A stretch of DNA of 64,000 bases, taken from the NCBI GenBank assembly GCA_035402805.1, contig DAONDY010000001.1, positions 177,548 to 241,547 of the forward strand. The letters are read 5' to 3'. How positions within the stretch are numbered: the stretch's first letter is position 1; each line of letters starts with the position of its first letter. This document shows positions 1 to 64,000 of this stretch, in pieces. The position numbers and the translations under genes were made by a program. The stretch is from Candidatus Woesebacteria bacterium (GTDB taxonomy: Bacteria > Patescibacteriota > Microgenomatia > UBA12405). A model generated the notes under the pieces. It saw nothing but the letters and a program-made list of their open reading frames with translations, had not been told where the DNA came from and did not search any database.

Positions 1-246
1 CAATTTGAATATAATTTAGTCAGAAAATTATTCCGTCTTGAACCAGTTGCTGATCCAAATTTAATTCCCAAAAATGTTACTGAGGGTAGGGGAGATTCAA
101 TGGATGAAAACCAAAGTGCCGAGTCTGTCGAAGTACCGCCAAAACAAGTTACTGTCCATAATGATCAGATAGTCGGTCGCAACGATCTCTGTCCTTGCGG
201 TTCTGGTAAAAAATATAAAAAATGTTGTTATCCTAAATTTGGCTAA
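1..246 (+). CDS. secA: Preprotein translocase SecA, C-terminal fragment; the 5' part lies outside the window
   Basis: The frame is open from the window edge. The translation ends ...[21 protein letters not shown], which is the characteristic SecA C-terminal zinc-finger tail ([13 protein letters not shown]). Confidence 0.8.
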
Positions 247-248
247 AT

Positions 249-1265
249 ATGTTTAATAAACTAATTTCTAAAAAAATTTGGCGAGAAATCAAAAAATCCC
301 AAAATATATTATTAACTTTTCATCCTAGTCCTGATGCCGATTCGGTTGGTAGCAATTTAGCTTTATACCAAGTTCTCTCTAAAATGGGTAAAAATGTTAC
401 TATTTTAGCCGGTGATTCAGAATACCCCAAAAATTTAAAGTCTCTTCCTGGTAGTAATAAAGTTTTATCAAAGAACTTTTTTCAAATCGATCAAAACAAT
501 TATGATTTATTTATTATTGTCGATATTTCGGACAAAAAACAAATTTCAAGACAGGGCAATGTGGTTATTTCCAAAAAATTAAAAACTATCATTATTGATC
601 ATCATCCCACTAATTCAAAATTTGCCAATATTAATTTAGTTGACGACAAAGCTCCGGCCGCTTGCCAGGTACTCTACAATATTTTTAAAACCAATAAAGT
701 TAAAATAACTAAAAATATCGCCGCTTGTCTCTTTATTGGTTTATATGCCGACACTGGTGGTTTCAAATATTTTAATACCAACTATAAAACTTATTTAATT
801 GCCTCAGAATTAACCAAAATTTATCCAAATTTCAATAAATTAATTTTCGATTTAGAAAACAGTGACCAGCCAGATCGTCTTAAGTTTTTATCACTTATTC
901 TCGGATCAATCGACACTTTTCTTTCAGAAAAAGTTGCCATAGCTTCAATAGATTTTGAAACCATTAAAAATAATAATATTAGCAACGATGTTATTAATGG
1001 TTCAGATATTGCTAATACTATTAAATCAGTTGTTGGTTGGGAAATAGGAATTAGTCTGATTGAAGTCCAACCTAATTTAATTAAAGTTAGTTTTAGAACT
1101 AGAGACCCTGAAAAATATAATCTTACTAAGATATCAGTTGCTCTTGGCGGTGGTGGCCATCAATCAGCTGCTGGCGCGACATTAAACAATATGTCTCTAA
1201 CCCAAGCCAAAGAGTTAATTGTTGCCAAAATTTGCCAAGTCTATCCTAAAATTGGTAACATATAA
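249..1265 (+). CDS. nrnA: DHH/DHHA1-family phosphoesterase (NrnA-like nanoRNase/pAp phosphatase)
   Basis: 338-aa ORF with a DHH motif (IIDHHPT) and a C-terminal DHHA1 GGGGH motif (ALGGGGHQSAAGA). The start follows directly after the secA stop. Confidence 0.75.
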   Translation: MFNKLISKKIWREIKKSQNILLTFHPSPDADSVGSNLALYQVLSKMGKNVTILAGDSEYPKNLKSLPGSNKVLSKNFFQIDQNNYDLFIIVDISDKKQISRQGNVVISKKLKTIIIDHHPTNSKFANINLVDDKAPAACQVLYNIFKTNKVKITKNIAACLFIGLYADTGGFKYFNTNYKTYLIASELTKIYPNFNKLIFDLENSDQPDRLKFLSLILGSIDTFLSEKVAIASIDFETIKNNNISNDVINGSDIANTIKSVVGWEIGISLIEVQPNLIKVSFRTRDPEKYNLTKISVALGGGGHQSAAGATLNNMSLTQAKELIVAKICQVYPKIGNI

Positions 1266-1267
1266 AA

Positions 1268-1666
1268 ATGAACGATTGCATTTTTTGTAAAATTGTAAAA
1301 GGAGAAATTCCTTGCCATAAAATTTACGAAGATGATAATTTTTTAGCTTTTTTAGATATTAATCCCGTATCTGTTGGTCACACCCTTTTAATCCCTAAAA
1401 ATCATTATCGCTGGGTTTACGACATCCCCAATTTTGGCGATTTTTTTAATACAGCCCAAAAATTAGCTTTAACAATTAAAAATTCACCCTTAAATCCCGA
1501 ATTTATTAGTTTTTTAACTATGGGTAATGAAGTTCCTCATGCTCATGTTCATATCATTCCTAGATCTCAAAACGATCCTATTCAACCAGTTTTATCTTCC
1601 ATTCCTCATTTAAAATTATCAGAAGAAAAATTTTTAGAAACTAAAGAATTATTAAAATCTAAATAG
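1268..1666 (+). CDS. HIT-family (histidine triad) nucleotide hydrolase/transferase
   Basis: 132 aa. It has the histidine triad HAHVHIIPR and an N-terminal CxxC (CIFCKI) typical of HINT/Ap4A-hydrolase-like proteins. It sits 2 nt after nrnA. Confidence 0.8.
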   Translation: MNDCIFCKIVKGEIPCHKIYEDDNFLAFLDINPVSVGHTLLIPKNHYRWVYDIPNFGDFFNTAQKLALTIKNSPLNPEFISFLTMGNEVPHAHVHIIPRSQNDPIQPVLSSIPHLKLSEEKFLETKELLKSK

Positions 1667-1679
1667 ATTTGATTAAAAT

Positions 1680-3518
1680 TTAACCTTTTCTAGCTGCTCT
1701 TACCCTGTCTACTTTAGTTAATAATTTTTTTCGTAATCTGATATTTTTTGGAGTTACGTCGATAAATTCATCACTGTTAATAAAATCAAGCGATTCTTCA
1801 ATAGAGTATTTTACCGCCGGTGCTAAAACGATATTGTCATCGTTTCCAGCCGAACGGGTATTGGTTAAATGTTTTCCTTTACAAATGTTAATTTCTAGAT
1901 CATCAACAACCGGTCTAAGTCCCGCAATTTGGCCTTCATAAACCGGCTCATTTGGATTAATAAAGGTAATGCCCCGTTTTTGGGCTAAATCCAATCCATA
2001 CGACAACGCCTTACCTGATTCAAAGGCAATCATCACTCCGTTTCTTTCTTTTTTATTTTCTTCTTGTTTTGGCTCATATCCTAAAAATAGGGTGTTTATT
2101 GACACCATACCTTTAGTTTCCGTCATTAAAATACTTCTTAATCCTAAAGCATTTCTTTCACTAATTTTATAAATCATTTTTGTCCCCATTCTTTCGTCAG
2201 TTTGCATATCCAACATTTCACCTTTTCTTTTCCCTAATTCTGAAGTAATTGCTCCCACATACTCATCTGGAGAAATTATTGTTAATTCATTAAAAGGTTC
2301 ACAAATTTTTCCATCAATTGTTTTAAAAATAACTTCCGGTTTACCAACTTCCATGGCATAGCCCTCACGTCTTAATTTTTCAATTAAAATTGCCAAATGC
2401 ATTTCGCCCCGCCCCGATACTAAAACTCTAATAGCATCAGTTGGGTCGTCTTCAATTCTTAATCCTAAATTAGTTTCTACCTCTTCCCTTAATCTTTCTT
2501 TAAGTTCTCGGCTAGTTAAAAATTTTGATTCGTCTCTGGCAAACATAGCTGTATTTGGTCCAAAACTAGCTTTCAAGGTTGGTTCTGCTACTTCAATAGT
2601 TGGTAGTGCTACCTGATAATTTGGTGAAGTTAAAGTTTGTCCGATTTCTATCTCAGATATTCCCGAAATATAGACTATTTCACCACTACTGGCTTCCTGA
2701 ATTTCAACCTTATTAATTCCTTCATTTACATACATTTTTTCCACTTTAAAATTTCCGATTACTTTTTGATCAGACTTAACTAAAGAAATAAAATCTCCTT
2801 TTTTAACCATACCTTGACTAATTCTTCCTAAAGCTAATCTTCCTAAATATTCATTTTTTTCAAAAGCCGAGACTAACATTTGAAATGGTTTATTTTCATC
2901 TTTTTCTGCATTTGGAATACTTTTTAAAATTGTTTCAAAAAGGGGAGTCATATTACCAGGTGCATCCATTGATTCAGGCATTTCTAAAAATGTCTTTCCT
3001 TCTCTTCCAATAGCATAAATAATTGGGAAATCTAAAAGTTCCGGGTCATCGGCTAAAGATAAAAATAAATTTTCTGTGTCAGAGACTACTTCTTTAACTC
3101 GTTGGTCTTTTCTATCTATTTTATTAATCACTAAAATTACTTTAAGTTTATAATCTAAAGCTCTTTTTAAAACGAATTTTGTTTGTGATAATGGGCCTTC
3201 AGCTGCGTCTACAATTAATAAAACACCATCGGCCATATTCAAGACTCTTTCAACTTCACCGCCAAAATCAGCATGTCCTGGAGTATCAATAACATTAATT
3301 TTTGTATTTTTATAAAAAACGGAAGTATTTTTAGATAAAATTGTTATCCCTTTTTCTCTTTCCAGATCATTACTGTCCATAATTCGGTCAATATTCATTT
3401 CGGCCTGATTATCTCGGAAAGAATGTGTTTGTTTGAGCATCGCATCCACTAAAGTAGTCTTACCATGGTCAACATGGGCGATTACGGCAATGTTTCTAAT
3501 ATCTGTAAATTTGGGCAT
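1680..3518 (-). CDS. typA: Translational GTPase TypA/BipA
   Basis: 612 aa with a G1 motif [12 protein letters not shown] and DTPGHADF. The EF-G-like domain architecture and length are typical of BipA. Confidence 0.9.
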
Positions 3519-3569
3519 CCTTGCATTGTACTATAATATCTAAAATATGCAATAAATTAGGTTAATTTA

Positions 3570-4328
3570 ATGATATTGATTATAATAGAATTTATGAATC
3601 TTTTTGTCAAAAAAATTATTCCATTTTCTCTGATTTTATTAATTATTATTCTCTCTCTGTTTTTATTTTTTCCTAAAAAAATTTCTTTAGAAGAAATTCA
3701 AGAAACCATTCTTCCCAAACCAACCAAAATATTAGAGTCAGGCCTACCCAATAAACATTTAATCAAAACTGTTTTTGTTCCTCAATCTCCAGAAAAAAAC
3801 TGGGATCAACCTTGGCAGGACGCTTGCGAAGAAGCCTCACTTCTTACAGTTGATTTTTACTATAAAAACAAATCAGCCGACTCAAGTCATATTAAGGAAA
3901 ATATTTTAAACATGCTCTCTTTTGAGGAAACAAAAAATTACACCCACGACATGAATATTTCCGAGATGGCTATAGTTGGAGAAGAATATCTTGGTTACAG
4001 ATCAGAAATTATTGATAACCCCACTATTGATCAAATTAAAAAATATCTTATTCAAAATATTCCGGTTATTGTTACTGCCAATGGTAAAACTTTATACGCC
4101 GAGAATAAACACTTTAATTCAGGTGGCCCTTACTACCACAGTTTGGTAATCTTAGGTTTTGACGATGATAAAAATCAATTTACAGTTCATGATGTTGGTA
4201 CTCAATTTGGTGCCTATTTTCATTATTCATATCCACTTTTAATGGAAAGTATCCATGATTTTCCCGCCTCAGGTCATAAAGAAGAGATTAATAGTGGTGA
4301 AAAAAGAGTTTTAGTTTTGCTAAAATAG
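3570..4328 (+). CDS. Membrane-anchored peptidase-C39-like (papain-fold) domain protein
   Basis: It has an N-terminal TM helix. The Gln/Cys pair (QPWQDACEEASLL) and the downstream His/Asp (YYHSLVILGFDDD...HDVG) are spaced as in C39-like cysteine peptidase domains. An alternative start is at 3594. Confidence 0.45.
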   Translation: MILIIIEFMNLFVKKIIPFSLILLIIILSLFLFFPKKISLEEIQETILPKPTKILESGLPNKHLIKTVFVPQSPEKNWDQPWQDACEEASLLTVDFYYKNKSADSSHIKENILNMLSFEETKNYTHDMNISEMAIVGEEYLGYRSEIIDNPTIDQIKKYLIQNIPVIVTANGKTLYAENKHFNSGGPYYHSLVILGFDDDKNQFTVHDVGTQFGAYFHYSYPLLMESIHDFPASGHKEEINSGEKRVLVLLK

Positions 4329-4333
4329 CTATT

Positions 4334-4933
4334 ATGAATTTAAAAACCAAAATTCAATTTATTAGTTTAATTATTATTTCTTCTGTTTTATTTTCTGCTT
4401 GCACCAATAAAGCTTCAGAAACCAATTTAGATTTAAATATGAACCAAGATATTTCTCCAACTCAATCTGTTACTCCCACTATTACTAACATTCCTAGTAA
4501 TGATGTTCTTGTTGCTATAAAAACTAAAGATGGTGAAATAGTTTTAAAACTTTATTCCAAAGAAGCTCCTAATACTGTGGCTAATTTTATTAAAAAAGCT
4601 GATTCTGGATTTTATAAAAATTTAACCTTTCATCGAGTTATTGCCGGTTTTATGGCTCAAGGTGGCGATCCAATCGGTACGGGCACTGGTGGTGGTCAAA
4701 TTAAATCAGAAATAAATACCATTCCTTTTGTTCGCGGAACTATTGGTTTAGCTCGTGGTGGTAATCGAGAAATTAGTAACGACAGCCAATTTTTTATTTG
4801 TTTTAGTACTCAAGGTTGTCAGCACCTAACCGGTGATTATGTAAATTTTGGTGAAGTTGTTTCGGGTTTAGATGTTTTAGATAAAATCTCCCAGGGCGAC
4901 AAAATTATAGACATTACCACTAAAACAAAATGA
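4334..4933 (+). CDS. ppiB: Peptidyl-prolyl cis-trans isomerase, cyclophilin type, lipoprotein
   Basis: Cyclophilin signature FHRVIAGFMAQGGDP...GTGGGG. Signal peptide with a lipobox-like LFSAC. The stop codon is TGA. Confidence 0.85.
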   Translation: MNLKTKIQFISLIIISSVLFSACTNKASETNLDLNMNQDISPTQSVTPTITNIPSNDVLVAIKTKDGEIVLKLYSKEAPNTVANFIKKADSGFYKNLTFHRVIAGFMAQGGDPIGTGTGGGQIKSEINTIPFVRGTIGLARGGNREISNDSQFFICFSTQGCQHLTGDYVNFGEVVSGLDVLDKISQGDKIIDITTKTK

Positions 4934-5319
4934 TCAAAAAAATTATTACAGTTTTAATTGTTTTTGCTATTATTTTTGGGTTTTATAAAATAACTTCCCA
5001 AAAACCGGCTTCAATTACATCTACTCCAACTCCAGACGCAAGTTTAGTTTTATTTTTTGGCGACACTTGTCCTCACTGTAAAGATGTTGAAGAATTTATA
5101 TCTCAAAATAAAATTGAAGAAAAAATAAAGATAAACAAATTTGAAGTTTATAGTAATAAAACCAATGCCAATTTAATGTCTCAAATGGTTAAAGATAATT
5201 GTCCTGATAACTTAAACTCAGAGGGTTTACCGGTTCCGTTTTTAATCAATACTGAAACAAAAAGTTGTTTTATAGGTACCCCTGATATAACTAATCACCT
5301 AACAGAAAAGGCAAAATAA
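4930..5319 (+). CDS. Membrane-anchored thioredoxin-fold protein with a CPHC active site (thiol-disulfide oxidoreductase-like)
   Basis: N-terminal TM helix followed by a CPHC motif (FFGDTCPHCKD). Small size, and its start overlaps the cyclophilin stop. Confidence 0.6.
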   Translation: MIKKIITVLIVFAIIFGFYKITSQKPASITSTPTPDASLVLFFGDTCPHCKDVEEFISQNKIEEKIKINKFEVYSNKTNANLMSQMVKDNCPDNLNSEGLPVPFLINTETKSCFIGTPDITNHLTEKAK

Positions 5320-5342
5320 GCCTTTAATGGTAAAATTATATT

Positions 5343-5750
5343 GTGTCCAGTGGCTTAAAAAAGAAACACGTCAAATTTACTTTTCGGTCAATAATTAGAT
5401 TGATTATATTTGGTGTCGTCATTTTTTTTGTGATTTCTTATATCTCGGGCCAAAAACTAAATTCTTCTCTCAATATCGATCCAACTATTTCTATCGATGA
5501 AAAACAAAGTAGTTTTATTCTCGGAAAAACAACTGAAATTGGAAATAATATTTATCAATTAATTCCACCTAAAAGTCGTCAACAACTAGAGAATTTAAAT
5601 CAAAGCCCAGCTATAATTTTTATTCAACAAAAAATAAATTTAATCAAAGATCAAACTCAAGGTTTTCCTCAAAAACAAATCAAAGAAATCCAAAAAATGA
5701 TCATTAATAGTGTTTACGAAAACACTATCAAAAATATCGATTCCCAATAA
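5343..5750 (+). CDS. Hypothetical membrane-anchored protein
   Basis: 135-aa ORF with a GTG start, one N-terminal TM helix and a Q/N-rich extracytoplasmic part. There is no recognisable motif. Confidence 0.4.
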   Translation: MSSGLKKKHVKFTFRSIIRLIIFGVVIFFVISYISGQKLNSSLNIDPTISIDEKQSSFILGKTTEIGNNIYQLIPPKSRQQLENLNQSPAIIFIQQKINLIKDQTQGFPQKQIKEIQKMIINSVYENTIKNIDSQ

Positions 5751-5756
5751 TAAATT

Positions 5757-6830
5757 ATGTCTAACCTATCAGAATTAAAATCGAAACTAATTATTTTAAA
5801 GGACAAATTATCCTATAAAGACAATTTAGAAAAATTAAACGATTTAAAAATAAAAGCAGAAAACGAAAATTTTTGGAAAGATCAAATTAAGGCTCAAGAA
5901 ATTTTACAAGCTATTTCCGATCTTCAAAAAAACATTCAGAATATTGATTCAATCGAATCGGATATTAAGAATCTTGAAGAGTTTGAGACATTTTTAAAAA
6001 ATGAACCAGATGTCACCCTAGAAGAAGAAATGGTACTTCACCTCAAAGATTTGAATAAAAAAATTTCTCTTTTAGAACTTCAGACCTATCTTTCCGGTAA
6101 ATATGATAAAAATAATGCCATTTTTTCAATTCATTCAGGGCAGGGGGGTACTGAAGCCATGGATTGGGCCGCTATCTTACAACGTATGTATATGAAATTT
6201 TTTGAAAAAAAAGGTTGGAAATTTGATGTAATTGATATCACTCCAGGTGAAGAAGCTGGCATAAAATCAGTCTATTTTAAAATCTATGGAAATTATGTTT
6301 ATGGCTATCTTAAGCACGAGGGCGGCACTCATCGTCTGGTTCGTCTTTCTCCTTTTAATGCTGACCAACTTCGCCAAACTTCTTTTGCTAAAGTTGAAGT
6401 TAGTCCAGTTATTCAAAACGATGATACTGTCATCATTAAACCTGAAGATATTGAATTTTCCGCATTTAGATCTGGTGGCCATGGAGGTCAAAATGTCAAT
6501 AAAGTTTCTACTGCTGTTCGCATAGTCCATAAACCAACTGGAATTTCAGTTAGTTCTCAAAGCCAACGATCTCAAGAACAAAATCGTAATATGGCCATGG
6601 AAGTTTTATTGTCTAAACTTTGGGCTATTGAACAAGAAAAACAAAATCAAGAAGAAAAAGATATTAAAGGCGAAAATGTAATTGCTGGTTGGGGACACCA
6701 AATTAGATCTTACGTTCTCCATCCTTACAAAATGGTCAAAGATTTACGTACTAGGTATGAAACTTCCGATACTACCGCCGTTCTAGACGGTGATCTTGAC
6801 GCTTTTATTGAAGCCGAGTTAAAATTATAA
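5757..6830 (+). CDS. prfB: Peptide chain release factor 2
   Basis: SPF tripeptide (RLSPFNA) specific to RF2, plus the GGQ motif ([13 protein letters not shown]). It is a single uninterrupted 357-aa ORF with no programmed +1 frameshift site. Confidence 0.9.
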
Positions 6831-6832
6831 AC

Positions 6833-7882
6833 ATGACTCCCCTTCAAATCTTAATTAAGAGCCTCAAGATATTTTTGGTCTTCATCTTTGGATCATTTTT
6901 TTTGTTTTTATTTTTAATTGTTTTAACTTCCAGCCTAATTTCTCGATCTGCTAATAAGTCTCCAAGCTATTTAATCGAAACATTTTTTAACTCGATTAAA
7001 AATAATCCTTATCAATCAAAAGACAAAATTAATTTTTTAATTTTAGGATTAGATGAACGTAATGATGCTCTGGAAAAAACTTCTACCACCGATACTATAA
7101 TTTTTGCGTCTTTAAATCTTAAAACTTTTAAATTAAATATGGTTTCGACTCCAAGAGATCTTTGGTTTTATGAAAAAGAAGTCAAAATAAATGGTCTTTA
7201 TCCGTTAGCTCTAGAGTCTGGTCAAAATAAATTTGATTTTTTAAAATCAAATTTTGAAAAACTTTATGATCAATCGATTGACCATGTAGTTATCCTTACT
7301 ACCGACAATTTAATCTCTTTTGTTAATCTTATTGGCGGAGTTGATCTTTATTTAGAAAAGGGTTTTACCGATAATCAGTATCCTAACCCAGAATATATTA
7401 AAAATCCTTCTAAAGATATTCCTATTTATAAAACTATTTCATTTCCATCAGGCCAAATTTATTTAGATGAATCCAATGTTACCGAGTTTGTTCGTTCCCG
7501 AAAAAGTGCTGAAACTAGTATTGAAGGTGGTACCGATATCGGTCGAATTGAACGCCAACAACTTTTAATTGAAGCCATTTTAAATAAAATAAAATCAGGA
7601 GAATTAATAAAAGAAAAAAACCAACTTAAAAATTTATATTTCTTTTGGGATAAAGAAATATCTAAGACTCTTTCTGATATTGATGCTTTACAAATGGTCT
7701 TAGCCATAAACGAAAACATTTCTAAAATTTCTCTTAACAAAATTGAAATACCAGTTGGTCAAAACTCCAAAACAGGTATAATTTACCATCCTCTCAAAAA
7801 TATCAATAAACAATGGGTATTTGTTACCAGCGATGATAAATATCAGGCTTTCCAAAAATTTATTTCTGATCAAATTAAATAA
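6833..7882 (+). CDS. LytR-CpsA-Psr (LCP) family cell-envelope polymer transferase
   Basis: N-terminal TM helix. The LCP core is FLILGLDERNDA...TDTIIFASLN...VSTPRDLW. Confidence 0.7.
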   Translation: MTPLQILIKSLKIFLVFIFGSFFLFLFLIVLTSSLISRSANKSPSYLIETFFNSIKNNPYQSKDKINFLILGLDERNDALEKTSTTDTIIFASLNLKTFKLNMVSTPRDLWFYEKEVKINGLYPLALESGQNKFDFLKSNFEKLYDQSIDHVVILTTDNLISFVNLIGGVDLYLEKGFTDNQYPNPEYIKNPSKDIPIYKTISFPSGQIYLDESNVTEFVRSRKSAETSIEGGTDIGRIERQQLLIEAILNKIKSGELIKEKNQLKNLYFFWDKEISKTLSDIDALQMVLAINENISKISLNKIEIPVGQNSKTGIIYHPLKNINKQWVFVTSDDKYQAFQKFISDQIK

Positions 7883-7887
7883 AATAT

Positions 7888-8352
7888 ATGAAGAATAAAT
7901 TATATAAATTTACATTGATTTATATAATTATATTTTATGTTTTAGCAACTATAGGTTTTGTCTTAATTAAAAACTACTATAAAAATAATTACAGTCAGGA
8001 AAAACTAGATATTTTATTAAATTCGAAATCTATCTGGGATAATTTAAGTGATAATCCTTGTAATGCCCAAATTTTTAGCAATCCAGTGTCTAACAAAGAA
8101 GGATCGATACAAATAAATCTTTACTGTTCTTCAGGTCAAAAAAGTTTAAATACTTTATCTTTAATCGCTTTAAAAGATAATAAAACATTAAAAAATGCTA
8201 TTCAGGAAATTGGTAAAATAAATGCTTTTAACCCAAAACAAATTTTTGAACTAAATAATAAATGGAATTGTCTTTTAAATAAAAATAAAATTTCTGATTT
8301 TAATATTTCTATTAGTAACGGGAATATTATAAATTGTTATCAAAATAAATGA
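7888..8352 (+). CDS. Hypothetical Cys-containing secreted/membrane-anchored protein
   Basis: 154 aa with an N-terminal TM helix and several Cys in the extracytoplasmic part. No motif recognised. Confidence 0.4.
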   Translation: MKNKLYKFTLIYIIIFYVLATIGFVLIKNYYKNNYSQEKLDILLNSKSIWDNLSDNPCNAQIFSNPVSNKEGSIQINLYCSSGQKSLNTLSLIALKDNKTLKNAIQEIGKINAFNPKQIFELNNKWNCLLNKNKISDFNISISNGNIINCYQNK

Positions 8353-9776
8353 TTAAATATCTAAAAATTTTATTTAAAACATTTTTTGTCATTTTAATTT
8401 TAATTATTTCCTTTAAATTAAGATACAAAAATTATGATCAAATTCCTGTTGTTGGGCAATCAGTTGATGAATACAGTAATTCTTGGGTTGGGTTGTCTTT
8501 AATAAAAATAGGTTACCCTGTCGGTATAACCAATATGAAAGGTTATAAAGCCGATGATTACCGATATGTTAACGTGGATCATATTTATCAAAAAGTTGAG
8601 GGAACTCCTTTTAATATGGGTAAACCATGGTTCGATCATCCTCCTCTTATTGGTTTATTAACTGGATCTTACGCCCATTTAAAAGGTGCTCAAGTTTTTG
8701 AGGATGTTCACTTGTTTTTGATTAGAAAACCAATGCTATATTTAGGAACTTTTTCTGTGTTATTGATTTTTTTAATCGGTTTAATAAATTTTAATTATTT
8801 TACCGGTCTAATTGCTGCCACTATCTACGGAACGACTCCTTTTGTAGTTTTTGCCAGTCGTATGGCTCAATCTGAAAATGGAGTAATTCCTATGTTTCTC
8901 TTGTCTTTATTGTTTTATTCTTTATTCAAAAAAAATAAACATTATTTTTATCTCTTTTTAAGTGCCATTTTTGCTGGATTATCAACTTTATTTAAAATAC
9001 CTGGAGTAGTTTCCATACTTTCAATTATATTTTTGATTTATTCTGATAATAAAAAACAACTTAAAAATCAACCAGCCAAGATTGAAGAAATAGTTTTTTT
9101 TAGCGCCATTGCTTTTTCAATAACCAGTTTATTCGCAATTTATGGTCTTGTTTACGATTGGACAACTTTTAAAAACATTTTTAATACTAATGCCAATCGA
9201 TACTATGGCATCGGACCTTATGCTGTTTTTCATTTATTAACTAAAAATAATATTACTAATGTTAAAAGTATGACCGATGCTTGGGTCATAACGTCTTGGA
9301 TATCGTTTTTTATTTTAATGTTTAGAAAAAAAAATAATTTTGGCGAAAAACTGATAACTGTTTCGACCTTAAGTTATTTAGCTATTTATCTTATTCTTGG
9401 CAGCGATCCATTCGGCTGGTATACCTTTCCTTTTTTACCATTTTTATCAATTGCTCTGGCTCGTGTTTTATATTTAGGTTTTAATAAAGCCAAATATATG
9501 ATTACCAATTTTATATTATTGCTAATCCCTCTCGGATTTAATCTCAGTCATTTTATAGATATTCCTTCGTTCCAAAAATACTCCAATATTTGGCGTTTTT
9601 CCATTGGTTTTTTCATTATTCTATTAATTTTCTTAAAATTAAGAAAATTTAGCCATCCTAAATTTATTAGCCTATTTATTAAACTAATACTTATTTTAAC
9701 CTTTGCTGTGGCTATTTATTTGAATATTAAATATGTTTTTTCAATTGACATTAGTAAATGGTACGGAATAACTTAA
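8349..9776 (+). CDS. Polytopic GT-C-type membrane glycosyltransferase (PMT/ArnT-like), paralog family D
   Basis: 475 aa with about 11 predicted TM helices. The acidic first-loop region is VDEYSNSWVGLS...KPWFDHPPL. It is a paralog of 32263..33756 (ELLYSWSGINLI...KPWLDEPPL). Confidence 0.6.
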   Translation: MIKYLKILFKTFFVILILIISFKLRYKNYDQIPVVGQSVDEYSNSWVGLSLIKIGYPVGITNMKGYKADDYRYVNVDHIYQKVEGTPFNMGKPWFDHPPLIGLLTGSYAHLKGAQVFEDVHLFLIRKPMLYLGTFSVLLIFLIGLINFNYFTGLIAATIYGTTPFVVFASRMAQSENGVIPMFLLSLLFYSLFKKNKHYFYLFLSAIFAGLSTLFKIPGVVSILSIIFLIYSDNKKQLKNQPAKIEEIVFFSAIAFSITSLFAIYGLVYDWTTFKNIFNTNANRYYGIGPYAVFHLLTKNNITNVKSMTDAWVITSWISFFILMFRKKNNFGEKLITVSTLSYLAIYLILGSDPFGWYTFPFLPFLSIALARVLYLGFNKAKYMITNFILLLIPLGFNLSHFIDIPSFQKYSNIWRFSIGFFIILLIFLKLRKFSHPKFISLFIKLILILTFAVAIYLNIKYVFSIDISKWYGIT

Positions 9777-9780
9777 GATT

Positions 9781-9815
9781 ATTCCTTTTAAATTAAAGGA
9801 ATTTCAGTTTTTTTG
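9781..9815 (+). terminator. Putative intrinsic terminator after 8349..9776
   Basis: Hairpin ATTCCTTT-TAAATT-AAAGGAAT followed by TTCAGTTTTTTT, 5 nt after the stop codon. Confidence 0.45.
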
Positions 9816-9881
9816 CTATACTGAATTATTACTATTTTTGTTAGAAATTAGAAATTAAAAATTTAATTAAAAATAAATAAT

Positions 9882-10376
9882 ATGGATATCCCAAATTTAT
9901 CTCAAAACCCTCAAATTCCAGTTTCTGAGCCAGTTGTTGCCCAAAAACCAAAAAGTTCTAAAACTATTTATTTTATAATTGTAGTTTTGGCCGTTGCTTT
10001 GGGATTTTGGGTATCTAGATTTTTTCCATCATCAAAATCCGGATCTGGTCTTATTAGCAATCTTACTAAAAGTAATGTAACTCCAGCCGCTAGTCTCAAG
10101 AATTCCAATGATTTAGTTGTTGGACAATCTTATGGTGATACCGGCAAAACTTTCACTGATACTGCCATTGGAACCATTATTAAAGGCGGTATTAACGGCG
10201 AAGGCACTCACACTCTCCAAAGAGAAGGCGGTAAAACTCAAAATGCTGCTCTTACATCTTCTGTAGTTGATCTCGATCTCTTCCTCGATAAAAAGGTTGA
10301 AATTAAAGGAGAAACAAATTCCTCAAATAAAGCTGGTTGGTTTCTAGATGTTGGTATCATAAAAATATTGGAATAA
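9882..10376 (+). CDS. Hypothetical membrane-anchored protein
   Basis: 164 aa with an N-terminal TM helix and a G/T/S-rich extracytoplasmic domain. A 105-nt intergenic region lies upstream. Confidence 0.45.
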   Translation: MDIPNLSQNPQIPVSEPVVAQKPKSSKTIYFIIVVLAVALGFWVSRFFPSSKSGSGLISNLTKSNVTPAASLKNSNDLVVGQSYGDTGKTFTDTAIGTIIKGGINGEGTHTLQREGGKTQNAALTSSVVDLDLFLDKKVEIKGETNSSNKAGWFLDVGIIKILE

Positions 10377-10379
10377 ATT

Positions 10380-11033
10380 ATGAAAATCGTCTTTGATCAA
10401 GTCGACAAAAATTTTGGGATAGTTAATGCTCTAAAAAATATTAATTTCGAAATAGATCAAGGAGAATTTGTTTTTATTACCGGTAATTCTGGTGCCGGTA
10501 AATCAACTTTATTAAAACTTATTTTAAACCAACTTAAACCTAGTTCGGGAAAAATTTTGCTTGGTGATATCGATCTCTCACTTGGTAATAAAGAAGATAT
10601 CAATCAAACCAGAAGAAAAATAGGAGTCGTTTTTCAGGATTATCAACTTATTCCAGATAAGACAATCGAAGAAAATATTGCCTTAATATTGGATATTGTT
10701 AATTATCCAAAAGAAAAAATTCAATCGCGAATAGATCAAGTTATTAAAGAAGTTAATCTTGGTACTCGCCGTTTTCTTTTCCCATCACAATTAGCTGGTG
10801 GCGAGCTTCAAAGGGCCGCTTTAGCTCGTGCTTTAGCTATTGAGCCAGAAGTTATTCTCGCCGATGAACCAACAGGTAATTTAGACCAGGAAAATTCATG
10901 GAACCTAATTAAACTTCTAAAAGAAATCAATCAAAAGAACAATACTACTATTATTATGACCACCCACAACAACGATATTGTTGATTCAATGGGTAAAAGA
11001 GTTATTAAACTTAAAGAAGGAGAAATTATATGA
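10380..11033 (+). CDS. ftsE: Cell division ATP-binding protein FtsE (ABC ATPase)
   Basis: Walker A GNSGAGKST, ABC signature LAGGELQR and Walker B ILADEPT. It is immediately followed by the ftsX permease. Confidence 0.85.
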   Translation: MKIVFDQVDKNFGIVNALKNINFEIDQGEFVFITGNSGAGKSTLLKLILNQLKPSSGKILLGDIDLSLGNKEDINQTRRKIGVVFQDYQLIPDKTIEENIALILDIVNYPKEKIQSRIDQVIKEVNLGTRRFLFPSQLAGGELQRAALARALAIEPEVILADEPTGNLDQENSWNLIKLLKEINQKNNTTIIMTTHNNDIVDSMGKRVIKLKEGEII

Positions 11034-11902
11034 GTCCATTAAAAACTACTTGGCATCACATCAGAAGATCGCCATTTCAAAGTTTAATCGCCCTTATTGT
11101 TATGGTTTTGAGTTTTTTCTTTATTTCTCTTTTTGCCATTATAAATTCCGGTCTTTCATCGGTCTTGAATTATTTTGAAACCAAACCAGAAATTACTTTA
11201 TTTCTAAAAGACGGTCTTGATAAGAGCACTGTTGAAAATATCCAAAAAGATTTATCTAGTTATCAAAGCATTAAAGAAATTACTTTCATTTCAAAAGAAA
11301 AAGCTCTTAGTATCTATAAAGAACAAAATAAAGGTAACCCTCTATTAACTGAAATGGTTACTGCTAGTATTTTACCAGCCTCTTTTGAAATTACCGTTTC
11401 TAACCCTCAGGTTTTAGAGCAGATTTATCAAAATTATTCCACTAAAACTAATGTTATTGATGAAATTATTTATCAGAAAGATATTATTCAGTCTTTACTG
11501 GATTGGACTAGTGCCACCAGAAAAATTGGCATTGCTATTATTTTAATAATTTCTTCAATTTCCTTTTTAACCATAATAACCATTATTGGTATGAAGATTA
11601 CTAACCGCAAGGATGAAATAAAAATTAGCCGACTTATCGGTGCCTCTAATTTTTATGTTAAAAAACCATTTTTATTAGAAGGAATTATTTACGGAGTTAT
11701 CGGTAGTATTTTGGGATTTATTTTTAGTTTTTTAATTGCTTTAGTTTCTCAAAAATCAATTAATTCCTTTTTCCAGCCAGTAGTTTTTATTGATTTGAAT
11801 GTCAATTTTTATTTAATTCTTTTAGTTGTTGAAATTTTAGTCGGAACTTTTTTAGGGTTTTTTGCTAGCTGGGTCGGTGTCAAAAGATATATTAAATATT
11901 AA
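11030..11902 (+). CDS. ftsX: Cell division permease FtsX
   Basis: 290 aa. N-terminal TM helix, a large extracytoplasmic loop, then three C-terminal TM helices. Its start overlaps ftsE by 4 nt. Confidence 0.8.
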   Translation: MSPLKTTWHHIRRSPFQSLIALIVMVLSFFFISLFAIINSGLSSVLNYFETKPEITLFLKDGLDKSTVENIQKDLSSYQSIKEITFISKEKALSIYKEQNKGNPLLTEMVTASILPASFEITVSNPQVLEQIYQNYSTKTNVIDEIIYQKDIIQSLLDWTSATRKIGIAIILIISSISFLTIITIIGMKITNRKDEIKISRLIGASNFYVKKPFLLEGIIYGVIGSILGFIFSFLIALVSQKSINSFFQPVVFIDLNVNFYLILLVVEILVGTFLGFFASWVGVKRYIKY

Positions 11903-11907
11903 ACTTA

Positions 11908-13128
11908 ATGTTTAAAAAAATTATTTTTTTATTTTTAGCTTTACCTTTTTTTTTATCTAAGATTTCCTCTTGCTATGCCACAGATCAAAGCGAATTAGAA
12001 AAGCAAATAGCTGAATATACTATAAAACTGGCAGAATTGGATAAGGCTAAAGATACTCTTTCAAATCAAATTAAAATTATTGATTCACAGGTTGAGTTAA
12101 CGCTTTTAAAAATTTCTCAAACAGAAAATTCGATTAAAAATCTCGAACAAGAGATTAATAATCTTACTGTAGAAATAGATAAGCTTAATAATCAATTGAA
12201 CGAGTTGTCATCAATTTACGTTCTTCAAATTATTCAGAATTACAAACTTCAAAAAAATATTCCACCTTTTACTTTTTTATTTTCATCGCGACTTAATAAT
12301 TTTTTAGAACAATATAAATACGTTTCAAGTATTCAAAAAGCCAGTCAAAACAGTTTAATTAATATGGAAACTGTTCGTAGCAATTACGATGCTCAAAAAA
12401 CTGCTAAAACCAAAAAACAACAGGAGATGGAAACTCTTCAAAAAACTTTAGCTTCCCAAAAAATTACCCTTAATAATCAAAAAATTGCCAAAAATAAACT
12501 CCTAGAAATTACCAAAAATGACGCCAAAGAATATGAAAGACGTCTATCAGACGCTGTTAATCAATTAAATTCTTTTAAAAGTTTTACCACCAGCAGTGGT
12601 GGAGCCACTCTTTTATCAGGACAAACTCGTTGCGATGATTGGGGTTGCTATTATAACCAACGAGACTCTCAATGGGGGAATATCGTCTTTGGATATAGTG
12701 ATGATAGAAATGGCAACAGAACATATTACGACATGAAAGGATACGGCTGTTTAATAACCTCTGTTACTATGGTTTTGAGACACTATGGTAAATCTGTTGA
12801 TCCTTCTAATTTATCAAAAGATTCGAGTTTATTTTATGGCCATTCTGGTGATATGTTACAAGGTGATCTGTCTACTAATGGAATTAACTTTAGTCGAACA
12901 GTTCTCGGCAGTAGATTGTCTTTAGCTGATTCTGAACTAAATTCTGGTCGACCTGTTATTGCTGGTGTTGGTGGATCTTACCGATATCCAGCTCATTTTA
13001 TCGTTATTAAATCAAAAAGAGATGGCCAATATATTATCAACGACCCCTATCCAGAAAATGGATCCGATAAAAAATTATCAGATACTAATTATGTTGTGGT
13101 TAGAATTGAATCTATAAAAGTCAAATAA
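11908..13128 (+). CDS. FtsEX-associated coiled-coil cell-wall hydrolase with a C-terminal C39-like/papain-fold cysteine peptidase domain (PcsB/EnvC analogue)
   Basis: Signal peptide, about 200 aa of heptad-rich coiled coil (LEKQIAEYTIKLAELDKAKDTLSNQIKIID...), then Q...GYGCLITSV...AHFIVIKS...NDPYP, which gives the Gln/Cys/His/Asp of a papain-like peptidase. The position directly after ftsEX matches the EnvC/PcsB operon logic. Confidence 0.6.
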   Translation: MFKKIIFLFLALPFFLSKISSCYATDQSELEKQIAEYTIKLAELDKAKDTLSNQIKIIDSQVELTLLKISQTENSIKNLEQEINNLTVEIDKLNNQLNELSSIYVLQIIQNYKLQKNIPPFTFLFSSRLNNFLEQYKYVSSIQKASQNSLINMETVRSNYDAQKTAKTKKQQEMETLQKTLASQKITLNNQKIAKNKLLEITKNDAKEYERRLSDAVNQLNSFKSFTTSSGGATLLSGQTRCDDWGCYYNQRDSQWGNIVFGYSDDRNGNRTYYDMKGYGCLITSVTMVLRHYGKSVDPSNLSKDSSLFYGHSGDMLQGDLSTNGINFSRTVLGSRLSLADSELNSGRPVIAGVGGSYRYPAHFIVIKSKRDGQYIINDPYPENGSDKKLSDTNYVVVRIESIKVK

Positions 13129-13160
13129 AAATCCCCCACTTTTCAGCAGGGGATTTTGTT
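13128..13160. terminator. Bidirectional intrinsic terminator between convergent genes
   Basis: AAAUCCCC-(12-nt loop)-GGGGAUUU hairpin, flanked by an A-tract upstream and UUUUGUU downstream. It lies between the stops at 13128 (+) and 13176 (-). Confidence 0.6.
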
Positions 13161-13175
13161 AAATTTAATTTAGTT

Positions 13176-13796
13176 TTAGTAACCTCTAGCCTTTTTTCTG
13201 AAATAAATTCCAGATCCAGCTGTTAAAGTAACTAAAATTGTTTTTAATATAATATCTGAAGCACCAGTGGCTGGTACAGTGGTTTTGCCAATAAAATAAC
13301 TGGCATAATCTTGATCACAAGAACCACCACCACAAGATTCAACTTTATTAGTTTGTTTAGTTAAAGTACTAAGTTTATTAGTGTCGTTAATTTTAGCTCT
13401 GATCAAATATGTTTTACTTTCCCCAGCTTCTAATTTATCAATATTCCAGTCAACAATATATTGATCTTTATTAAAATTACCTGGATAAAAAATTAGAGTT
13501 AAATATTTAGGTAAAATATCTTCTGTTTTAATATTATAGACAACTTCGTCACTAATATTTTCAACTCTAATTTGAAATTCAACTACATCCTTTTCGTAAA
13601 AAGTTTTTCTAGAAGCTTCAATATTGTCGTAATATTTGGTATCACCGATAGATCTTATTTTTTTATCGATTGAAAGTTTAGCCTTTCCACCTTGGGAATA
13701 AGATTGACCGTAGGCCTTAAAAGGGCTGAATAGGGATAAAAACAATATCACTATTGCACTTAATCCAAAGCCAATTGATAGTTTTTTGTGTTTCAC
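13176..13796 (-). CDS. Secreted surface protein with a C-terminal LPXTG-like (VPATG) sorting signal
   Basis: N-terminal signal peptide. The C-terminus is TTVPATGASDIILKTILVTLTAGSGIYFRKKARGY, a motif-hydrophobic-basic tail arrangement like that of sortase substrates. Confidence 0.5.
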   Translation of the reverse strand: MKHKKLSIGFGLSAIVILFLSLFSPFKAYGQSYSQGGKAKLSIDKKIRSIGDTKYYDNIEASRKTFYEKDVVEFQIRVENISDEVVYNIKTEDILPKYLTLIFYPGNFNKDQYIVDWNIDKLEAGESKTYLIRAKINDTNKLSTLTKQTNKVESCGGGSCDQDYASYFIGKTTVPATGASDIILKTILVTLTAGSGIYFRKKARGY

Positions 13797-13906
13797 CTGC
13801 GTTATTAATAATTAATTATAGGCCATTATATTGCCAAAATGTCTATTTGTCAAGTAAAAACTCTTATAACTTGTTTTTTCTGCCTTTTTTGCTTTATACT
13901 TTACCT

Positions 13907-14635
13907 ATGAATAAATTTTTAATAAGTGAGCTTTCTGTCTTTTTCCCTTGTTATAACGAAGAGAAAAACATTCAAAATACTATCGATAAAACTATTCCTG
14001 TTCTTAAAAAAATAGCCCAAAAATGGGAAATTATTCTAATTAATGATGGTTCAAAAGACAATACCGGCCAAGTTTTAGAAGAAATTAAAAAAGATTACCC
14101 AGAACAAATAAAAATAATTACCCATAATCCCAATCGTGGCTATGGTGCTGCACTTAAAAGTGGTCTTTATAATTCCAAATATCAATGGATTGCTTTTACC
14201 GATTCTGATGGTCAATTTGATTTTTCCGAAATTACCAAGTTTATCGAAAAACAGCAAAAAACCAATGCTGATATTATTATTGGCTACTATCTTGCCCGTC
14301 AAGTTTCTAAAGCCGCCATCATTACCTCTAAAATTTGGGAGGTAATTGTTTTCATTCTTTTTGGTCTTCATGTCACCGACATTGATTGTGGTTTTAAACT
14401 AATCAATAAAAAAGTCGTTGATACCATTCCTAAACTAGAAGCTGAAAGGGGAGCCTTTATCAGCAGTGAATTCCTTATTAAATCTAAAAAAGCTGGTTTT
14501 AAAATCAGTGAAATAGGTGTTCATCATTATCCTCGAATTGAAGGTAAAGCTACCGGTCGAAATATTAAAGTTATTATTAAAAGCTTTTCCGATTTATTTA
14601 AGCTTTGGTTTAAAATTAATTTTCATCGTGCTTAA
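13907..14635 (+). CDS. GT2 polyprenol-phosphate sugar synthase (DPM1/GtrB-like)
   Basis: LSVFFPCYNEEKNIQ...ILINDGSKDNT...FTDSDGQFD matches the DPM1-like GT2 core. The ATG at 13907 was chosen because the TTG/ATG-extended ORF from 13754 would overlap the convergent upstream gene. A plausible promoter is TTGTTT-N17-TATACT at 13864-13893. Confidence 0.75.
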   Translation: MNKFLISELSVFFPCYNEEKNIQNTIDKTIPVLKKIAQKWEIILINDGSKDNTGQVLEEIKKDYPEQIKIITHNPNRGYGAALKSGLYNSKYQWIAFTDSDGQFDFSEITKFIEKQQKTNADIIIGYYLARQVSKAAIITSKIWEVIVFILFGLHVTDIDCGFKLINKKVVDTIPKLEAERGAFISSEFLIKSKKAGFKISEIGVHHYPRIEGKATGRNIKVIIKSFSDLFKLWFKINFHRA

Positions 14636-16112
14636 AAAATTTCTCAAAAAATATTGGGTTTTGGTATTAATTTTATTGTTGGCTTCTTTTTTACGTCTCT
14701 ATCGGCTTTCTGACTACATGGAATTTCTAGGTGATCAAGGTCGAGATGTGACAATTATTAAAGATTTCCTTAAAAACGGTAATCTATTTTTTATTGGCCC
14801 TCAAACCAGTATTGGTAATATGTATCTTGGCCCTTTTTTTTACTATTTAATTGCTCCATCATTGCTTTTATCAGCCTACAATCCGGTTGGTCCAGCTGTT
14901 TTTATTGCCATTCTTAGCGTTGCCACTGTCGCCCTAATTTTCTTTATAGGTAAAAAATGGTTTAACTTAAAAACTGCCTATATAGCTTCATTTTTATATG
15001 CTATTTCCCCAGTAGTTATTAAATATTCCAACTTTATTTGGAATCCGAATGTTATGCCGTTTTTTAGTCTTTTATTTGTTTATTTTTTCTTTGAAAGTTT
15101 TCGATCCAAAAAATTTCATTACTTTATCTATGCTTCTCTAGCTTTTGTAATGGTGATGAATAGTCATTATCTTGGCTTGGCTCTTTTGCCTTTTACCGGC
15201 TATTTTTGGCTTTATAGTTTAATTAAATTTATTAGATCAAAATCATCAGAGTTAAAACCATTCATAAAGTACACCTTACTTGCGGCTTTAATTTTTATTA
15301 TTTCTCTAACCCCTCAAATTCTTTTTGATATTAAGCATAATGGTCAAAACGTCAAAGCTCTTTTAAATTTTTTCACTTATCGCGAAACCACTGTCAATAT
15401 TAAGCCATACAAAGCCATTCCGGAAATGCCCGCCATTTTTAATCAAATTAATACTAATCTATTGGCCGGCAAAGAATCAAATACTACCGGTGGAATAATA
15501 ATTAGTATTACTTTTGCCCTTTTAATTTTATTTACCCTATTTAAATTTAAAAAACAAAAATCAACTTATTGGATTGTTTTTATTTGGTATTTATCAGGTA
15601 TTGCCGCTTTAGCTCTCTATAAACAACATATCTATCCGCATTATTTTGCCTTTCTTTTCCCTCCAATCTTTATTCTCATTGCTTTTCTAATCCAAAAATT
15701 TAAGTTCATAGGCGTTCCTCTTTTTGCTCTAATAACCTTTTTTTGTTTAAAAGAAATTCCTTTTCGTTGGCAACCAAATTATCAGCTAAAAACGACTATT
15801 AAAATAGCCGACTTAATCATTTCTAATTCAGATAATAAAGATTTTAATTTTGCCTTACTTGCCAAGCAAAACTATGATCCAACTTATAGATATATATTAG
15901 ACGAAAAAGAAGCAAAAATAGTAAATTTACCGGAAAAAATGGCTGAACAACTATTTGTAGTTTGTGAGCCTTTTCAAATTGATTGTAATCCTATTAATAA
16001 CCCTGAATGGTCTGTTGCCGCCTTTGGTTGGGCAAAAATAGATAATCAATGGGAAATAAATGGAATTAAAATTTTTAAAGTAATTCATAATCCAGATGGT
16101 AAAAAAGAATAA
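14628..16112 (+). CDS. Polytopic GT-C-type membrane glycosyltransferase (PMT/ArnT-like), paralog family C
   Basis: The N-terminus FLRLYRLSDYMEFLGDQGRDV aligns with the 16096 paralog (FLRFYRQGDLLGFYYDQGRDA). About 12 TM helices. A GTG start at 14628 is proposed. The GTG-extended ORF from 14517 would overlap the upstream GT2 gene by 119 nt. Confidence 0.55.
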   Translation: MLKKFLKKYWVLVLILLLASFLRLYRLSDYMEFLGDQGRDVTIIKDFLKNGNLFFIGPQTSIGNMYLGPFFYYLIAPSLLLSAYNPVGPAVFIAILSVATVALIFFIGKKWFNLKTAYIASFLYAISPVVIKYSNFIWNPNVMPFFSLLFVYFFFESFRSKKFHYFIYASLAFVMVMNSHYLGLALLPFTGYFWLYSLIKFIRSKSSELKPFIKYTLLAALIFIISLTPQILFDIKHNGQNVKALLNFFTYRETTVNIKPYKAIPEMPAIFNQINTNLLAGKESNTTGGIIISITFALLILFTLFKFKKQKSTYWIVFIWYLSGIAALALYKQHIYPHYFAFLFPPIFILIAFLIQKFKFIGVPLFALITFFCLKEIPFRWQPNYQLKTTIKIADLIISNSDNKDFNFALLAKQNYDPTYRYILDEKEAKIVNLPEKMAEQLFVVCEPFQIDCNPINNPEWSVAAFGWAKIDNQWEINGIKIFKVIHNPDGKKE

Positions 16113-17601
16113 TTTAAAAACTTTTTTTAAGAATAATTGGCTAATCATTATAATTTGGCTAGTTGGTCTATTTTTAAGATTTTATCGCCAAGGCGATTTA
16201 TTGGGCTTTTATTATGATCAAGGTCGAGACGCTTTGATCGCCCAAGACATCATTGATGGTAAAAATTTTCCTGCTATTGGGCCTACCACTGGAATTCAAG
16301 GTTTATATTTAGGCCCGTTTTGGTTCTATTTAATAACTCCAGGTTATTTTTTTGGAAAGGGTAATCCAGTTATTGCTAGTTTCTTTATTGGATTTTTAGA
16401 AAGTCTAACTATTCCTCTAATTTATTTTTTACTAAAAAAATATTGGAATAAAGTTGGAGCCGTCTTTGCCGCTACTTTTTGGTCTTTTAGCTACTATCTG
16501 ATTCTTTCTAGTCGTTGGTTTTCTAACCCTTCACCTCTGCCGTTTTTTGTCATTTTAATCATTTATTTTTTACTCCAAGTTTTTCAGGAAAAACAATATA
16601 AGTATTTACCCTTAGTATCTTTTTTATTAGGAATTTGTCTTCAGCTTGAAGCCGCTTCAGCTGTCTTTTTTATTCCAACTATTTTAATTTTTTCTTTAAT
16701 AAATTATCGTATTTTGATAAAAATAAAGCTAAAGTTTTGGTTTCAATCAATCATTTCCTTTTTTGTTCTTTTAATTCCCCAACTTGCCTTTGAAATTAAA
16801 AACAATTTTTTTATTACCAAAAATTTGTTTGGTTTTTTAACTGGTAAAGTGAATTCAGCTTCTGGAAAATCATGGACTATTCCGACTCTTGCTTTTGCTA
16901 AAACAAGAATTTTAGACTTTTATAAAATTCTTTTTTCTAAATTAGATACCAATGTTACCTGGGTTTCTATTATTTTTTTAATAGTCTTTATCTTTAGTGT
17001 AATTTTATTATTAACTAAATTAAAAGATAAGTTTATTCAGCTTTTATTATTATGGCTATTTGTTCCCTTATTTTTTCTTTTATTTTTTGTTGGCAATTAC
17101 GGTAATCTTTATGATTATTATTTAACAGGATTTTTCCCTGCTTTTTTCATTATTTTTTCAATGGGAATAACCTTTTTTAACAAATCTATTTTAAATAAAT
17201 TATTAATATTAATTGTTTTTATTTTGTTTTATATAGGAAATATTTCTTTTATTAGAAATAAATTATCAGCTTGGATTGACGGTCCAGAGCATATTACTCT
17301 TGGAAATCAAAAATGGGCCTTAAATAAAATTTGCCAAGAAACTAAAGATAAAAAGTATAATCTTTCTATTTATGTTCCTCCATATACTCCTTATTCGTAC
17401 GATTATTTGATGAATTGGTACGTAAAAAATAATAAATGTACTCCTCCAGTCAAAGAGGAATCATCCTTAGTTTATTTTCTTTATGAGGTTGATCCAAATA
17501 ATCCAGACAGATTAAATACTTGGCTACAAGATAACACTACTAAAATACAATCAGAGGACAGTCTGGGTGGAGTTCACGTTCAGCAAAGATTAAGAAAATA
17601 G
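16096..17601 (+). CDS. Polytopic GT-C-type membrane glycosyltransferase, paralog family C
   Basis: 501 aa with a YYDQGRDALIAQDI first-loop motif. It is a tandem paralog of the preceding gene. Confidence 0.6.
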   Translation: MVKKNNLKTFFKNNWLIIIIWLVGLFLRFYRQGDLLGFYYDQGRDALIAQDIIDGKNFPAIGPTTGIQGLYLGPFWFYLITPGYFFGKGNPVIASFFIGFLESLTIPLIYFLLKKYWNKVGAVFAATFWSFSYYLILSSRWFSNPSPLPFFVILIIYFLLQVFQEKQYKYLPLVSFLLGICLQLEAASAVFFIPTILIFSLINYRILIKIKLKFWFQSIISFFVLLIPQLAFEIKNNFFITKNLFGFLTGKVNSASGKSWTIPTLAFAKTRILDFYKILFSKLDTNVTWVSIIFLIVFIFSVILLLTKLKDKFIQLLLLWLFVPLFFLLFFVGNYGNLYDYYLTGFFPAFFIIFSMGITFFNKSILNKLLILIVFILFYIGNISFIRNKLSAWIDGPEHITLGNQKWALNKICQETKDKKYNLSIYVPPYTPYSYDYLMNWYVKNNKCTPPVKEESSLVYFLYEVDPNNPDRLNTWLQDNTTKIQSEDSLGGVHVQQRLRK

Positions 17602-17604
17602 TTT

Positions 17605-19101
17605 TTATTCAGTGTATCCCAATAAAGGATCGAGCTCATTTTTTGGATCCTCACACCAAGCCTTACTAGAAGCCTTTGTTTGTGTTGGTAGAATAACTCC
17701 AAACCTACCATATCTTTGATCTACTTCATCTGTGCTAACTTCCCAAGGAATAACAATATTGTAGGTTGGGACTGAAGCACTTGGTTTGATAATGTCGACA
17801 CCTTTCCACCAGAGTAAGTATCTAAACCCGACTCCAGTTCCAAATTTAGCCACATAATTTATACCAACACATGGATAATTATTTTTAAGTTGATCAGCCT
17901 TAATATATTCAACGACTTGCTTTTTATAGAAGTAAGAATCGTTTAAGTCAGTCGTATTTATTAGCCAAGAAAAATTAAAAAATAAATAAACTCCACCCAA
18001 ACCAAAAGCTATTTTACTTAGATATTTATTCTCCAATAGTAAGCCAAAAGATAAAGCCACCACTAATATATATAGCGGCAAATAGTTCGTGAAATAATAT
18101 TCGCTAACTACTCTTTTTGATGTAAATTGCGCCAAGCCAACTATAAATATCCATATAGACATTAAGATCAAGTCTTTTCCTGGTAATTTTTTAAATTTAT
18201 AAGCAATAAAAGTGACTAATATAAAGAAAGGCCACATAAGTTCAAAAGGTTTTATTAGCCATTCAGAAATTAATCTTCTCTGCATTTCCCAGGCTGAAGC
18301 ATTGACTACTTTTTTAAGTTTTGCAAAGCCAGTTGGATTACCCAAATCTTTTTTTGAAGCAATAATCACACTTTTTACTTGTGAGAAATTATGTTTAATT
18401 TCAAAAAACCAGAAAGGACTGCTTACTAAAAAAAATATTAATAAAGAGACTAAAACATTTTTTATTTTAATTGCTTTAAATTTTTCTTTAAAGGTACCCT
18501 CAGACATAAAATATGCCAAGATAGGTATTGGTAAAACCGGTAAAAGACCGATATGGATATGGTAAGAAAGGCCAACCAAAACAGCGTAAAAAGGCATTAG
18601 TTTTAAATTTTTTCTACGCATTCCCAAAATTACGTATAAAAACCATACCGACCAAATCACCGCTGGTTCAGTTGGTACTGACCATTTATCATAAAAAGCC
18701 GCTCCAAAAGAAACAGAATAGATAAAGGCCATTATTAAACCAACTTTTTCAGAAAAATATTTTTTACCTAAAATATAAAAGCTTACTATTGTTAGTAAAC
18801 CAATTATGGTTGTTGGAACAATTGCACTCATTGGATTCATGTTGGACAACCAATAGCTCAATGCCATTAAGTAATAGTAAAGTGGCCCAATAAAAACTCC
18901 ATCAACACTGGTAATTTGTCCCACACTTCTTAAGTGTTTATTAACTACTATGTCCTTAGCAATCCAAGAATACAAATCTTGATCATGTCCAAATCCAAAA
19001 GATTTTTCAAAATTATAAACCCTCATTACCAAACCCACCGCCAAAATCAAGCCCATTATTATAAAAACCTTTTTATTAGTTATTTTTTTTATCTTTGACA
19101 T
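17605..19101 (-). CDS. Polytopic GT-C-type membrane glycosyltransferase, paralog family C (inverted copy)
   Basis: 498 aa. FGFGHDQDLYSWIAKDI...GPLYYY aligns with the family C N-termini. It is convergent with 16096..17601, and their stops are only 3 nt apart. Confidence 0.6.
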   Translation of the reverse strand: MSKIKKITNKKVFIIMGLILAVGLVMRVYNFEKSFGFGHDQDLYSWIAKDIVVNKHLRSVGQITSVDGVFIGPLYYYLMALSYWLSNMNPMSAIVPTTIIGLLTIVSFYILGKKYFSEKVGLIMAFIYSVSFGAAFYDKWSVPTEPAVIWSVWFLYVILGMRRKNLKLMPFYAVLVGLSYHIHIGLLPVLPIPILAYFMSEGTFKEKFKAIKIKNVLVSLLIFFLVSSPFWFFEIKHNFSQVKSVIIASKKDLGNPTGFAKLKKVVNASAWEMQRRLISEWLIKPFELMWPFFILVTFIAYKFKKLPGKDLILMSIWIFIVGLAQFTSKRVVSEYYFTNYLPLYILVVALSFGLLLENKYLSKIAFGLGGVYLFFNFSWLINTTDLNDSYFYKKQVVEYIKADQLKNNYPCVGINYVAKFGTGVGFRYLLWWKGVDIIKPSASVPTYNIVIPWEVSTDEVDQRYGRFGVILPTQTKASSKAWCEDPKNELDPLLGYTE

Positions 19102-19162
19102 CTTTCAAATATTAACATAATTTATATTTTCCAATCAAACGAATTGATTGTATAATTTAGTA

Positions 19163-19927
19163 ATGAAATCAATTTCTATTATTATTCCGTGCTATAACGA
19201 AGAAAATAATCTTAAGAATGGTGTTTTAGATGAAGTTTATAATTTTCTTAAAACTCAAAAAAATACTTGGGAAGTCATCATTTGTAATGATGAATCTACC
19301 GATAATAGTCTTAAATTAGCTCAAGATTTTGCTTCCAAACACAAAGGTTTTCGAGTTTTAGATTTACCTCATGGAGGTAAACCTTCGGCTGTCTGGGGCG
19401 GCATTAAAAATGCTAAATATCCCATCTCTCTTTTTACAGATATGGATCAATCCACTCCCTTAAAAGAATTAACTAAATTATTACCATTCTTTGAAGATGG
19501 ATTTGATGTCGTAATTGGCTCTAGAGGTATCTCTCGTGAAGGTAATTCTTTAATCAGAAAAATAATGGCTCGAGGTTTTCTCTTTGGTCGTCGCTTGGTT
19601 TTACTACCTAATATAATTGACACTCAATGTGGTTTTAAGGCTATTAAAACTGATTTAGCTAAAAAAATATTTCCTAAGCTTGGCTTTTTTAAAGATAAAA
19701 GCGAAAAAAAGGGTTGGCGAGTTTCTGCTTTTGATGTTGAACTCCTTTTTATGGCTCAAAAGTGGGGACATAAAATAAAAGAGGTTGAAGTTGATTGGAA
19801 GAACGAAGATTTAAGTACTACCAAAGGTGACAACTCTGCTCGTTTTAAAAAAGAGTCAAAACAGATGCTCCAGGAAATTTTTAGAGTTATTCGAAATAAT
19901 ATTCATGGTGTTTATGACCAAAAATAA
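19163..19927 (+). CDS. GT2 polyprenol-phosphate sugar synthase (DPM1-like)
   Basis: ISIIIPCYNEENNL...VIICNDESTDNS...FTDMDQSTP. The ATG at 19163 was chosen because the track's 19148 start is a TTG. A possible promoter is TTCCAA-N16-TATAAT at 19128-19156, which would give a near-leaderless mRNA. Confidence 0.75.
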   Translation: MKSISIIIPCYNEENNLKNGVLDEVYNFLKTQKNTWEVIICNDESTDNSLKLAQDFASKHKGFRVLDLPHGGKPSAVWGGIKNAKYPISLFTDMDQSTPLKELTKLLPFFEDGFDVVIGSRGISREGNSLIRKIMARGFLFGRRLVLLPNIIDTQCGFKAIKTDLAKKIFPKLGFFKDKSEKKGWRVSAFDVELLFMAQKWGHKIKEVEVDWKNEDLSTTKGDNSARFKKESKQMLQEIFRVIRNNIHGVYDQK

Positions 19928-21467
19928 ATTTTTTCGTTTTTTCTTATTAATATTAATTGCCACTTTTTATTTTGTTTCTCGTTTTCAAAACTTAAATTCC
20001 ATTCCTGTTTTTTGTGACGAGGCAATTTATATTCGTTGGGCTCAAATTATCCAATCAGAAGACAATCTCAGATTTATTCCTCAAACAGATGGTAAACAAC
20101 CTCTTTTTATGTGGCTGAATGCCGTTACTCTTAAATTAGTTGGTGATCCTCTTATCTCGGGCCGTTTAATATCTATTTTTTCTGGTTTTGGATTGTTATT
20201 AGTCTTATTTTTAACCACCGCCGTTTTTCTCAATTACGAAGATAAAGAAACAAATATTTTTAAATTTATTAAAACTAGTATCAATAAGAACTTTTATCAA
20301 GGTCTTTTTACCTCTTTAATCTACTGTTTAATTCCTTTTTCCTTTTTCTTCGATCGTCTTGCTTTGGCTGATAATTTATTATCTTTTTTTGGGTTTTTAG
20401 CTCTTTTATTTTCTTTTTTATTATCAAAATATCCCAGATTAGATTTATCCCTTATTTTAGGCTTTATCCTTGGTCTGTCTTGGCTTACTAAATCTCCCGC
20501 CATATATTTTGTTGTCCTTTCCTTTTTAACCTTTTTAGTTTTAAAAAAGAAATCTGGTATTTATCTTCCATTGATTTCCTCAGTAGTTGCTTTTTTAATT
20601 TACAACATCCTTCGTCTCGGGCCTCAATTTCAAATGATTGCTCTTCGTAATAAAGATTATATTTGGACGATTTCTGAGGTTCTAAAACACCCTTTTGATC
20701 CCTTAAAACCCCATCTTTTAAATGCTTTTAATCTCTATTATCAATACATCTCTTTACCGCTTTTGATTTTTGCTCTTATCGGGTTAATTTTACTTTTTAA
20801 AAATCGATCAAATAGTAAATTACTAAATACTAAATATTTAATTTTGGCTAGTTGGTGGCTTTTACCATTAATTGCCAATGCTGCCATGGCAAAAGTCTTT
20901 ACCGGTAGATATATTCTTTTTACTCTTCCACCCTTAATAGTTTTAATTTCTGTTGGTTTCTCTAATTTTTTAGTCAAAATAAAGTCAAATATTTTAAAAA
21001 TAATTTTAATTATTTCTGTTTTTATTTTAAATATAAATTTTATTTATAAAATTTCTCTTAATCCATTCCAACAAAAGTTGATTTCTTCCGAACGAAATTA
21101 TCTTGAAGAATGGACTTCGGGTTGGGGGATTAAAGAATCAGCTGATTTTCTAAAAGAAAGATCATTAAGTGCCAATGTCATAGTTGGTACTGAAGGTGCT
21201 TTTGGTACTCTTCCAGATGGCCTCCAAATTTATACTCGTAATATTCCTCATTTAACTGTTATTGGTGTAGGTTTAGGTTTTTCTAAAATACCAACTAGTC
21301 TCATTAATGCTAGGGACTATGGTGATGAAGTCTATCTCCTTATTAACAAATCCCGTCTTAAACTTGACACTGACGAACTAAATCAACTCGAATTAGCCAA
21401 ATCTTTTATTAAACCTGACGGAGACCAATTACTTCTTTATAAATTAAAACCAGTTACTGTAAAATAA
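19905..21467 (+). CDS. Polytopic GT-C-type membrane glycosyltransferase (ArnT/PMT-like)
   Basis: First-loop CDEAIYIRWAQ motif and more than 11 TM helices. Start ATGs at 19905 and 19914 both overlap the upstream GT2 gene end only slightly. The track's 19827 start is discarded. Confidence 0.55.
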   Translation: MVFMTKNKFFRFFLLILIATFYFVSRFQNLNSIPVFCDEAIYIRWAQIIQSEDNLRFIPQTDGKQPLFMWLNAVTLKLVGDPLISGRLISIFSGFGLLLVLFLTTAVFLNYEDKETNIFKFIKTSINKNFYQGLFTSLIYCLIPFSFFFDRLALADNLLSFFGFLALLFSFLLSKYPRLDLSLILGFILGLSWLTKSPAIYFVVLSFLTFLVLKKKSGIYLPLISSVVAFLIYNILRLGPQFQMIALRNKDYIWTISEVLKHPFDPLKPHLLNAFNLYYQYISLPLLIFALIGLILLFKNRSNSKLLNTKYLILASWWLLPLIANAAMAKVFTGRYILFTLPPLIVLISVGFSNFLVKIKSNILKIILIISVFILNINFIYKISLNPFQQKLISSERNYLEEWTSGWGIKESADFLKERSLSANVIVGTEGAFGTLPDGLQIYTRNIPHLTVIGVGLGFSKIPTSLINARDYGDEVYLLINKSRLKLDTDELNQLELAKSFIKPDGDQLLLYKLKPVTVK

Positions 21468-21471
21468 TTTT

Positions 21472-22710
21472 ATGTTTAAAAAAAGTAAAAAATTTTTAAT
21501 TCCACTCTTAATCGGCATTATTATCCGTATTTTTTTAATGACTTTTACTTACCATCCTGATTTTGCCGGCCAAAATTTATCTGCCTATTTTTGGGGTTTT
21601 AAAAATGTCACTAATGTTTATGAACATATTCAATCTCTTCCACCAACCGACCCATTAGTTAAAAATTTTGGTGTTGATGACATTTTTATTTATCCGCCTC
21701 TTACTTATTTTACTCTTGGGACTTTCCAAAAAGTCTTTGCTTTTACTGGTTTAGGCCACTTTTTAGAAGACATTATGGCCGGTATTAATATCTATAAAAT
21801 TACAGGACTGACTTTTTATCTTTTTATAATCAAGTTACCTTATCTCTTTTTTGATCTAGCCGTTGCCTATTTTTTATACAAATATTTTGATGATCCGCGT
21901 CAAAAATATTTGGCTTTTATTTTTTGGATTTTTAATCCAGTCACTTTATATGCCACTTTTTGCATGGGTGTTTTTGATATCATTCCAGTCTTTTTTACGG
22001 TATTAGCCGCTTATTTTCTTAAAAAACAAAGATTGTTTCTTTCTGTCTTAGCTGTTGGTTTTGGGGCCGCTTTCAAAATGTATCCTATTTTTCTGTTGCC
22101 TTTTATTGTTTTTAAATCGGACAAATGGCTTCAACGTATTAAATTATCAATTGTTGGTCTTCTACCATTAATTCTCACCAATCTTCCATTCGTTTTATCT
22201 TCTGCTTATCGTTCTATGGTTTTTAGCGGTAAAAATTCAAAAATGCTTTATATGCAATGGATGCTTTCTGGGGCTGAGGGTTTATTTCCCTTCCTTTTAA
22301 TTTTAACTTTTATTTATCTTCTTTCACAAAACAAATCTCTTCGACCCAAATTTTATGTTTCTTATTTCTTTGTTTTTTTTCTATTACTTTTTTCTGTAAC
22401 TCATTTTCATCCACAATGGTTTATTTGGATCAGCCCCTTTTTAATAATTGAAATTATAAATTATAAATTTAAGGAAGCTTGGGCTTACTTGGCCCTAATG
22501 TTAATTTACATATTTATAATTTTTACCTTCGAAAACTCCCTTTCTGTTGGTCTATTTGCCCCATTAAATCCAGATTTAGCTTCTTTTGTAGGCACTCAAT
22601 CGATTTTAACCAAAGCCACCGATATCAATCAATTAAAAAGTTACTTTCGTAGTATCTTTGCTGGAATTTCTGTCTATTTAGCTTTTACTCATCTTAAAAA
22701 AAGTGCTTAA
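21472..22710 (+). CDS. Polytopic membrane protein, GT87/DUF2029-like putative glycosyltransferase
   Basis: 412 aa that are almost entirely TM helices. Topology and size resemble DUF2029/PIM-mannosyltransferase-like GT-C proteins. Confidence 0.45.
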   Translation: MFKKSKKFLIPLLIGIIIRIFLMTFTYHPDFAGQNLSAYFWGFKNVTNVYEHIQSLPPTDPLVKNFGVDDIFIYPPLTYFTLGTFQKVFAFTGLGHFLEDIMAGINIYKITGLTFYLFIIKLPYLFFDLAVAYFLYKYFDDPRQKYLAFIFWIFNPVTLYATFCMGVFDIIPVFFTVLAAYFLKKQRLFLSVLAVGFGAAFKMYPIFLLPFIVFKSDKWLQRIKLSIVGLLPLILTNLPFVLSSAYRSMVFSGKNSKMLYMQWMLSGAEGLFPFLLILTFIYLLSQNKSLRPKFYVSYFFVFFLLLFSVTHFHPQWFIWISPFLIIEIINYKFKEAWAYLALMLIYIFIIFTFENSLSVGLFAPLNPDLASFVGTQSILTKATDINQLKSYFRSIFAGISVYLAFTHLKKSA

Positions 22711-24427
22711 AAAAAAGTTTTTTTTACCATTTTTATTGTTGGTTTTAATTATTCCGGCTTTTTTCTTTTTCCTAAAACCAGGCCATCTTTATTGGAACAT
22801 GCAAGACGACATGCAAATGATGCGTCAATTAGAATTTGAAAAGTGTCTTAAAGACGGCCAGATACCTTGTCGTTGGAATCCAGATTTAGGTTTTGGTTAC
22901 GGTTACCCTTTGTTTAATTTTTATCCTCCTCTCCCTAGTCTTATTGGTCAAATATTTCGTACCTTTTCTTTTTCCTTCATCCAAAGTGTCAAATTGACTG
23001 CCATTGCCCAATTTGTCTTAGCTGCTTTTTTTATGTACCTTCTTGCCAGCTCTATTTTTGGTAAATTTGGTGGTTTTATTTCTGCCCTTTTTTATACTTA
23101 TGTTCCTTATCATGCCCTAAACATTTACGTTAGGGGTGCTATGAATGAGGCTTGGGCTGCCACTTTTTTCCCTTTAATTTTTTATTTTTCTAGAAAAATA
23201 ATTCTTAAACGAAAAAATCTTGATGTTTTAGGACTTGGCGTTTCCTTTGCTCTTTTACTTTTATCTCATAATCCCATGGTTCTTACATTTACCCCAATCC
23301 TTTTTGTTTGGGTGCTTTTTTGGTTGTATCAAACCTATAAATTAAAAATTAAGTTAATGATTCCATCGATTATTAGATTAGCTTTTGCTGGGCTCTTAAG
23401 TGCTGCCTTAGCCGCTTTTTTCACTTTTCCGGTTCTATTTGAGACAAAATTTGTTCAGGTAGAAAGCATGTTTCAAAACTATTATTCTTTTTCGGCCCAT
23501 TTTGTTAGTCTTAAACAGCTATTTTTAAGTAATTTTTGGGGAGATGGACCTTCGGTTTGGGGGATAGCTGATGGGATGTCCTTTATGATTGGTTTTATTC
23601 ATTGGATTTTAGCCATTTTAATTATTATTTATTTTATTTTTATTTGGATAAAGACAAAAAAAATCGATAACAAATTATTACTACCGATTATTCTTATTTT
23701 TATGGGTTTTTTCTCCGTTTTTATGACCCATGAAAAATCTACTTTTTTATGGCTCATTTTTAAAGAAATTCAAAAAGTCCAGTTCCCTTGGCGTTTTTTA
23801 AATCATAGTGCTTTTCTTTTTTCTCTAGCCGTCGGAATTTTACCTTATATCTTAAACAAAATATTTTCTAAAAAAAATTCCTTAATTGTCAGTATTTCTA
23901 TTTTAATTATTCTTTTAATCACTAATATTTCTCATTTTTACCCAGTCTACAGCGGGCCACTTACTGATGATCAGAAATTTTCTGGCGATAGTTGGACTCG
24001 TCAAATTACTTCAAGTATTTATGATTATTTACCAAAAACTGCCAATACCGCTCCAAAATCAACCGCCAAACCTTATATTGATAACGTTGAACCTGAAAAA
24101 GCCTTAGTTAATTTTTATGGAGAAAAAAAAGGTACTGATTGGCTATTCTTTAATCTATTTCTTAATCAGCCAGCTAAAATAACCATTTCACAATTAGCCT
24201 TTCCAAATTTTGAAATAACCGATAAAGGTCAAAAGATAGATTATAAAGTTGAGCCAGAACTAGGCCGAATGGTAATCGATTTAAAAAGCGGGGATCATCA
24301 AATTTACGTTAAACTTAAAAACACTCCCATTAGAACTATTTCAAACTATATTTCCTTATTTGCTTGGTTAAGTTTAGTTCTTTATTTATTAAAACCGCTA
24401 TGGAAGAAATTGATCTTCAAGAAATAA
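22703..24427 (+). CDS. Large polytopic membrane protein, paralog family B (putative GT-C glycosyltransferase)
   Basis: The N-terminus ...QIPCRWNPDLGFGYGYPLFNFYPPLP is shared with 33753..35381 (QIPPRYVSDLSFGFGYPLFNF) and 35371..37053 (QIPCRWVPDMGYGFGYPLFLY). Confidence 0.55.
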   Translation: MLKKKFFLPFLLLVLIIPAFFFFLKPGHLYWNMQDDMQMMRQLEFEKCLKDGQIPCRWNPDLGFGYGYPLFNFYPPLPSLIGQIFRTFSFSFIQSVKLTAIAQFVLAAFFMYLLASSIFGKFGGFISALFYTYVPYHALNIYVRGAMNEAWAATFFPLIFYFSRKIILKRKNLDVLGLGVSFALLLLSHNPMVLTFTPILFVWVLFWLYQTYKLKIKLMIPSIIRLAFAGLLSAALAAFFTFPVLFETKFVQVESMFQNYYSFSAHFVSLKQLFLSNFWGDGPSVWGIADGMSFMIGFIHWILAILIIIYFIFIWIKTKKIDNKLLLPIILIFMGFFSVFMTHEKSTFLWLIFKEIQKVQFPWRFLNHSAFLFSLAVGILPYILNKIFSKKNSLIVSISILIILLITNISHFYPVYSGPLTDDQKFSGDSWTRQITSSIYDYLPKTANTAPKSTAKPYIDNVEPEKALVNFYGEKKGTDWLFFNLFLNQPAKITISQLAFPNFEITDKGQKIDYKVEPELGRMVIDLKSGDHQIYVKLKNTPIRTISNYISLFAWLSLVLYLLKPLWKKLIFKK

Positions 24428-25854
24428 AACAAAAAACTACTAAAAATGTTTTGTTTTTATCATTAAGAAATGTAGGCATTCAATCAGTTTCAGTTATTGG
24501 TTTCTTTTTATTGACCATTTTATTGGGTACTGCTGAAGTTGGGTTATTTGCCATAGTTGCTGAATTTGTTAGTATCTTAGGCTATTTTTCTGACATTGGT
24601 TTAGCTGCTGCTTTAGTCCAAAAAAAAGAAGAAGTTAAAAAAGAGGAACTCCAAACCACTTTTACCATCCAACAAATATTAGTTCTAATTTCTTTAATTG
24701 TTATTTATTTTGTTTATTCCAAAGTTAGCTTTAATAAAGGTTACGGACCTAAGGAATTATGGATCTTTATTTCTCTTTGTTTTTCCTTTGCCGCCGCTTC
24801 TTTAAAAACAATTCCTTCTGTTTTGCTTGAAAGGAAGCTTAATTTCAAGCTTATTTCCACTATAGATATTATCGAAAATGCTTCATTTTATGTTTTTGCC
24901 GTTTTATTTGCCTTTTTAGGTTTTGGAGCTTATTCTTATGCCATTGCCACCTTCATAAGAAGTCTTTTGGGTCTAATTATTATCTATAAATACAATCCTT
25001 GGTCTATTGGTTTTTCCTTTCATAAAAGTTCTGCTAAGTCTCTTTTTAAATATGGCATTCCTTTCCAACTTAATTCTTTTATAGCTATGGCCAAGGACAG
25101 ATTATCAAATTTATTTGTTGCCACCATTGTTGGTCGAGAAGCTTTTGGTATTCTTTCTTGGGCTCAAAAAGCCACTAGAATTCCTCTAAGTTTTATGGAT
25201 GCCATAATGAAAATTACTTTCCCTACATTTGCTCGTCTTCAAGAGCATAAAGAAATTCTCAAAAAATCATTAGAAAAAAGTATCTATTTTATTGCTCTTT
25301 TTGTTTTTCCTATGACTGCCGGAATTGCTTTAATTGCTCCGGATATAATAAATTTTATCCCGAAATATACAAAGTGGATTCCAGCTATTTTCCCTCTTTA
25401 TTTGTATGCCGTTAATGTTGCCATCGCTTCAGTTACCACTCCTTTGACCAATGCTTTTAATGCCATTGGCAAAATAACCTTAACCACCAAATTTATGGTG
25501 ATGTGGACTATTTTAACCTGGATACTTTTCCCTTTTTTAAGTATTAAATTTGGCTATATTGGAACCGCTTATGCCACCCTTCTTGTGGGTATGAGTTCTT
25601 TTATTGTTTGGTTTATAGCCAGAAGAGTTTTTAATATCCAGATTATAAAAACTATTATTAAGCCTACAATCGCCACTATTTTAATGATTATTGTTTGTTT
25701 ATTTTTTCAGTTGCTAGGATTAAATAGTTTTCTTAATATAATTGGTAAATTTTTGCTTTCAGTTTTTGTGTATAGTGCTTTTCATTATCTCTTTTCTAAA
25801 GATGAAATTATCTGGTTTTATCAGCAACTAAAATGCTTAAAACAAAAAAAATAA
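24400..25854 (+). CDS. Wzx-like oligosaccharide flippase (MOP/polysaccharide biosynthesis protein family)
   Basis: About 14 TM helices with the length and composition of Wzx/MOP flippases. The ATG at 24400 was chosen; the track start at 24364 overlaps the upstream gene. Confidence 0.55.
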   Translation: MEEIDLQEIKQKTTKNVLFLSLRNVGIQSVSVIGFFLLTILLGTAEVGLFAIVAEFVSILGYFSDIGLAAALVQKKEEVKKEELQTTFTIQQILVLISLIVIYFVYSKVSFNKGYGPKELWIFISLCFSFAAASLKTIPSVLLERKLNFKLISTIDIIENASFYVFAVLFAFLGFGAYSYAIATFIRSLLGLIIIYKYNPWSIGFSFHKSSAKSLFKYGIPFQLNSFIAMAKDRLSNLFVATIVGREAFGILSWAQKATRIPLSFMDAIMKITFPTFARLQEHKEILKKSLEKSIYFIALFVFPMTAGIALIAPDIINFIPKYTKWIPAIFPLYLYAVNVAIASVTTPLTNAFNAIGKITLTTKFMVMWTILTWILFPFLSIKFGYIGTAYATLLVGMSSFIVWFIARRVFNIQIIKTIIKPTIATILMIIVCLFFQLLGLNSFLNIIGKFLLSVFVYSAFHYLFSKDEIIWFYQQLKCLKQKK

Positions 25855-27521
25855 AAATAGTACCGATTCTTTTAGTTTTGGTTAGTCTTTTCTTTTTTTG
25901 TTCTACCATGTTCAAAAGTGGTTTAAATTATGAATATGGATTAGGTTTTTGGGGTCCAAATGGTCACGATGCGATTTGGCATTTAAGTTTAATAAATCAG
26001 CTCAAAAAACAAGTTCCACCTCAAAATCCAATTTATTCAGGGGAATTGCTAAGTAATTACCATTGGGGTTTTGATTTTTTAGTTGCCTTAATTTCTAATT
26101 TAACTCAAATCAGTACTGTTCGAATTTATTTCCAAATACTTCCCGTTATTTTTGCTCTCTTACTCGGTTTTTTATCATATAAACTGGCTTTTTTAATTAC
26201 TAAAAATAAAATAACTAGTTTAATTTTTGTGTTTTTAAATTATTTTGCCGGTTCTTTTGGCTGGGTTTATACCTTATTAAAAAATAAACAAATTGGCGGA
26301 GAATCTCTTTTTTGGTCGATGCAATCGGTTTCTACTTTATTAAATCCTCCTTTTGCCTTATCTTTAATTCTAATTTTAATAGGTTTAATTCTTTGGTATA
26401 AACACCATTCCTCTGGTTCTATCAAATCGGCTATATTAATAGGTTCATTTTTAGGCTTATTAAGTGGAATCAAAATTTATGCTGGTATTGTAATTGGATT
26501 ATCTCTTTTTTTATATTGGATTTTTCATTTATCTTCTTCTAAAAAAAAATTTGGTTTTGATTTTTTCATCTGTTTAAGTATGGCCACAGTTTCGGTTTTA
26601 ATTCTTCTTTTATTAGGAGTTTTGCAAGGGAATCAATTATTAGAGTTTAAGCCTTTTTGGTTTACTTCATCCATGATTGAATCTATAGATAAATTTTATT
26701 TACCTAGATTAGCTTCTTTTAAATTTAATCAAACCAACATTTTGATTTCCATAATTATAGAGATTGGTTTAACTTTTATTTTTATAATCGGTAACCTTGG
26801 TCTTAGATGCCTAGGGTTTTTTACCTTTTTATCAAAAAAAACAAAAAAAAGATTAAGTGATTTTGATAAATTAATCATTTTTGTTTTTATAATTTCATTC
26901 TTGATTCCCCTTCTTTTTATTCAAAAGGGGACTGCTTGGAATACTATTCAGTTTATTTATTATTTTCTATTTTTCGCCAATTTTTATTTAGCAATCTTTT
27001 TATCAAATCTTTGGCTAAAACATAAAATACTTGTTTTTGTTTTATTAGTTATATCGTCAATTACCAGTTTTAGCACCCTAAAAGATTATTTTGGAAATCC
27101 TGCTCCTAGTTTTTTACCAAAAGCAGAAATGGAAGCTTTAAACTTTCTTAGACAACAAAGAGATGGTTTTGTTTTAACCTATCCATACGATAAATATAAA
27201 AAAGATAAAATGTCCACCCCAATTCCTCTTTATGCTTACGAAACTACTTCTTACGTTTCTGCTTTTAGTGAAAAACCTACCTATTTAGAAGATGAAATGA
27301 ATTTAGATATAACCGGATTTGATTGGGAGAAAAGACGAACCAATGTAGAAAAATTTTTTGCCGATACTGACAAATCTTTTACTAGAGATTTTTTAATGAA
27401 CAATCAAATAAGCTATCTTTACTTAGTTGGTGATCAAATTTATTCAATAGACGGTTTAGACCTTCAAATAGATAATATATTCAATAACGGTCAAGTTCGG
27501 ATTTATAAAGTGAGAAAGTGA
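25833..27521 (+). CDS. Polytopic membrane protein with a C-terminal extracytoplasmic domain (putative glycan polymerase/GT-C)
   Basis: 562 aa with about 13 TM helices, then a soluble C-terminal domain of about 130 aa. No catalytic motif was assigned. Confidence 0.45.
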   Translation: MLKTKKIKIVPILLVLVSLFFFCSTMFKSGLNYEYGLGFWGPNGHDAIWHLSLINQLKKQVPPQNPIYSGELLSNYHWGFDFLVALISNLTQISTVRIYFQILPVIFALLLGFLSYKLAFLITKNKITSLIFVFLNYFAGSFGWVYTLLKNKQIGGESLFWSMQSVSTLLNPPFALSLILILIGLILWYKHHSSGSIKSAILIGSFLGLLSGIKIYAGIVIGLSLFLYWIFHLSSSKKKFGFDFFICLSMATVSVLILLLLGVLQGNQLLEFKPFWFTSSMIESIDKFYLPRLASFKFNQTNILISIIIEIGLTFIFIIGNLGLRCLGFFTFLSKKTKKRLSDFDKLIIFVFIISFLIPLLFIQKGTAWNTIQFIYYFLFFANFYLAIFLSNLWLKHKILVFVLLVISSITSFSTLKDYFGNPAPSFLPKAEMEALNFLRQQRDGFVLTYPYDKYKKDKMSTPIPLYAYETTSYVSAFSEKPTYLEDEMNLDITGFDWEKRRTNVEKFFADTDKSFTRDFLMNNQISYLYLVGDQIYSIDGLDLQIDNIFNNGQVRIYKVRK

Positions 27522-27540
27522 TAAAATATTACATCAAATT

Positions 27541-28476
27541 ATGAACAAAAAACCCCTTATTTCGGCTGTTATAAACGTCAAAAACGAGGCTGAGGCTTTA
27601 AATAAATGTCTTCGTTCCATTAAAAAGCTGGCTAATGAAATTATCGTCGTTGATATGAGTTCCACTGATGGTAGCCAAGAAATTGCTAAAGCGGCTGGAG
27701 CTAAAGTATTTTCTTATCGACCAATGAAATTTGTCGAACCTGCAAGAAATTTTGCTTTATCTAAAGCCACCGGCAAATGGATTTTGCTTTTAGATCCAGA
27801 TGAATTTTTAACCAGAACTTTAAGAAGCGAATTACTTTCCATCACTAAAAGAAGTGATGTTGATTATGTCAAGATTCCCAGAAAAAACATTATTTTTGGC
27901 AAGTGGATTCGTCATTCAAATAGCTGGCCAGATTATTTAATCCGTTTTTTTAAAAAAGGCGCCGTAACTTGGAAAAAAGAAATTCATAGCCAACCAAACG
28001 TGAAAGGCAACGGAATTACTCTTTTAGATTCTGAAAAATTAGCCATACAACACAATAATTACACTAGCGTTAGTCAATTTGTCACTCGGGCTATTCGTTA
28101 TAGTGGTATTCAGGCAGACGAGCTGTTTACTGCTGACTATAAATTGAAAACCAGTGACTTTCTTTTAAAACCGATTCAAGAATTTAATAGTCGTTTTTTC
28201 TTTTCAGAAGGCTATAAAGATGGTTTTCATGGATTAGTTTTTTCCCTTCTCCAAGCTTTTGCTATTGGTCTCATTTATATAAGATTATGGGAAAAACAAG
28301 GTTGCCAAGATAAACCTCTTACAAAAGAATCTTTTGTTTCGGCTAGCCAGGAAACCGCCTTTGAATATGATTTTTGGTTTAATAAATATTTTAAAAAAGA
28401 ATATTCCACTAACTTTTTTAAAAAAATTCTACTTAAAATTCGTTTGACTTTGAATTATCTAACTAAAAATTTTTAG
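27541..28476 (+). CDS. GT2 glycosyltransferase (WaaE/KdtX-like)
   Basis: ISAVINVKNEAEAL...IIVVDMSSTDGS...LLLDPDE. It is a paralog of 29383..30177 and 42024..42851. Confidence 0.7.
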   Translation: MNKKPLISAVINVKNEAEALNKCLRSIKKLANEIIVVDMSSTDGSQEIAKAAGAKVFSYRPMKFVEPARNFALSKATGKWILLLDPDEFLTRTLRSELLSITKRSDVDYVKIPRKNIIFGKWIRHSNSWPDYLIRFFKKGAVTWKKEIHSQPNVKGNGITLLDSEKLAIQHNNYTSVSQFVTRAIRYSGIQADELFTADYKLKTSDFLLKPIQEFNSRFFFSEGYKDGFHGLVFSLLQAFAIGLIYIRLWEKQGCQDKPLTKESFVSASQETAFEYDFWFNKYFKKEYSTNFFKKILLKIRLTLNYLTKNF

Positions 28477-28480
28477 TTTC

Positions 28481-29392
28481 ATGACCAAAATTGCCATAAT
28501 TGTTTTAAATTGGAAACAACCAAAACTCACAGTTGAGACTATTGATTCTCTACTTAAAATAAATCACCAGTCTTTTTCTTATCAAATTATTTTGGTTGAT
28601 AATAATTCTCCAGATAATTCACTAGAAATTTTTAATAAAAAGTATAAAAAAAATAGTCTAATTAAGATCTTAAATACAAAACTTAATTTGGGTTATTCTG
28701 GTGGCAATAATTTTGGCATTAATTATGCTTTAGATAATAATTTTGACTATTTACTTCTTATTAATAATGACGTTATGGTTGACCCGATGTTTTTGGAAGA
28801 GTTACTTAAAGAATCAAATAATTTTGATATTTTAGGGCCAAAGATTTATTTTGCTCCCGGTTTTGAGTTTCACAAAGATCGTTATCAAAAGAAAGATTTA
28901 GGTAAGGTAATTTGGTCCATGGGCGGTCAAATAGATTGGAATAATGTTTATTGTAGTAATATCGATATTGATAAAGTTGATCGTGGTCAATTTGAAAAGA
29001 TAAACGAAAAAGTTGATTTTATTAGCGGCTGTTGTCTTTTCACTAGTCGCGGTATTTTCAAAACTATTGGTCTTTTAGATAAAAATTATTTTATGTACCT
29101 AGAAGATGTTGATTTTTGTCAACGTGCTAAAAAATCAAATCTAAAATTAGCTTGTATTCCAAAATCGAAAATTTGGCATATTAATTCTGGATCAACTAAG
29201 GGCCCAGGTGATTTACAAAATTATTTTATATCTCGAAATAGAATTTATTTTGCCTATAAATACGCTAGTTTAAGGACAAAATTCGCCATTTTTCGAGAAT
29301 CAATTAAAATGTTATCTAGCCAATCAAAATGGCAAAAACAAGCTGTCGTTGATTTTTATAAACATAAGATGAATAAAGGAAGTTGGCAATGA
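28481..29392 (+). CDS. GT2 glycosyltransferase (rhamnosyltransferase-like)
   Basis: IAIIVLNWKQPKLTVETIDSL...ILVDNNSPDNS...LLLINNDV...MYLEDVDFC. Confidence 0.7.
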   Translation: MTKIAIIVLNWKQPKLTVETIDSLLKINHQSFSYQIILVDNNSPDNSLEIFNKKYKKNSLIKILNTKLNLGYSGGNNFGINYALDNNFDYLLLINNDVMVDPMFLEELLKESNNFDILGPKIYFAPGFEFHKDRYQKKDLGKVIWSMGGQIDWNNVYCSNIDIDKVDRGQFEKINEKVDFISGCCLFTSRGIFKTIGLLDKNYFMYLEDVDFCQRAKKSNLKLACIPKSKIWHINSGSTKGPGDLQNYFISRNRIYFAYKYASLRTKFAIFRESIKMLSSQSKWQKQAVVDFYKHKMNKGSWQ

Positions 29393-30177
29393 AAATAAAA
29401 AATTTATCTATTATTATTTTGGCTGGTAATGAGGAAAAAATGATTGTCGATTGTTTAAAATCATGCAATTGGACAGATGAGATAATTCTTGTCGCCGCTA
29501 ACTCTACTGACGATACTGTTTCTTTAGCTAAAAAAACAATTCCTTCAATTAAGGTAGTAAAAACTACCGATGAATACAATAAAAATTTTTCAAAATGGCG
29601 AAACCTTGGTTTTAAAAATGCCACCAAAAATTGGATTTTATATATCGATGCCGATGAAAGAATTACTCCAGAATTAAAGCAAGAAGTAATTAAAAAAATA
29701 AATTTAAAAAAGAGTTCGGTTTCTCATTATGCAATTCCCCGTGCCAATTTTTATTTAGGTAAGAGAGTAAGGTTTGGTGGTTCTTACCCTGATTACGTCA
29801 AAAGACTCTTTTTAAGAAAAAATTTTCAAGGTTACAAAGGTATTTTACACGAAGAACCGCTTATCATCGGGCCTATAAAGCATTTAAAATCCGATCTCCT
29901 TCATTATACTCATCGTGATTTAAGTTCGATGGTTAATAAAACCTTAGCTTGGACGGATATGGAAGCTAAAGCTCTGTTTCAAAACAATCATCCTCCAGTA
30001 GTTTGGTGGCGTTTTATTAGAATGATGTTAACTAAAATCTGGGAACGTTTGATTGTTCAAAAAATGTGGCGTGACGGGACTGTTGGTTGGATATCAGTTT
30101 TTTTTGAGACTTTCGACACTTTTTTAATTTATGCCCGTCTTTGGGAGATTCAACAAAAACAAAATAAACAGATTTAG
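29383..30177 (+). CDS. GT2 glycosyltransferase (WaaE/KdtX-like)
   Basis: LSIIILAGNEEKMIVDCL...ILVAANSTDDT...LYIDADE. Paralog of 27541..28476. Confidence 0.7.
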   Translation: MAMKIKNLSIIILAGNEEKMIVDCLKSCNWTDEIILVAANSTDDTVSLAKKTIPSIKVVKTTDEYNKNFSKWRNLGFKNATKNWILYIDADERITPELKQEVIKKINLKKSSVSHYAIPRANFYLGKRVRFGGSYPDYVKRLFLRKNFQGYKGILHEEPLIIGPIKHLKSDLLHYTHRDLSSMVNKTLAWTDMEAKALFQNNHPPVVWWRFIRMMLTKIWERLIVQKMWRDGTVGWISVFFETFDTFLIYARLWEIQQKQNKQI

Positions 30178-30184
30178 TGATATC

Positions 30185-31375
30185 ATGAATTTGATGGTAA
30201 AAAGAGCTGCGATTTATGATCCTTATTTAGACACTTTAGGTGGTGGAGAGAGATATTGTCTTACTGTTGCTGAAATATTACTTAAACATGGATATAAAGT
30301 CGATTTATTTTGGTCTGGTAATCAAGATTTAATAAAAAAAGCCCAACAAAGATTTTCTTTAAATTTGGAAAATATTAACTTAGTTGAAGATGTTTTCAAA
30401 ATAAAACCAAAACAAATAGATCTTTTTGAAGAAGAGCAAAATTTATTTAAAGCCATTAATAGATCTCTAGACCCTAAAAAAATTCACCAAAAATTAATTA
30501 GTTTTATTAATAAATTAAAAATAACCAGTAAATACGATGTATTTTTTTATTTAGGAGACGGCAGTATTCCGGTTATTTTAGGCAAACAAAATTTTCTTCA
30601 TATCCAAGTTCCTTTTTCTAATGAAAAAAATATTTTTAATAAACTTATAACTAAATCAAAATTATTATTATTTTCCAAAATAATTTGCAATTCCCAATTT
30701 ACCGCTAAATTTTATCAAGACCAACTTCCTTCAAAAATAACTGTCGTTTATCCTCCCATTGATGTTGAAAAATTTGAGACATCTGATAATAAAGAAAATA
30801 TTATTCTTTCCGTTGGTCGCTTCGACAATGTCTTAAATGCTAAAAAACAAGACGTCTTAATTGACGCTTTTAAAGCGTTATCAGAAAAAGAAAATATTAA
30901 AAATTGGAAATTAATTTTAGCTGGGGGGAGTCTTATCGATCCAGACCAAAATTCCTATCTTAAATATTTAAAGGAAAAATCCGACAATCTTTCAATTGAA
31001 TTTATTGTTAATCCTAATTTCGAAAAATTAAAGGAAATTTATTCCAAATCAAAAATATATTGGCATGCGGCTGGATTTGAAGTTAATGAAGACGATCATC
31101 CAGAAAATACGGAACACTTTGGAATGACAGTAGTAGAGTCTATGGCTGCCGGATTAGTACCAGTTGTTATTTCCAAGGGTGGTATCCCTGAAATTATTGA
31201 GGATGGAATTGATGGTTATTTATGGAAAACAATAGATGAATTGGTTTTTAAAACTAAAAGTTTAATTGAGTCATCTTCGGATTTAGAGAAAATGTCTCAA
31301 AAAGCTTTAGTTAAATGTCAAAACTTTTCTAAAGCTAATTTTGAAAAGGAATTTCTTAGTTTAATTAAAAATTAA
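30185..31375 (+). CDS. GT4 (GT-B fold) glycosyltransferase
   Basis: C-terminal EX7E-type motif EHFGMTVVESMAAGLVPVV. The ATG at 30185 was chosen because the track's 30131 start overlaps the upstream gene end. Confidence 0.7.
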   Translation: MNLMVKRAAIYDPYLDTLGGGERYCLTVAEILLKHGYKVDLFWSGNQDLIKKAQQRFSLNLENINLVEDVFKIKPKQIDLFEEEQNLFKAINRSLDPKKIHQKLISFINKLKITSKYDVFFYLGDGSIPVILGKQNFLHIQVPFSNEKNIFNKLITKSKLLLFSKIICNSQFTAKFYQDQLPSKITVVYPPIDVEKFETSDNKENIILSVGRFDNVLNAKKQDVLIDAFKALSEKENIKNWKLILAGGSLIDPDQNSYLKYLKEKSDNLSIEFIVNPNFEKLKEIYSKSKIYWHAAGFEVNEDDHPENTEHFGMTVVESMAAGLVPVVISKGGIPEIIEDGIDGYLWKTIDELVFKTKSLIESSSDLEKMSQKALVKCQNFSKANFEKEFLSLIKN

Positions 31376-31376
31376 T

Positions 31377-32255
31377 ATGAAAATATCAGTCATTATTACC
31401 AATTGGAACGGATTAAATTTACTTAAAAAAAATTTAGAGCAGGTAATAAAAATGAGTCCAGAGGCTGAAGAAATCATTGTCGCCGACGATGCCTCCAGTG
31501 ATAAAAGTGTTGAATATATTAAAAGTCTGCAAAAAAAATATTCCAAATTAAAAATAATTGCTAATAAAAAAAATCTTGGGTTTGGTAGAAACTCCAATAA
31601 TGCAGTTGCTAAAAGTAAAGGTGATTTAGTTGTTTTACTAAATAGCGATATCTTCCCTTATAAAAATTACATTAAAAATTCATTAAGTCATTTTAATAAT
31701 CAACTAGTTTTGGGAGTTAGTTTTGCTGAAGAGGAACATCAAAATTGGGCTAGAATTTATTGGAAAAGTGGTTATCTTCAACATGAAGCCGGAATAACTC
31801 ATATTGACAAAACCCATATAACTGCTTGGTTATCCGGGGGTAGTTCTATTGTTCGTAAAGAAATTTTTCAAAAACTCGGAGGTTTCGACAACGTTTACGC
31901 TCCCTTTTATAGCGAAGATTTAGATTTAGGATATCGAGCCTGGAAATCTGGTTACGTTCTTTTTTGGGAACCTAAATCTATCGTTAGTCATCGACATGAA
32001 TCAACAATTTCAAAATTTTCCAAGGGACTTTTAAACTATGTTAAAGAAAGAAATCGTTTATTAAATGTTTGGCGAAATATCACCGATCCTGAAATGTTAT
32101 TTTCAAATAAAGTTACTTTAATCGGCCGTGTTTTATCTGGACCAAACTATATAAAGATAATTAAAGCCGCTAGAAAACAAGTTAAAATTTCTTCACCACC
32201 GATTGTCTTTCCAAAGCTTACTGATAAAGAAATATTTGAAAAATTCAAATTCTAA
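31377..32255 (+). CDS. GT2 glycosyltransferase
   Basis: ISVIITNWNGLNLLKKNLEQV...IVADDASSDKS...LLNSD. Confidence 0.7.
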   Translation: MKISVIITNWNGLNLLKKNLEQVIKMSPEAEEIIVADDASSDKSVEYIKSLQKKYSKLKIIANKKNLGFGRNSNNAVAKSKGDLVVLLNSDIFPYKNYIKNSLSHFNNQLVLGVSFAEEEHQNWARIYWKSGYLQHEAGITHIDKTHITAWLSGGSSIVRKEIFQKLGGFDNVYAPFYSEDLDLGYRAWKSGYVLFWEPKSIVSHRHESTISKFSKGLLNYVKERNRLLNVWRNITDPEMLFSNKVTLIGRVLSGPNYIKIIKAARKQVKISSPPIVFPKLTDKEIFEKFKF

Positions 32256-32262
32256 TTATCAT

Positions 32263-33756
32263 CTAAAACCACGGTCTCTTAGTTGTTAACATATCAGTTG
32301 TCGGATATTTAGGTAAAAGAAATCTATCAAAAAACGGTAGTTTAATTTTTGACAAAATAGTTGATTGGCTAAATGGGCAAGTTTTATTTTCGCATCTAAT
32401 TTCAAAGGCTGAATATATATATTTAGCATTAAAATAAAACCCCAAAACCACAAACAAAATTAAAATACCCCTTGATATTTTTTTCGCTAAATTATTTTTT
32501 TTCAAAAAATACAGTAAAGATGGAACCAGGACTAGGAAAAAGACAACTCGATAAACATTTGCTGGTGTAGTTGGTCTAAAATCATTAGATAGATAATATC
32601 TAGAAGATAACAGCAATCCAACCGCAAAAGTCATTGTAAAAAAATTAGCTCTCTTATATATCCAACCCAAACCCAAAGCTCCAAATATAGCCAACATAGG
32701 ATAGAAGGGATATCTATACCAGGGTAATAAATCCTGTTCTGATCCAGAAATTATTGACATTATCAACCAATAAAAGAAAAACATGCTTAATAACTTTGTA
32801 TTTTTGCCCATCTTTTTTTGAAATGAAAAAAACAAAGCAAAAAACAATCCAAAAATATACCAGCCGTCAAAAAATGAAAAAATATCAAAAGCTGGTGAAC
32901 TTAAAACATAAGATAGGGCTGTCCAACCGGCAAATCTATTTCCTTGAATTGCCACAATACTTTTAAACAAGTTCCAATCATAACTATAACCATAAAAAAC
33001 ATAAATACCTATTCCCATCGCCACAAAACCAAGTACTATAAAAATATCCTGCCATCTTTTTTTCTTCACAGCAAAATAAATAAAAAGTGGCGCCAAAAAA
33101 TATCCAGTTGGTTTCATTAATCCCAAAAGCATACAGATTATTCCAATAATAAAGGAATAAAACAGCTTTGGTTTTTTTAAATAAGATTTAACCAATAAAA
33201 GTGAACCGATTACTGCCAAGGCAATGATGTTTTCTGGAACTGACAATCTCGAACCAAATACAATAATTGGCGTCATTCCATAGAAACACATGGCCAATAA
33301 ACCGATATTAAAACTATAAAATTTATATCCCACCAAAAAAACCAAAAACATAGTCGCCATCGACGCCAGAACAGAGGGAATTCTTGAATGCGATGTTGGA
33401 ATCAGCTTATTTCTATCATCACCAAAGAGATGGGCCACACCTCCTGACATTAAGGAATATAACGGTGGTTCGTCTAACCAAGGTTTGTATAATTTTGCTG
33501 GTAAATAAACTCCCTTTAAGTCGCCAACAATTCCATCAAACACTAGGTTTTCTTTTGAATAGTCCAATGTCGACCAAGACATGGGCACACCAGTCTCGAT
33601 CAAGTTAATACCCGACCAACTATAAAGTAATTCCTCGGCATGAGCAGAGTCTGGAACCCTGTCGTAATTGTGAAATTTTAATACTGAAAGAAATAAAAAT
33701 AAAATCACAAAAATGAACCATTTTACTTTTGTTTTTTTAAAAAAAGCTAATATCAT
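32263..33756 (-). CDS. Polytopic GT-C-type membrane glycosyltransferase, paralog family D (inverted copy)
   Basis: 497 aa. The N-terminus matches 8349..9776 (see there). It has about 12 TM helices. Confidence 0.6.
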   Translation of the reverse strand: MILAFFKKTKVKWFIFVILFLFLSVLKFHNYDRVPDSAHAEELLYSWSGINLIETGVPMSWSTLDYSKENLVFDGIVGDLKGVYLPAKLYKPWLDEPPLYSLMSGGVAHLFGDDRNKLIPTSHSRIPSVLASMATMFLVFLVGYKFYSFNIGLLAMCFYGMTPIIVFGSRLSVPENIIALAVIGSLLLVKSYLKKPKLFYSFIIGIICMLLGLMKPTGYFLAPLFIYFAVKKKRWQDIFIVLGFVAMGIGIYVFYGYSYDWNLFKSIVAIQGNRFAGWTALSYVLSSPAFDIFSFFDGWYIFGLFFALFFSFQKKMGKNTKLLSMFFFYWLIMSIISGSEQDLLPWYRYPFYPMLAIFGALGLGWIYKRANFFTMTFAVGLLLSSRYYLSNDFRPTTPANVYRVVFFLVLVPSLLYFLKKNNLAKKISRGILILFVVLGFYFNAKYIYSAFEIRCENKTCPFSQSTILSKIKLPFFDRFLLPKYPTTDMLTTKRPWF

Positions 33757-35381
33757 TTCTTTTTATAAAATATTAAAAATATACAACCAATTATAGTTAA
33801 AATCGACAAATAATCTAACACTTTATTTATTATTGTTTCTCTATATTGAACTAATATTTCATGATTACCACTAGGTATAGTAAGTTGAATCTGGCCATAT
33901 GGATCTCCACTTTTTATTGGTAATTTATTTCCATCAATATAGGCTTTCCAACCGGGAAAATTATATTTATTGTAATTTAAAATAATTTCAACATCAGACG
34001 TCGTGTTAAACTTTGCATCCAAACTATTGATTAACACCACATTTTTAACTGCGTTATTAATTGGATATATTCTTGGATAAATTTCTTTTGGTCTAGTAAT
34101 ACTTGTCTTTGGTAATCTAAGATATTCTTCTTGCAGCGTTAAATATTCTTGGCTTGGATTTGGAATTGGTATATAACGATTAATATAATAACTATCATCT
34201 CTGTTTAGATAATCCTTTGGCTTAAAACGACCTATGTTTAAGACCATAGAAACTACAATAATTAAAACCGCAATAACTTTTGAATATTTAAATTTTTTAA
34301 TAAAAATAACCAATAAGGATGAAGCAAAAACTATCATTGTTAAAAATCTCCATGGAAACTGAAAATAAGCAATCAAAGGAATTTTTTCCCAAAGCCAAAA
34401 TGATCGAAAATTCATCATTAATATCGAAGAAAAAATCAAAAATAAACTCCAACCTAATATTAATTTATCTCTTAAGATAATTTTGGAAAAATTAAAAATA
34501 GCAAAAATTATAATTGCAATAATAATTATTAAGTTTATTTCTCCGATAAAAAAAGACATTTCATCATATGGCCCAGGAACTGAAGCACCGTAACCCCAAA
34601 AGGGAGTTATTAATTGTTTAATAGTAGGAAAATGATCAAAAAAATTAAAAACGGTCTCATATTTCATTAATTTACTATCTAATAATGCTGGCAACCAAAA
34701 ATAGATACTTCCTAACAATCCATTAAAAAATAATAAAAACATATTTTTTAAATTTCTTCTCAAAACAAAAATTCCAAATAAAAAAGCAAATGGAATAAAC
34801 ATATAGGAAACTATATTGTGGGTTAAAATTAATCCAGCCACAGACAATGACCCAGCACAAATCCATTTAACACTCTCTTTAGTGTTCTTCGATTCTGATA
34901 AATTTATTAAAAATAGGATAATTAATGGTGAAAAAATAAAAGCCAAAGATTCTCCTAAAGCACCTCTACTATAAATATCTGTTGAACGATATGGAGTATA
35001 GGTATAAAGTACTGCTGCTGCCATTCCTATAAACTTCCCCGATAATTTTTTTGCTAAAAAATACATTGTCAATGCCGATGCAAATAAACTAAAAATAAAG
35101 ACAGCTTTAATACTGTAAGTAAAACTTAATCCAACTAAATGGAAAATTTCTCCTAAATAATAAGGTAACGGAAAAATGAAATTAAATAGGGGATATCCAA
35201 ACCCAAAACTCAAATCAGACACATATCTTGGTGGTATTTGCCCTTCTTTTATTGACTGATCAATCTGTTGTAACCAAGCAATATGCATATCGTCAGATGC
35301 TCCAAAAAACCCTGGTTTAAACAAAGACAAAGTTGCTGGTATTACTAATAAAATTAGTATCAATAATTCCTTAATTTTCAT
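33753..35381 (-). CDS. Large polytopic membrane protein, paralog family B
   Basis: 542 aa, MKIKELLILILLVIPATLSLFKPG...QIPPRYVSDLSFGFGYPLFNF. It overlaps its neighbours by 4 nt and 11 nt. Confidence 0.6.
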   Translation of the reverse strand: MKIKELLILILLVIPATLSLFKPGFFGASDDMHIAWLQQIDQSIKEGQIPPRYVSDLSFGFGYPLFNFIFPLPYYLGEIFHLVGLSFTYSIKAVFIFSLFASALTMYFLAKKLSGKFIGMAAAVLYTYTPYRSTDIYSRGALGESLAFIFSPLIILFLINLSESKNTKESVKWICAGSLSVAGLILTHNIVSYMFIPFAFLFGIFVLRRNLKNMFLLFFNGLLGSIYFWLPALLDSKLMKYETVFNFFDHFPTIKQLITPFWGYGASVPGPYDEMSFFIGEINLIIIIAIIIFAIFNFSKIILRDKLILGWSLFLIFSSILMMNFRSFWLWEKIPLIAYFQFPWRFLTMIVFASSLLVIFIKKFKYSKVIAVLIIVVSMVLNIGRFKPKDYLNRDDSYYINRYIPIPNPSQEYLTLQEEYLRLPKTSITRPKEIYPRIYPINNAVKNVVLINSLDAKFNTTSDVEIILNYNKYNFPGWKAYIDGNKLPIKSGDPYGQIQLTIPSGNHEILVQYRETIINKVLDYLSILTIIGCIFLIFYKKK

Positions 35382-37053
35382 AAAAATTTTTCTTTTTAAT
35401 AACCATAAATATTGGCAAACTTATTAAGGTAATTAAGCTTATTAAATCCCCAATTTTTCTTGGTGTTGTAGATTTTAGTTTAACAGTAATTTTATGTGTA
35501 CCTTTATTTAAATTAAAACTAATTTGGCCAAAACAATAATCCTGATTACTGCAATCATTATGATTAAAAACTATTGGTAAATTATTATCCGTCACTTCCA
35601 TCCCTGGAAAGTCAAATATCGGCAATCTGATCTCAGCCACCTCACTGTCAACATCTATTTCTCCTGTTTGATAGTTACTTCCTTTTTTATAATTTTTAAC
35701 TTCCGCTTTTCCCTTTGTAATTTCTGGTATTTCTGGTGCTTTATAGTTTGGCGGTAAGACAGAACTTTTTGGTAAATAATCAAAAATACTTGCCGTTTGT
35801 TGTTTTAAAAATTCTTGGTCATTTAATAGTTGCTGGTCATTAATATTCATCCATTTTTGTGGTTTGAAAAAACTTCCATATAAAAGGAATAATGATAATC
35901 CAACTATTATTACAATAATAGTTTGTCGCTTACCATTAAAAAAATTTATTGCATAACCAGACAGTAAAGATAAAAGAAAAGTACTAATAACCAAAAATCT
36001 CCAAGGAAATTGGAACATTGCCATAAAACTAAATTTATCCCAAATAAAAGATGATCTTTGATGAATTAAAAAAATAACAAACAAGCTAAGTCCAGCCAAA
36101 ACAAAAACGATTAAACTACTTTTTTTAGATTTTTTATAATTTTTTATTGCCAAAAACAAAGCCGTTAACCCTAACACCCATTGTATTTGTCCTACCGATA
36201 AAGATAAATCATCACCCGCCCCTAAATAAGATGATCCGTATCCAAAACGATTCGATATAAATAATTGATATAAATTTACAAAATGTTGACGATAATCAAA
36301 ATAACCGCCAATCATACTTTCTAGATGGATATAACCTCTTTCAAATATTAAAGGCACAATAAAAAAAGAAGCTAAACCAATTCCTATTAAAAAAGCCCAA
36401 AAGAAATCGACCAATTTTTTTATTTTTCTCTCTTGTATTAATAAAACAACTATCCATACTCCCAGTATTGGGAAAAAGGCTAACGACATTAAATTATGTG
36501 TCACTAATAAACTGAAAACGGCTAAACCTAACCATAAAATATTATTTTTACCTATACCTTTAATAATTCGATAGGAGAATAAAAACAACCAAGGAAAAAC
36601 TGCCATCGATAAAAATTCTCCCAAAGATCCTCTTACATAAACTTGCACTGCTCTAACTGGTGCGTATATATATAATAGTGATCCAATAAAAGCTACTTTT
36701 TGATTAGAAAATAAACTAGACAATAACAAAAACATTCCTATCGCTGATACTAAAAAACCACCTATAAATAATATTTTTACTGAATCTATATATTGAAAAC
36801 CAATATTATGAAAAAGAGTTCCTAAATAATAAGGGCCAGGAGAATAATATAAAAACAAAGGATATCCAAAGCCATAACCCATATCTGGCACCCAACGACA
36901 TGGTATTTGTCTATCATCAAAACATTTTTGCATTTCATAAATTCGAAAATATTGCATGTTGTCCTGAATATTGTGAATTCCTGGTCGCAAAAGAGTTACA
37001 AAAGCCGGAACTGTAAACAAAATCAAAGCCAATAACCAAATATAGCGTTTCAT
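35371..37053 (-). CDS. Large polytopic membrane protein, paralog family B
   Basis: The start at 37053 (MKRYIWLLALILFTVPAFVTLLRPG) was chosen because it aligns with the paralog N-termini. It leaves an 80-nt divergent intergenic region. The track's 37113 start is a TTG. Confidence 0.6.
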   Translation of the reverse strand: MKRYIWLLALILFTVPAFVTLLRPGIHNIQDNMQYFRIYEMQKCFDDRQIPCRWVPDMGYGFGYPLFLYYSPGPYYLGTLFHNIGFQYIDSVKILFIGGFLVSAIGMFLLLSSLFSNQKVAFIGSLLYIYAPVRAVQVYVRGSLGEFLSMAVFPWLFLFSYRIIKGIGKNNILWLGLAVFSLLVTHNLMSLAFFPILGVWIVVLLIQERKIKKLVDFFWAFLIGIGLASFFIVPLIFERGYIHLESMIGGYFDYRQHFVNLYQLFISNRFGYGSSYLGAGDDLSLSVGQIQWVLGLTALFLAIKNYKKSKKSSLIVFVLAGLSLFVIFLIHQRSSFIWDKFSFMAMFQFPWRFLVISTFLLSLLSGYAINFFNGKRQTIIVIIVGLSLFLLYGSFFKPQKWMNINDQQLLNDQEFLKQQTASIFDYLPKSSVLPPNYKAPEIPEITKGKAEVKNYKKGSNYQTGEIDVDSEVAEIRLPIFDFPGMEVTDNNLPIVFNHNDCSNQDYCFGQISFNLNKGTHKITVKLKSTTPRKIGDLISLITLISLPIFMVIKKKNFYEN

Positions 37054-37132
37054 CTTAACTATTATAGCCCAATTAATTTCCAATTTAACTCTATTTTTCA
37101 TATAATCATTCAAGTGTTAACATTATACAAAC

Positions 37133-38794
37133 ATGACTAAACTTTATTCAATTATTTTTGGAATTATTTTAGTCATCGGATTCCTAACCCGTTTTCTTTT
37201 TCTAGATAAATTTCCAGTCAGTCTAAATTGGGATGAAATCAGTCACGGATATAACGCTTATAGTCTTGTAAAAACTGGTCGAGATCAATGGTCAAAATCA
37301 CTACCTATTTTTAATTTTAGGGCTTACGGTGACTATCCAACCACTCTCAACATGTATCTTTCTGCCCCTCTTATTTATTTTTTTGGCTTAAATGAATGGA
37401 CTACTAGGATTATTTCTGCACTTTGTGGTTTTGGTTTAGTTATTGTTTCTTATTTTTTGGGTAAAGAATTATTTAAAAATCAAAAAGGTAAATATTTATT
37501 AATGTTATTAGTAGCCGTTTCACCCTGGACATTTTTCACCTCAAGAGCAGTTTTTCAATCAACAGTGGCTCAATTTTTTCTTTCTCTGGGAATTTTGTTT
37601 TTAATTAAAGCTACTAAAAAAATAAATTTTCTATTGCCGGGAATATTTTTTACTTCAATTTCTACTTATGCCTATCATAACACTAAAATAATTGTTCCAA
37701 TTTTATTTTTAATCTACATTATCATCTTTTTTAAAGAAATAAAACTAAACTTTTCTAAAAAAATAAAAACATTTTTGATTGGCTTTTTATTAATTTCAGT
37801 TTTAATAATTCCTCAGATAATTAATGTTTTTAATAAAGATGCTCAAGCTCGCAGTCGTTGGGTTTTTGCTATTAATCCAGTCACTGTTAATCAAATTGAA
37901 ATTAATCGCAATAATTACAAAGGTAATCCCTTAATTGCCAAATTAAAATATAACCGAGTCACTGTCTTTTCGGCTATTGTCGCTAAAAATTATCTTGGAT
38001 TTGTAAACCCGAAAATGTTGTTTTTTGATAGCACCCAAAATTTCCAATTTAACATTCCTAAAACCGGCGTTCTTTATTCTGTTTGTCTGCCTTTCTTTTA
38101 TATCGGTCTAGTAGTTTTATTAATAAATTTTTTCAAAAAAGACAAGTTGTCTATTTTCCTTATTTTTTGGTTTTTAATTGGTTTAATCCCTGCCGTTATC
38201 ACTATCGGTGATTTCCCAATCATTAGGGCTATGACTATTTTGCCATTACCTCAAATTTTTATAGTTTATGGGTTTTTAAGAACAATAAATTTATTCAAAA
38301 ATCAAAAAGTAAAATCCCTTTTTACTATTTTATTTTTATTAATTTTATTTATTCAAACCTCCTTTTATTTGAAAAATTACTTTAATGATTATTCAAAAAA
38401 ATATTCTTCTTCTTGGCAATACGGTTATAAACAAGTTGTTGAGTATATAAAAAATAATTACCAAGATTACGATCAAATCATTTTCACTAAAAAATATGGA
38501 GAAGCCCACGAATTTGTTTTGTTTTATTGGCCATGGGATCCAAAATCTTATCAAAATGACCCTAATTTAAATTGGGATTTTCACTCTGATTGGTATTGGG
38601 TTAATGCTTTTGATAAATTTAAATTTATCAACGATTGGGAAATTCAAAAAGAAACTCAAAAAATAGACAAAAAAACTCTTTTAATAACTTCTCCAAATAA
38701 TTATAATAAAGACAATACTACATTAATTAAAACCATCTATTTTTTAAATCAAACACCAGCTTTTGACATTTTAACCATCAATGATCAAAAATAA
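37133..38794 (+). CDS. GT-C glycosyltransferase family 39-like (PMT/ArnT) membrane protein, paralog family A, copy 1
   Basis: First-loop DE motif NWDEISHGYNAYSLVKTGRDQW...YGDYPTTLNMYL, about 12 TM helices and a C-terminal soluble domain. Confidence 0.65.
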   Translation: MTKLYSIIFGIILVIGFLTRFLFLDKFPVSLNWDEISHGYNAYSLVKTGRDQWSKSLPIFNFRAYGDYPTTLNMYLSAPLIYFFGLNEWTTRIISALCGFGLVIVSYFLGKELFKNQKGKYLLMLLVAVSPWTFFTSRAVFQSTVAQFFLSLGILFLIKATKKINFLLPGIFFTSISTYAYHNTKIIVPILFLIYIIIFFKEIKLNFSKKIKTFLIGFLLISVLIIPQIINVFNKDAQARSRWVFAINPVTVNQIEINRNNYKGNPLIAKLKYNRVTVFSAIVAKNYLGFVNPKMLFFDSTQNFQFNIPKTGVLYSVCLPFFYIGLVVLLINFFKKDKLSIFLIFWFLIGLIPAVITIGDFPIIRAMTILPLPQIFIVYGFLRTINLFKNQKVKSLFTILFLLILFIQTSFYLKNYFNDYSKKYSSSWQYGYKQVVEYIKNNYQDYDQIIFTKKYGEAHEFVLFYWPWDPKSYQNDPNLNWDFHSDWYWVNAFDKFKFINDWEIQKETQKIDKKTLLITSPNNYNKDNTTLIKTIYFLNQTPAFDILTINDQK

Positions 38795-40421
38795 CAAATT
38801 ATTTTTAATAATTATTTTCCTTATTTCCTTCCTTATTAGGTTTTATAAAGTAGGGGAATATCCGACATTACTCTGGGATGAAGCCGCTATTGGTTATAAT
38901 GCCTTTTCACTAGTCGAAACAGGTAAAGACGAATACGGTGAAACTCTACCAATTATTTTTAAGTCTTTTGGAGACTATAAGCCGGGTTTTTATATTTATT
39001 TAGCCGCTCCATTTATTAAAATATTTGGACTAAACGCTACTGCCACCAGGTTACCTTCCGTTATTTTAGGTTCTTTTTTGCCAATTTTAATTTATTTTTT
39101 AATTAAGGAAATAAATCAAAAAGCTCATAAAACAGCCGTTATTGCCGCTATTATCACTGTTTTTAATCCATATTCAATTCATTTTTCTCGTGGCGCTTGG
39201 GAAAGTAACGTTTTGACTTTTGAATTAGTTTTAGCTTCCTTTCTTTTCTTTAAATATATTAATAAAAAATTAAATAAATATTTACTACTTTCAGCCATTG
39301 TTTTTGGCCTGACTCTTTTTACCTATCAAGCCGGTAAAATGATTAGCCTCCTTTTAATTACTATTTTATTTTTAACAAACTTAAATATTGTTAATTTTAA
39401 AAATATTAAAAATATATTATTAAACTTTATTCTTCCTCTTTTTCTTTTTTCTCTGCCAATAATTTATGGTTTATTATTTTCCAATAACGCTAATCGACTA
39501 AAAGTTGTTAGTCTTTTTTCTTATCCTCGAACAACTCAAGAATCAGAGGCTATTAAAAGTGAAAGTAATCAGCTTGATTATGATATTTTTCATAATCAAT
39601 TAGTTTTTTTTGGACGTAATTTTTTACTTCGTTATTTCAATCATTTTTCACCGCGATTTTTAGCTTTTGAGGGTGATTGGCAAAGTCCACGTCACGGAGC
39701 TCCTTATATTGGAGTCATCCTTTATCCTAGCCTTATTTTTTTAATTATCGGTGTCTTTTTTGCTTTAAGTCGGCCCAAAATTGATAAATTAAATATTTTC
39801 TTTTTCCTCTGGCTTATTGTTGCCCCATTACCGTCAGCTTTAACTCGAGACATTGTTCAATCATTAAGATCGATGTCCTTTTCTATTCCTTTAATATATT
39901 TTATTTCCGTTGGTATTTATATTGTTTTATTAAAATATAAAAATATATTTGTTTATTCTTTAATTATTGGTTCTTATTTGATTTCTTTCTTTTACTACGT
40001 CGATCTTTATTTAAATCATATGGTCAAAAAAAACCCAGACGAATTTCTTTATGGATATCAACAATCAATGGATTATTTAATTAAAAATCAAAGTAAATAT
40101 AAACAAATAACTGTCAGTGATTATTATGGTCAAGCTTATATTTTTTATCTTTTTTATTCGAAATATCCACCTCAAAAGTATCAACAGCAAGCCAAATTAA
40201 TAGAAAATTTGTCTGGTGATACTGGCAAAGTTGAACAAATTGATAATATAAAATTTACTACCCCAGATTACAGTGTAATAAAAAATCAACCATCTTCTCT
40301 CGCCATTTTCAATTATAATGAAATTTATCGTCAGTTAATTGATAAATCGGATTATTTTAAAGAATTTATACCTTTAAGTCTTATAAATAATATTTCCACT
40401 TTCTATGCCTACCAAAATTAA
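38781..40421 (+). CDS. GT39-like (PMT/ArnT) membrane glycosyltransferase, family A copy 2
   Basis: WDEAAIGYNAFSLVETGKDEYG...FGDYKPGFYIYL. It overlaps copy 1 by 14 nt. Confidence 0.65.
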   Translation: MIKNNKLFLIIIFLISFLIRFYKVGEYPTLLWDEAAIGYNAFSLVETGKDEYGETLPIIFKSFGDYKPGFYIYLAAPFIKIFGLNATATRLPSVILGSFLPILIYFLIKEINQKAHKTAVIAAIITVFNPYSIHFSRGAWESNVLTFELVLASFLFFKYINKKLNKYLLLSAIVFGLTLFTYQAGKMISLLLITILFLTNLNIVNFKNIKNILLNFILPLFLFSLPIIYGLLFSNNANRLKVVSLFSYPRTTQESEAIKSESNQLDYDIFHNQLVFFGRNFLLRYFNHFSPRFLAFEGDWQSPRHGAPYIGVILYPSLIFLIIGVFFALSRPKIDKLNIFFFLWLIVAPLPSALTRDIVQSLRSMSFSIPLIYFISVGIYIVLLKYKNIFVYSLIIGSYLISFFYYVDLYLNHMVKKNPDEFLYGYQQSMDYLIKNQSKYKQITVSDYYGQAYIFYLFYSKYPPQKYQQQAKLIENLSGDTGKVEQIDNIKFTTPDYSVIKNQPSSLAIFNYNEIYRQLIDKSDYFKEFIPLSLINNISTFYAYQN

Positions 40422-42027
40422 TAAACTACCGCTAATAATAATTCTCCTCGTTGCCTTTTTAGTTAGATTTATCAACCTTAACAATGCTCCTGCTTTAAAT
40501 CCTGACGAAGCCGCTCTCGGTTACAATGCTTATTCCCTAATTAAAACTGGAAAAGACGAACACGGTATTTCTTGGCCACTCCATTTTAAATCTTTTGGCG
40601 ATTTTAAACCTGGTGGTTATGTTTATTTAGCCATCCCATTCGTAAAATTTTTCGGTCTCACACCATTGGCCACCAGAATGCCGAATTTGATTCTTTCCTT
40701 ATTCACTATCCTTTTTTTATATAAATTAATTTTACTTTTATCAAAATCTAATGGTTTAGCCCTCTTAAGTGCCGCCGTATTATCTTTATCACCTTGGCAT
40801 ATTCATTTTAGTCGTGGTGCTTGGGAATCCTCAGCCGCCCTTTCTTTTGTTGTCATCGGCACTTATTTCTTTTTTAAATCAATCGAAGAAAAGTTTTTAT
40901 TAAATTTTAGTTTTTTTGTTGTTCTCTATGTGTTATCCCTCTATATTTATCACTCATCTCGTCTAGTTGCTCCGCTTTTAGCCCTCACTTTAGTTATTTT
41001 ATATTTTAAAAATCTAATTCAAAAAATTCCCAAAATATTTATCCCCATAGCTCTAGGTGTCGTCTTAGCACTACCGGTAGCTTTTTCATTCTTAAATAAT
41101 GGAGGAACAGCTCGTATTGGTGGAGTTGGGTTAACTGCCGACCAAGGGCCGCTTTGGCGAGCCAATGAATTGATAAATCACCACGGTAACACTAAGTTGA
41201 TTAACCGGATAACGCACAACAAAAGAATTCTTTATTTGATTTCTTGGGGTCAAAAATACACCTCACATTTTGACTTAAACTTTTTAAGTATTAATGGCGA
41301 TGAAGTGCCTCGTTCCAAAGTCCCAGAAATGGGTCAAATTCATCTAATAGAACTTCCTTTTCTAATCCTTGGTCTTGTTTTCCTTTTTAAATCCAAAATT
41401 TATAACTTAAGATCTAAAATTTTTATTATTGCCTTTTTATTAATCGCTCCAATTGCCTCATCTTTAACTTTTCAAGCCCCTTCGGCTCTCAGATCTCTTT
41501 TTATGGTTATTCCATTTTCCATTCTAATTGCCTTAGGCATTTTTTCTTTTTTTAATCTCCTTACTAAATCAAAATTTAAAAAAATAATTTTAACAATATT
41601 TATTATTATCTATAGTTATTTTATTGCTTATTATCTTGACTCTTATTTTATCCATTATTTCAAAAGATATCCTTTTGCCTGGCAATATGGTTTTGATCAG
41701 TTAGTTCCTTATCTGGAACAACAAAAAGCTAATTATGATCAAGTTTATGTCACCAATAAATATGATCAGCCATACATTCTTTTTCTTTTTTATTCAAAGT
41801 ATTCACCAGTTAAAATTCAGTCTGAAATAAAACTCACTCAGCCGGATAATTTTGGTTTTTCTACTGTTTTAAATTTTGACAAATATAATTTTCAAAAAAT
41901 TGATTGGGATAAAATCCCCAAAAATTCACTAGTAGTAGCCAGTGATGAAATTGTTCCCATTGAACCTATTAAAATTATTAATTTCCAAAATGGTCAACCA
42001 GGGTTTAAAATCTACTCAAAGCTATGA
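40405..42027 (+). CDS. GT39-like (PMT/ArnT) membrane glycosyltransferase, family A copy 3
   Basis: NPDEAALGYNAYSLIKTGKDEHG...FGDFKPGGYVYL. It overlaps copy 2 by 17 nt. Confidence 0.65.
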   Translation: MPTKINKLPLIIILLVAFLVRFINLNNAPALNPDEAALGYNAYSLIKTGKDEHGISWPLHFKSFGDFKPGGYVYLAIPFVKFFGLTPLATRMPNLILSLFTILFLYKLILLLSKSNGLALLSAAVLSLSPWHIHFSRGAWESSAALSFVVIGTYFFFKSIEEKFLLNFSFFVVLYVLSLYIYHSSRLVAPLLALTLVILYFKNLIQKIPKIFIPIALGVVLALPVAFSFLNNGGTARIGGVGLTADQGPLWRANELINHHGNTKLINRITHNKRILYLISWGQKYTSHFDLNFLSINGDEVPRSKVPEMGQIHLIELPFLILGLVFLFKSKIYNLRSKIFIIAFLLIAPIASSLTFQAPSALRSLFMVIPFSILIALGIFSFFNLLTKSKFKKIILTIFIIIYSYFIAYYLDSYFIHYFKRYPFAWQYGFDQLVPYLEQQKANYDQVYVTNKYDQPYILFLFYSKYSPVKIQSEIKLTQPDNFGFSTVLNFDKYNFQKIDWDKIPKNSLVVASDEIVPIEPIKIINFQNGQPGFKIYSKL

Positions 42028-42851
42028 AAAATCAAAAAACAACCATATCTGTTGCCCTCGCTACTTATAACGAAGAAAATAATATCGAGAGATGTTTGAA
42101 AGCTGTTTCTAGTTGGGTTAATGAAATTGTTATTGCTGATGGAAGTTCTCAAGATAAAACTGTTGAAATTGCTTCAAAGTTCAAAAATGTAAAAATTATC
42201 AAAACTACCAATAAAGAAGTTTTTCATATTAATAAAAACATGGCCATTGATGCCTGTAAAAGTGATTGGATACTTCAACTAGATGCTGATGAAGTTGTTT
42301 CTTTGGAACTTAAAAATGAAATCGAGGGTATTTTATCTAAAAACATTAAAGATATTAAAGAAAATGGTTTTTGGATCAATCGAAAAAATTATTTTTTAGG
42401 GACATTTCTCAAAAAAGGTGGACAATACCCCGACGCTACTCCCAGATTGTTTAAAAACGGCAAAGGCCATCTTCCTTGTCTTGATGTCCACGAACAACCC
42501 AAAATAGAAGGGGAATCGGGTCATTTAAAAAACGACTTAGAGCATTATGCCGATGTTTCTTTTTCTCGATATCTTCTCAGACATAATCGATATACCACTT
42601 CCTACGCCAGAGAATTCCAGGATAAAAAAATAAAAATTAACTTTATAAACTTTATAAACTTTTATCTTTGTAAACCTACCTGGTGGTTTTTAATGGCTTT
42701 TTTCCGACATAAAGGCTTCTATGACGGTTTTCCTGGTTTTGTCTTTGCTTTTTATTCTGCCCTAAGATTTCCAATTGCTTATACCAAATATTGGGAGCTT
42801 CAAAAAACCAATCGTAAAATTGATTTATCAAAGGATTGGGATAAAAAATAA
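42024..42851 (+). CDS. GT2 glycosyltransferase (WaaE/KdtX-like)
   Basis: ISVALATYNEENNIERCLKAV...IVIADGSSQDKT...LQLDADE. It contains the in-frame 9-bp tandem repeat aactttata x3 at 42637-42663. Confidence 0.7.
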   Translation: MKNQKTTISVALATYNEENNIERCLKAVSSWVNEIVIADGSSQDKTVEIASKFKNVKIIKTTNKEVFHINKNMAIDACKSDWILQLDADEVVSLELKNEIEGILSKNIKDIKENGFWINRKNYFLGTFLKKGGQYPDATPRLFKNGKGHLPCLDVHEQPKIEGESGHLKNDLEHYADVSFSRYLLRHNRYTTSYAREFQDKKIKINFINFINFYLCKPTWWFLMAFFRHKGFYDGFPGFVFAFYSALRFPIAYTKYWELQKTNRKIDLSKDWDKK

Positions 42852-43942
42852 TGGCCAAAAAAATAAAAATTGCTATCGATATCTCTCCCACTCAAGACGG
42901 TAATGCTCTTCGGGGTGTTGGTTACTACACTTCAAATTTAGTTTCTGCCCTCCAAAAAGAAATAAAAACCAATCAACTATATAAAAATTTTGAAATTAAT
43001 TTAATTAAAGATTGGAAATTAGAAAACAAAACTTATGATTTAATTCATTATCCTTTTTTTGATCCATTTAAACTTAGCCTCCCAAAAAAGACCAATATAC
43101 CCACTATTGTTACAGTTCATGACTTAATTCCACGTCAATTCAAATCCCATTTTCCAGTTGGAATCAAAGGTGAAATAAAATGGTTAATTCAAAAACAACG
43201 CCTTCTAAAAGTCGATAAAATTTTAACGGTTTCTAATTATTCTAAAAATATTATTAATCAAATCACTAAATATAAATTAAACAATATTTTTGTTACTCAT
43301 TTGGCCGCCGATTCAACTTTTAAAGTTATTTCTGATCCTAAAAAATTAGCCGAAATTCAAAAAAAATATAAATTACCCAAAAATTTTGTCCTATTTGTTG
43401 GTGATATTAATTGGAATAAAAATATTCCAACTTTAGTCAAAGCTTGTCTAAAATTAAAATATCCCTTAGTTATAGTTGGTTCATCTGCTACTAAAAAAGA
43501 CGTTCCTAATCACCCTTGGACTCAAGATTTACTTTGGCTCCAAACTAAAGCTCTAAAGCTCCAAAGCCCTAAAAAACTAATCTTAACTGGATTTGTTCCT
43601 GATGAGGATCTTCCTTATGTTTATAATTTAGCCACCGTTTATTGTCAGCCCTCTTTTGGCGAAGGATTTGGGTTGCCTCTTATTCAAGCCATGAAATCTG
43701 GTTGCCCAGTTATCTACAGCCAAGATTCTTGTTTAGATGAAATTATGGCTTCTAATGGGCTTAAATTCAATCCACACTCTCAAAAAGATTTACAAAAAAA
43801 ATTATCCCAACTTTGGAATAATAAAGATCTTCAACAAAAATATAAAAAATTAGGATTAAGTCATTCTAAAAATTTCAATTGGAAATATACTACCGTTCAA
43901 ACTCTTGCCCTTTATAATTTAATTTTAAAGGATGAAAAATAA
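42851..43942 (+). CDS. GT4 (GT-B fold) glycosyltransferase
   Basis: C-terminal motif GEGFGLPLIQAMKSGCPVI. Confidence 0.7.
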   Translation: MAKKIKIAIDISPTQDGNALRGVGYYTSNLVSALQKEIKTNQLYKNFEINLIKDWKLENKTYDLIHYPFFDPFKLSLPKKTNIPTIVTVHDLIPRQFKSHFPVGIKGEIKWLIQKQRLLKVDKILTVSNYSKNIINQITKYKLNNIFVTHLAADSTFKVISDPKKLAEIQKKYKLPKNFVLFVGDINWNKNIPTLVKACLKLKYPLVIVGSSATKKDVPNHPWTQDLLWLQTKALKLQSPKKLILTGFVPDEDLPYVYNLATVYCQPSFGEGFGLPLIQAMKSGCPVIYSQDSCLDEIMASNGLKFNPHSQKDLQKKLSQLWNNKDLQQKYKKLGLSHSKNFNWKYTTVQTLALYNLILKDEK

Positions 43943-44735
43943 AAATCACTTTTTATCGGTAATTATCCCCATATATAAACAAGAAAAAACCATCAAACAA
44001 GACCTTTTAAACATCAGCCAAACCCTTAAACAAATCCGTTACGATTATGAAATTATTGCAGTTGTCGATGGTACTTCTATTGATAATTCTTTTGAAACCA
44101 TCAAAAAACTCAAAATTAGTAAATTAAAAGTTTTTGGTTATAAGAATAATCACGGTAAAGGTTATGCCGTCAGATATGGCATGGCTAAAACAAAAGGGGA
44201 TTATATTGCTTTTATAGATTCGGGTATGGAAATAGACCCAAACGGTATTTCATTAGTTCTAGAGCATATGGAGTGGTATAACGCCGATATTATTGTTGCT
44301 TCAAAAAGACATCCAGCCTCAATGGTCAATTATCCTTGGGATCGAAAAATTATCAGTTTTGGTGCCCATTTAATCTCTAAATTTTTATTAGGAATTAATG
44401 TTCACGATACTCAAGCTGGCTTAAAAATTTTTAAACGTCCAGTTTTGATTAAAGTACTTCCCCGTTTATTGGTTAAAAATTATGCTTTTGATCTAGAAAT
44501 TTTAGCAGTTGCCAATCGATTAGGTTTTACCAAAATATACGAAGCTCCAATTAAATTAAACTACGACTTCACCAGTTTGACTCATGCCACTGGTCTTAAA
44601 ATTATTTATAGTTGTTTTATGGAAGCCATGTCTGTTTTTTATCGCTTAAGAATATTAAATTATTATGATGATAAAAATAAAAGAAAATGGATTTATGATC
44701 CAGAATTAGATATGCGAATTAACACTGGAGAATAA
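43932..44735 (+). CDS. GT2 polyprenol-phosphate sugar synthase (DPM1/GtrB-like)
   Basis: LSVIIPIYKQEKTI...IIAVVDGTSIDNS...AFIDSGMEIDP. Confidence 0.7.
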   Translation: MKNKNHFLSVIIPIYKQEKTIKQDLLNISQTLKQIRYDYEIIAVVDGTSIDNSFETIKKLKISKLKVFGYKNNHGKGYAVRYGMAKTKGDYIAFIDSGMEIDPNGISLVLEHMEWYNADIIVASKRHPASMVNYPWDRKIISFGAHLISKFLLGINVHDTQAGLKIFKRPVLIKVLPRLLVKNYAFDLEILAVANRLGFTKIYEAPIKLNYDFTSLTHATGLKIIYSCFMEAMSVFYRLRILNYYDDKNKRKWIYDPELDMRINTGE

Positions 44736-44737
44736 TT

Positions 44738-45718
44738 ATGAAATTGCCAAAATTTTCAGTTATTATTCCAGTCCGTAAAACAAATGATTATCTTAAAGAG
44801 ACCTTATTAAAACTCAAAAAACAATCATATAAAAATTTTGAAGTTCTAGTTATAACTGATAAATTATCTGGTTCAGCCAATCCTTCCGAAAAAAGAAATT
44901 TGGGAGCCAAAAAAGCTAAAGGTGAATATTTAGCCTTTTTAGATGATGATTCTTATCCTCACCAAAATTATTTTAAAAATGCACTTAAATTAATAGAAAA
45001 AAATCCAGAATTCGCTAGTTTTTGTGGGCCGTGTCTTACTCCACCAAAAGATAACTCGTTTCAAAAAGCCTCAGGACTTTTTTGGTCTAGCTGGTTAGGT
45101 AGTGGTGGCGCTGGCGTCTATCGAAATAGTGTCCAAAAAGCTCGTTTTGTTGATGATTATCCCACCGTCAATCTCATCGTTAAAAAAAGTGATTTTAATT
45201 TAGTTAATGGTTTTGATACTTCCTTTTGGCCTGGTGAAGATACTGTTCTTTGCCTTAATCTAGTCAAAAATCTAAACAAAAAAATCCTTTATCATCCTTC
45301 TTTAATTGTTTATCATCATCGTCGTTCTATTCTTATTCCTCATCTTCAACAAATCACTCGTTATGCCATCCAACGAGGATTTTTTGTTAAAAAATTTCCT
45401 CAAACTAGCCTTAAAATTGGTTATTTTATTCCAACTCTGTTTTTCTTATATTCTTTTATATTTTTAGTAAATAAAATATTTTTTAATAATTTTTTACTAA
45501 ATGTTCCATTATATTTATATACATCAATATTATGTTTTACCTTTTTGATTTTTCTCTTTAAAAGAAATAACCTTAAAATTTCCTTTTTAGCTGCCATTAC
45601 CATACCTATAACTCACCTTTACTACGGTATACTATTTCTACATGGCCTATTTAAAAAGGAAGTCAAATTCAAAGCCCATGACTTCAATAAAAAAACCGGC
45701 AGATACATTGGCGGTTAA
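44738..45718 (+). CDS. GT2 glycosyltransferase with C-terminal TM helices
   Basis: FSVIIPVRKTNDYLKETLLKLKKQSY...VLVITD...AFLDDDS, with about 3 TM helices at the C-terminus. Confidence 0.7.
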   Translation: MKLPKFSVIIPVRKTNDYLKETLLKLKKQSYKNFEVLVITDKLSGSANPSEKRNLGAKKAKGEYLAFLDDDSYPHQNYFKNALKLIEKNPEFASFCGPCLTPPKDNSFQKASGLFWSSWLGSGGAGVYRNSVQKARFVDDYPTVNLIVKKSDFNLVNGFDTSFWPGEDTVLCLNLVKNLNKKILYHPSLIVYHHRRSILIPHLQQITRYAIQRGFFVKKFPQTSLKIGYFIPTLFFLYSFIFLVNKIFFNNFLLNVPLYLYTSILCFTFLIFLFKRNNLKISFLAAITIPITHLYYGILFLHGLFKKEVKFKAHDFNKKTGRYIGG

Positions 45719-47159
45719 TTCTATTTCTATTTCTTACCCCCCGTTAAAATCAGATAAAGGCACCCCATTTTTATCTCAAAATCGCCAATTTCAATGGACA
45801 AATACTGGCAATGTAATTTATCCTGTTATTCCTGCTTATGCTGCTACTTTATTAAAAAATCAAGGATTTAAAGTTTTTTGGGACGATGCCATCGCTGAAA
45901 ATTTAAGTTATCAAGAATGGTTTAAACGTCTTTTTAAAAGAAAACCAGATTTAGTTGTTATTGAGACAAAAACTCCAGTAATCAAACAACATTGGGAAAT
46001 AATCAATGAATTAAAAAAAGAAAGTTTAAAAATCAAAAATTGGAAATTAAAAATTGTCTTAATAGGAGATCATGTTACTGCCCTACCGAAAGAATCAATT
46101 AAAAAATCAAAAGTTGATTTTGTCTTAGTTGGAGGTGATTATGATTTTTTGCTAAGCGAATTAGTCGAATTGATTAATAAAAACCAAGCCCCAAAAACCA
46201 AAATTTTCAAATCCAATAAAAATCATAATTTAAATTCCTTGCCAATAATAGACCGTCAGCTAACTCAATGGCAACTTTATGCCTACAATAACACCAATTA
46301 TAAATACAAACCCGGAGCCTATATCATGTCAGGACGTGATTGTTGGTGGGGAAAATGCACTTTTTGTTCCTGGACTACTCTTTTTCCCGGTAAATGTTTC
46401 CGTCAATTTTCAGTTGAACACACTCTTAAAGAAATTGAAAACTTAGTTTACAATTTTGGGGTTAAAGAAATTTTTGATGACTCAGGTACTCTTCCTATTG
46501 GCTCCTGGTTAAAGGAATTATGCCAAGCCTTAATAAGTCGCGGTCTGAATAAAAAAGTCAAAATCGGCTGCAACATGCGATTTGGTGCCTTAACCTTATC
46601 TGAATATCAACTAATGCATCGAGCTGGTTTTCGTTTTGTATTATATGGTCTCGAATCAGCTAATCAAAAAACTCTAAATTTTATAAACAAAAATGAAAAA
46701 ACCAGCTACGCTTTAAAAACTCTTAGAATGGCTAAACTTGCCAAACTAGAACCACATATTACTGTCATAATCGGATACCCAAACGAAACCAAATCAGACG
46801 CTATTAAAACCCTTAACCTGGCTAAAAAAATTTTTAAAAGTAATTTGGCTGACAGTCTTCAAGCCACCATTTTAATTCCTTATCCTGGCACTCCACTTTT
46901 TAAATATTGTCAAGAAAAAAATTTACTTTTAACCACTAATTGGGATGATTTTGATATGCGTCAACCAATTATAAAATCACCAATTTCACCATCAGAACAA
47001 ATTGAATTAGTTCAAAATCTTTTTAAAGGCATTATTAACCCTGAATTTATTTTTCAAAAAATAATTTCCATAAGATCAATAAACGATATTAAACACTTAT
47101 TTAATTATGCTTTTAAGTATTTTAAAAAACTGAAGGATTTTACAAAAAATGATAATTAG
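45678..47159 (+). CDS. B12-binding-domain radical SAM enzyme (class B-like), with an atypical Cx4Cx2C cluster motif
   Basis: N-terminal Rossmann-like B12-binding region (VLIGDHVTALPKE). The cysteine motif SGRDCWWGKCTFCSW has Cx4Cx2C spacing, which I confirmed in the DNA. The ATG at 45678 was chosen; the track start at 45642 overlaps the upstream gene by 77 nt. Confidence 0.6.
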   Translation: MTSIKKPADTLAVNSISISYPPLKSDKGTPFLSQNRQFQWTNTGNVIYPVIPAYAATLLKNQGFKVFWDDAIAENLSYQEWFKRLFKRKPDLVVIETKTPVIKQHWEIINELKKESLKIKNWKLKIVLIGDHVTALPKESIKKSKVDFVLVGGDYDFLLSELVELINKNQAPKTKIFKSNKNHNLNSLPIIDRQLTQWQLYAYNNTNYKYKPGAYIMSGRDCWWGKCTFCSWTTLFPGKCFRQFSVEHTLKEIENLVYNFGVKEIFDDSGTLPIGSWLKELCQALISRGLNKKVKIGCNMRFGALTLSEYQLMHRAGFRFVLYGLESANQKTLNFINKNEKTSYALKTLRMAKLAKLEPHITVIIGYPNETKSDAIKTLNLAKKIFKSNLADSLQATILIPYPGTPLFKYCQEKNLLLTTNWDDFDMRQPIIKSPISPSEQIELVQNLFKGIINPEFIFQKIISIRSINDIKHLFNYAFKYFKKLKDFTKNDN

Positions 47160-48162
47160 CTTTATTATTCCCACCCTTAACGCCGCTTCGGTTTTAGAAA
47201 ATTGTCTTAAATCAATTAAGAGTCAAAATTATCCCTATAAAGATTATGAAATTATCATTGCTGATGGTGGATCGATTGATAATACCCTTAAAATAGCTAA
47301 AAAATATTTTGCCAAAATTATCAATAATCCTCTTAAAACTGCCGAAGCCGGTAAAGCTCTTGGTATTAAAATAGCCACTGGAAAATATATTGCTTTAATT
47401 GATTCAGATAATATTCTTCCCACTAAAAATTGGCTCAAAAATAGCATTTCTATTTTAGAAAATGATCTCTCCTTAATTGGCGTAGAGCCGTTATTTTTTA
47501 CCTATCGACCCCAAGCTGGCTTTATTGAAAGATATTCCGCCCTAACCGGCGTCAACGACCCTTTCGCTTTGGTTTCTGGAGTTTACGATCGTCAGAATTT
47601 TATTAATTTTAAATGGACTGGCCTTAAAATAGATCAAATTGATAAAAATAAATATATAAAAATTAAACTAAAACCCAATACTCTTCTTCCTACTATTGGA
47701 GCTAATGGTACTATTTTTAGAAGTGATTTCTTAAAAAGAAATTTTGATTCGGACTATTTTTTTGACATCGATATCATTACCAGCTTTCTATCAAAAGACA
47801 AAAAACCTATTTATTTTGCCAAAGTTAAACAGGGGATTATTCATACTTTTTGTGAATCTTCGATCAAAAAATTTGTTCGTAAACAAAATCGTCGTATTAC
47901 TGATTATTTTCTCTACAAGAATATTCGTAAATTTAATTGGGATCAAAATAATAAAAATGGAATCTTAAAATTTTCACTTTATACAATTTTAATTATTCCT
48001 GCCCTTTTTGACTCTATCAGGGGATATTTTCACAAACCAGACTTTGCTTGGTTTTTTCATCCAATTGCTTGTTACCTAACCCTGATTGTATACTCAACTG
48101 TCTACTTAAAATATAAACTTTTTTCCCTAAAAGCTGTTAATAGAAATAATTGGAGTCAATAA
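47149..48162 (+). CDS. GT2 glycosyltransferase
   Basis: [26 protein letters not shown]...[12 protein letters not shown]...ALIDSDN. Confidence 0.7.
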
Positions 48163-48164
48163 CT

Positions 48165-49220
48165 ATGTCAAAAAAGGCTTTAATAACCGGATCAGCTGGA
48201 TTAATTGGATCAGAATCCGTTAAATTTTTCGCCAAAAAAGATTATGAAATCGTCGGTATCGATAATAATATGCGAGAGTACTTTTTTGGAGCAGAAGGTA
48301 GCACTAAATGGAATAATGAATTACTCTCAAAAAATTATGGAAAACAATATAACTATCATAATGTTGACATCAGAAATAACGAAGAAATAGAAAAAATATT
48401 TAAAACCAATAAATTCGACATTATCATTCATACTGCCGCCCAGCCATCACATGATTGGGCTGTTAAGGAACCTCTTACCGATTTCACTATTAATGCTCTC
48501 GGCACTTTAATTTTATTAGAAAATTACCGAAAATATTCACCTGATGCCACTTTTATTTTTACCTCTACTAATAAAGTTTATGGTGACGCTCCAAATAGAT
48601 TACCCTTAATTGAACTAGAAAAAAGATATGAGATTGAAGAAAATCATCCTTTTTTTAAAAATGGAATTAACGAAACCATGAGTATCGATAATACCAAACA
48701 CAGCATTTTTGGTGCTTCGAAAGTTTCCGCTGATGTCATGGTTCAAGAATATGGTAAATATTTTGGATTGCATACTGGAGTTTTTAGGGGTGGTTGTTTA
48801 ACTGGCCCGAATCACAGTAGTACTCAGCTTCATGGGTTTTTAGCTTATTTAGTTAAATGTATTAAGACCGGAACAAAATACACTATTTTTGGATACAAAG
48901 GTAAGCAAGTTAGAGACAATATTCATTGCAATGATTTAGTAAATATGTTTTGGAACTATCATCAAAATCCTATGTGTGGAGAAGTCTATAATGCCGGTGG
49001 TTCAAGAAATTCTAACATTTCTATGTTAGAAGCAATTGAAAAAATCGAAAAAATTTTAAATAAAAAGGCAATTTATGAATATATCGACACTAATCGAATT
49101 GGCGATCATATTTGGTATATATCCGATGTCTCTAAATTTAAAAACCAATATCCAAATTGGAATTTTTCCTACAACATTGACGATATTCTTCAAGAATTAT
49201 GTAGTCAAATACACACTTAA
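48165..49220 (+). CDS. NAD-dependent sugar epimerase/dehydratase (extended SDR)
   Basis: Rossmann motif [11 protein letters not shown] and a catalytic YxxxK region. The ATG at 48165 was chosen because GGAG lies 9 nt upstream. The track start at 48150 is a TTG. Confidence 0.75.
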
Positions 49221-49222
49221 AT

Positions 49223-50293
49223 ATGAATTATAAAGATATTTTAATTACTGGTGGCGCTGGATTTGTTGGTTCTAATTTGGCTATAAAACTAAAGGAAAGT
49301 TATCCAAATATTAATATAACCGTGTTAGATAATCTTAAAAGACGAGGATCCGAATTAAATCTTCCTAGATTAGCTAAATTTGGAATTAATTTTATTCACG
49401 GTGATGTCAGAAATAAGGAAGATTTATTTCTAAACAAAAAAATAGATTTAATATTAGAATGTTCTGCTGAACCATCAGTTTTAGCCAATATAGATGACTC
49501 TCAATATTCAATTAACACCAATCTTGTCGGAACTTTAAATTGTCTAGAACTTGCTAAGAAAAATAACTCCACCATAATTTTTTTATCAACCAGTCGTGTT
49601 TATCCGATAGAAGAGTTAAACCAAATTAAATATCAAGAAGCTAAAACTAGATTTGAAATCGATGATAAACAAATATTAGAAGGCGTTTCAAAAAATGGAA
49701 TATCTGAAAATTTTCCTTTAGGCAAATATCGTTCCCTGTACGGAGCCACAAAATTATGTTCTGAATTTTTAATTCAGGAATATGTTCACAATTTTAATAT
49801 CAAAGCCGTAATCAATCGTTGCGGAATTATCACTGGTCCATGGCAAATGGGAAAAGTCGATCAAGGAGTAATTGTCCTCTGGATTGCTCGACACATTTGG
49901 AAAAATAAACCTCTATCTTATATTGGTTTTAGTGGCAACGGAAAACAAGTTAGAGATTTTATCGATATTGATGATTTATTTAATGTTATAGATATTCAAA
50001 TCAACAATATAAAAAAATATAATAATGAAATTTTTAATATCGGTGGTGGTTTAGAAAACAGTCTTTCTTTATTAGAGATGACCGATCTTTGCCAAAAAAT
50101 AACAAAAAATAAAATCAATATTTCTTCCTGTTTCGAAAATAGGCCAGATGACATCAGAATTTATCTTTCCGATAGTTCAAAATTTAAAAAAATGTCCAAT
50201 TGGTCTTGTAAAAAGAACAAGGAACAAACTTTTCAAGAAATTTATAAATGGATAATTGACCACCAAGATATTCTTGAAAAGATATTAAATTAA
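49223..50293 (+). CDS. NAD-dependent sugar epimerase/dehydratase (extended SDR)
   Basis: ITGGAGFVGSNL Rossmann motif, YGATK catalytic motif. Confidence 0.75.
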   Translation: MNYKDILITGGAGFVGSNLAIKLKESYPNINITVLDNLKRRGSELNLPRLAKFGINFIHGDVRNKEDLFLNKKIDLILECSAEPSVLANIDDSQYSINTNLVGTLNCLELAKKNNSTIIFLSTSRVYPIEELNQIKYQEAKTRFEIDDKQILEGVSKNGISENFPLGKYRSLYGATKLCSEFLIQEYVHNFNIKAVINRCGIITGPWQMGKVDQGVIVLWIARHIWKNKPLSYIGFSGNGKQVRDFIDIDDLFNVIDIQINNIKKYNNEIFNIGGGLENSLSLLEMTDLCQKITKNKINISSCFENRPDDIRIYLSDSSKFKKMSNWSCKKNKEQTFQEIYKWIIDHQDILEKILN

Positions 50294-50295
50294 AT

Positions 50296-51417
50296 ATGAA
50301 AAATTTTTCCAAAAAGGGAATTTTAATTCTCACCCCATTTTTTTACCCAAACATTGGTGGAGTTGAAACACACCTGACAGACTTAGTTAACGGACTTAAT
50401 GATTTAAAATACCAAGTTTATGTTCACACTTATTCTCCTCTAACTACCGCCGGAGCAACTTGGAAGCCAAAAGAAACAATCCAACATATCCATATATATA
50501 GATATCATTGGTTTGGTAAAAATCTTTTCCATAAAGTCGAAAAATATCCCTTTTTAGATTTTCTCTATTTAACACCGTACCTATTTTTACGTACTTTTTT
50601 TTGGATGTTAGCTAATCATAAAAAAATTACCACTATAAATTCTCACGGATTTAACGGTGCCGTTGCTGGAAATATGTTAGCTTTTATATTCAACAAAAAA
50701 CATATTACCAGCACTCATGCTCTTTATGATAATAGTCCAAACTCCTTAACTGCCAAATTAACCAGCTTCGTCTTAAATAAAACCGATATGGTTCTAGCTC
50801 AATCTCTTCATTCCAAAAATCAACTTATAAAATGGGGTGTATCTAGTCAAAAAATCTCTTTATATCGCTATTGGATTGACCCAAAAAATTTTAACAACCA
50901 AAAATCAAATATTTCCCAGCATAAATTCAAAGTTCTCTTTGTTTCTCGTCTTATTATTAAAAAGGGGACTAGAATAATTGTAAAAATAGCCAAAAAATTA
51001 CCAAATGTAGAATTTACAATTATCGGATCAGGCCCAGAATCAAAATATATTTCTCAACAAAAATTATCTAATATTAATTTTATTGGAAAGGTAGATAATA
51101 ATAAATTATTAGATTATTACTCGACTGCTAACGTTTTTATTCAACCAGCTCTTTATCAAGAAGGCTTCACTAGAACCATCATGGAGGCCGTTGCTTCTGG
51201 AGTTCCAGTTATTGCTTCCAATATCGGTACTATTCCAGAAATAGTTGACAACTCTGTTTCTATTTTAGTAAAACCAACTGTTGCCAATTTTAAATCGGCC
51301 ATTCTCAAATTATCAAAAGATAAAAAAATACTTAATCAGATGAAAAAAAATTGCGCTCTCTACACAAAAAAATATTTCAGTCCAGCCAATATTAAATTAA
51401 TTACTCAACACTATTAA
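50296..51417 (+). CDS. GT4 (GT-B fold) glycosyltransferase
   Basis: C-terminal EGFTRTIMEAVASGVPVIASNIG motif. Confidence 0.7.
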   Translation: MKNFSKKGILILTPFFYPNIGGVETHLTDLVNGLNDLKYQVYVHTYSPLTTAGATWKPKETIQHIHIYRYHWFGKNLFHKVEKYPFLDFLYLTPYLFLRTFFWMLANHKKITTINSHGFNGAVAGNMLAFIFNKKHITSTHALYDNSPNSLTAKLTSFVLNKTDMVLAQSLHSKNQLIKWGVSSQKISLYRYWIDPKNFNNQKSNISQHKFKVLFVSRLIIKKGTRIIVKIAKKLPNVEFTIIGSGPESKYISQQKLSNINFIGKVDNNKLLDYYSTANVFIQPALYQEGFTRTIMEAVASGVPVIASNIGTIPEIVDNSVSILVKPTVANFKSAILKLSKDKKILNQMKKNCALYTKKYFSPANIKLITQHY

Positions 51418-52814
51418 TGAAAACCGTTTTATTACTAAACCCACCACTGTATTTTGATAATGGCCAACCAAAATCTCTTGATGTTTCTTTCCCTCCGTTA
51501 GGATTACTTTATCTCGCCTCTTATATTAATAAAAACTCTTCCATATTTAAAGCTAAAATAATCGATATCGGCCAAGAAAAAAAACCACTAGATGATTTAA
51601 TAAAAGCCATCAAAAAGACTAAACCTTATGTTATTGGTATCACTTCAATGACGCCTCAACTTCAAGGCGCCACAGAATTAGCTAAACAGCTTAAAAAACA
51701 CCTGAAAGAAATCCCCATCTTTCTTGGAGGCCCTCACGTTAGTGCCGATCCCGATTTTATTAATCGTCATAGTTCTCTTTTTGACTATGCCATTACCGGC
51801 GAAGGAGAAATAACCTTTTTAGAATCACTTAATAAAATCTATAAAAACAATAAATTACCCCTAACCCAAAAAAGTACCCCACCATTAAAATTAGATGATC
51901 TTCCTTATCCAGATAAAACCCTAATTAAAAGGAAAAATTATAAAAAAACCGAGTCAATGATGTTTTCTCGTGGTTGTCCATTTCACTGCTACTATTGCAG
52001 TCGACCCTCTATCAGCCATCTAGTCCGATATCGTTCCTCCGAAAATCTTATTGCCGAAATTAAAAGCTGTTATCCATATTGTCATGGTGATATTAGTTTT
52101 CAAGACGACACTTTTACCATGAATTCCAAAAACGTTATCGATTTTTGTAAAAAAATAATTAAGCAAAAATTAAAAATATCTTGGGATTGCAACACTCGAA
52201 TTGATTTGGTTGATAAAAAAATTCTTACCTTGATGAAAAAAGCTGGTTGTCGTCAGATAAATTTTGGTATCGAATCTGGTAATGAAAGAGTTAGAAAAGA
52301 AATTATTCATAAAGGTAATTTCACTAATAAAGATATTAAAAAGGTATTTGATTATTGTAAAAATCTAAAAATTAAAATTGCTTGTTACTTTATGATCGGT
52401 CATCCCACCGAAACCAAAAAAGAGTTAAATGACACTAAAAAAATGATTTTAAATTCTAAAATAGATATTTTAGGCCTTTCTATTCCCACTCCTTTTCCCG
52501 GATCAGCTTTATATGATATTTCTCTTAAAGAGGGGATAATTTCACCAAAAATCATCGACAATTTTTCTCAAAAAAAACTTGGTGTTGGCTATTCTGGTAT
52601 CTATCCAGTCTATATTCCGAAACAACTTGGTCGTGAATATTTATACGGCTTTCTAAAACAAGTTAATCGTAAATTTTACTTAAATGCTAAAACCATTTTT
52701 AATCGTCTTTTAAAAGACTTAATTTCCCCAAAGCAATTAAAAAACGATTTCAAAGATTTTATTAGTCTAATTATTAATGGAGTTTCCAGTCGAAAACCTT
52801 ATATTAAAAAATAA
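51417..52814 (+). CDS. B12-binding-domain radical SAM enzyme
   Basis: N-terminal B12-binding fold (GITSMTPQ...FLGGPHVS). The radical SAM cluster motif is FSRGCPFHCYYCSRP (Cx3Cx2C). Confidence 0.7.
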   Translation: MKTVLLLNPPLYFDNGQPKSLDVSFPPLGLLYLASYINKNSSIFKAKIIDIGQEKKPLDDLIKAIKKTKPYVIGITSMTPQLQGATELAKQLKKHLKEIPIFLGGPHVSADPDFINRHSSLFDYAITGEGEITFLESLNKIYKNNKLPLTQKSTPPLKLDDLPYPDKTLIKRKNYKKTESMMFSRGCPFHCYYCSRPSISHLVRYRSSENLIAEIKSCYPYCHGDISFQDDTFTMNSKNVIDFCKKIIKQKLKISWDCNTRIDLVDKKILTLMKKAGCRQINFGIESGNERVRKEIIHKGNFTNKDIKKVFDYCKNLKIKIACYFMIGHPTETKKELNDTKKMILNSKIDILGLSIPTPFPGSALYDISLKEGIISPKIIDNFSQKKLGVGYSGIYPVYIPKQLGREYLYGFLKQVNRKFYLNAKTIFNRLLKDLISPKQLKNDFKDFISLIINGVSSRKPYIKK

Positions 52815-52820
52815 TAAATT

Positions 52821-53933
52821 ATGGCCAATCTAAATATTAAAAAAAAGATAAAATTAGCCTTAAAATATCCTTTAACTGCTAAACACACCGTCTTCGATAA
52901 GTTTTTATATGAAAACAAAGCCACCCCGTTTCCTCGCTTAATAAATTGTTTCATTACCGAACGTTGTAATTTTAATTGTCCCATGTGCCACGTAGCCACT
53001 TCTCGTTTTAAAAACATGAACGAACTTTCTTTAGAATATCTAAAAAAGTTTTTTGACAATATCGCTAAATTTTCCCCATCGATTTCTTTAGCCGGCGGCG
53101 AACCTTTAATGCATTCTGAAATTATTGACATAATAAAATATTTAGATCAGAAGAAAATGGTTAAAGGTCTGGTAACCAATGGTTTGTTATTAGAAAAAAT
53201 GGCCCCTGATTTAATTAATTCCGGTCTCGATTTTTTAGCAATTTCTCTTGACGGCCCGGACGAATCAACTCAATACCAGAGAGGTTTGGTTAAAAATTCT
53301 TTCCCTCAGATAATTAAAGGTATAAAAAAAATAATCGAATTAAGAGGGGATAAGACCTTTCCTAATATTCGTGTTGCCACTGTTATTTCTAAAGCTAATA
53401 TTGCTAATTTTGACCAAATTTATCAAGTCATTAAAGATTTAGGCGTCGACGAATGGTCCATAAGCCATCACTTTTATTTTTATGACAAAATCAAAAAACA
53501 ACAATCAAAATTTAGTCAAAAAACTAAATTTGGCAACGATGTTTGGGGTGAATATAATGGCACTAAAAAAGTTTTTTTTAACGCCAAAGAACGTCTGATT
53601 ATTTCTCAAAAATTAAAAGAAATCCAATCCTTAATAGATAGTCATAAATCTAAAATTAAAATAACTATGCCCAATAGTATGGATGTTAAAAATTTTTACA
53701 CTGGCACCTTTCCCAAAAAAGAATCTACCTGTACTTCTCCTTTCAATCAAGTATTTCTTCGAGGCAATGGTGACATTGAAATGTGTCATGGTTATATTCT
53801 AGGTAATATTAAAGATTCTTCTTTATTAGACATTTGGAAAAATAAAAGAACTACAAAATTTCAAAAATACATTCAAAAAAATAAAATTATACCTGCTTGT
53901 TTTAGATGTTGTTCTTTAAATCCAATTTTCTAA
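52821..53933 (+). CDS. Radical SAM enzyme with a C-terminal SPASM/twitch-like auxiliary Cys-rich domain
   Basis: ITERCNFNCPMCHV (Cx3Cx2C) and the GGEPL SAM-binding motif. The C-terminal Cys cluster is CTSPFNQVFLRGNGDIEMCHGY...IIPACFRCC. Confidence 0.65.
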   Translation: MANLNIKKKIKLALKYPLTAKHTVFDKFLYENKATPFPRLINCFITERCNFNCPMCHVATSRFKNMNELSLEYLKKFFDNIAKFSPSISLAGGEPLMHSEIIDIIKYLDQKKMVKGLVTNGLLLEKMAPDLINSGLDFLAISLDGPDESTQYQRGLVKNSFPQIIKGIKKIIELRGDKTFPNIRVATVISKANIANFDQIYQVIKDLGVDEWSISHHFYFYDKIKKQQSKFSQKTKFGNDVWGEYNGTKKVFFNAKERLIISQKLKEIQSLIDSHKSKIKITMPNSMDVKNFYTGTFPKKESTCTSPFNQVFLRGNGDIEMCHGYILGNIKDSSLLDIWKNKRTTKFQKYIQKNKIIPACFRCCSLNPIF

Positions 53934-53935
53934 CT

Positions 53936-54961
53936 ATGAATTTTTCGATAGTCATTGTCAATTACAACGGTAAAAAATATTTATCAAACTGTCTTAAATC
54001 AATTTTTTTAAACAATTATCATGATTTTGAAATTATTATTGTTGATAATAATTCCACCGATGGTTCAGTAAATTTTATTAAAAATAAATTTTCAAAATCT
54101 CTAAATAAAATTAAAATAGTAACTTTAAAGAAAAACTTTGGGCCGGCTTTCGCCAGAAATGAAGGAGTTAAAAAAGCCACCGGTAAAATAATCTGTTTTT
54201 TAGACAATGACACTGAAGTTGATGCTAATTGGTTAAAATCAGCTCTATTAGAGTTTAAAAAAGACCCAAAAATAGGCTGTATTCAATCAAAACTACTCCT
54301 ATTAGATGAAAAGGACAAATTTGATTACGCTGGCGATTATCTAAATCAATTTGGTTTATTAAGCCATCGGGCCACTTATAAAGACATTGATGTTGGTCAA
54401 TATAATAAAAAAGCTATTATATTTTCAGCTAAATCAGCTGGTATGTTTATTCGCAAAGATGTTTTTAATCTAATAAATGGTTTTGATGCCGATTATTTCA
54501 TTTATGTCGAAGAAACTGATCTTTGTTGGCGATCTTGGTTAAAAGGTTATAAAACAATTTATTGTCCAACCTCTATTGTTTATCATGGTTTTGGCGGCAG
54601 TTTTAAATTACTTAAATCAAGTTTCAGTACCAAAAATCTTCGCTTTCATGGAACCAAAAATTATATTTTAACCATGTTAAAAAACTTATCGACCTCTAAA
54701 CTAATTAAAATAGTACCGGTTCAAATAATAATCTTTATCTTTTTTTCTCTCTATTTATTCTTCATAAAATTTAAAATAAAAGAATCTTTTTACGTCATTT
54801 CAGGTATAATTTGGAATCTAAAAAATATTAAAAAAACTTTATCAAAAAGACGAGTAATTCAAAAAAACAGAAAAATAACTGAAGAAAAACTTTTCTCTTA
54901 TATTTTTAAAAAAGAAAATCTTTTTAATAAAATTAATAAGTCAATCTTACTTAAAGTCTAA
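53936..54961 (+). CDS. GT2 glycosyltransferase
   Basis: FSIVIVNYNGKKYL...IIIVDNNSTDGS...CFLDNDT...YVEETDLCWR. The ATG at 53936 lies 3 nt after the upstream stop. The track start at 53906 overlaps the upstream gene. Confidence 0.75.
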   Translation: MNFSIVIVNYNGKKYLSNCLKSIFLNNYHDFEIIIVDNNSTDGSVNFIKNKFSKSLNKIKIVTLKKNFGPAFARNEGVKKATGKIICFLDNDTEVDANWLKSALLEFKKDPKIGCIQSKLLLLDEKDKFDYAGDYLNQFGLLSHRATYKDIDVGQYNKKAIIFSAKSAGMFIRKDVFNLINGFDADYFIYVEETDLCWRSWLKGYKTIYCPTSIVYHGFGGSFKLLKSSFSTKNLRFHGTKNYILTMLKNLSTSKLIKIVPVQIIIFIFFSLYLFFIKFKIKESFYVISGIIWNLKNIKKTLSKRRVIQKNRKITEEKLFSYIFKKENLFNKINKSILLKV

Positions 54962-56421
54962 TGGCCACTAAAAAAATATTATTCGTTGTCCCCGAAATCA
55001 AATCCATGTTTGGTACTGAAAAGGGTATTCCCATTCATCCACATGTTGGCATTGCCTATCTTGTTTCAGTTTTAAAAAGAAATAATTTTCAATACCAAAT
55101 TATTGATTGTGGCGTTGAAAAAGACTGGCCGATAAAACTTAAAACTGCTATTAAAAATTTTTCTCCCGACATTGTCGGTGTCACTGGTTTTAGCTACGCC
55201 TATAAATATCTTTATCAAACCATTAAAAAAATCAAATCTATTACCAATATTCCTATTATTCTCGGTGGCCCACATGTTTCCGCTAATAAAAACAAAATTT
55301 TAAAGGAAACTAAGGTTAATTTTGCCATGTATGGCGAATCAGAAATTTCTATTATTGACTTTCTAAAGGCTTTTTCTAAAAAAAATCCAGACTTTTCCAA
55401 AGTTCCTAATCTCATTTGGAAAAACAAAAATAAAGTAATTATTAACTCACCAGCACCTCTAATTCGTGATTTAGATCAATTAGCCTTCCCAGATTATGAA
55501 AGTTTTAATTTATCCGCCTATCCCTGTTTCCGAGAAAAAATCATTCCTATTATCACTTCTCGAGGCTGTCCTTATGGCTGTAATTATTGTTCCGTTAGAC
55601 TTTCTATGGGTCAAAGTTTCCGGCCCAGAAGTCCCCAAAACGTTATCGATGAAATCACTTATTGGTATAAAAAAGGTTTTACTAATTTTGACTTTAATGA
55701 TGACTGCTTTACCTTAGATGTTAATCGTGCCGAAGCTATTTGTGACTTAATCATTAAAAATAAACTCCATATTAAATTTCAACTTTATAACGGTATTAGA
55801 GTTAATAACATAACCCTTAAACTTCTTAAGAAATTAAAAAAGGCTGGTTGTTTTTTCATTGCCTATGGTTGCGAATCTGGAAGCCAAAAAATTCTTGATA
55901 GAATCAAAAAAAATATTACTCTAGATCAAGTCACTCAGGCAGTAAAATTTACTAATCAAGCTAAAATCAAACACGCTGTTAATTTCATTGTCGGTCATCA
56001 AGACGAAACATATCAAGACGCTTTAGAAACTTTTAAGTTTGCCAAAAATCTAAATTGTAATTATGTAAACTTTTACAATCTTGTCCCTTATCCAGGAACC
56101 GAAGTTTATGATTGGGCCATTAAACATGCCCATTTCTTAATTCCCAAAAATCAATATTTAAAAAATGTTTCCTATCGCGACATTAATCCTATTTTTGAAA
56201 CCAAAGAATTCACTAAAGATCAGCGAATTAAGATTATGAAAAAGGGCTTTAACTTATATGAAAGAAAACTTTATCGATTCCGCTTTGGTAAAATATTAGG
56301 AACTATTTTTTATTTGTTAACTCGTATACCTTTTTTTGGTCATTTATCTAGAAAATTAGTTTACGATAATAAATTTTTTAACAAACTTTTTAGTATTTTA
56401 ATTTCCTCATCTAAAAAATAA
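54961..56421 (+). CDS. B12-binding-domain radical SAM enzyme
   Basis: B12 fold (VGVTGFS...ILGGPHVS) and TSRGCPYGCNYCSV. Confidence 0.7.
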   Translation: MATKKILFVVPEIKSMFGTEKGIPIHPHVGIAYLVSVLKRNNFQYQIIDCGVEKDWPIKLKTAIKNFSPDIVGVTGFSYAYKYLYQTIKKIKSITNIPIILGGPHVSANKNKILKETKVNFAMYGESEISIIDFLKAFSKKNPDFSKVPNLIWKNKNKVIINSPAPLIRDLDQLAFPDYESFNLSAYPCFREKIIPIITSRGCPYGCNYCSVRLSMGQSFRPRSPQNVIDEITYWYKKGFTNFDFNDDCFTLDVNRAEAICDLIIKNKLHIKFQLYNGIRVNNITLKLLKKLKKAGCFFIAYGCESGSQKILDRIKKNITLDQVTQAVKFTNQAKIKHAVNFIVGHQDETYQDALETFKFAKNLNCNYVNFYNLVPYPGTEVYDWAIKHAHFLIPKNQYLKNVSYRDINPIFETKEFTKDQRIKIMKKGFNLYERKLYRFRFGKILGTIFYLLTRIPFFGHLSRKLVYDNKFFNKLFSILISSSKK

Positions 56422-56426
56422 CCAAT

Positions 56427-57989
56427 ATGAAAATTCTCCTTATTTATCCGCCAATGACCATTAGGAGCAATGATACTACCACTCCTGGTGCTTCTATACC
56501 CTTAGGATTGGCAAATATTGGAGCTATATTGGAAACCAATGGCTATAACGTCTCCATTATTGATGCCCTTGCTGAAGGTATAAATATTGTCAAAAAAACC
56601 AAAAACTCCACCAGAGTTGGTTTATCTGAAAAGACTATTATCGAAAAATTGAATTATTATCAGCCAGACATTGTTGGTGTCAGCACTATGTTCACTGCTT
56701 ATTCTGGTGATGCCCACGATATCGCCAAAATTGTTAAAAAAGTTAACCCAAAAACTTTAGTTGTTTTTGGTGGTGCTCACGCTTCCATTCTTTATAAAAA
56801 TGTTCTCAGTGATAAAAATGTCGACGTTGTTGTTGTCGGTGAAGGGGAAGATACTATTATCGAAGTAGTTAAAAAATTCGAAGCCAAAAAAAATCTTAAA
56901 AATATTTTTGGTACTGCCGTTAGAAACGACAAAGGTGAAATTATTTTAAATCCCCGTCGTCAATTAATTACCAAGCTAGACTCACTTCCACTTCCTGCTA
57001 GACATCTTCTTCCTATGGATATTTATCTCAGTGACGAAAAAGAAAATAAAGGTTCCTATGCCATGCGTCTTCCTTCCACTAATGTTGTTACCAGTCGTGG
57101 TTGTCCAGGTAATTGTATTTATTGTGCCGTTCCTACCATCTGGGGTAGAAGTTGGCGACCTTTTAGTGCCGACCGCATTGTTAATGAAATAGAATTTTTA
57201 GTTAAAAGATACGGCATTAAAGAAATTCATTTTCTTGATGATAATATTTCCGTCAGCCGCGATCGATTAGAAAAAATCTGTGATGGTATTATTCAAAAAA
57301 AATTAGATATCAAGTGGACTTGTCCAAATGGTATTGCCATTTGGACTCTCGACAAACCGCTTCTCAAAAAAATGAAAAAAAGCGGTTGTTACCGACTTAC
57401 TTTTGGAATTGAATCTGGCCATCCAGCTACTCAAAAATTCATTAGAAAAAATTTAAATTTAAAAAAGGCCAAAAAAATAATTAAATTAGCAAATGATTTA
57501 GGTATTTGGACGTTTTCCACCTATATTATTGGTTTTCCTTATGAAACCCAAAAAGCCATCGAAACCACTTTTAACTACGCTATTAAATCTCTTTCCGATT
57601 TTGTTGTTTTTATTCTCCTTATGCCTTTTCCTGAAACTGACGTTACTAAAATTTTAGAAAAAGAAGGTTTATTAAAAAAAGCTGATATTAGTAGTGCTAG
57701 AATCGGCAAAACATTTTCTGGTTATGCTGGGTTAGGAAACAAATATCTCACCGTAGATAATATCCGCAACCTTCGTAATAAAGCTCAAAAAAGACTAATG
57801 GTTTCTCGTTTTTTTAGGCCTCTAATTAAGCCAGCTTCTCTCCTTAAAAAAGTTAGTAATTGGGAGGAATTTACCTATCTCATTAAAATTATCAAAAATT
57901 ATCTAACCATGTTCTTTTCAACTATTAAATTTGGAGAGCTTAAAACCCACCGTCTTAAAGCCGCTTATAAATATAAGATCATTAAATGA
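56427..57989 (+). CDS. B12-binding-domain radical SAM enzyme
   Basis: VGVSTMF...VFGGAHAS and TSRGCPGNCIYCAV. Confidence 0.7.
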   Translation: MKILLIYPPMTIRSNDTTTPGASIPLGLANIGAILETNGYNVSIIDALAEGINIVKKTKNSTRVGLSEKTIIEKLNYYQPDIVGVSTMFTAYSGDAHDIAKIVKKVNPKTLVVFGGAHASILYKNVLSDKNVDVVVVGEGEDTIIEVVKKFEAKKNLKNIFGTAVRNDKGEIILNPRRQLITKLDSLPLPARHLLPMDIYLSDEKENKGSYAMRLPSTNVVTSRGCPGNCIYCAVPTIWGRSWRPFSADRIVNEIEFLVKRYGIKEIHFLDDNISVSRDRLEKICDGIIQKKLDIKWTCPNGIAIWTLDKPLLKKMKKSGCYRLTFGIESGHPATQKFIRKNLNLKKAKKIIKLANDLGIWTFSTYIIGFPYETQKAIETTFNYAIKSLSDFVVFILLMPFPETDVTKILEKEGLLKKADISSARIGKTFSGYAGLGNKYLTVDNIRNLRNKAQKRLMVSRFFRPLIKPASLLKKVSNWEEFTYLIKIIKNYLTMFFSTIKFGELKTHRLKAAYKYKIIK

Positions 57990-59422
57990 AGATTCTTTTA
58001 ATTGCTCCAGCCGATAATAAAATTGCCAAACCATATTCAACTTCTAAAATAAAACCAACTCCAGCCTTTTCTTGTTATGCCTTTCCTATGGGTATTAGTT
58101 ATTTGGCCGCTTATGCTAAAAAAGAAGGGCACGATGTTTCTATTCTTGATTGTCTTTCTCGAAATTTAAGCCTTAAACAAATTAAAAAAGAAATATTAAA
58201 AATAAAACCAGATGTAATCGGTATTACTAGCATGACCTATTACATAAAGTCCGCTGTTAAAATTGCCGATATTTGTCGAAAAACATTTCCTAAAATACCG
58301 ATTGTATGCGGTGGCCCTCATGTCAGTTTTGATTATGAAAACATATTAACCAATTATAATTTTGACTATGTTGTTATTGGAGAAGGGGAATTAACTTTTT
58401 GTGAACTCCTTAAATATCTTGAAAATAAGGAAAAAATAAAATTAGAGAATATTAATGGAATTGCCTTTAAAAAAGGTAAAAAAATAATAAAAACTGCACC
58501 TCGCCATCTAATAGTAAATCTTGATGATGTTCCTTTTCCTGCCAGAGAATTATTTCCTTTTAATAATTATATCTACGATCAATTACTTCCAAATGCAGTT
58601 GAAATTATTGGATCACGTGGTTGTTCCCATCGCTGTGCCTTTTGCAGCTCTTCCCATTTTTGGCAGTCATGGCGAGCCAGATCACCCCAAAATATAATTA
58701 AAGAAATGAAATTTATATTAAAAAATTACCCAAAGACTCAATCATTTTTATTTTATGATGATAATTTTACTTTAAATCAAAAACGGGTTAATACTCTCTG
58801 TCAACTCTTAATCAAAAATGGTCTCAATAAATACCCCTGGAATTGTAATGCCCGAGCCGATCAAGTAAATCTAAAAATGTTAAAACTAATGAAAAAGGCT
58901 GGATTAGTCAAAATTAATTATGGTGTTGAAAGTGGTTCTCCAAAAGTTGCTAAAAATATTGACAAAAATTTAGATATTAAAACTCTTAAAAAAGCCATTA
59001 AGATGACCAGAAATCTAGGCATCGAAGTTTTAACTTTTTTCATAGTCGGTAACCCCGGTGAAACTAAAGAAACAATTAAAGAAAGTATAAAATTGGCTAA
59101 AGAATTAAAATCAACCACCACTCTTTGGAGTATTGCCCAAATATTACCTGGAACAAAATTAGCCATGCTACAGCCAATTCCTGATTTTGTTAAATATGTT
59201 TATAAACCAGAAATTAACCATCCTTATGCCCATTTGGGCAGCTATATTCCTGTTTTTGAAAACCCAAACTTAAACCGTGAACAGCTTAAATCAGAACATA
59301 CCAAAATAATTAGGTATTTCACTTTTTACTATCTCTTTCATCATCCAATAATTCAAATTAAACATTTTTTAAATTCACCTCTAAAAGCTATAAAATATTT
59401 AAATCAAACTTTTAATAAATAA
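57986..59422 (+). CDS. B12-binding-domain radical SAM enzyme
   Basis: IGITSMTY...VCGGPHVS and GSRGCSHRCAFCSS. Confidence 0.7.
   Translation: MKILLIAPADNKIAKPYSTSKIKPTPAFSCYAFPMGISYLAAYAKKEGHDVSILDCLSRNLSLKQIKKEILKIKPDVIGITSMTYYIKSAVKIADICRKTFPKIPIVCGGPHVSFDYENILTNYNFDYVVIGEGELTFCELLKYLENKEKIKLENINGIAFKKGKKIIKTAPRHLIVNLDDVPFPARELFPFNNYIYDQLLPNAVEIIGSRGCSHRCAFCSSSHFWQSWRARSPQNIIKEMKFILKNYPKTQSFLFYDDNFTLNQKRVNTLCQLLIKNGLNKYPWNCNARADQVNLKMLKLMKKAGLVKINYGVESGSPKVAKNIDKNLDIKTLKKAIKMTRNLGIEVLTFFIVGNPGETKETIKESIKLAKELKSTTTLWSIAQILPGTKLAMLQPIPDFVKYVYKPEINHPYAHLGSYIPVFENPNLNREQLKSEHTKIIRYFTFYYLFHHPIIQIKHFLNSPLKAIKYLNQTFNK

Positions 59423-64000: not shown

Follow-up and report, generated by a model that had tools for sequence, protein, structure and literature searches.

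A conserved one-domain CLIPPER surface protein with a VPATG tail as a probable sortase substrate in a Woesebacteria bacterium

The locus examined here encodes a small surface protein ending in VPATG, a hydrophobic stretch and a basic tail, and it raises the question of whether this C-terminus is a true sorting signal and, if so, which enzyme acts on it, as the window (the whole 64,000-nucleotide stretch of Candidatus Woesebacteria DNA analysed) contains no sortase gene. The target gene proved to be a real open reading frame of 206 aa, located at 13176..13796 on the minus strand, as are all target features given below, with a GTG start and a TAA stop. Its product is identical to NCBI HPT65878.1 (locus tag PK257_01025, Candidatus Woesebacteria), annotated as a 'hypothetical protein', and is a small one-domain surface protein of an uncultured, ultra-small bacterium. 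A promoter-like site (TTGACA-17-TATAAT; 13825..13853) matching 12 of 12 consensus positions ends 29 nt upstream of the GTG; it was the only perfect match, and the total of promoter-like sites in the region was not above shuffled expectation. A terminator-like hairpin of 13 pairs followed by a T-run (13128..13157; one such hairpin found versus 0.2 expected) lies between the target and the convergent gene for a 406-aa protein. As these two signals flank the target, they suggest a single-gene transcription unit.

The N-terminus of the protein, MKHKKLSIGFGLSAIVILFLSLFSPFKAYG|QSY, possessed the features of a signal peptide (residues 1-30; 13707..13796), namely the basic n-region KHKK, a core of 18-20 hydrophobic residues (mean Kyte-Doolittle hydropathy 1.95), small residues at positions -3 and -1 of a predicted AYG|Q cleavage site, and a helix at residues 5-23 of the AlphaFold2 (AF2) model. 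The signal peptide announced by the original prediction was thereby upheld, as judged from these sequence features, and the beta-rich middle region that it also described corresponds to a single CLIPPER/DUF11 Ig-like beta-sandwich (approximately residues 38-170; 13287..13685), delimited from Pfam, AF2 and Foldseek. Residues 61-144 matched Pfam PF01345 (DUF11/CLIPPER; 44.2 bits, cut-off 24.6), while the TIGR01451 repeat model scored 18.1, under its cut-off of 24. The sandwich was modelled confidently over residues 41-170 (block pLDDT 85-95), and PF01345 was carried by all 68 homologues.

At the fold level, the target model matched the CLIPPER domain of PDB 9ifr (rank 2, E=1e-5, target TM-score 0.67), which belongs to a fibrillar adhesin of Acinetobacter silvestris (PMC12617251), and BcpA, SpaD and EbpC were also among its fold matches. 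Sequence identity to 9IFR was only about 14%, and a profile search of PDB sequences with the target gave no significant match, so that the link between the two rests on Pfam and fold. They share the Pfam family, a CnaA-like beta-sandwich and Lys, Asp and Asn residues at equivalent strands (the first strand, the D-x-L-P strand and a late strand), and the Cys-x-x-x-x-Cys hairpin of the target recalls the CTTC disulfide of 9IFR (PMC12617251). Unlike the adhesin, which is built of tandem stalk repeats over about 2000 aa and anchored by an OmpA-like domain, the target carries the domain once in 206 aa and has a sortase signal as its anchor.

The conserved Lys, Asp and Asn form a putative isopeptide triad in the target (K45, 13662-13664; D93, 13518-13520; N150, 13347-13349), retained in 83, 83 and 82 of 85 homologues, respectively. 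All three residues are lost jointly in two homologues (P0074 and P0093), which have four cysteines instead. This conservation suggests an internal Lys45-Asn150 isopeptide bond with Asp93 as the catalytic residue. K45 is adjoined by a second nearly invariant lysine, K46 (79/85). Conservation also makes a disulfide between Cys155 and Cys160 (sequence CGGGSC, within the domain) likely in this lineage, and a membrane-anchored thioredoxin-like protein with a CPHC motif encoded on the plus strand (4930..5319) is a candidate oxidase of this pair.

The C-terminus of the target has the three-part layout originally described, with valine in place of the leucine of LPXTG. The VPATG pentapeptide (residues 174-178; 13263..13277), in which a sortase is predicted to cut between T177 and G178, sits in a low-confidence linker of the AF2 model (residues 174-179). 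It is followed by the hydrophobic membrane-retention segment ASDIILKTILVTLTAGSGIYF (residues 179-199; 13200..13262), delimited from the AF2 helix (predicted at residues 180-203), hydropathy (1.28-1.63) and conservation, and by the basic cytoplasmic tail RKKARGY (residues 200-206; 13179..13199), delimited from conservation. The original prediction counted about 22 hydrophobic residues; the hydrophobic stretch is indeed there, with a size of 21 residues, two of which, D181 and K185 towards the outer end, are charged. About 3 residues separate the motif from the folded domain, whereas typical LPXTG proteins have a far longer wall-spanning region.

Motif conservation was counted in 85 full-length homologues with identities down to about 39%. 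P175 and G178 were found in all 85 and T177 in 82, with alanine in the remaining three; position 174 was V in 60, I in 20 and L in 3 (83/85), and position 176 was highly variable (A, D, E, N, V, K, S, T, G, Q). In total, 21 pentapeptide variants occurred, following the pattern [VILST]-P-x-[TA]-G. Downstream of the motif, exactly 28 residues followed the Gly in 84 of the 85 homologues, D181, K185, T186 and G196 were conserved inside the hydrophobic segment, and the tail residues R200 (85/85), K201 (82/85), R204 (84/85) and Y206 (80/85) were nearly invariant. As P, T and G are kept while x is free and the first position is [VIL], the pentapeptide reads as a sortase motif, a pattern that a plain membrane anchor need not show.

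In two six-frame pattern scans, which took stop-to-stop ORFs of at least 60 and at least 80 aa, no ORF of the window other than the target had a tail of this kind. The LPXTG-anchor models PF00746 (Gram_pos_anchor) and TIGR01167 (LPXTG_anchor) did not match it at E<=1; both are short models derived mainly from signals of Firmicutes and Actinobacteria, and serve as an annotation aid rather than a class definition. A search with a 42-aa tail profile retrieved one fragment only, and against 1.84 billion representatives the tail profile retrieved the target family alone, with the signature xPxTG...KT...RKxARGY. Since all its matches were members of the target family, this profile could not reveal generic LPXTG substrates. 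The expectation of further proteins ending in xPATG, a transmembrane segment and basic residues was borne out for the orthologues, which share the exact signature and were its only matches. No second substrate was found in about 83 kb (the window plus about 10 kb on each side).

The absence of a sortase gene from the window, as first stated, was confirmed with an HMM of 118 CPR sortases run over six-frame ORFs, with Pfam annotation of nearly all non-nested window ORFs of at least 100 aa, and with a phmmer search of the six-frame ORFs using Staphylococcus aureus SrtA, a weak test. The active-site pattern [LIVM][TS][LIVM]x[TS]C had one match, at 18203-18565, which was spurious, being inside a gene on the opposite strand; the pattern was also too strict for the sortases encountered here, as it would miss their LILQTC. 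A search of the full genome for a sortase (PF04203) had been proposed, whose absence, together with that of the motif from other proteins, would count against a sorting signal. This refuting condition did not arise, as the contig that holds the window also carries a sortase gene, to the left of the window by 5.9 kb and about 19 kb away from the target gene. Its ORF (230 aa; 3196-3888 of L009, a sequence sharing 11,265 bp with the window at 100% identity) scored 63.3 bits with PF04203 (cut-off 26.6) and 53.7 bits with TIGR01076 (cut-off 39.35). NCBI names the identical protein 'sortase' (HPT65858.1), 20 accession numbers before that of the target. His144, Cys213 (in QTCWP) and Arg222 were invariant in 118 sortase homologues, and the fold matched solved sortases with E down to 7e-12. 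The enzyme is anchored in the membrane through its N-terminus; just 8 residues follow Arg222, and there is no C-terminal helix. Its gene is found among housekeeping genes in a conserved greA|sortase-relA setting.

HPT65858.1 resembles class C sortases most closely, although no class A-F cut-off was reached: its best NCBIfam score was obtained with the class C model NF033745 (64.5 bits, far under the cut-off of 160), the models for classes D, E, F and GN remained far below their cut-offs, and nearly all of its top 20 Foldseek PDB matches were class C enzymes. No conserved lid motif DP[WFY] was found in residues 64-88, between the membrane helix and the barrel. The sortase and the target are linked by the same gene order in a relative at 63-67% identity, and three pairs of sortase and CLIPPER homologues were found on contigs of equal size (57,169, 92,750 and 174,606 bp). 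No sortase was encoded within 10 kb of the target in 15 species-representative loci and several metagenome loci.

The C-terminus had been described as a sortase-type sorting signal, and this description is supported by the three-part layout, the conservation pattern of the motif and the presence of a sortase in the genome. The target is thus probably a Sec-exported one-domain surface protein that becomes covalently attached to the wall by a membrane-bound sortase. The signal peptide would direct export and be removed after AYG30, and the CLIPPER (CnaA-like Ig) domain would fold outside the membrane, probably with its Asp93-catalysed Lys45-Asn150 isopeptide. The C-terminal helix and RKKARGY, in a topology predicted from their architecture, would hold the protein in the membrane and thereby leave ...GKTT-VPATG, an unstructured linker, on the outer side. 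By analogy with LPXTG sorting, we infer cleavage and wall attachment by the sortase: HPT65858.1 would cleave between Thr177 and Gly178 and transfer a product of about 147 residues onto an amine of the peptidoglycan precursor. As the linker is very short, the domain would be located in or near the wall and not on a stalk. CPR organisms possess peptidoglycan synthesis (PMC7143001), and in pneumococcal pilins the accepted sortase motifs include some that begin with a residue other than Leu (IPQTG, VPDTG, YPRTG; PMC5640630).

With the LPXTG substrates of housekeeping sortases such as S. aureus SrtA, the target has in common a signal peptide, a P/T/G pentapeptide about 30 residues from the C-terminus, and a hydrophobic helix followed by an Arg/Lys tail, and both systems possess a membrane-anchored His/Cys/Arg sortase among housekeeping genes. 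The target differs in that its motif starts with Val or Ile, with Leu in just 3 of 85 homologues, in its lack of a PF00746 or TIGR01167 match, in the strong conservation and fixed length of its tail and helix, in having almost no wall-spanning spacer, and in its CPR (Microgenomates) host, whose sortase falls under every class A-F cut-off. Against sorting stand the unusual conservation of the part that would be cleaved off (D181, K185-T186, G196, RKxxRGY and the fixed 28 residues), the two charged residues in the hydrophobic stretch, the near absence of a spacer, the unmatched short LPXTG-anchor models and a sortase gene that is not adjacent.

The conservation of the segment to be cleaved off would also suit a permanent anchor in the membrane that contacts partners. 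Such a protein would never be cleaved, its PxTG would be conserved as a hinge or as a site of contact, and its helix and RKxxRGY would dock on FtsX, on a GT-C glycosyltransferase or on the sortase itself. This alternative, which we regard as unlikely, is favoured by the conservation of D181, K185, T186, G196, R200, K201, R204, G205 and Y206 at a fixed length of 28 residues, by the restriction of the tail profile to one family among the 1.84 billion representatives, by the unmatched LPXTG-anchor models and by strict synteny with operons for membrane proteins. However, an invariant P/T/G with a free x and [VIL] first is a sortase signature, which a hinge explains poorly, and Thr is swapped for Ala only, as in known sortase signals such as the LPLAG of Streptococcus pyogenes FctB. 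Moreover, the genome has a sortase, which co-occurs with the target family, and the conservation of the tail can be explained by orthology alone.

Somewhat less probable again would be a pilin-like subunit, copies of which the sortase would join head-to-tail through Thr177 and a conserved lysine into a thin fibre of one-domain CLIPPER units. The resemblance of HPT65858.1 to pilus-specific class C enzymes, in its HMM score as in its Foldseek matches, points in this direction, as do the [VI]PxTG motif, which like typical pilin sorting signals begins with a residue other than Leu (PMC5640630), the CnaA-type isopeptide domains from which Gram-positive pilins are built (BcpA, SpaD and EbpC being among the fold matches), the nearly invariant K46 beside K45, and the perfect consensus promoter of the gene. 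Yet the class C score is far under its cut-off, residues 64-88 of the sortase are unconserved and without the lid motif, and the target has no YPK-type pilin motif and only a single domain, without an N-terminal domain to carry the nucleophile lysine. In addition, the two genes do not form a pilus-type cluster, the sortase being among housekeeping genes, and genes for tip or base pilins are absent nearby. Compared with the class C pilins of Streptococcus pneumoniae (RrgB, IPQTG; RrgC, VPDTG; RrgA, YPRTG; PMC5640630), the target has the same kind of [VI]PxTG motif, an Ig-like domain stabilised by an isopeptide (putative here) and a sortase nearest class C by HMM and fold, but it lacks a pilus cluster and a pilin-motif lysine, its sortase lacks the lid motif, and it possesses one domain only.

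Like the target, S. pyogenes FctB is small, with one Ig-like domain and a variant sortase motif. FctB is a wall-anchored basal pilin, encoded in a pilus operon and endowed with a proline-rich tail; the target has neither of these last two features. Donor-strand Pam pili have recently been described in CPR, and kinship with them was considered and dropped on two descriptive grounds: the model is a complete CLIPPER sandwich, and no pam-like operon surrounds the gene.

It is very improbable that another C-terminal sorting system (an exosortase, archaeosortase, rhombosortase or lipid-anchoring enzyme) handles the target. In favour of such a system, all of them act on a motif followed by a transmembrane helix and a basic tail, and dedicated exosortase and archaeosortase pairs often have tails specific to one family. 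Against it, the motif fits LPXTG-like signals and not PEP, PGF or GlyGly, the window and its 10-kb flanks yielded no exosortase, archaeosortase or rhomboid, and a bona fide sortase is present.

With sortase anchoring as the preferred reading, we infer that the target is an LPXTG-type sortase substrate in the candidate phyla radiation (CPR), an unremarkable example of a familiar mechanism from a group that has received little study. Published work describes sortases as nearly ubiquitous in Microgenomates, and their substrates were not named in the papers that a literature search found. The target family is a concrete, conserved candidate for such a substrate, with about 200 aa, a single domain, its own consensus-like promoter and a fixed place between the ftsEX-hydrolase and glycosylation operons, and provides a testable handle on surface display in uncultured, probably host-attached cells. 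As a mechanism, LPXTG-type sorting in which Val or Ile stands for Leu is textbook knowledge and would not surprise specialists. There is a slim chance that the nearly ubiquitous Microgenomates sortase and the strictly conserved CLIPPER protein form a dedicated pair, with the family-specific tail (KT...RKxxRGY, fixed length) as the element recognised, and with the lid-less, class-C-like sortase perhaps also polymerising the one-domain subunit into a minimal covalent fibre or a wall-embedded lattice. If so, ultra-small bacteria would have a new and simplified type of surface structure built by a sortase.

Concerning the gene neighbourhood, the convergent gene (11908..13128, plus strand) encodes a secreted protein of 406 aa with a coiled coil and a Peptidase_C39_2 domain, and is preceded by ftsE (10380-11033) and ftsX (11030-11902); the order ftsE, ftsX, Peptidase_C39_2 gene is conserved together with the target. 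Peptidase_C39_2 neighbours were considered as processing enzymes and rejected, as the 406-aa protein, with its layout of a coiled coil and a papain-like domain, better fits an FtsEX-coupled wall hydrolase. The fixed place of the target between these genes and the GT2/PMT_2 operon hints at an envelope-structural role. On its other side, the target does adjoin a glycosylation locus, as noted originally: a divergent GT2 glycosyltransferase gene (13907..14635, plus strand) heads the GT2/PMT_2 operon and is followed by many GT-C (PMT_2-type), GT2 and GT4 genes. In all 15 species-representative loci this GT2 gene adjoins the target, and the target may, from this conserved adjacency, be a substrate for glycosylation.

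The target gene encodes a 206-aa protein with a GTG start (window 13176-13796, minus strand; window G+C ~30%) whose sequence is that of NCBI HPT65878.1 ('hypothetical protein PK257_01025'), from a Candidatus Woesebacteria metagenome-assembled genome; this identity assigns the host to the Microgenomates, a branch of the candidate phyla radiation (CPR). Based on sequence features, it possessed a typical Sec-type signal peptide (MKHKKLSIGFGLSAIVILFLSLFSPFKAYG, with QSY... after the cleavage site) and ended in ...FIGKTT-VPATG-ASDIILKTILVTLTAGSGIYF-RKKARGY, while residues 61-144 matched PF01345 (DUF11, recently renamed CLIPPER) in Pfam (44.2 bits against a cut-off of 24.6). The AlphaFold2 model (33 homologues as input; mean pLDDT 78.9) comprised an N-terminal helix (residues 5-23), a confident beta-sandwich (41-170), a low-confidence linker holding VPATG (174-179) and a C-terminal helix (180-203). 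The original prediction, which gave no strand, had described this layout accurately, apart from the stretch of about 22 hydrophobic residues, which is 21 residues long and includes D181 and K185.

The evidence supports an LPXTG-type ([VI]PxTG) sortase substrate with one CLIPPER domain in a CPR host, whose sortase is encoded just outside the window. A homology search recovered 68 clusters from Woesebacteria, Shapirobacteria and related bins, all of ~190-230 aa and every one with PF01345. In an alignment of 85 full-length family members, P175 and G178 were found in all 85 and T177 in 82 (Ala in the remaining three), while position 174 was V (60), I (20), L (3), S (1) or T (1) and position 176 was A, D, E, N, V, K, S, T, G or Q. 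The resulting 21 different pentapeptides all matched [VILST]-P-x-[TA]-G, and exactly 28 residues followed the Gly in 84 of the 85 members. A freely variable 'x' flanked by constant Pro, Thr and Gly is the pattern expected of a sortase recognition site; known sortase signals tolerate Val or Ile at the first position, and pneumococcal pilins carry IPQTG, VPDTG and YPRTG (PMC5640630). The sorting signal proposed originally is thus supported by motif conservation and by a sortase on the same contig. A search for other proteins with the same tail, suggested as a way to define a cognate motif, led back to the target family: a 34-residue tail profile searched against 1.84 billion representative proteins yielded 28 clusters at E<=0.001, all of them the one-domain family or its fragments. 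In a pattern scan, the target was the sole window ORF with xPx[TSA][GASND] followed by a hydrophobic stretch and terminal basic residues, and no other protein with a tail of this type occurred in ~83 kb of this genome.

The window itself lacks a sortase, as had been stated: an HMM from 118 CPR sortases, run with filters off on all six-frame ORFs, gave no match, nor did a SrtA search, and Pfam annotation of nearly all window ORFs of >=100 aa returned only glycosyltransferases, radical SAM enzymes, division proteins and housekeeping genes. One is, however, encoded on the same contig, in the sequence flanking the window. Locus L009, from NCBI contig CAZCFP010000001.1 (369,658 bp), is 100% identical at positions 9753-21017 to window 1-11265 and gives 10 kb upstream of the window's first gene; it encodes a 230-aa sortase at 3196-3888 (minus strand), so that the sortase gene lies ~19 kb from the target and 5.9-6.6 kb outside the window, on its left side. 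This protein scored 63.3 bits with PF04203 (cut-off 26.6) and 53.7 bits with TIGR01076 (cut-off 39.35), and possessed an N-terminal membrane helix as well as His144 (FAHS), Cys213 (QTCWP) and Arg222, invariant across 118 homologues, with LILQTCWP, not TLxTC, as the active-site motif. It is identical to NCBI HPT65858.1, 'sortase [Candidatus Woesebacteria bacterium]', which precedes the target by 20 accession numbers; the genome therefore does encode a sortase, and the refutation proposed originally, which called for a genome lacking one, fails.

No sortase was found within 10 kb of a target-family gene at any locus examined, and the sortase-target link rests on co-occurrence without adjacency. 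In one relative, the sortase locus (L010; protein 67% identical to that of the window genome) and the CLIPPER locus (L011; 63%) overlap through the same BipA-DUF5665-HIT genes, so the ~19-kb arrangement is conserved; three further sortase and CLIPPER homologue pairs lay on contigs of identical size. [quoted passage not shown] The target is valuable as a conserved candidate substrate of this widespread, uncharacterised enzyme, its mechanism of sorting being of a known and unsurprising kind. Since the same kind of search returned 804 clusters for the sortase family against 68 for the CLIPPER family, the sortase probably has other substrates, at least in some lineages.

The displayed sandwich matched a solved CLIPPER domain (9IFR; rank 2, E=1e-5, target TM-score 0.67), a domain in which an Asp-catalysed Lys-Asn isopeptide bond has been shown (PMC12617251). 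K45 (first strand) and D93 (D-x-L-P motif) were each present in 83 of 85 family members and N150 (late strand) in 82. All three were lost jointly in two distant members (P0074 and P0093), which suggests that they work as one unit; an internal isopeptide bond is predicted from this conservation for the target domain. These two members carried four cysteines at other positions instead, and disulfides may have replaced the isopeptide lock. About half of the family, including the target, also possessed a C155/C160 pair (CGGGSC) at a hairpin. A syntenic gene 8 kb from the target (window 4930-5319, plus strand) encodes a 129-aa CPHC protein, thioredoxin-like in fold and with an N-terminal membrane helix, that could oxidise this pair; it is probably a thiol-disulfide oxidoreductase acting outside the cytoplasm, comparable to the MdbA-like family reported as enriched in CPR (PMC6744442).

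The target would be exported and lose its signal peptide, and its domain would fold with the isopeptide bond; the C-terminal helix and basic tail of the observed architecture would, in the predicted topology, retain it at the membrane until the sortase, by analogy, cleaved between T177 and G178 and transferred it to a peptidoglycan precursor. Such sortase-mediated wall anchoring is reasonably likely. Sorting would remove a segment that is strongly conserved and constant in length, and the motif follows the domain after only ~3 residues, both a poor fit to textbook sorting; short LPXTG-anchor models also gave no match to the target. Two other readings stay alive because of these features. Permanent membrane anchoring with partner contacts is unlikely; a simple membrane anchor would not need the Pro/Thr/Gly pattern. 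A pilin-like polymer of the target, built by a class-C-like sortase, is slightly less likely again. The sandwich also matched Gram-positive pilins and Antigen I/II domains in the fold search, and the sortase, below every class-specific NCBIfam cut-off, scored best with class C (64.5 against 160), followed by classes D, F, GN and E; among solved structures, its AlphaFold2 model (mean pLDDT 75) was closest to class C (E ~1e-11, 20-27% identity), then to classes E and D. Two class C hallmarks are absent from it, as it possessed neither a conserved lid motif (segment 64-88 is unconserved) nor a C-terminal membrane helix. Its neighbourhood, kept down to 51-52% identity on Microgenomates contigs of ~1 Mb, comprised greA beside sortase-relA (or sortase-tRNA synthetase) with secA, serS and uvrABC close by (in L009, greA beside sortase-relA/spoT, with secA ~3.5 kb from the sortase), and is a housekeeping-enzyme setting, not a pilus island. 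Other sorting systems are very improbable beside a sortase on the same contig.

Concerning the gene neighbourhood, the target has a promoter-like site of perfect consensus (TTGACA-17-TATAAT), which ends 29 nt before the start codon, and a 13-pair hairpin with a T-run downstream of the stop codon, an arrangement that suggests a transcription unit of one gene. All 15 species-representative loci recovered from GTDB genomes (41-80% identity) shared one gene order: PMT_2-GT2 (divergent), CLIPPER, then coiled-coil-C39-like protein-ftsX-ftsE (convergent), with an LCP gene and then a thioredoxin-like gene beyond ftsE. A position so constant hints at some role in building the envelope. The suggestion that the target may be a glycosylation substrate draws on its conserved adjacency to the GT2/PMT_2 operon. 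At window 10380-13128 (plus strand), the gene downstream of ftsE and ftsX encodes a 406-aa secreted protein, an order kept in all related loci. This protein combines a ~200-residue coiled coil (weak EnvC match, E=1.2e-6) with Peptidase_C39_2 (E=1.7e-10), a layout like that of PcsB/EnvC, FtsEX-coupled wall hydrolases or activators, but with a C39-like papain-fold domain in place of CHAP or LytM. The same conserved envelope block includes genes for a 252-aa Peptidase_C39_2 protein (3570-4328, plus strand) and an LCP (LytR_cpsA_psr) ligase (6833-7882, plus strand), the latter implying glycopolymers attached to peptidoglycan.

Window 14517-42027 (both strands) is an extracytoplasmic glycosylation locus, very large for a small genome, with at least 12 paralogous 410-580-aa polytopic membrane proteins matching PMT_2, PMT, GT87 or PTPS_related (GT-C type), many weakly, interspersed with GT2 and GT4 genes and a Polysacc_synt/MurJ-like flippase. 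At 45642-59422 (plus strand), six radical SAM genes (B12-binding domains in four products, a SPASM domain in one) lie amid glycosyltransferase and sugar epimerase/dehydratase genes, suggesting unusual sugar or polymer modification, e.g. methylation, in this glycosylation island. Several public MAG records carrying the target locus (L013, L016, L019-L021, L023-L025) are titled 'uncultured Gammaproteobacteria bacterium' despite a clearly CPR-type locus, and are probably mislabelled submissions.

Follow-up and report, generated by a model that had tools for sequence, protein, structure and literature searches.

Three consecutive genes for GT-C fold membrane glycosyltransferases, here called C1, C2 and C3, lie on the forward strand of a 64,000-nucleotide window, i.e., the whole stretch of Candidatus Woesebacteria DNA that was analysed. 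They are followed on the same strand by three further glycosyltransferase genes and preceded, on the reverse strand, by two genes of another GT-C-like membrane protein family, here called family B:

33753..35381, reverse strand: second family B paralogue, 542 aa, overlapping the 35371-37113 gene (Pfam PTPS_related, 23.5 bits)
35371..37113, reverse strand: family B GT-C-like membrane protein, YfhO/PTPS_related-like (Pfam PTPS_related, 24.1 bits, under the 26.4 cut-off)
37133..38794, forward strand: C1, membrane glycosyltransferase with a GT-C fold (PMT/ArnT-like), 553 aa, more divergent than C2 and C3
38781..40421, forward strand: C2, membrane glycosyltransferase with a GT-C fold, 546 aa, starting 14 nt inside the end of C1
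40405..42027, forward strand: C3, membrane glycosyltransferase with a GT-C fold, 540 aa, starting 17 nt inside the end of C2
42024..42851, forward strand: GT2 glycosyltransferase, 275 aa (Pfam Glycos_transf_2), conserved as the fourth gene, next after the triplet
42851..43942, forward strand: GT4 glycosyltransferase, 363 aa (Pfam Glycos_transf_1 and Glyco_transf_4)
43932..44735, forward strand: GT2 glycosyltransferase, 267 aa, candidate polyprenyl-phosphate sugar synthase (maker of a lipid-linked donor), from its relatives in the structural database

The gene lengths agree with the original prediction of three consecutive genes of about 545 aa that overlap by 14-17 nt; the exact values are 14 and 17 nt, as given by longest-ORF start calls, which possibly overestimate them. 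The end of C3 overlaps the next gene by 4 nt (ATGA). In scans for promoters and terminators, shuffled sequence gave more sites than the real one, and the operon structure is therefore read solely from the packing of the genes. The family B gene next to C1 is divergently oriented from it in the window, and its product shares 31% identity (E 2e-69) with that of the second family B gene.

C1, C2 and C3 are true full-length paralogues. In BLASTP comparisons, C1 and C2 are 31% identical (E 9e-49), C2 and C3 36% (E 7e-83), and C1 and C3 30% (E 2e-61), so that the homology is clear while the identity lies slightly under the 35-45% that had been judged by eye. The homology had been described as N-terminal, where it is real, but it spans the full length of the proteins, including the approximately 125 aa of the soluble C-terminal domain. 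Generic transmembrane composition does not explain these alignments: when one partner was scrambled inside 20-residue blocks, with its hydropathy profile kept, scores reached at most 27 bits, vs 165-256 bits for the real pairs. The approximately ten other GT-C-like membrane proteins of the window matched C1, C2 or C3 with a best E of 2e-4. Among the motifs that had been quoted as shared, DEISHGYNAYSL, DEAAIGYNAFSL and DEAALGYNAYSL are present, as is FSRGAWES in C2 and C3, whereas C2 reads ETGKDE instead of the quoted KTG form and C1 reads YGDYP instead of the FGD form.

The three proteins belong to the PMT/ArnT-type GT-C superfamily. Pfam PMT (PF02366) is the top-scoring family for each of them, with 24.5 bits for C1, 47.5 for C2 and 26.8 for C3 against a cut-off of 22.7, and PMT_2 (PF13231) is over its cut-off in C1 (27.9 bits vs 26.1) and C2. 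A structure model was made for C2, of which C1 and C3 are unambiguous homologues; the predicted GT-C fold has about 11-13 membrane helices, with a small C-terminal domain on the extracytoplasmic side. As in ArnT (GT83) and PMT (GT39), an Asp-Glu motif stands directly behind the first membrane helix (residues 33-34 of C2, following helix 3-21, in loop 1, the first extracytoplasmic loop, where the GT-C superfamily has its acidic catalytic motif). D33 and E34 are invariant in 49 sequences from the three orthogroups; inside each orthogroup (74-84 sequences, with 84 C1 orthologues) the motif is at least 95% conserved, and so is the loop-1 signature as a whole. Of the 35 columns common to all orthogroups, 18 fall in residues 20-90, the first loop. 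Only seven alignment columns are conserved inside each orthogroup yet different between orthogroups, so that the sequences give little sign of divergent specificity.

The proteins also resemble ArnT in their size of about 540-550 aa and their small soluble C-terminal domain. Each copy has a KPG motif, which was aligned to the KPP of ArnT (5ezm) when a profile of the 49 sequences was compared with it over residues 69-227, a marginal match (E 0.016). That match is also the best to any solved ArnT or PMT member, none of which was matched significantly. Profiles of 3, 41 and 49 sequences searched against the solved-structure database yielded nothing, or marginal ArnT and STT3 matches only, and these searches gave no sequence-level match to solved PMTs at E <1. 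With the solved-structure searches empty or marginal, the family placement rests on Pfam and the fold. The GT39-like label of the original prediction is supported as far as a PMT-type GT-C enzyme is meant (PF02366 and fold), but membership in GT39 specifically is not established. Unlike PMTs, which have a C-terminal four-helix domain and, in eukaryotic members, a MIR domain in the large luminal loop, C1-C3 lack PMT_4TMC (PF16192) and MIR in a Pfam scan at E <=0.01, which reported PMT and PMT_2 only, and the C2 model has no inserted beta-trefoil domain. The structural neighbours of the model are evenly spread over ALG12, AglB, Pmt4, ArnT and STT3, with Emb proteins also among the matches, so that ALG12, AglB and STT3 are structurally just as close as ArnT or PMT. 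Unlike the gene for ArnT, whose acceptor is lipid A, the triplet has no arn operon context: no arn-type genes lie beside it, and it is flanked by genes for GT2, GT4, radical SAM and further GT-C proteins.

The age of the array was assessed in related loci from Candidatus Shapirobacteria, Woesebacteria, Amesbacteria and other Microgenomates. All 69 of the 69 loci holding the three genes have them in the order C1-C2-C3 on a single strand, and orthologues of each copy occur at 36-89% identity in Shapirobacteria, Woesebacteria and Amesbacteria loci. C1 and C2 overlap in 55 of 75 loci and C2 and C3 in 53 of 69. A tree of 169 family members places each copy in a clade apart, with 100/100 bootstrap support for every one of the three clades, while an exclusive group of C1, C2 and C3 received 0/100 and a group of C2 and C3 plus three extra paralogues 33%. 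The fixed order and the separate clades imply that the array is an inherited conserved module that did not arise in this genome, and do not support the "local gene-family amplification" first proposed. As a separate matter, the 36-89% divergence excludes the related loci being mis-assembled copies of one genome.

The dN/dS ratio between the paralogues that had been suggested was computed and proved uninformative, as synonymous sites are saturated (pS 0.64-0.69, dN 0.63-0.73). Orthologue pairs were used for this reason, and gave dN/dS of approximately 0.07-0.14 per copy (0.09-0.14 for C1), rough values at dS of about 0.7-1.9. Each copy is under purifying selection, and the constraint is alike in all three. 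The duplications behind C1, C2 and C3 are ancient. A recent, lineage-specific tandem amplification with diversification still ongoing would be in keeping with genes that are adjacent, similar in length, on one strand and clearly homologous, but the matching gene order at such divergence in three lineages, the full bootstrap support for every orthogroup and the synonymous saturation between paralogues make it extremely improbable.

The triplet is part of a larger conserved module with the order YfhO-like GT-C, C1, C2, C3, GT2, GT4 and a second GT2, similar to dolichol-phosphate mannose synthase (DPMS). A family B homologue lies directly upstream of C1 and is co-directional with it in 41 loci, i.e., in most relatives. 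Homologues of the GT2 at 42024, whose best solved relatives are GmaR and SunS, are present in 65 of the 80 related loci and begin, in the median, 3 nt ahead of the C3 end, and a homologue of the GT4 at 42851 is found at the equivalent position in 55 related loci. No gene of the module is more strongly conserved than the GT2 at 43932 (46 loci, median identity 67%), which has two paralogues elsewhere in the window, at 13754-14635 and 19148-19927. Its best solved relative is the Pyrococcus DPMS 5mlz (E 6e-10), with GtrB and ArnC next, and its NCBIfam matches to PgfS, PpgS and ArnC are weak, all far under the cut-offs; it is a candidate DPMS-like enzyme by a weak similarity, and no membrane helix is predicted in it. 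The module itself, with three to seven GT-C paralogues in each instance, is embedded in a glycan locus of about 47 kb that encodes a Wzx-like flippase, an LCP ligase, sugar epimerases/dehydratases and many GT2 and GT4 glycosyltransferases, and that in this genome contains at least 14 GT-C-like genes. Pfam scans of window ORFs of at least 90 aa found no GtrA/GtcA-type flippase (PF04138).

Tandem or multiple GT-C paralogues are known from several systems. The emb operon contains three homologous arabinosyltransferase GT-C genes that are 40-46% identical and act on distinct acceptors, arabinogalactan or lipoarabinomannan (PMC7341804). Like the mycobacterial EmbC, EmbA and EmbB (GT53), C1-C3 are three homologous GT-C genes in an array with the same fold class, but the solved Emb chains have about 1,050-1,090 residues and large periplasmic domains, compared with 540-553 aa here, and a sequence relationship is undetectable, so the likeness is one of gene architecture and not of family membership. 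The Rhizobium leguminosarum proteins RgtA, RgtB, RgtC and RgtD (Brown et al. 2012) are reportedly paralogous PMT_2-type GT-C galacturonosyltransferases that share one lipid-phosphate donor made by the GT2 RgtE, and are said to add the same sugar at different acceptor positions of the Gram-negative LPS core or lipid A. This pattern of paralogous GT-C enzymes served by one GT2-made donor is the one that we propose for C1-C3.

In Gram-positive bacteria, pairs of an Und-P-sugar synthase and a GT-C enzyme decorate wall polymers, and several GT-C enzymes of one locus add sugars at different positions (PMC7389260, PMC11754754). The three-component extracytoplasmic glycosylation systems of these bacteria consist of a GT2 C55-P-sugar synthase, a GtcA/GtrA flippase and a GT-C enzyme such as YfhO/GtlB, with SccN-SccM and SccP-SccQ as examples in S. 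mutans. The module resembles them in having a polyprenyl-phosphate-synthase-like GT2 beside GT-C genes and a YfhO-like GT-C adjoining the triplet. It differs in the undetected GtrA/GtcA-like flippase, in a candidate synthase without predicted membrane helices, and in the several GT-C paralogues per module, as opposed to one GT-C per synthase.

Overall, we lean towards C1-C3 being three non-redundant GT-C enzymes that take sugar from lipid-phosphate-sugar donors and add it, outside the membrane, to an envelope glycan or protein. The last GT2 of the module (43932) would put a sugar on polyprenyl phosphate at the cytoplasmic face, the lipid-linked sugar would then be flipped through the membrane, and C1, C2 and C3 would each draw on a lipid donor of this kind to glycosylate a position or acceptor of their own. 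The sugar would be received at the external face of the membrane by an envelope glycopolymer, with a surface protein as the less probable acceptor, and translational coupling of the overlapping genes might provide co-expression in fixed proportion. We infer the use of a polyprenyl-phosphate sugar donor from the KPG/KPP alignment with ArnT and the conserved DPMS-like GT2 in the module. Non-redundancy of the three copies, itself inferred, would explain why all three are retained everywhere. The originally suggested neofunctionalisation toward different acceptors is plausible, given that the copies, the catalytic motif and purifying selection have all been kept.

C1-C3, possibly together with the upstream YfhO-like GT-C, might instead be subunits of an obligate hetero-oligomeric transferase, comparable to yeast Pmt1-Pmt2 or mycobacterial EmbA-EmbB. 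This is possible, if somewhat doubtful: the strict co-occurrence and order in every complete locus, the frequent stop/start overlaps, the similar selective constraint across the three copies, and natural fusions of family B with C1 as one ORF (at 8348-11644 of locus L010, and in P0125) are what subunits of one complex might show, but C1, C2 and C3 are never fused to one another in the best 150 representatives or in 80 loci, and in about ten loci 0.3-5 kb of inserted genes part C1 from C2. As subunits they would not be independent enzymes, but this reading overlaps with the preferred one and does not exclude it. The bolder proposal that the YfhO-like protein and C1-C3 form one hetero-oligomeric extracytoplasmic glycan-assembly machine, which would define the Microgenomates and build an undescribed envelope polymer, is speculative and we regard it as rather unlikely; if it were true, the fixed order, the translational coupling and the occasional fusions of family B with C1 would be the genomic footprint of that machine.

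Other readings concern the chemistry of the individual copies. That they are genuine GT39-type protein O-glycosyltransferases, three isoenzymes modifying Ser/Thr of different protein substrates that are secreted or lie on the cell surface (pilins or S-layer proteins, for example), is unlikely. Their best Pfam scores are indeed to PMT, some orthologues carry the NCBI name "glycosyltransferase family 39 protein", the Asp-Glu motif can be aligned to the one in Chaetomium Pmt4 through a segment without significance of its own, and the adjacent GT2 is closest to the protein/peptide glycosyltransferases GmaR and SunS. The absence of PMT_4TMC and MIR and of any match to solved PMTs, at the thresholds given above, argues against it, as do the 47-kb surroundings, which look like polysaccharide assembly. 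We consider it quite improbable that at least one copy is non-catalytic, acting, for example, as a scaffold or in association with flipping of the lipid-linked sugar, as proposed for archaeal Agl23. C2 has a sub-threshold match to NCBIfam TIGR03663, "flippase activity-associated protein Agl23" (E 8.6e-13, 48 bits vs a cut-off of 126), a dedicated GtrA-type flippase was not found among the window ORFs scanned, and the FSRGAWE motif common to C2 and C3 has been lost from C1; against this, the Asp-Glu motif and the entire loop-1 signature are conserved in all three orthogroups, C1 still has S136 and R137, and the constraint is similar for all copies.

The array leaves the knowledge of GT-C enzymes as such unchanged, since tandem GT-C paralogues with divided labour are known from the emb operon and from streptococcal wall-polysaccharide loci. 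A search of the literature on Microgenomates/CPR with GT-C, mannosyltransferase or glycosyltransferase found nothing on the C1-C2-C3 array. In practical terms, the three or four clean orthogroups, a structure model of high confidence and the conserved module of seven genes could be of use for heterologous expression. The Microgenomates are uncultured, ultra-small bacteria with small genomes, and a four-gene GT-C block is fixed across lineages as far apart as Shapirobacteria and Amesbacteria. The devotion of about 47 kb to glycan genes, together with this fixed block, in so small a genome suggests an envelope glycopolymer or glycoprotein that is important for their lifestyle.

Three consecutive membrane glycosyltransferase genes in the window, here named C1, C2 and C3 (jointly, the triplet), were held in the original prediction to be a tandem triplication of GT39-like genes. 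The triplet and its neighbors are as follows.

Triplet and neighboring genes
33753-37113, - strand, pair of family B genes, a second GT-C-like family, inverted relative to C1
37133-38794, + strand, C1, ORF of 553 aa
38781-40421, + strand, C2, ORF of 546 aa
40405-42027, + strand, C3, ORF of 540 aa
42024-42851, + strand, GT2 of 275 aa; homolog in 65 loci, with a median start 3 nt ahead of the end of C3
42851-43942, + strand, GT4; homolog in 55 loci
43932-44735, + strand, GT2 of 267 aa; homolog in 46 loci (median 67% identity)

In this window of ~30% GC, the C1 stop overlaps the C2 start by 14 nt, the C2 stop overlaps the C3 start by 17 nt, and C3 overlaps the gene starting at 42024 through an ATGA. 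Pairwise BLASTP gave 31% identity for C1/C2 (E 9e-49), 36% for C2/C3 (E 7e-83) and 30% for C1/C3 (E 2e-61), a range of 30-36% rather than the 35-45% previously estimated by eye, and the alignments are near full-length, including a non-membrane C-terminal region of ~125 residues. The similarity is not generic transmembrane composition, as pairs in which one partner was permuted within 20-residue blocks, preserving the membrane-helix/loop pattern, scored at most 27 bits vs. 165-256 bits for the true pairs. In addition, ~10 other GT-C-like membrane proteins in the window matched C1-C3 at a best E of 2e-4. The homology is real, and C1-C3 are three full-length GT-C paralogs. The motifs originally quoted are present in them, with two small deviations.

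C1, C2 and C3 all score above the Pfam gathering threshold for PF02366 (PMT), and C1 and C2 also for PF13231 (PMT_2), while NCBIfam matches (LA_3751/LA_3752 family, Agl23) are all sub-threshold; neither a PMT_4TMC nor an MIR domain appeared in the Pfam scan. C2 has the same sequence as a Candidatus Woesebacteria protein from a public MAG, named “phospholipid carrier-dependent glycosyltransferase,” and its orthologs at 60-89% identity are mostly labeled Candidatus Shapirobacteria, some bearing the name “glycosyltransferase family 39 protein.” For C2, an AlphaFold model from 41 input sequences was confident (pLDDT 85.1, pTM 0.87), and its meaningful Foldseek neighbors were all GT-C fold glycosyltransferases (STT3, PglB, ArnT, ALG12, and Pmt4), with no one family ahead of the rest. 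Profiles built from 3, 41 and 49 sequences matched no solved structure at E <0.01; a marginal ArnT profile alignment (E 0.016) placed the family KPG motif opposite the ArnT KPP, and a sub-significant Pmt4 segment placed the DE motif opposite the Pmt4 DE. Given that no single structural family stands out and PMT_4TMC/MIR were not detected, the specific GT39 assignment is not established, and C1-C3 are safely described as PMT/ArnT-like GT-C enzymes, with ArnT- and PMT-type transferases as the closest known enzymes. The family comprises 4,842 clusters at 50% identity (E <=1e-30).

A search limited to one genome per species recovered 80 loci with a C1 relative, titled Shapirobacteria, Woesebacteria, Amesbacteria, Microgenomates group or Patescibacteria group, and contig look-ups added two more ortholog loci. 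Family members in each locus were identified by ORF calling and a profile built from C1-C3, with a length filter of 480 aa, and each was assigned to its best window copy. The order C1, C2, C3 on one strand was found in 69 of 69 non-redundant loci with all three copies. Most of the 12 loci without one copy stop at the last family gene detected or no more than ~1 kb from it (L010, L012, L013, L018, L020, L025, L028, L037, L044, L059, and L071); in L047, the C2 ortholog exists at 455 aa, under the filter. Assignment margins were +35 to +690 bits, and were large even in Amesbacteria and Woesebacteria, where the orthologs show only 36-43% identity. A neighbor-joining tree built on 169 family members (30 loci) gave the ortholog clades of C1, C2 and C3 100/100 bootstrap support each; groupings among these clades were unresolved, and C1+C2+C3 never formed an exclusive group because other paralogs fall between them. 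The fixed order and the ortholog clades therefore place the duplications before the divergence of the sampled lineages, and the local amplification originally proposed is rejected on both synteny and tree.

Inserted sequence of 0.3-5 kb parts C1 from C2 in ~10 loci (including L019, L043, L059, L063, L064, and L067), whereas the C2-C3 gap exceeds 700 nt in one locus only; C2-C3 is therefore the more tightly linked pair. Copy number upstream of C1 is variable: L001 (5073-13256) has five PMT-type genes in tandem, and 15-kb stretches of L057, L060, L062 and L080 hold six to eight family members each. Of the additional paralogs, three (L057:6647, L060:6605, and L080:6640) group with C2/C3. Many loci with Microgenomates-type synteny (L005, L007, L009, L016, and others) carry the MAG title “uncultured Gammaproteobacteria bacterium,” and the titles at L024 and L080 include “Candidatus Methanoperedens sp.” and “Clostridia bacterium,” once each. 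Such titles probably reflect placeholder or erroneous bin labels, or else contaminating contigs.

The DE motif is conserved in all three orthogroups, as is most of the first-loop signature (R20, P28, D33, E34, G38, Y39, N40, S43, T47, D50, P57, F60, D65, and Y73). Only seven columns are conserved within each orthogroup but differ between them, five of which set C1 apart. Ortholog pairs gave a dN/dS of 0.07-0.14 for each copy (Nei-Gojobori), values that are rough because dS is ~0.7-1.9. Synonymous sites are saturated between the paralogs, so that the dN/dS calculation originally suggested says nothing about the duplication itself.

Together with family B and the downstream GT2, GT4 and second GT2 genes, the triplet makes up a larger conserved module. 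Family B, which resembles PTPS_related and YfhO, immediately precedes C1 in the same orientation in 41 loci, with overlaps of 3-36 nt, and its gene pair is inverted in the window, L003 and L035. In L010 (8348-11644, 1,098 aa), family B is fused in frame to a C1 ortholog, and the protein P0125 (1,060 aa) likewise holds both in one ORF, a Rosetta-stone hint of joint function. The GT2 at 43932-44735, with the highest identity in the module and two paralogs elsewhere in the window, has Pyrococcus dolichol-phosphate mannose synthase as its best solved relative (E 6e-10), with GtrB and ArnC next, and weak NCBIfam matches to PgfS, PpgS and ArnC; it is a weakly assigned candidate lipid-phosphate sugar synthase. 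The GT2 at 42024-42851 has its best matches in peptide/protein glycosyltransferases, namely SunS at an NCBIfam E of 3e-15 (under the cut-off) and GmaR at a PDB E of 1e-11, a possible hint of a protein or peptide substrate.

The module lies in a glycan locus spanning ~13.7-60.5 kb of the window, with ~nine GT2 and four GT4 genes, two epimerase/dehydratase paralogs and one Wzx-like flippase; Pfam scans found no GtrA/GtcA-type flippase (PF04138) among window ORFs >=90 aa.

Other features in and near the glycan locus
6833-7882, LCP-family gene, upstream of the locus
8349-9776, GT-C-like gene, upstream of the locus
10380-11902, FtsE/FtsX pair, upstream of the locus
14517, 16096 and 17605(-), GT-C paralog group
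8349, 32263(-) and 19827, GT-C paralog group
22703, 33753(-) and 35371(-), GT-C paralog group
21472-22710, GT-C-like large ORF of 412 aa with a weak GT87 match, beside the flippase
25833-27521, large ORF of 562 aa, beside the flippase
45642-47159, 51417-52814, 54961-56421, 56427-57989 and 57986-59422, five B12-binding radical SAM paralogs, 25-36% identical
52821-53933, SPASM radical SAM enzyme, inside the locus

Between 8349 and 42027 (~34 kb) the window has at least 14 GT-C-like genes in several local paralog groups, of which the triplet is just one. The ORFs at 25833-27521 and 21472-22710, which have no significant Pfam/NCBIfam family beyond the GT87 match of the latter, could encode a polymerase or ligase for the locus. 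Six radical SAM enzymes are an unusual number for a polysaccharide cluster; the only B12-binding one scanned (45642-47159) matched HpnJ best, far below the NCBIfam cut-off. Two Peptidase_C39-like proteins (3570-4328 and 11908-13128) flank the LCP-family gene, the 8349-9776 gene and the FtsE/FtsX pair.

C1-C3 combine catalytic-loop conservation and an ancient origin with fixed order and tight packing. By analogy with what is established for GT-C enzymes and three-component glycosylation systems (PMC7389260, PMC11754754), a cytoplasmic GT2 would make a polyprenyl-phosphate sugar, which would be flipped across the membrane, and C1, C2 and C3 may each put a sugar at its own site on an envelope polymer (a protein is less likely) at the outer face. 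Their translation may be coupled via the overlapping stop/start codons. As the main variant, C1-C3 might instead act as a hetero-oligomer, as do Pmt1-Pmt2 or EmbA-EmbB (PMC7341804). In gene architecture, the nearest known parallel is the mycobacterial emb operon, whose three homologous GT-C genes share 40-46% identity and differ in acceptor (PMC7341804); the GT2 + GT-C decoration systems of streptococci and Listeria also come close.

Public MAGs already carry generic annotations for C1-C3-type proteins, and our literature searches turned up no publication on the conserved triplet. Overall, the finding is solid and tidy, yet unsurprising to a specialist, and the conserved triplet is a useful entry point to Microgenomates envelope chemistry.

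Follow-up and report, generated by a model that had tools for sequence, protein, structure and literature searches.

Radical SAM enzymes encoded among glycosyltransferases in a Candidatus Woesebacteria genome: candidate tailoring enzymes of a cell-envelope glycan

What could six radical SAM (rSAM) enzymes do when they are encoded among glycosyltransferases (GTs) in a bacterium with a tiny genome? We have addressed this question in a 64,000-nt stretch of DNA (the window), for which an earlier note had described five cobalamin-binding rSAMs and one SPASM-domain rSAM in a GT operon. The stretch belongs to a Candidatus Woesebacteria MAG, and the organism name borne by the NCBI protein records HPT65904-HPT65914 confirmed the suspected CPR-type origin. 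An ORF check of the window recovered all six rSAM genes where they had been reported, and Pfam supported the GT2, GT4 and two SDR neighbors, the latter being of the extended-SDR type (Table 1). The tight, co-directional packing noted before was found to cover 19 genes and 23.4 kb (37133-60565), with every intergenic gap between -41 and +6 nt.

Table 1. Genes of the operon and of its right flank, with positions in the window
Gene	Position	Strand	Features
GT-C (three, tandem)	37133-38794, 38781-40421, 40405-42027	+	Pfam PMT/PMT_2; PMT/PMT_2-type, membrane; core
GT2a	42024-42851	+	Pfam Glycos_transf_2; core
GT4a	42851-43942	+	Pfam Glycos_transf_1; core
GT2b	43932-44735	+	267 aa; resembles polyprenyl-phosphate-sugar synthases; core
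GT2c	44738-45718	+	Pfam GT2 families; membrane-anchored, three C-terminal TM-like segments; core
rSAM-A	45678-47159	+	493 aa; Pfam Radical_SAM; class B-fold rSAM; core
GT2d	47149-48162	+	Pfam GT2; final core gene before the variable island
SDR1	48165-49220 (mechanical ORF start 48150)	+	Pfam Epimerase, GDP_Man_Dehyd; extended-SDR
SDR2	49223-50293	+	Pfam Epimerase, GDP_Man_Dehyd; extended-SDR
GT4b	50296-51417	+	Pfam Glycos_transf_1, Glyco_transf_4
rSAM-B	51417-52814	+	PF02310 (76.7 bits), PF04055 (83.5 bits); class B
SPASM/twitch-type rSAM	52821-53933	+	Pfam Radical_SAM, SPASM, Fer4_12
GT2e	53906-54961	+	Pfam GT2; rSAM-C partner, 1-nt overlap
rSAM-C	54961-56421	+	PF02310, complete cobalamin motifs; class B
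rSAM-D	56427-57989	+	PF02310, complete cobalamin motifs; class B
rSAM-E	57986-59422	+	PF02310, complete cobalamin motifs; class B
GT4c	59423-60565	+	Pfam Glyco_transf_4 (30.5 bits); weak GT4-like; last operon gene
Right flank	60578-62323	-	Pfam; polytopic membrane protein, C-terminal TPR domain, ~10 TM-like segments
Right flank	62360-63343	-	Pfam; CofD/YvcK-family protein

Judged from its predicted genes, this is a cell-envelope glycan locus, laid out like the loci for O-antigens or secondary cell-wall polymers. In the window we also found 13 GT-C genes, a Wzx-like flippase and an LCP ligase, with ArnC/DPM-like GT2s immediately preceding GT-C genes. Just past the window end lay the genes for an ABC-2 permease and its ATPase, seen as ABC2_membrane and ABC_tran in locus L001. 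A priming phosphoglycosyl transferase was not found among the annotated ORFs of the window, nor did the window contain lipid-synthesis or PF03706-like genes. The locus was ordered as a conserved core operon, a hypervariable tailoring island (48165-60565, holding rSAM-B, the SPASM enzyme and rSAM-C to rSAM-E) and a conserved flank with the membrane TPR protein, the CofD-like protein and the ABC-2 exporter, the flank being also found in L005, L089, L090, L093 and L094.

The core comprised nine genes, from the GT-Cs to GT2d; all seven further Microgenomates loci that we examined (L089-L095) had these genes, and in this order, at 40-87% identity. The three GT-Cs opened the operon and had orthologs at the same position (40-84%), while GT2a and GT4a (60-86%) and GT2d (58-79%, and 33% in the Methanolobus sp. 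locus L096) were found in 7/7 loci. GT2b showed the highest average conservation within the core (76-87% across loci; 38% to its L096 ortholog) and scored 114.5 bits against an HMM of AglJ/DPM-like GT2s built from those paired with rSAMs in other phyla, against 12-43 bits for the generic GT2s of the window. The orthologs of rSAM-A were 66-87% identical in L089-L095, and the GT2c stop, which here overlaps the rSAM-A start by 41 nt, overlapped it in all loci with the rSAM-A core. A longer rSAM-A ORF begins at 45642; the databases carry the 493-aa form.

We have then asked which of the enzymes carry the hallmarks of class B rSAMs. Pfam Radical_SAM matched all six proteins, none of which had TM segments. 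The reported count of four Cx3Cx2C clusters and one Cx4Cx2C was correct, the latter being that of rSAM-A (CWWGKCTFC). The SPASM assignment likewise stood (PF13186, 40.5 bits vs. a cutoff of 21.5), the Cx3Cx2C lying at residue 49 and five Cys residues in the C-terminal part. As to cobalamin binding by all five remaining enzymes, the claim agreed with rSAM-B to rSAM-E, which matched PF02310 above threshold (51-91 bits) and had the three motifs GxS/TxX, GG and GE (criteria of PMC9204698), these being GITSM, GGPH and GEGE in rSAM-B. On these features, the four are full class B rSAMs. A PF02310 match or the motifs alone are no proof of cobalamin binding. The AF2 model of rSAM-E (pLDDT 92.9) matched all solved class B enzymes over the full length (TsrM, MgmA, AprD4, OxsB, CysS and TokK).

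The same claim did not extend to rSAM-A, whose cobalamin motifs were degenerate and in which Pfam found no PF02310. The GGPH(V/A)S signature held in four of the five (GGPHVS in rSAM-B, -C and -E, GGAHAS in rSAM-D), since rSAM-A has IGDHVT; it also has a family-invariant SQNRQFQW insertion in its "His loop." Its AlphaFold model (pLDDT 76) nevertheless adopted the two-domain class B fold, with AprD4, a dehydratase with a class B fold, as the closest of the best full-length matches, which included MgmA, OxsB and TsrM. Weak PF02310 matches occurred in ~40% of its close homologs, and some remoter relatives were above threshold. Cobalamin binding by rSAM-A is doubtful.

The five class B-type enzymes shared just 26-36% pairwise identity, and each had its own orthologs in other genomes (48-90%). 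At such low identity, the "paralogous battery" is not a local expansion; the five are ancient paralogs. Five genes of this class within 14 kb are far beyond chance, and the layout recurred in related genomes. In an NCBIfam profile search none of the six rSAMs reached a curated family cutoff, which leaves membership of the class as the only guide to their chemistry. The nearest curated families were HpnJ and BchE for rSAM-A, -B, -C and -E and, for rSAM-D, the Sden_1168 P-methyltransferase family (225 bits vs. a cutoff of 575), with the HpnJ, BchE and AprD4 scores all far below their cutoffs. Function is hard to predict within class B, of which most characterized members are methylases, HpnJ and BchE being non-methylases (PMC9204698).

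The island genes were patchy, related genomes having differing subsets of them. Orthologs were found in L091, L092 and L093 for rSAM-B (48-65%), in L005, L091 and L092 for the SPASM enzyme (56-62%), in L005, L091, L092 and L094 for rSAM-C (61-89%), in L005 (63%) and L092 (90%) for rSAM-D and in L005 only (60%) for rSAM-E, whose relatives in other phyla were 40-48% identical. GT4c, which had no NCBIfam match, had an ortholog (56%) between rSAM-D and rSAM-E in L005; the GT4b matches reached only 35-38% (L005, L091 and L092). SDR1 and SDR2, of NDP-sugar epimerase/dehydratase type and under every NCBIfam cutoff, were absent from the other Microgenomates loci compared, with orthologs (56% and 42%, respectively) in the Lentisphaerae locus L009. 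In other lineages their place was taken by class I methyltransferases, by a hexapeptide acetyltransferase or an aminotransferase, or by other B12-rSAM/SPASM sets, and the islands of 6 of the 8 loci with the rSAM-A core carried additional class B rSAMs. Class I methyltransferases held equivalent island positions in other lineages and were fused C-terminally to rSAM-A- and rSAM-C-family members, four of them in the rSAM-C family; such fusions fit equally an rSAM that does not methylate but generates the group for methylation. A single dedicated five-enzyme pathway was thus not borne out, rSAM-A belonging to the core and the others to island cassettes. Since the rSAM, methyltransferase and acetyltransferase cassettes differ among lineages, the role of the island would be surface-glycan diversification.

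The genomic link between rSAMs and GTs was examined next to the orthologs. GT2e was present in 4/4 loci with an rSAM-C ortholog, and GT2e-like genes adjoined rSAM-E/C-like genes in Omnitrophota, Pelobacteraceae, Geobacteraceae and Pelotalea chapellei. The rSAM-C family reached Omnitrophota, Berkelbacteria and Methanolobus. In the latter archaeon (L096), both the GT2c/rSAM-A and GT2e/rSAM-C cassettes recurred with their overlaps (rSAM-A 49%, GT2c 46%, rSAM-C 53% and GT2e 32% identity), the GT2c/rSAM-A overlap being 4 nt and the rSAM-A motifs the same; SDRs, methyltransferases and a GT-C adjoined the cassettes. The orthologs were mostly GT-linked, and none belonged to an established cofactor or lipid pathway, so that the refutation test set in the earlier note did not refute its reading, but the link was not universal, with GT context absent at 3 of the 9 closest rSAM-E-ortholog loci (L008, L013 and L014). 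A sister rSAM subfamily, about equidistant from rSAM-B to rSAM-E (29-33% identity), had a same-strand adjacent AglJ/DPM-type GT2 in 36/80 loci and, in 19 loci, also a PF03706 flippase-type membrane protein, and an rSAM-PF03706 fusion exists. It is this subfamily, and not orthologs, that supplies the evidence for a lipid-linked substrate.

Taken together, the data favor cytoplasmic radical tailoring of lipid-linked glycan sugars, to which we assign a probability of roughly 55%. The six rSAMs would be soluble cytoplasmic enzymes, each with a partner GT, as GT2c for rSAM-A and GT2e for rSAM-C. The partner GT would add a sugar to a polyprenyl-phosphate sugar or to a growing polyprenyl-linked glycan, and radical chemistry by the rSAM would then alter that sugar at an unactivated position, before export and GT-C transfer. 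For rSAM-B to rSAM-E, the most likely reaction would be cobalamin-dependent sugar C-methylation of the MoeK5/GenK type, because every published base-off cobalamin motif is present; the serial C-methylation put forward in the earlier note would be plausible. Given its degenerate motifs and AprD4 as closest structure, rSAM-A may work without cobalamin or without transferring a methyl group, for instance in a dehydration, a rearrangement or a ring contraction. By analogy with BlsE, the SPASM/twitch enzyme probably catalyzes sugar oxidation, decarboxylation or epimerization.

The same sugars could also undergo non-methyl chemistry throughout, namely ring contraction, 1,2-diol dehydration, epimerization or anaerobic hydroxylation/oxidation, a possibility that we hold to be tentative but serious. 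Dehydration would amount to deoxygenation with an SDR reductase, and class I methyltransferases, where present, would methylate the new group. The non-methylases HpnJ and BchE as best NCBIfam matches, the rank of AprD4 for both rSAM-E (by sequence) and rSAM-A (by structure), the rSAM-A motifs, the methyltransferases fused to or directly downstream of rSAM-A- and rSAM-C-family enzymes and the two SDRs, whose orthologs co-occur with that of rSAM-E in L009, all point this way. However, the scores fell far below the cutoffs, the high rank of AprD4 is due in part to the lack of solved structures for HpnJ and BchE, and rSAM-B to rSAM-E retain the three motifs in a class in which methylases prevail (PMC9204698); moreover, SDR1 and SDR2 resemble ordinary NDP-sugar enzymes and do not occur in the other rSAM-bearing islands. 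These same SDRs, the joint occurrence of their orthologs with that of rSAM-E in L009, the NTP_transferase and two SDRs between both Methanolobus cassettes and the nucleotide-linked substrates of Fom3 and OxsB (PMC9204698) would be compatible with rSAM action on soluble NDP-sugars before glycosyl transfer, yielding unusual donors jointly with SDR1 and SDR2. We consider this unlikely, as the conserved, translationally coupled partners of rSAM-A and rSAM-C are GTs and not nucleotidyltransferases or SDRs, most rSAM-bearing islands (L005, L091-L094) have no SDR, and the partners seen in the sister subfamily are a polyprenyl-phosphate-sugar synthase and a flippase-like protein.

Two further substrates appear improbable. 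The earlier note had already named the polyprenol carrier, and it or scavenged membrane lipids could be methylated or cross-linked in the manner of HpnP/HpnR, the ladderane enzyme or GDGT synthases; all five enzymes matched TIGR04072 (lipid-biosynthesis B12 rSAM) and HpnR sub-threshold, and the SPASM protein matched Tes/GDGT-MAS. Yet these matches were weak (TIGR04072 up to 154 bits vs. 360, Tes 58 vs. 450), lipid-synthesis genes are lacking in the window, and strain-variable enzymes that swap with sugar O-methyl/O-acetyl transferases fit glycan decoration better than a universal carrier. Slimmer still are the chances of a protein or peptide (S-layer protein, pilin or RiPP-like precursor) that the neighboring GTs also glycosylate. 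RiPP maturation is a typical task of class B and SPASM rSAMs, ApyD, rSAM_ocin_1 and PapB were matched sub-threshold, GT2a best matched the SunS peptide S-glycosyltransferases (56 bits vs. a cutoff of 350), PMT-type GT-Cs glycosylate proteins, and the L014 rSAM-E ortholog adjoins pilin-like genes; but the operon, with gaps of at most 6 nt, leaves no space for a precursor gene, C39-like peptidases are >30 kb distant, and the conserved rSAM partner is a GT2 in bacteria and archaea alike.

The locus thus points to an undescribed route of chemical decoration of surface glycans in a tiny-genome bacterium; our literature search found no published description of such an rSAM/glycan locus, in keeping with the earlier note, which knew of no glycan pathway of this composition. 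Tailoring of lipid-linked glycan sugars would have precedents in HpnJ, MoeK5 and GenK, rSAMs whose targets are sugars within lipid-linked or oligosaccharide substrates (PMC9204698), and in Cds (PMC13459092). Among solved enzymes, the best sequence relative of rSAM-E was AprD4, a sugar 1,2-diol dehydratase, and the best relative of the SPASM rSAM was BlsE, a cytosylglucuronate decarboxylase.

The six radical SAM (rSAM) open reading frames proposed in the earlier note were all present, namely five class B-type proteins (rSAM-A to rSAM-E, hereafter A-E) and one SPASM rSAM. Pfam PF04055 (Radical_SAM) matched all six with 53-91 bits, which places them in the radical SAM superfamily. The cluster motifs were as read from the sequence, Cx3Cx2C in B, C, D and E and Cx4Cx2C in A (CWWGKCTFC); the SPASM protein also carries Cx3Cx2C, and the loop length varies across the A family (Cx3, Cx4, Cx7 or longer). 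For A, a longer ORF from 45642 is possible, and public collections hold the 493-aa form starting at 45678. Being only 26-36% identical pairwise, A-E are indeed paralogs, but ancient ones and not the outcome of a local expansion.

The GT2, GT4 and two SDR genes described as neighbours were confirmed, the SDRs being of the extended type, and the tight packing claimed for the operon extended further than had been stated, over 19 genes (37133-60565) with gaps of -41 to +6 nt. A scan of 42000-61000 for promoter-like sites (111 vs 93 +/- 10 expected) and terminator-like sites (6 vs 9.5 expected) was uninformative. The window has a G+C content of ~30%, and NCBI names its proteins HPT65904-HPT65914 Candidatus Woesebacteria bacterium. 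GCA_964497985.1 also carries this locus, on a contig of 370 kb, and the proteins recur on a contig of up to 579 kb.

Binding of base-off cobalamin involves three motifs, G-x-S/T-x-X after beta3, Gly-Gly on beta4 and Gly-Glu at alpha5 (PMC9204698). All three were found in B, C, D and E (GITSM/GVTGF/GVSTM/GITSM, GGPH/GGAH and GEGE/GESE), whereas A was degenerate at each of them (IETKT, IGDH and GGDYD). The B12-binding domain assigned to all five proteins was recovered in B-E (PF02310, 51-91 bits, cutoff 32.1) but had no Pfam match in A, whose relatives score 34-40 bits on this model. Similarly, the conserved GGPH(V/A)S stood for B-E (GGPHVS or GGAHAS) and not for A, which has IGDHVT and carries a family-invariant insertion of ~14 residues in its "His loop." This pattern makes four of the five proteins credible predicted cobalamin binders and leaves A uncertain. 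The AlphaFold model of E was confident (pLDDT 92.9) and matched over its full length every solved class B enzyme (TsrM, MgmA, AprD4, OxsB, CysS and TokK, TM-scores of 0.63-0.72). That of A was weaker (pLDDT 76.4) and displayed the same two-domain architecture, Rossmann plus barrel, with AprD4 as top match. Since AprD4 shares the class B-like fold, the fold alone is no proof of cobalamin binding or use.

The SPASM protein scored 40.5 bits on PF13186 (cutoff 21.5). It has only five C-terminal Cys residues (C304, C322, C360, C363 and C364), with a CxxCC at the extreme end, suggestive of a twitch-like domain with a single auxiliary cluster instead of a full seven-Cys SPASM. Among the top matches to A were proteins of 890-972 aa, which were suspected to be GT2-rSAM fusions and turned out to be intein-containing A-family proteins. 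Five A-family rSAMs from other metagenomes (P0378, P0379, P0381, P0388 and P0386) are interrupted in this way, by an Intein_splicing domain plus a LAGLIDADG homing endonuclease, or by a mini-intein in P0386. The inteins split the loop that binds the Fe-S cluster; in four proteins the insertion is at the third Cys (...CWWGKCTF|C...N|CSWTT...), and in P0381 it is at the first.

None of the six rSAMs reached an NCBIfam curated cutoff. HpnJ scored highest for A and B, and BchE for C and E. The top family of D was the Sden_1168 P-methyltransferase, and none of these scores was as much as half its cutoff. HpnJ (TIGR03471, cutoff 577.6) gave 129, 153, 137, 177 and 196 bits for A to E, respectively, and BchE (TIGR02026, cutoff 481) gave 99, 135, 164, 172 and 230 bits. 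Hopanoid or HpnK-type genes and bacteriochlorophyll genes were not found in the window. No cutoff was reached for the class B methylase families PhpK (TIGR04479), Sden_1168 (NF038361), KedN5 (NF033712), HpnR (TIGR04367) and TIGR04014 (the MCR Gln methylase family), in a test made with NCBIfam models, among which GenK, Fom3 and MoeK5 have none of their own. The nearest score was that of D against Sden_1168 (225 bits, cutoff 575), the others being lower relative to cutoff. The AprD4 diol-dehydratase model (NF033070, cutoff 500) gave 28-104 bits. The SPASM protein reached no curated SPASM subfamily cutoff; its top match was a tungsten-cofactor maturase family (121 bits, cutoff 380), and BlsE gave 73.7 bits (cutoff 400). 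The GT family TIGR04157 ("glyco_rSAM_CFB") was matched weakly (47-59 bits, cutoff 400).

Positions of the radical SAM genes and of glycan-related features in the window
Feature	Position	Strand	Remark
C39-like peptidase-domain protein	3570-4328
LCP (LytR_cpsA_psr) ligase	6833-7882
GT-C genes, 13	within 8349-42027		PMT, PMT_2, YfhO/PTPS_related, GT87-like
C39-like peptidase-domain protein	11908-13128
ArnC/DPM-like GT2	13754-14635		directly upstream of GT-C gene at 14517
ArnC/DPM-like GT2	19148-19927		directly upstream of GT-C gene at 19827
Wzx-like flippase	24364-25854
562-aa ORF	25833-27521	+	~10 TM-like segments, no Pfam match
Nine-gene core	37133-48162		GT-C x3, GT2a, GT4a, GT2b, GT2c, rSAM-A, GT2d
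rSAM-A	45678-47159
Variable island	48165-60565
SDR1 and SDR2	48165-50293
rSAM-B	51417-52814
SPASM rSAM	52821-53933
GT2e	53906-54961
rSAM-C	54961-56421
rSAM-D	56427-57989
rSAM-E	57986-59422
GT4c	59423-60565
"TPR" protein, conserved flank	60578-62323	-	~10 TM-like segments ahead of TPR domain

Most of the window is a cell-envelope glycan region, in which multiple GTs, export and ligation machinery, and a conserved core with variable tailoring genes make up a polysaccharide locus. Besides the features tabulated, it contains additional GT2 and GT4 genes, and an ABC-2 permease and its ATPase lie just beyond the right edge. The two ArnC/DPM-like GT2 plus GT-C pairs resemble two of the components, GT2 and GT-C, of three-component glycosylation systems; no PF03706 flippase-like gene was found in the window. 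The LCP ligase and the two C39-like peptidase-domain proteins are upstream of the glycan genes, adjoining FtsE/FtsX. No PF00953 or PF02397 match to a priming phosphoglycosyl transferase (WecA/WbaP type) was obtained among the scanned window ORFs, of which a few small ones and the 562-aa ORF have no assignment, and such a gene could be located elsewhere in the genome. The TPR protein or the 562-aa ORF product could be a polymerase, a ligase or a GT-C-like enzyme.

The A family is very large and highly conserved, with the best 120 clusters all at least 63% identical and many of them from Shapirobacteria. We have compared eight A loci obtained through exact-protein look-ups, the window and seven others (L089-L095), so that frequencies rest on small numbers. 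All seven kept the nine-gene core in unchanged order, with 40-87% identity to the window. Beyond GT2d, the loci diverged up to a conserved flank formed by the membrane TPR protein and a CofD-like protein. This variable block consists of two SDRs, a GT4, B, SPASM, GT2e, C, D, E and GT4c in the window. It contains a GT2, a GT4 and a methyltransferase in L089, and a GT2, three methyltransferases, an acetyltransferase, a GT2 and a GT4 in L090. Three SPASM proteins, two B12-rSAMs, a methyltransferase and GTs occupy it in L091; two SPASM proteins, at least three B12-rSAMs, a methyltransferase and GTs in L092; and three B12-rSAMs in L093. In L094 it holds one SPASM protein, one B12-rSAM, a methyltransferase and an acetyltransferase, and in L095 at least two B12-rSAMs, an aminotransferase, an epimerase and a TPP enzyme. 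Six island genes (SPASM, GT2e, C, D, GT4c and E) are kept at 56-64% identity on a further CPR contig, L005. Most islands that carry rSAMs lack SDR1 and SDR2.

The shared core order and the divergent block thus split what had been described as one battery: A is a core gene, whereas B, SPASM, C, D and E are cassettes of a hypervariable tailoring island. Batteries of this kind are common in the lineage and not unique to the window genome. C and D of the window (54961-57989) are 89-90% identical to those of L092 (18781-21482), as against only 78-87% for the nine core genes. An identity above that of every core gene would be compatible with a C-D cassette that passed recently from one lineage to another.

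We have then analyzed the coupling of the rSAMs to GTs. The GT2c stop codon overlapped the start of A in every A-core locus examined, and GT2e was found in all four loci carrying a C ortholog. Among the best 120 clusters (all at least 52% identical), the C family reaches Omnitrophota, Berkelbacteria and a Methanolobus archaeon. The Methanolobus sp. locus (L096, GCA_033549165.1, 205-14829) contains orthologs of GT2b (38%), GT2c (46%), A (49%), GT2d (33%), GT2e (32%) and C (53%), with the local gene order and both overlaps, GT2c-A and GT2e-C, as in the window. Its A ortholog retains Cx4Cx2C, LSQNRQFQW and GDHVTA, and the locus additionally holds two SDRs, three methyltransferases and one GT-C. 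The shared orthologs, order and overlaps imply that glycan-tailoring cassettes have probably been transferred between domains.

The GT linkage had exceptions: the E orthologs of three loci (L008, L013 and L014, 40-44% identical), among nine close loci in the matches listed, had no GT neighbours. In one of them, L014 (Omnitrophota, 8895-11443), the E ortholog instead adjoins pta-ackA and a gene resembling a type IV pilin (N_methyl). The phmmer screen for GTs with window probes under-detects them and missed some in L001, for example. A class I methyltransferase is fused C-terminally to one A-family protein (P0179) and to four C-family proteins (P0302, P0335, P0360 and P0364), and a separate methyltransferase gene lies directly downstream of A in L093 (11461-12135) and of C in L096 (11452-12261). 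This recurrent fusion and same gene order suggest that the rSAM and the methyltransferase share one substrate. In Pelotalea chapellei DSM 13688, a cultured Geobacter relative (L087, NZ_JAHDYS010000011.1, 9881-16582), a distant class B rSAM (~31% identical to D) is followed by a GT2e-like GT2, a SPASM rSAM and a PpgS/DPM-like GT2; this locus could serve as an analogue open to experiment.

Candidate division FCPU426, Planctomycetota, Nitrospirota and further phyla (L017-L088) have a sister subfamily of class B rSAMs, which forms a conserved cassette made up of a small protein, an AglJ/DPM-like GT2, the rSAM itself and a PF03706 protein (e.g., L064 8711-12500 and L048 11466-12470). In 36 of the 80 loci listed for the E profile, an AglJ/DPM/PpgS-type GT2 was adjacent on the same strand, and 19 also had a PF03706 (MprF flippase-type) membrane protein, to which the rSAM is fused in P0116. 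The pair is not HpnI/HpnJ, since the rSAM reaches 214-225 of the 578 bits required and its GT2 is of AglJ/DPM/PpgS type, unlike HpnI. Neither are these rSAMs E orthologs, as their identity to each of B, C, D and E is similar (29-33%); their flippase and polyprenyl-phosphate-synthase context is thus only suggestive for the window. An Elusimicrobia MAG (L067, 1151-16602) has six class B rSAM genes within 21 kb, with no GT neighbour in the probe-based screen, and L084 (5814-15373) has four; these may be rSAM batteries in another kind of context.

The anatomy of the locus, with its core/island structure, GT coupling and the cobalamin motifs of B-E, is plain, and its best-supported reading is that the soluble rSAMs tailor sugars freshly added by the partner GT2; the substrate level and the chemistry are what we infer. 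The GT2 would add a sugar to a lipid-linked intermediate and the rSAM would then modify it at the cytoplasmic face, ahead of export and GT-C transfer, with the island serving to diversify the surface glycan. That the rSAMs act on NDP-sugars, lipids or proteins instead is less likely. For B-E, C-methylation is the leading guess, favoured by the complete cobalamin motifs, by most characterised class B enzymes being methylases, and by methyltransferases occupying equivalent slots in other loci. A serious rival, especially for A with its degenerate motifs, is a non-methylating chemistry, either an HpnJ-like rearrangement, an AprD4-like dehydration, or a BchE-like oxidation followed by O-methylation; these families supplied top matches for several of the proteins, with every score short of the cutoff.

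A broader reading of GT-coupled tailoring, tentative at about three chances in ten, is that cassettes such as GT2c+A, GT2e+C and their relatives, common to CPR bacteria and methanogenic archaea, put radical modifications (C-methyl branches, deoxygenated or ring-rearranged sugars) on polyprenyl-linked surface-glycan intermediates. Surface glycans would then be diversified in a new, cobalamin-dependent way, through the swapping of rSAM cassettes in the hypervariable island, by organisms that have to draw B12 from their community or host. CPR bacteria live attached to other cells, and their surface chemistry is almost wholly unexplored; the core operon that includes A is shared by genomes of Woese- and Shapirobacteria type. 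If the reading is true, CPR surface glycans would bear carbon-level modifications beyond those of ordinary glycan-tailoring enzymes, in a strain-specific, serotype-like set, and surface-glycan synthesis of a reduced-genome symbiont would be tied to external cobalamin. Class B rSAM chemistry would extend from antibiotics and hopanoids to cell-envelope glycan assembly, and this very large, mostly uncharacterised class would gain a new substrate context, testable because each enzyme has a defined partner GT. The related cassettes in the Methanolobus MAG and, more distantly, in cultured P. chapellei suggest possible experimental routes.

The proposed sequence of events resembles that of HpnI/HpnK/HpnJ, where glycosylation of a lipid by a GT2 is followed by remodelling of the sugar by a class B rSAM, HpnJ being proposed to contract the glucosamine ring (PMC9204698, PMC13459092). 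HpnJ is also the top-scoring curated family for A, B and the GT2-paired sister subfamily. However, the scores are 129-225 bits against a cutoff of 577.6, and the partner GT2s gave no HpnI match at the thresholds applied. Moreover, the many GTs, the GT-C enzymes and the exporter point to a polymer or glycoconjugate product and not to a hopanoid headgroup. MoeK5 (moenomycin) and GenK/GenD1 (gentamicin) are cobalamin-dependent rSAMs that methylate unactivated sugar carbons, on GT-built glycosides or lipid-linked oligosaccharide intermediates (PMC9204698). B-E have the same architecture and cobalamin motifs, but no close sequence relationship to them, and methyl transfer by B-E is only predicted. 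Those enzymes belong to secondary-metabolite pathways of actinomycetes, whereas up to five such enzymes are found here in a CPR cell-envelope glycan locus.

AprD4, of apramycin 3'-deoxygenation, combines a class B-like fold with action on a sugar diol (PDB 6fd2). Among solved proteins, E matches it best in sequence, although over the rSAM core only, and A matches it best in structure. SDR genes lie near the rSAMs of the window, and AprD3 is the SDR partner of AprD4. The cytosylglucuronate decarboxylase BlsE, which acts on a sugar moiety, is the top solved relative of the SPASM protein (7vob, 54.9 bits), but the match spans only the rSAM core (residues 42-215).

The locus as a whole is similar to O-antigen and wall-polysaccharide loci in combining a conserved assembly core with strain-variable tailoring genes. 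It shares with these and with GtrA-GtrB-GtrV and ArnC-ArnD-ArnT the ABC-2 exporter, the Wzx-like flippase, the LCP ligase and an ArnC/DPM-like GT2 upstream of GT-C. ArnD modifies a sugar on undecaprenyl phosphate and is thus a precedent for tailoring at the carrier stage. The O-antigen and three-component systems known to us tailor with O-methyl, O-acetyl, phosphoryl or glucosyl transferases, and we know of none that uses an rSAM. Precedents for rSAM action on sugars of glycolipids or oligosaccharides are HpnJ, MoeK5, GenK/GenD1 and AprD4 (PMC9204698) and Cds (PMC13459092), but none of these lies within a cell-envelope polysaccharide locus. Polyprenyl and undecaprenyl substrates go unmentioned in a 2026 review of rSAMs that modify lipids (PMC13459092). 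In agreement with the earlier note, which knew of no such glycan pathway, literature searches of incomplete coverage, amounting to absence of evidence only, returned no relevant paper joining rSAM or B12 to CPR/Patescibacteria/Microgenomates, O-antigen, exopolysaccharide, archaeal N-glycosylation or surface glycan. A known enzyme class and a known locus type are thus found together in an undescribed combination, one that is apparently widespread.
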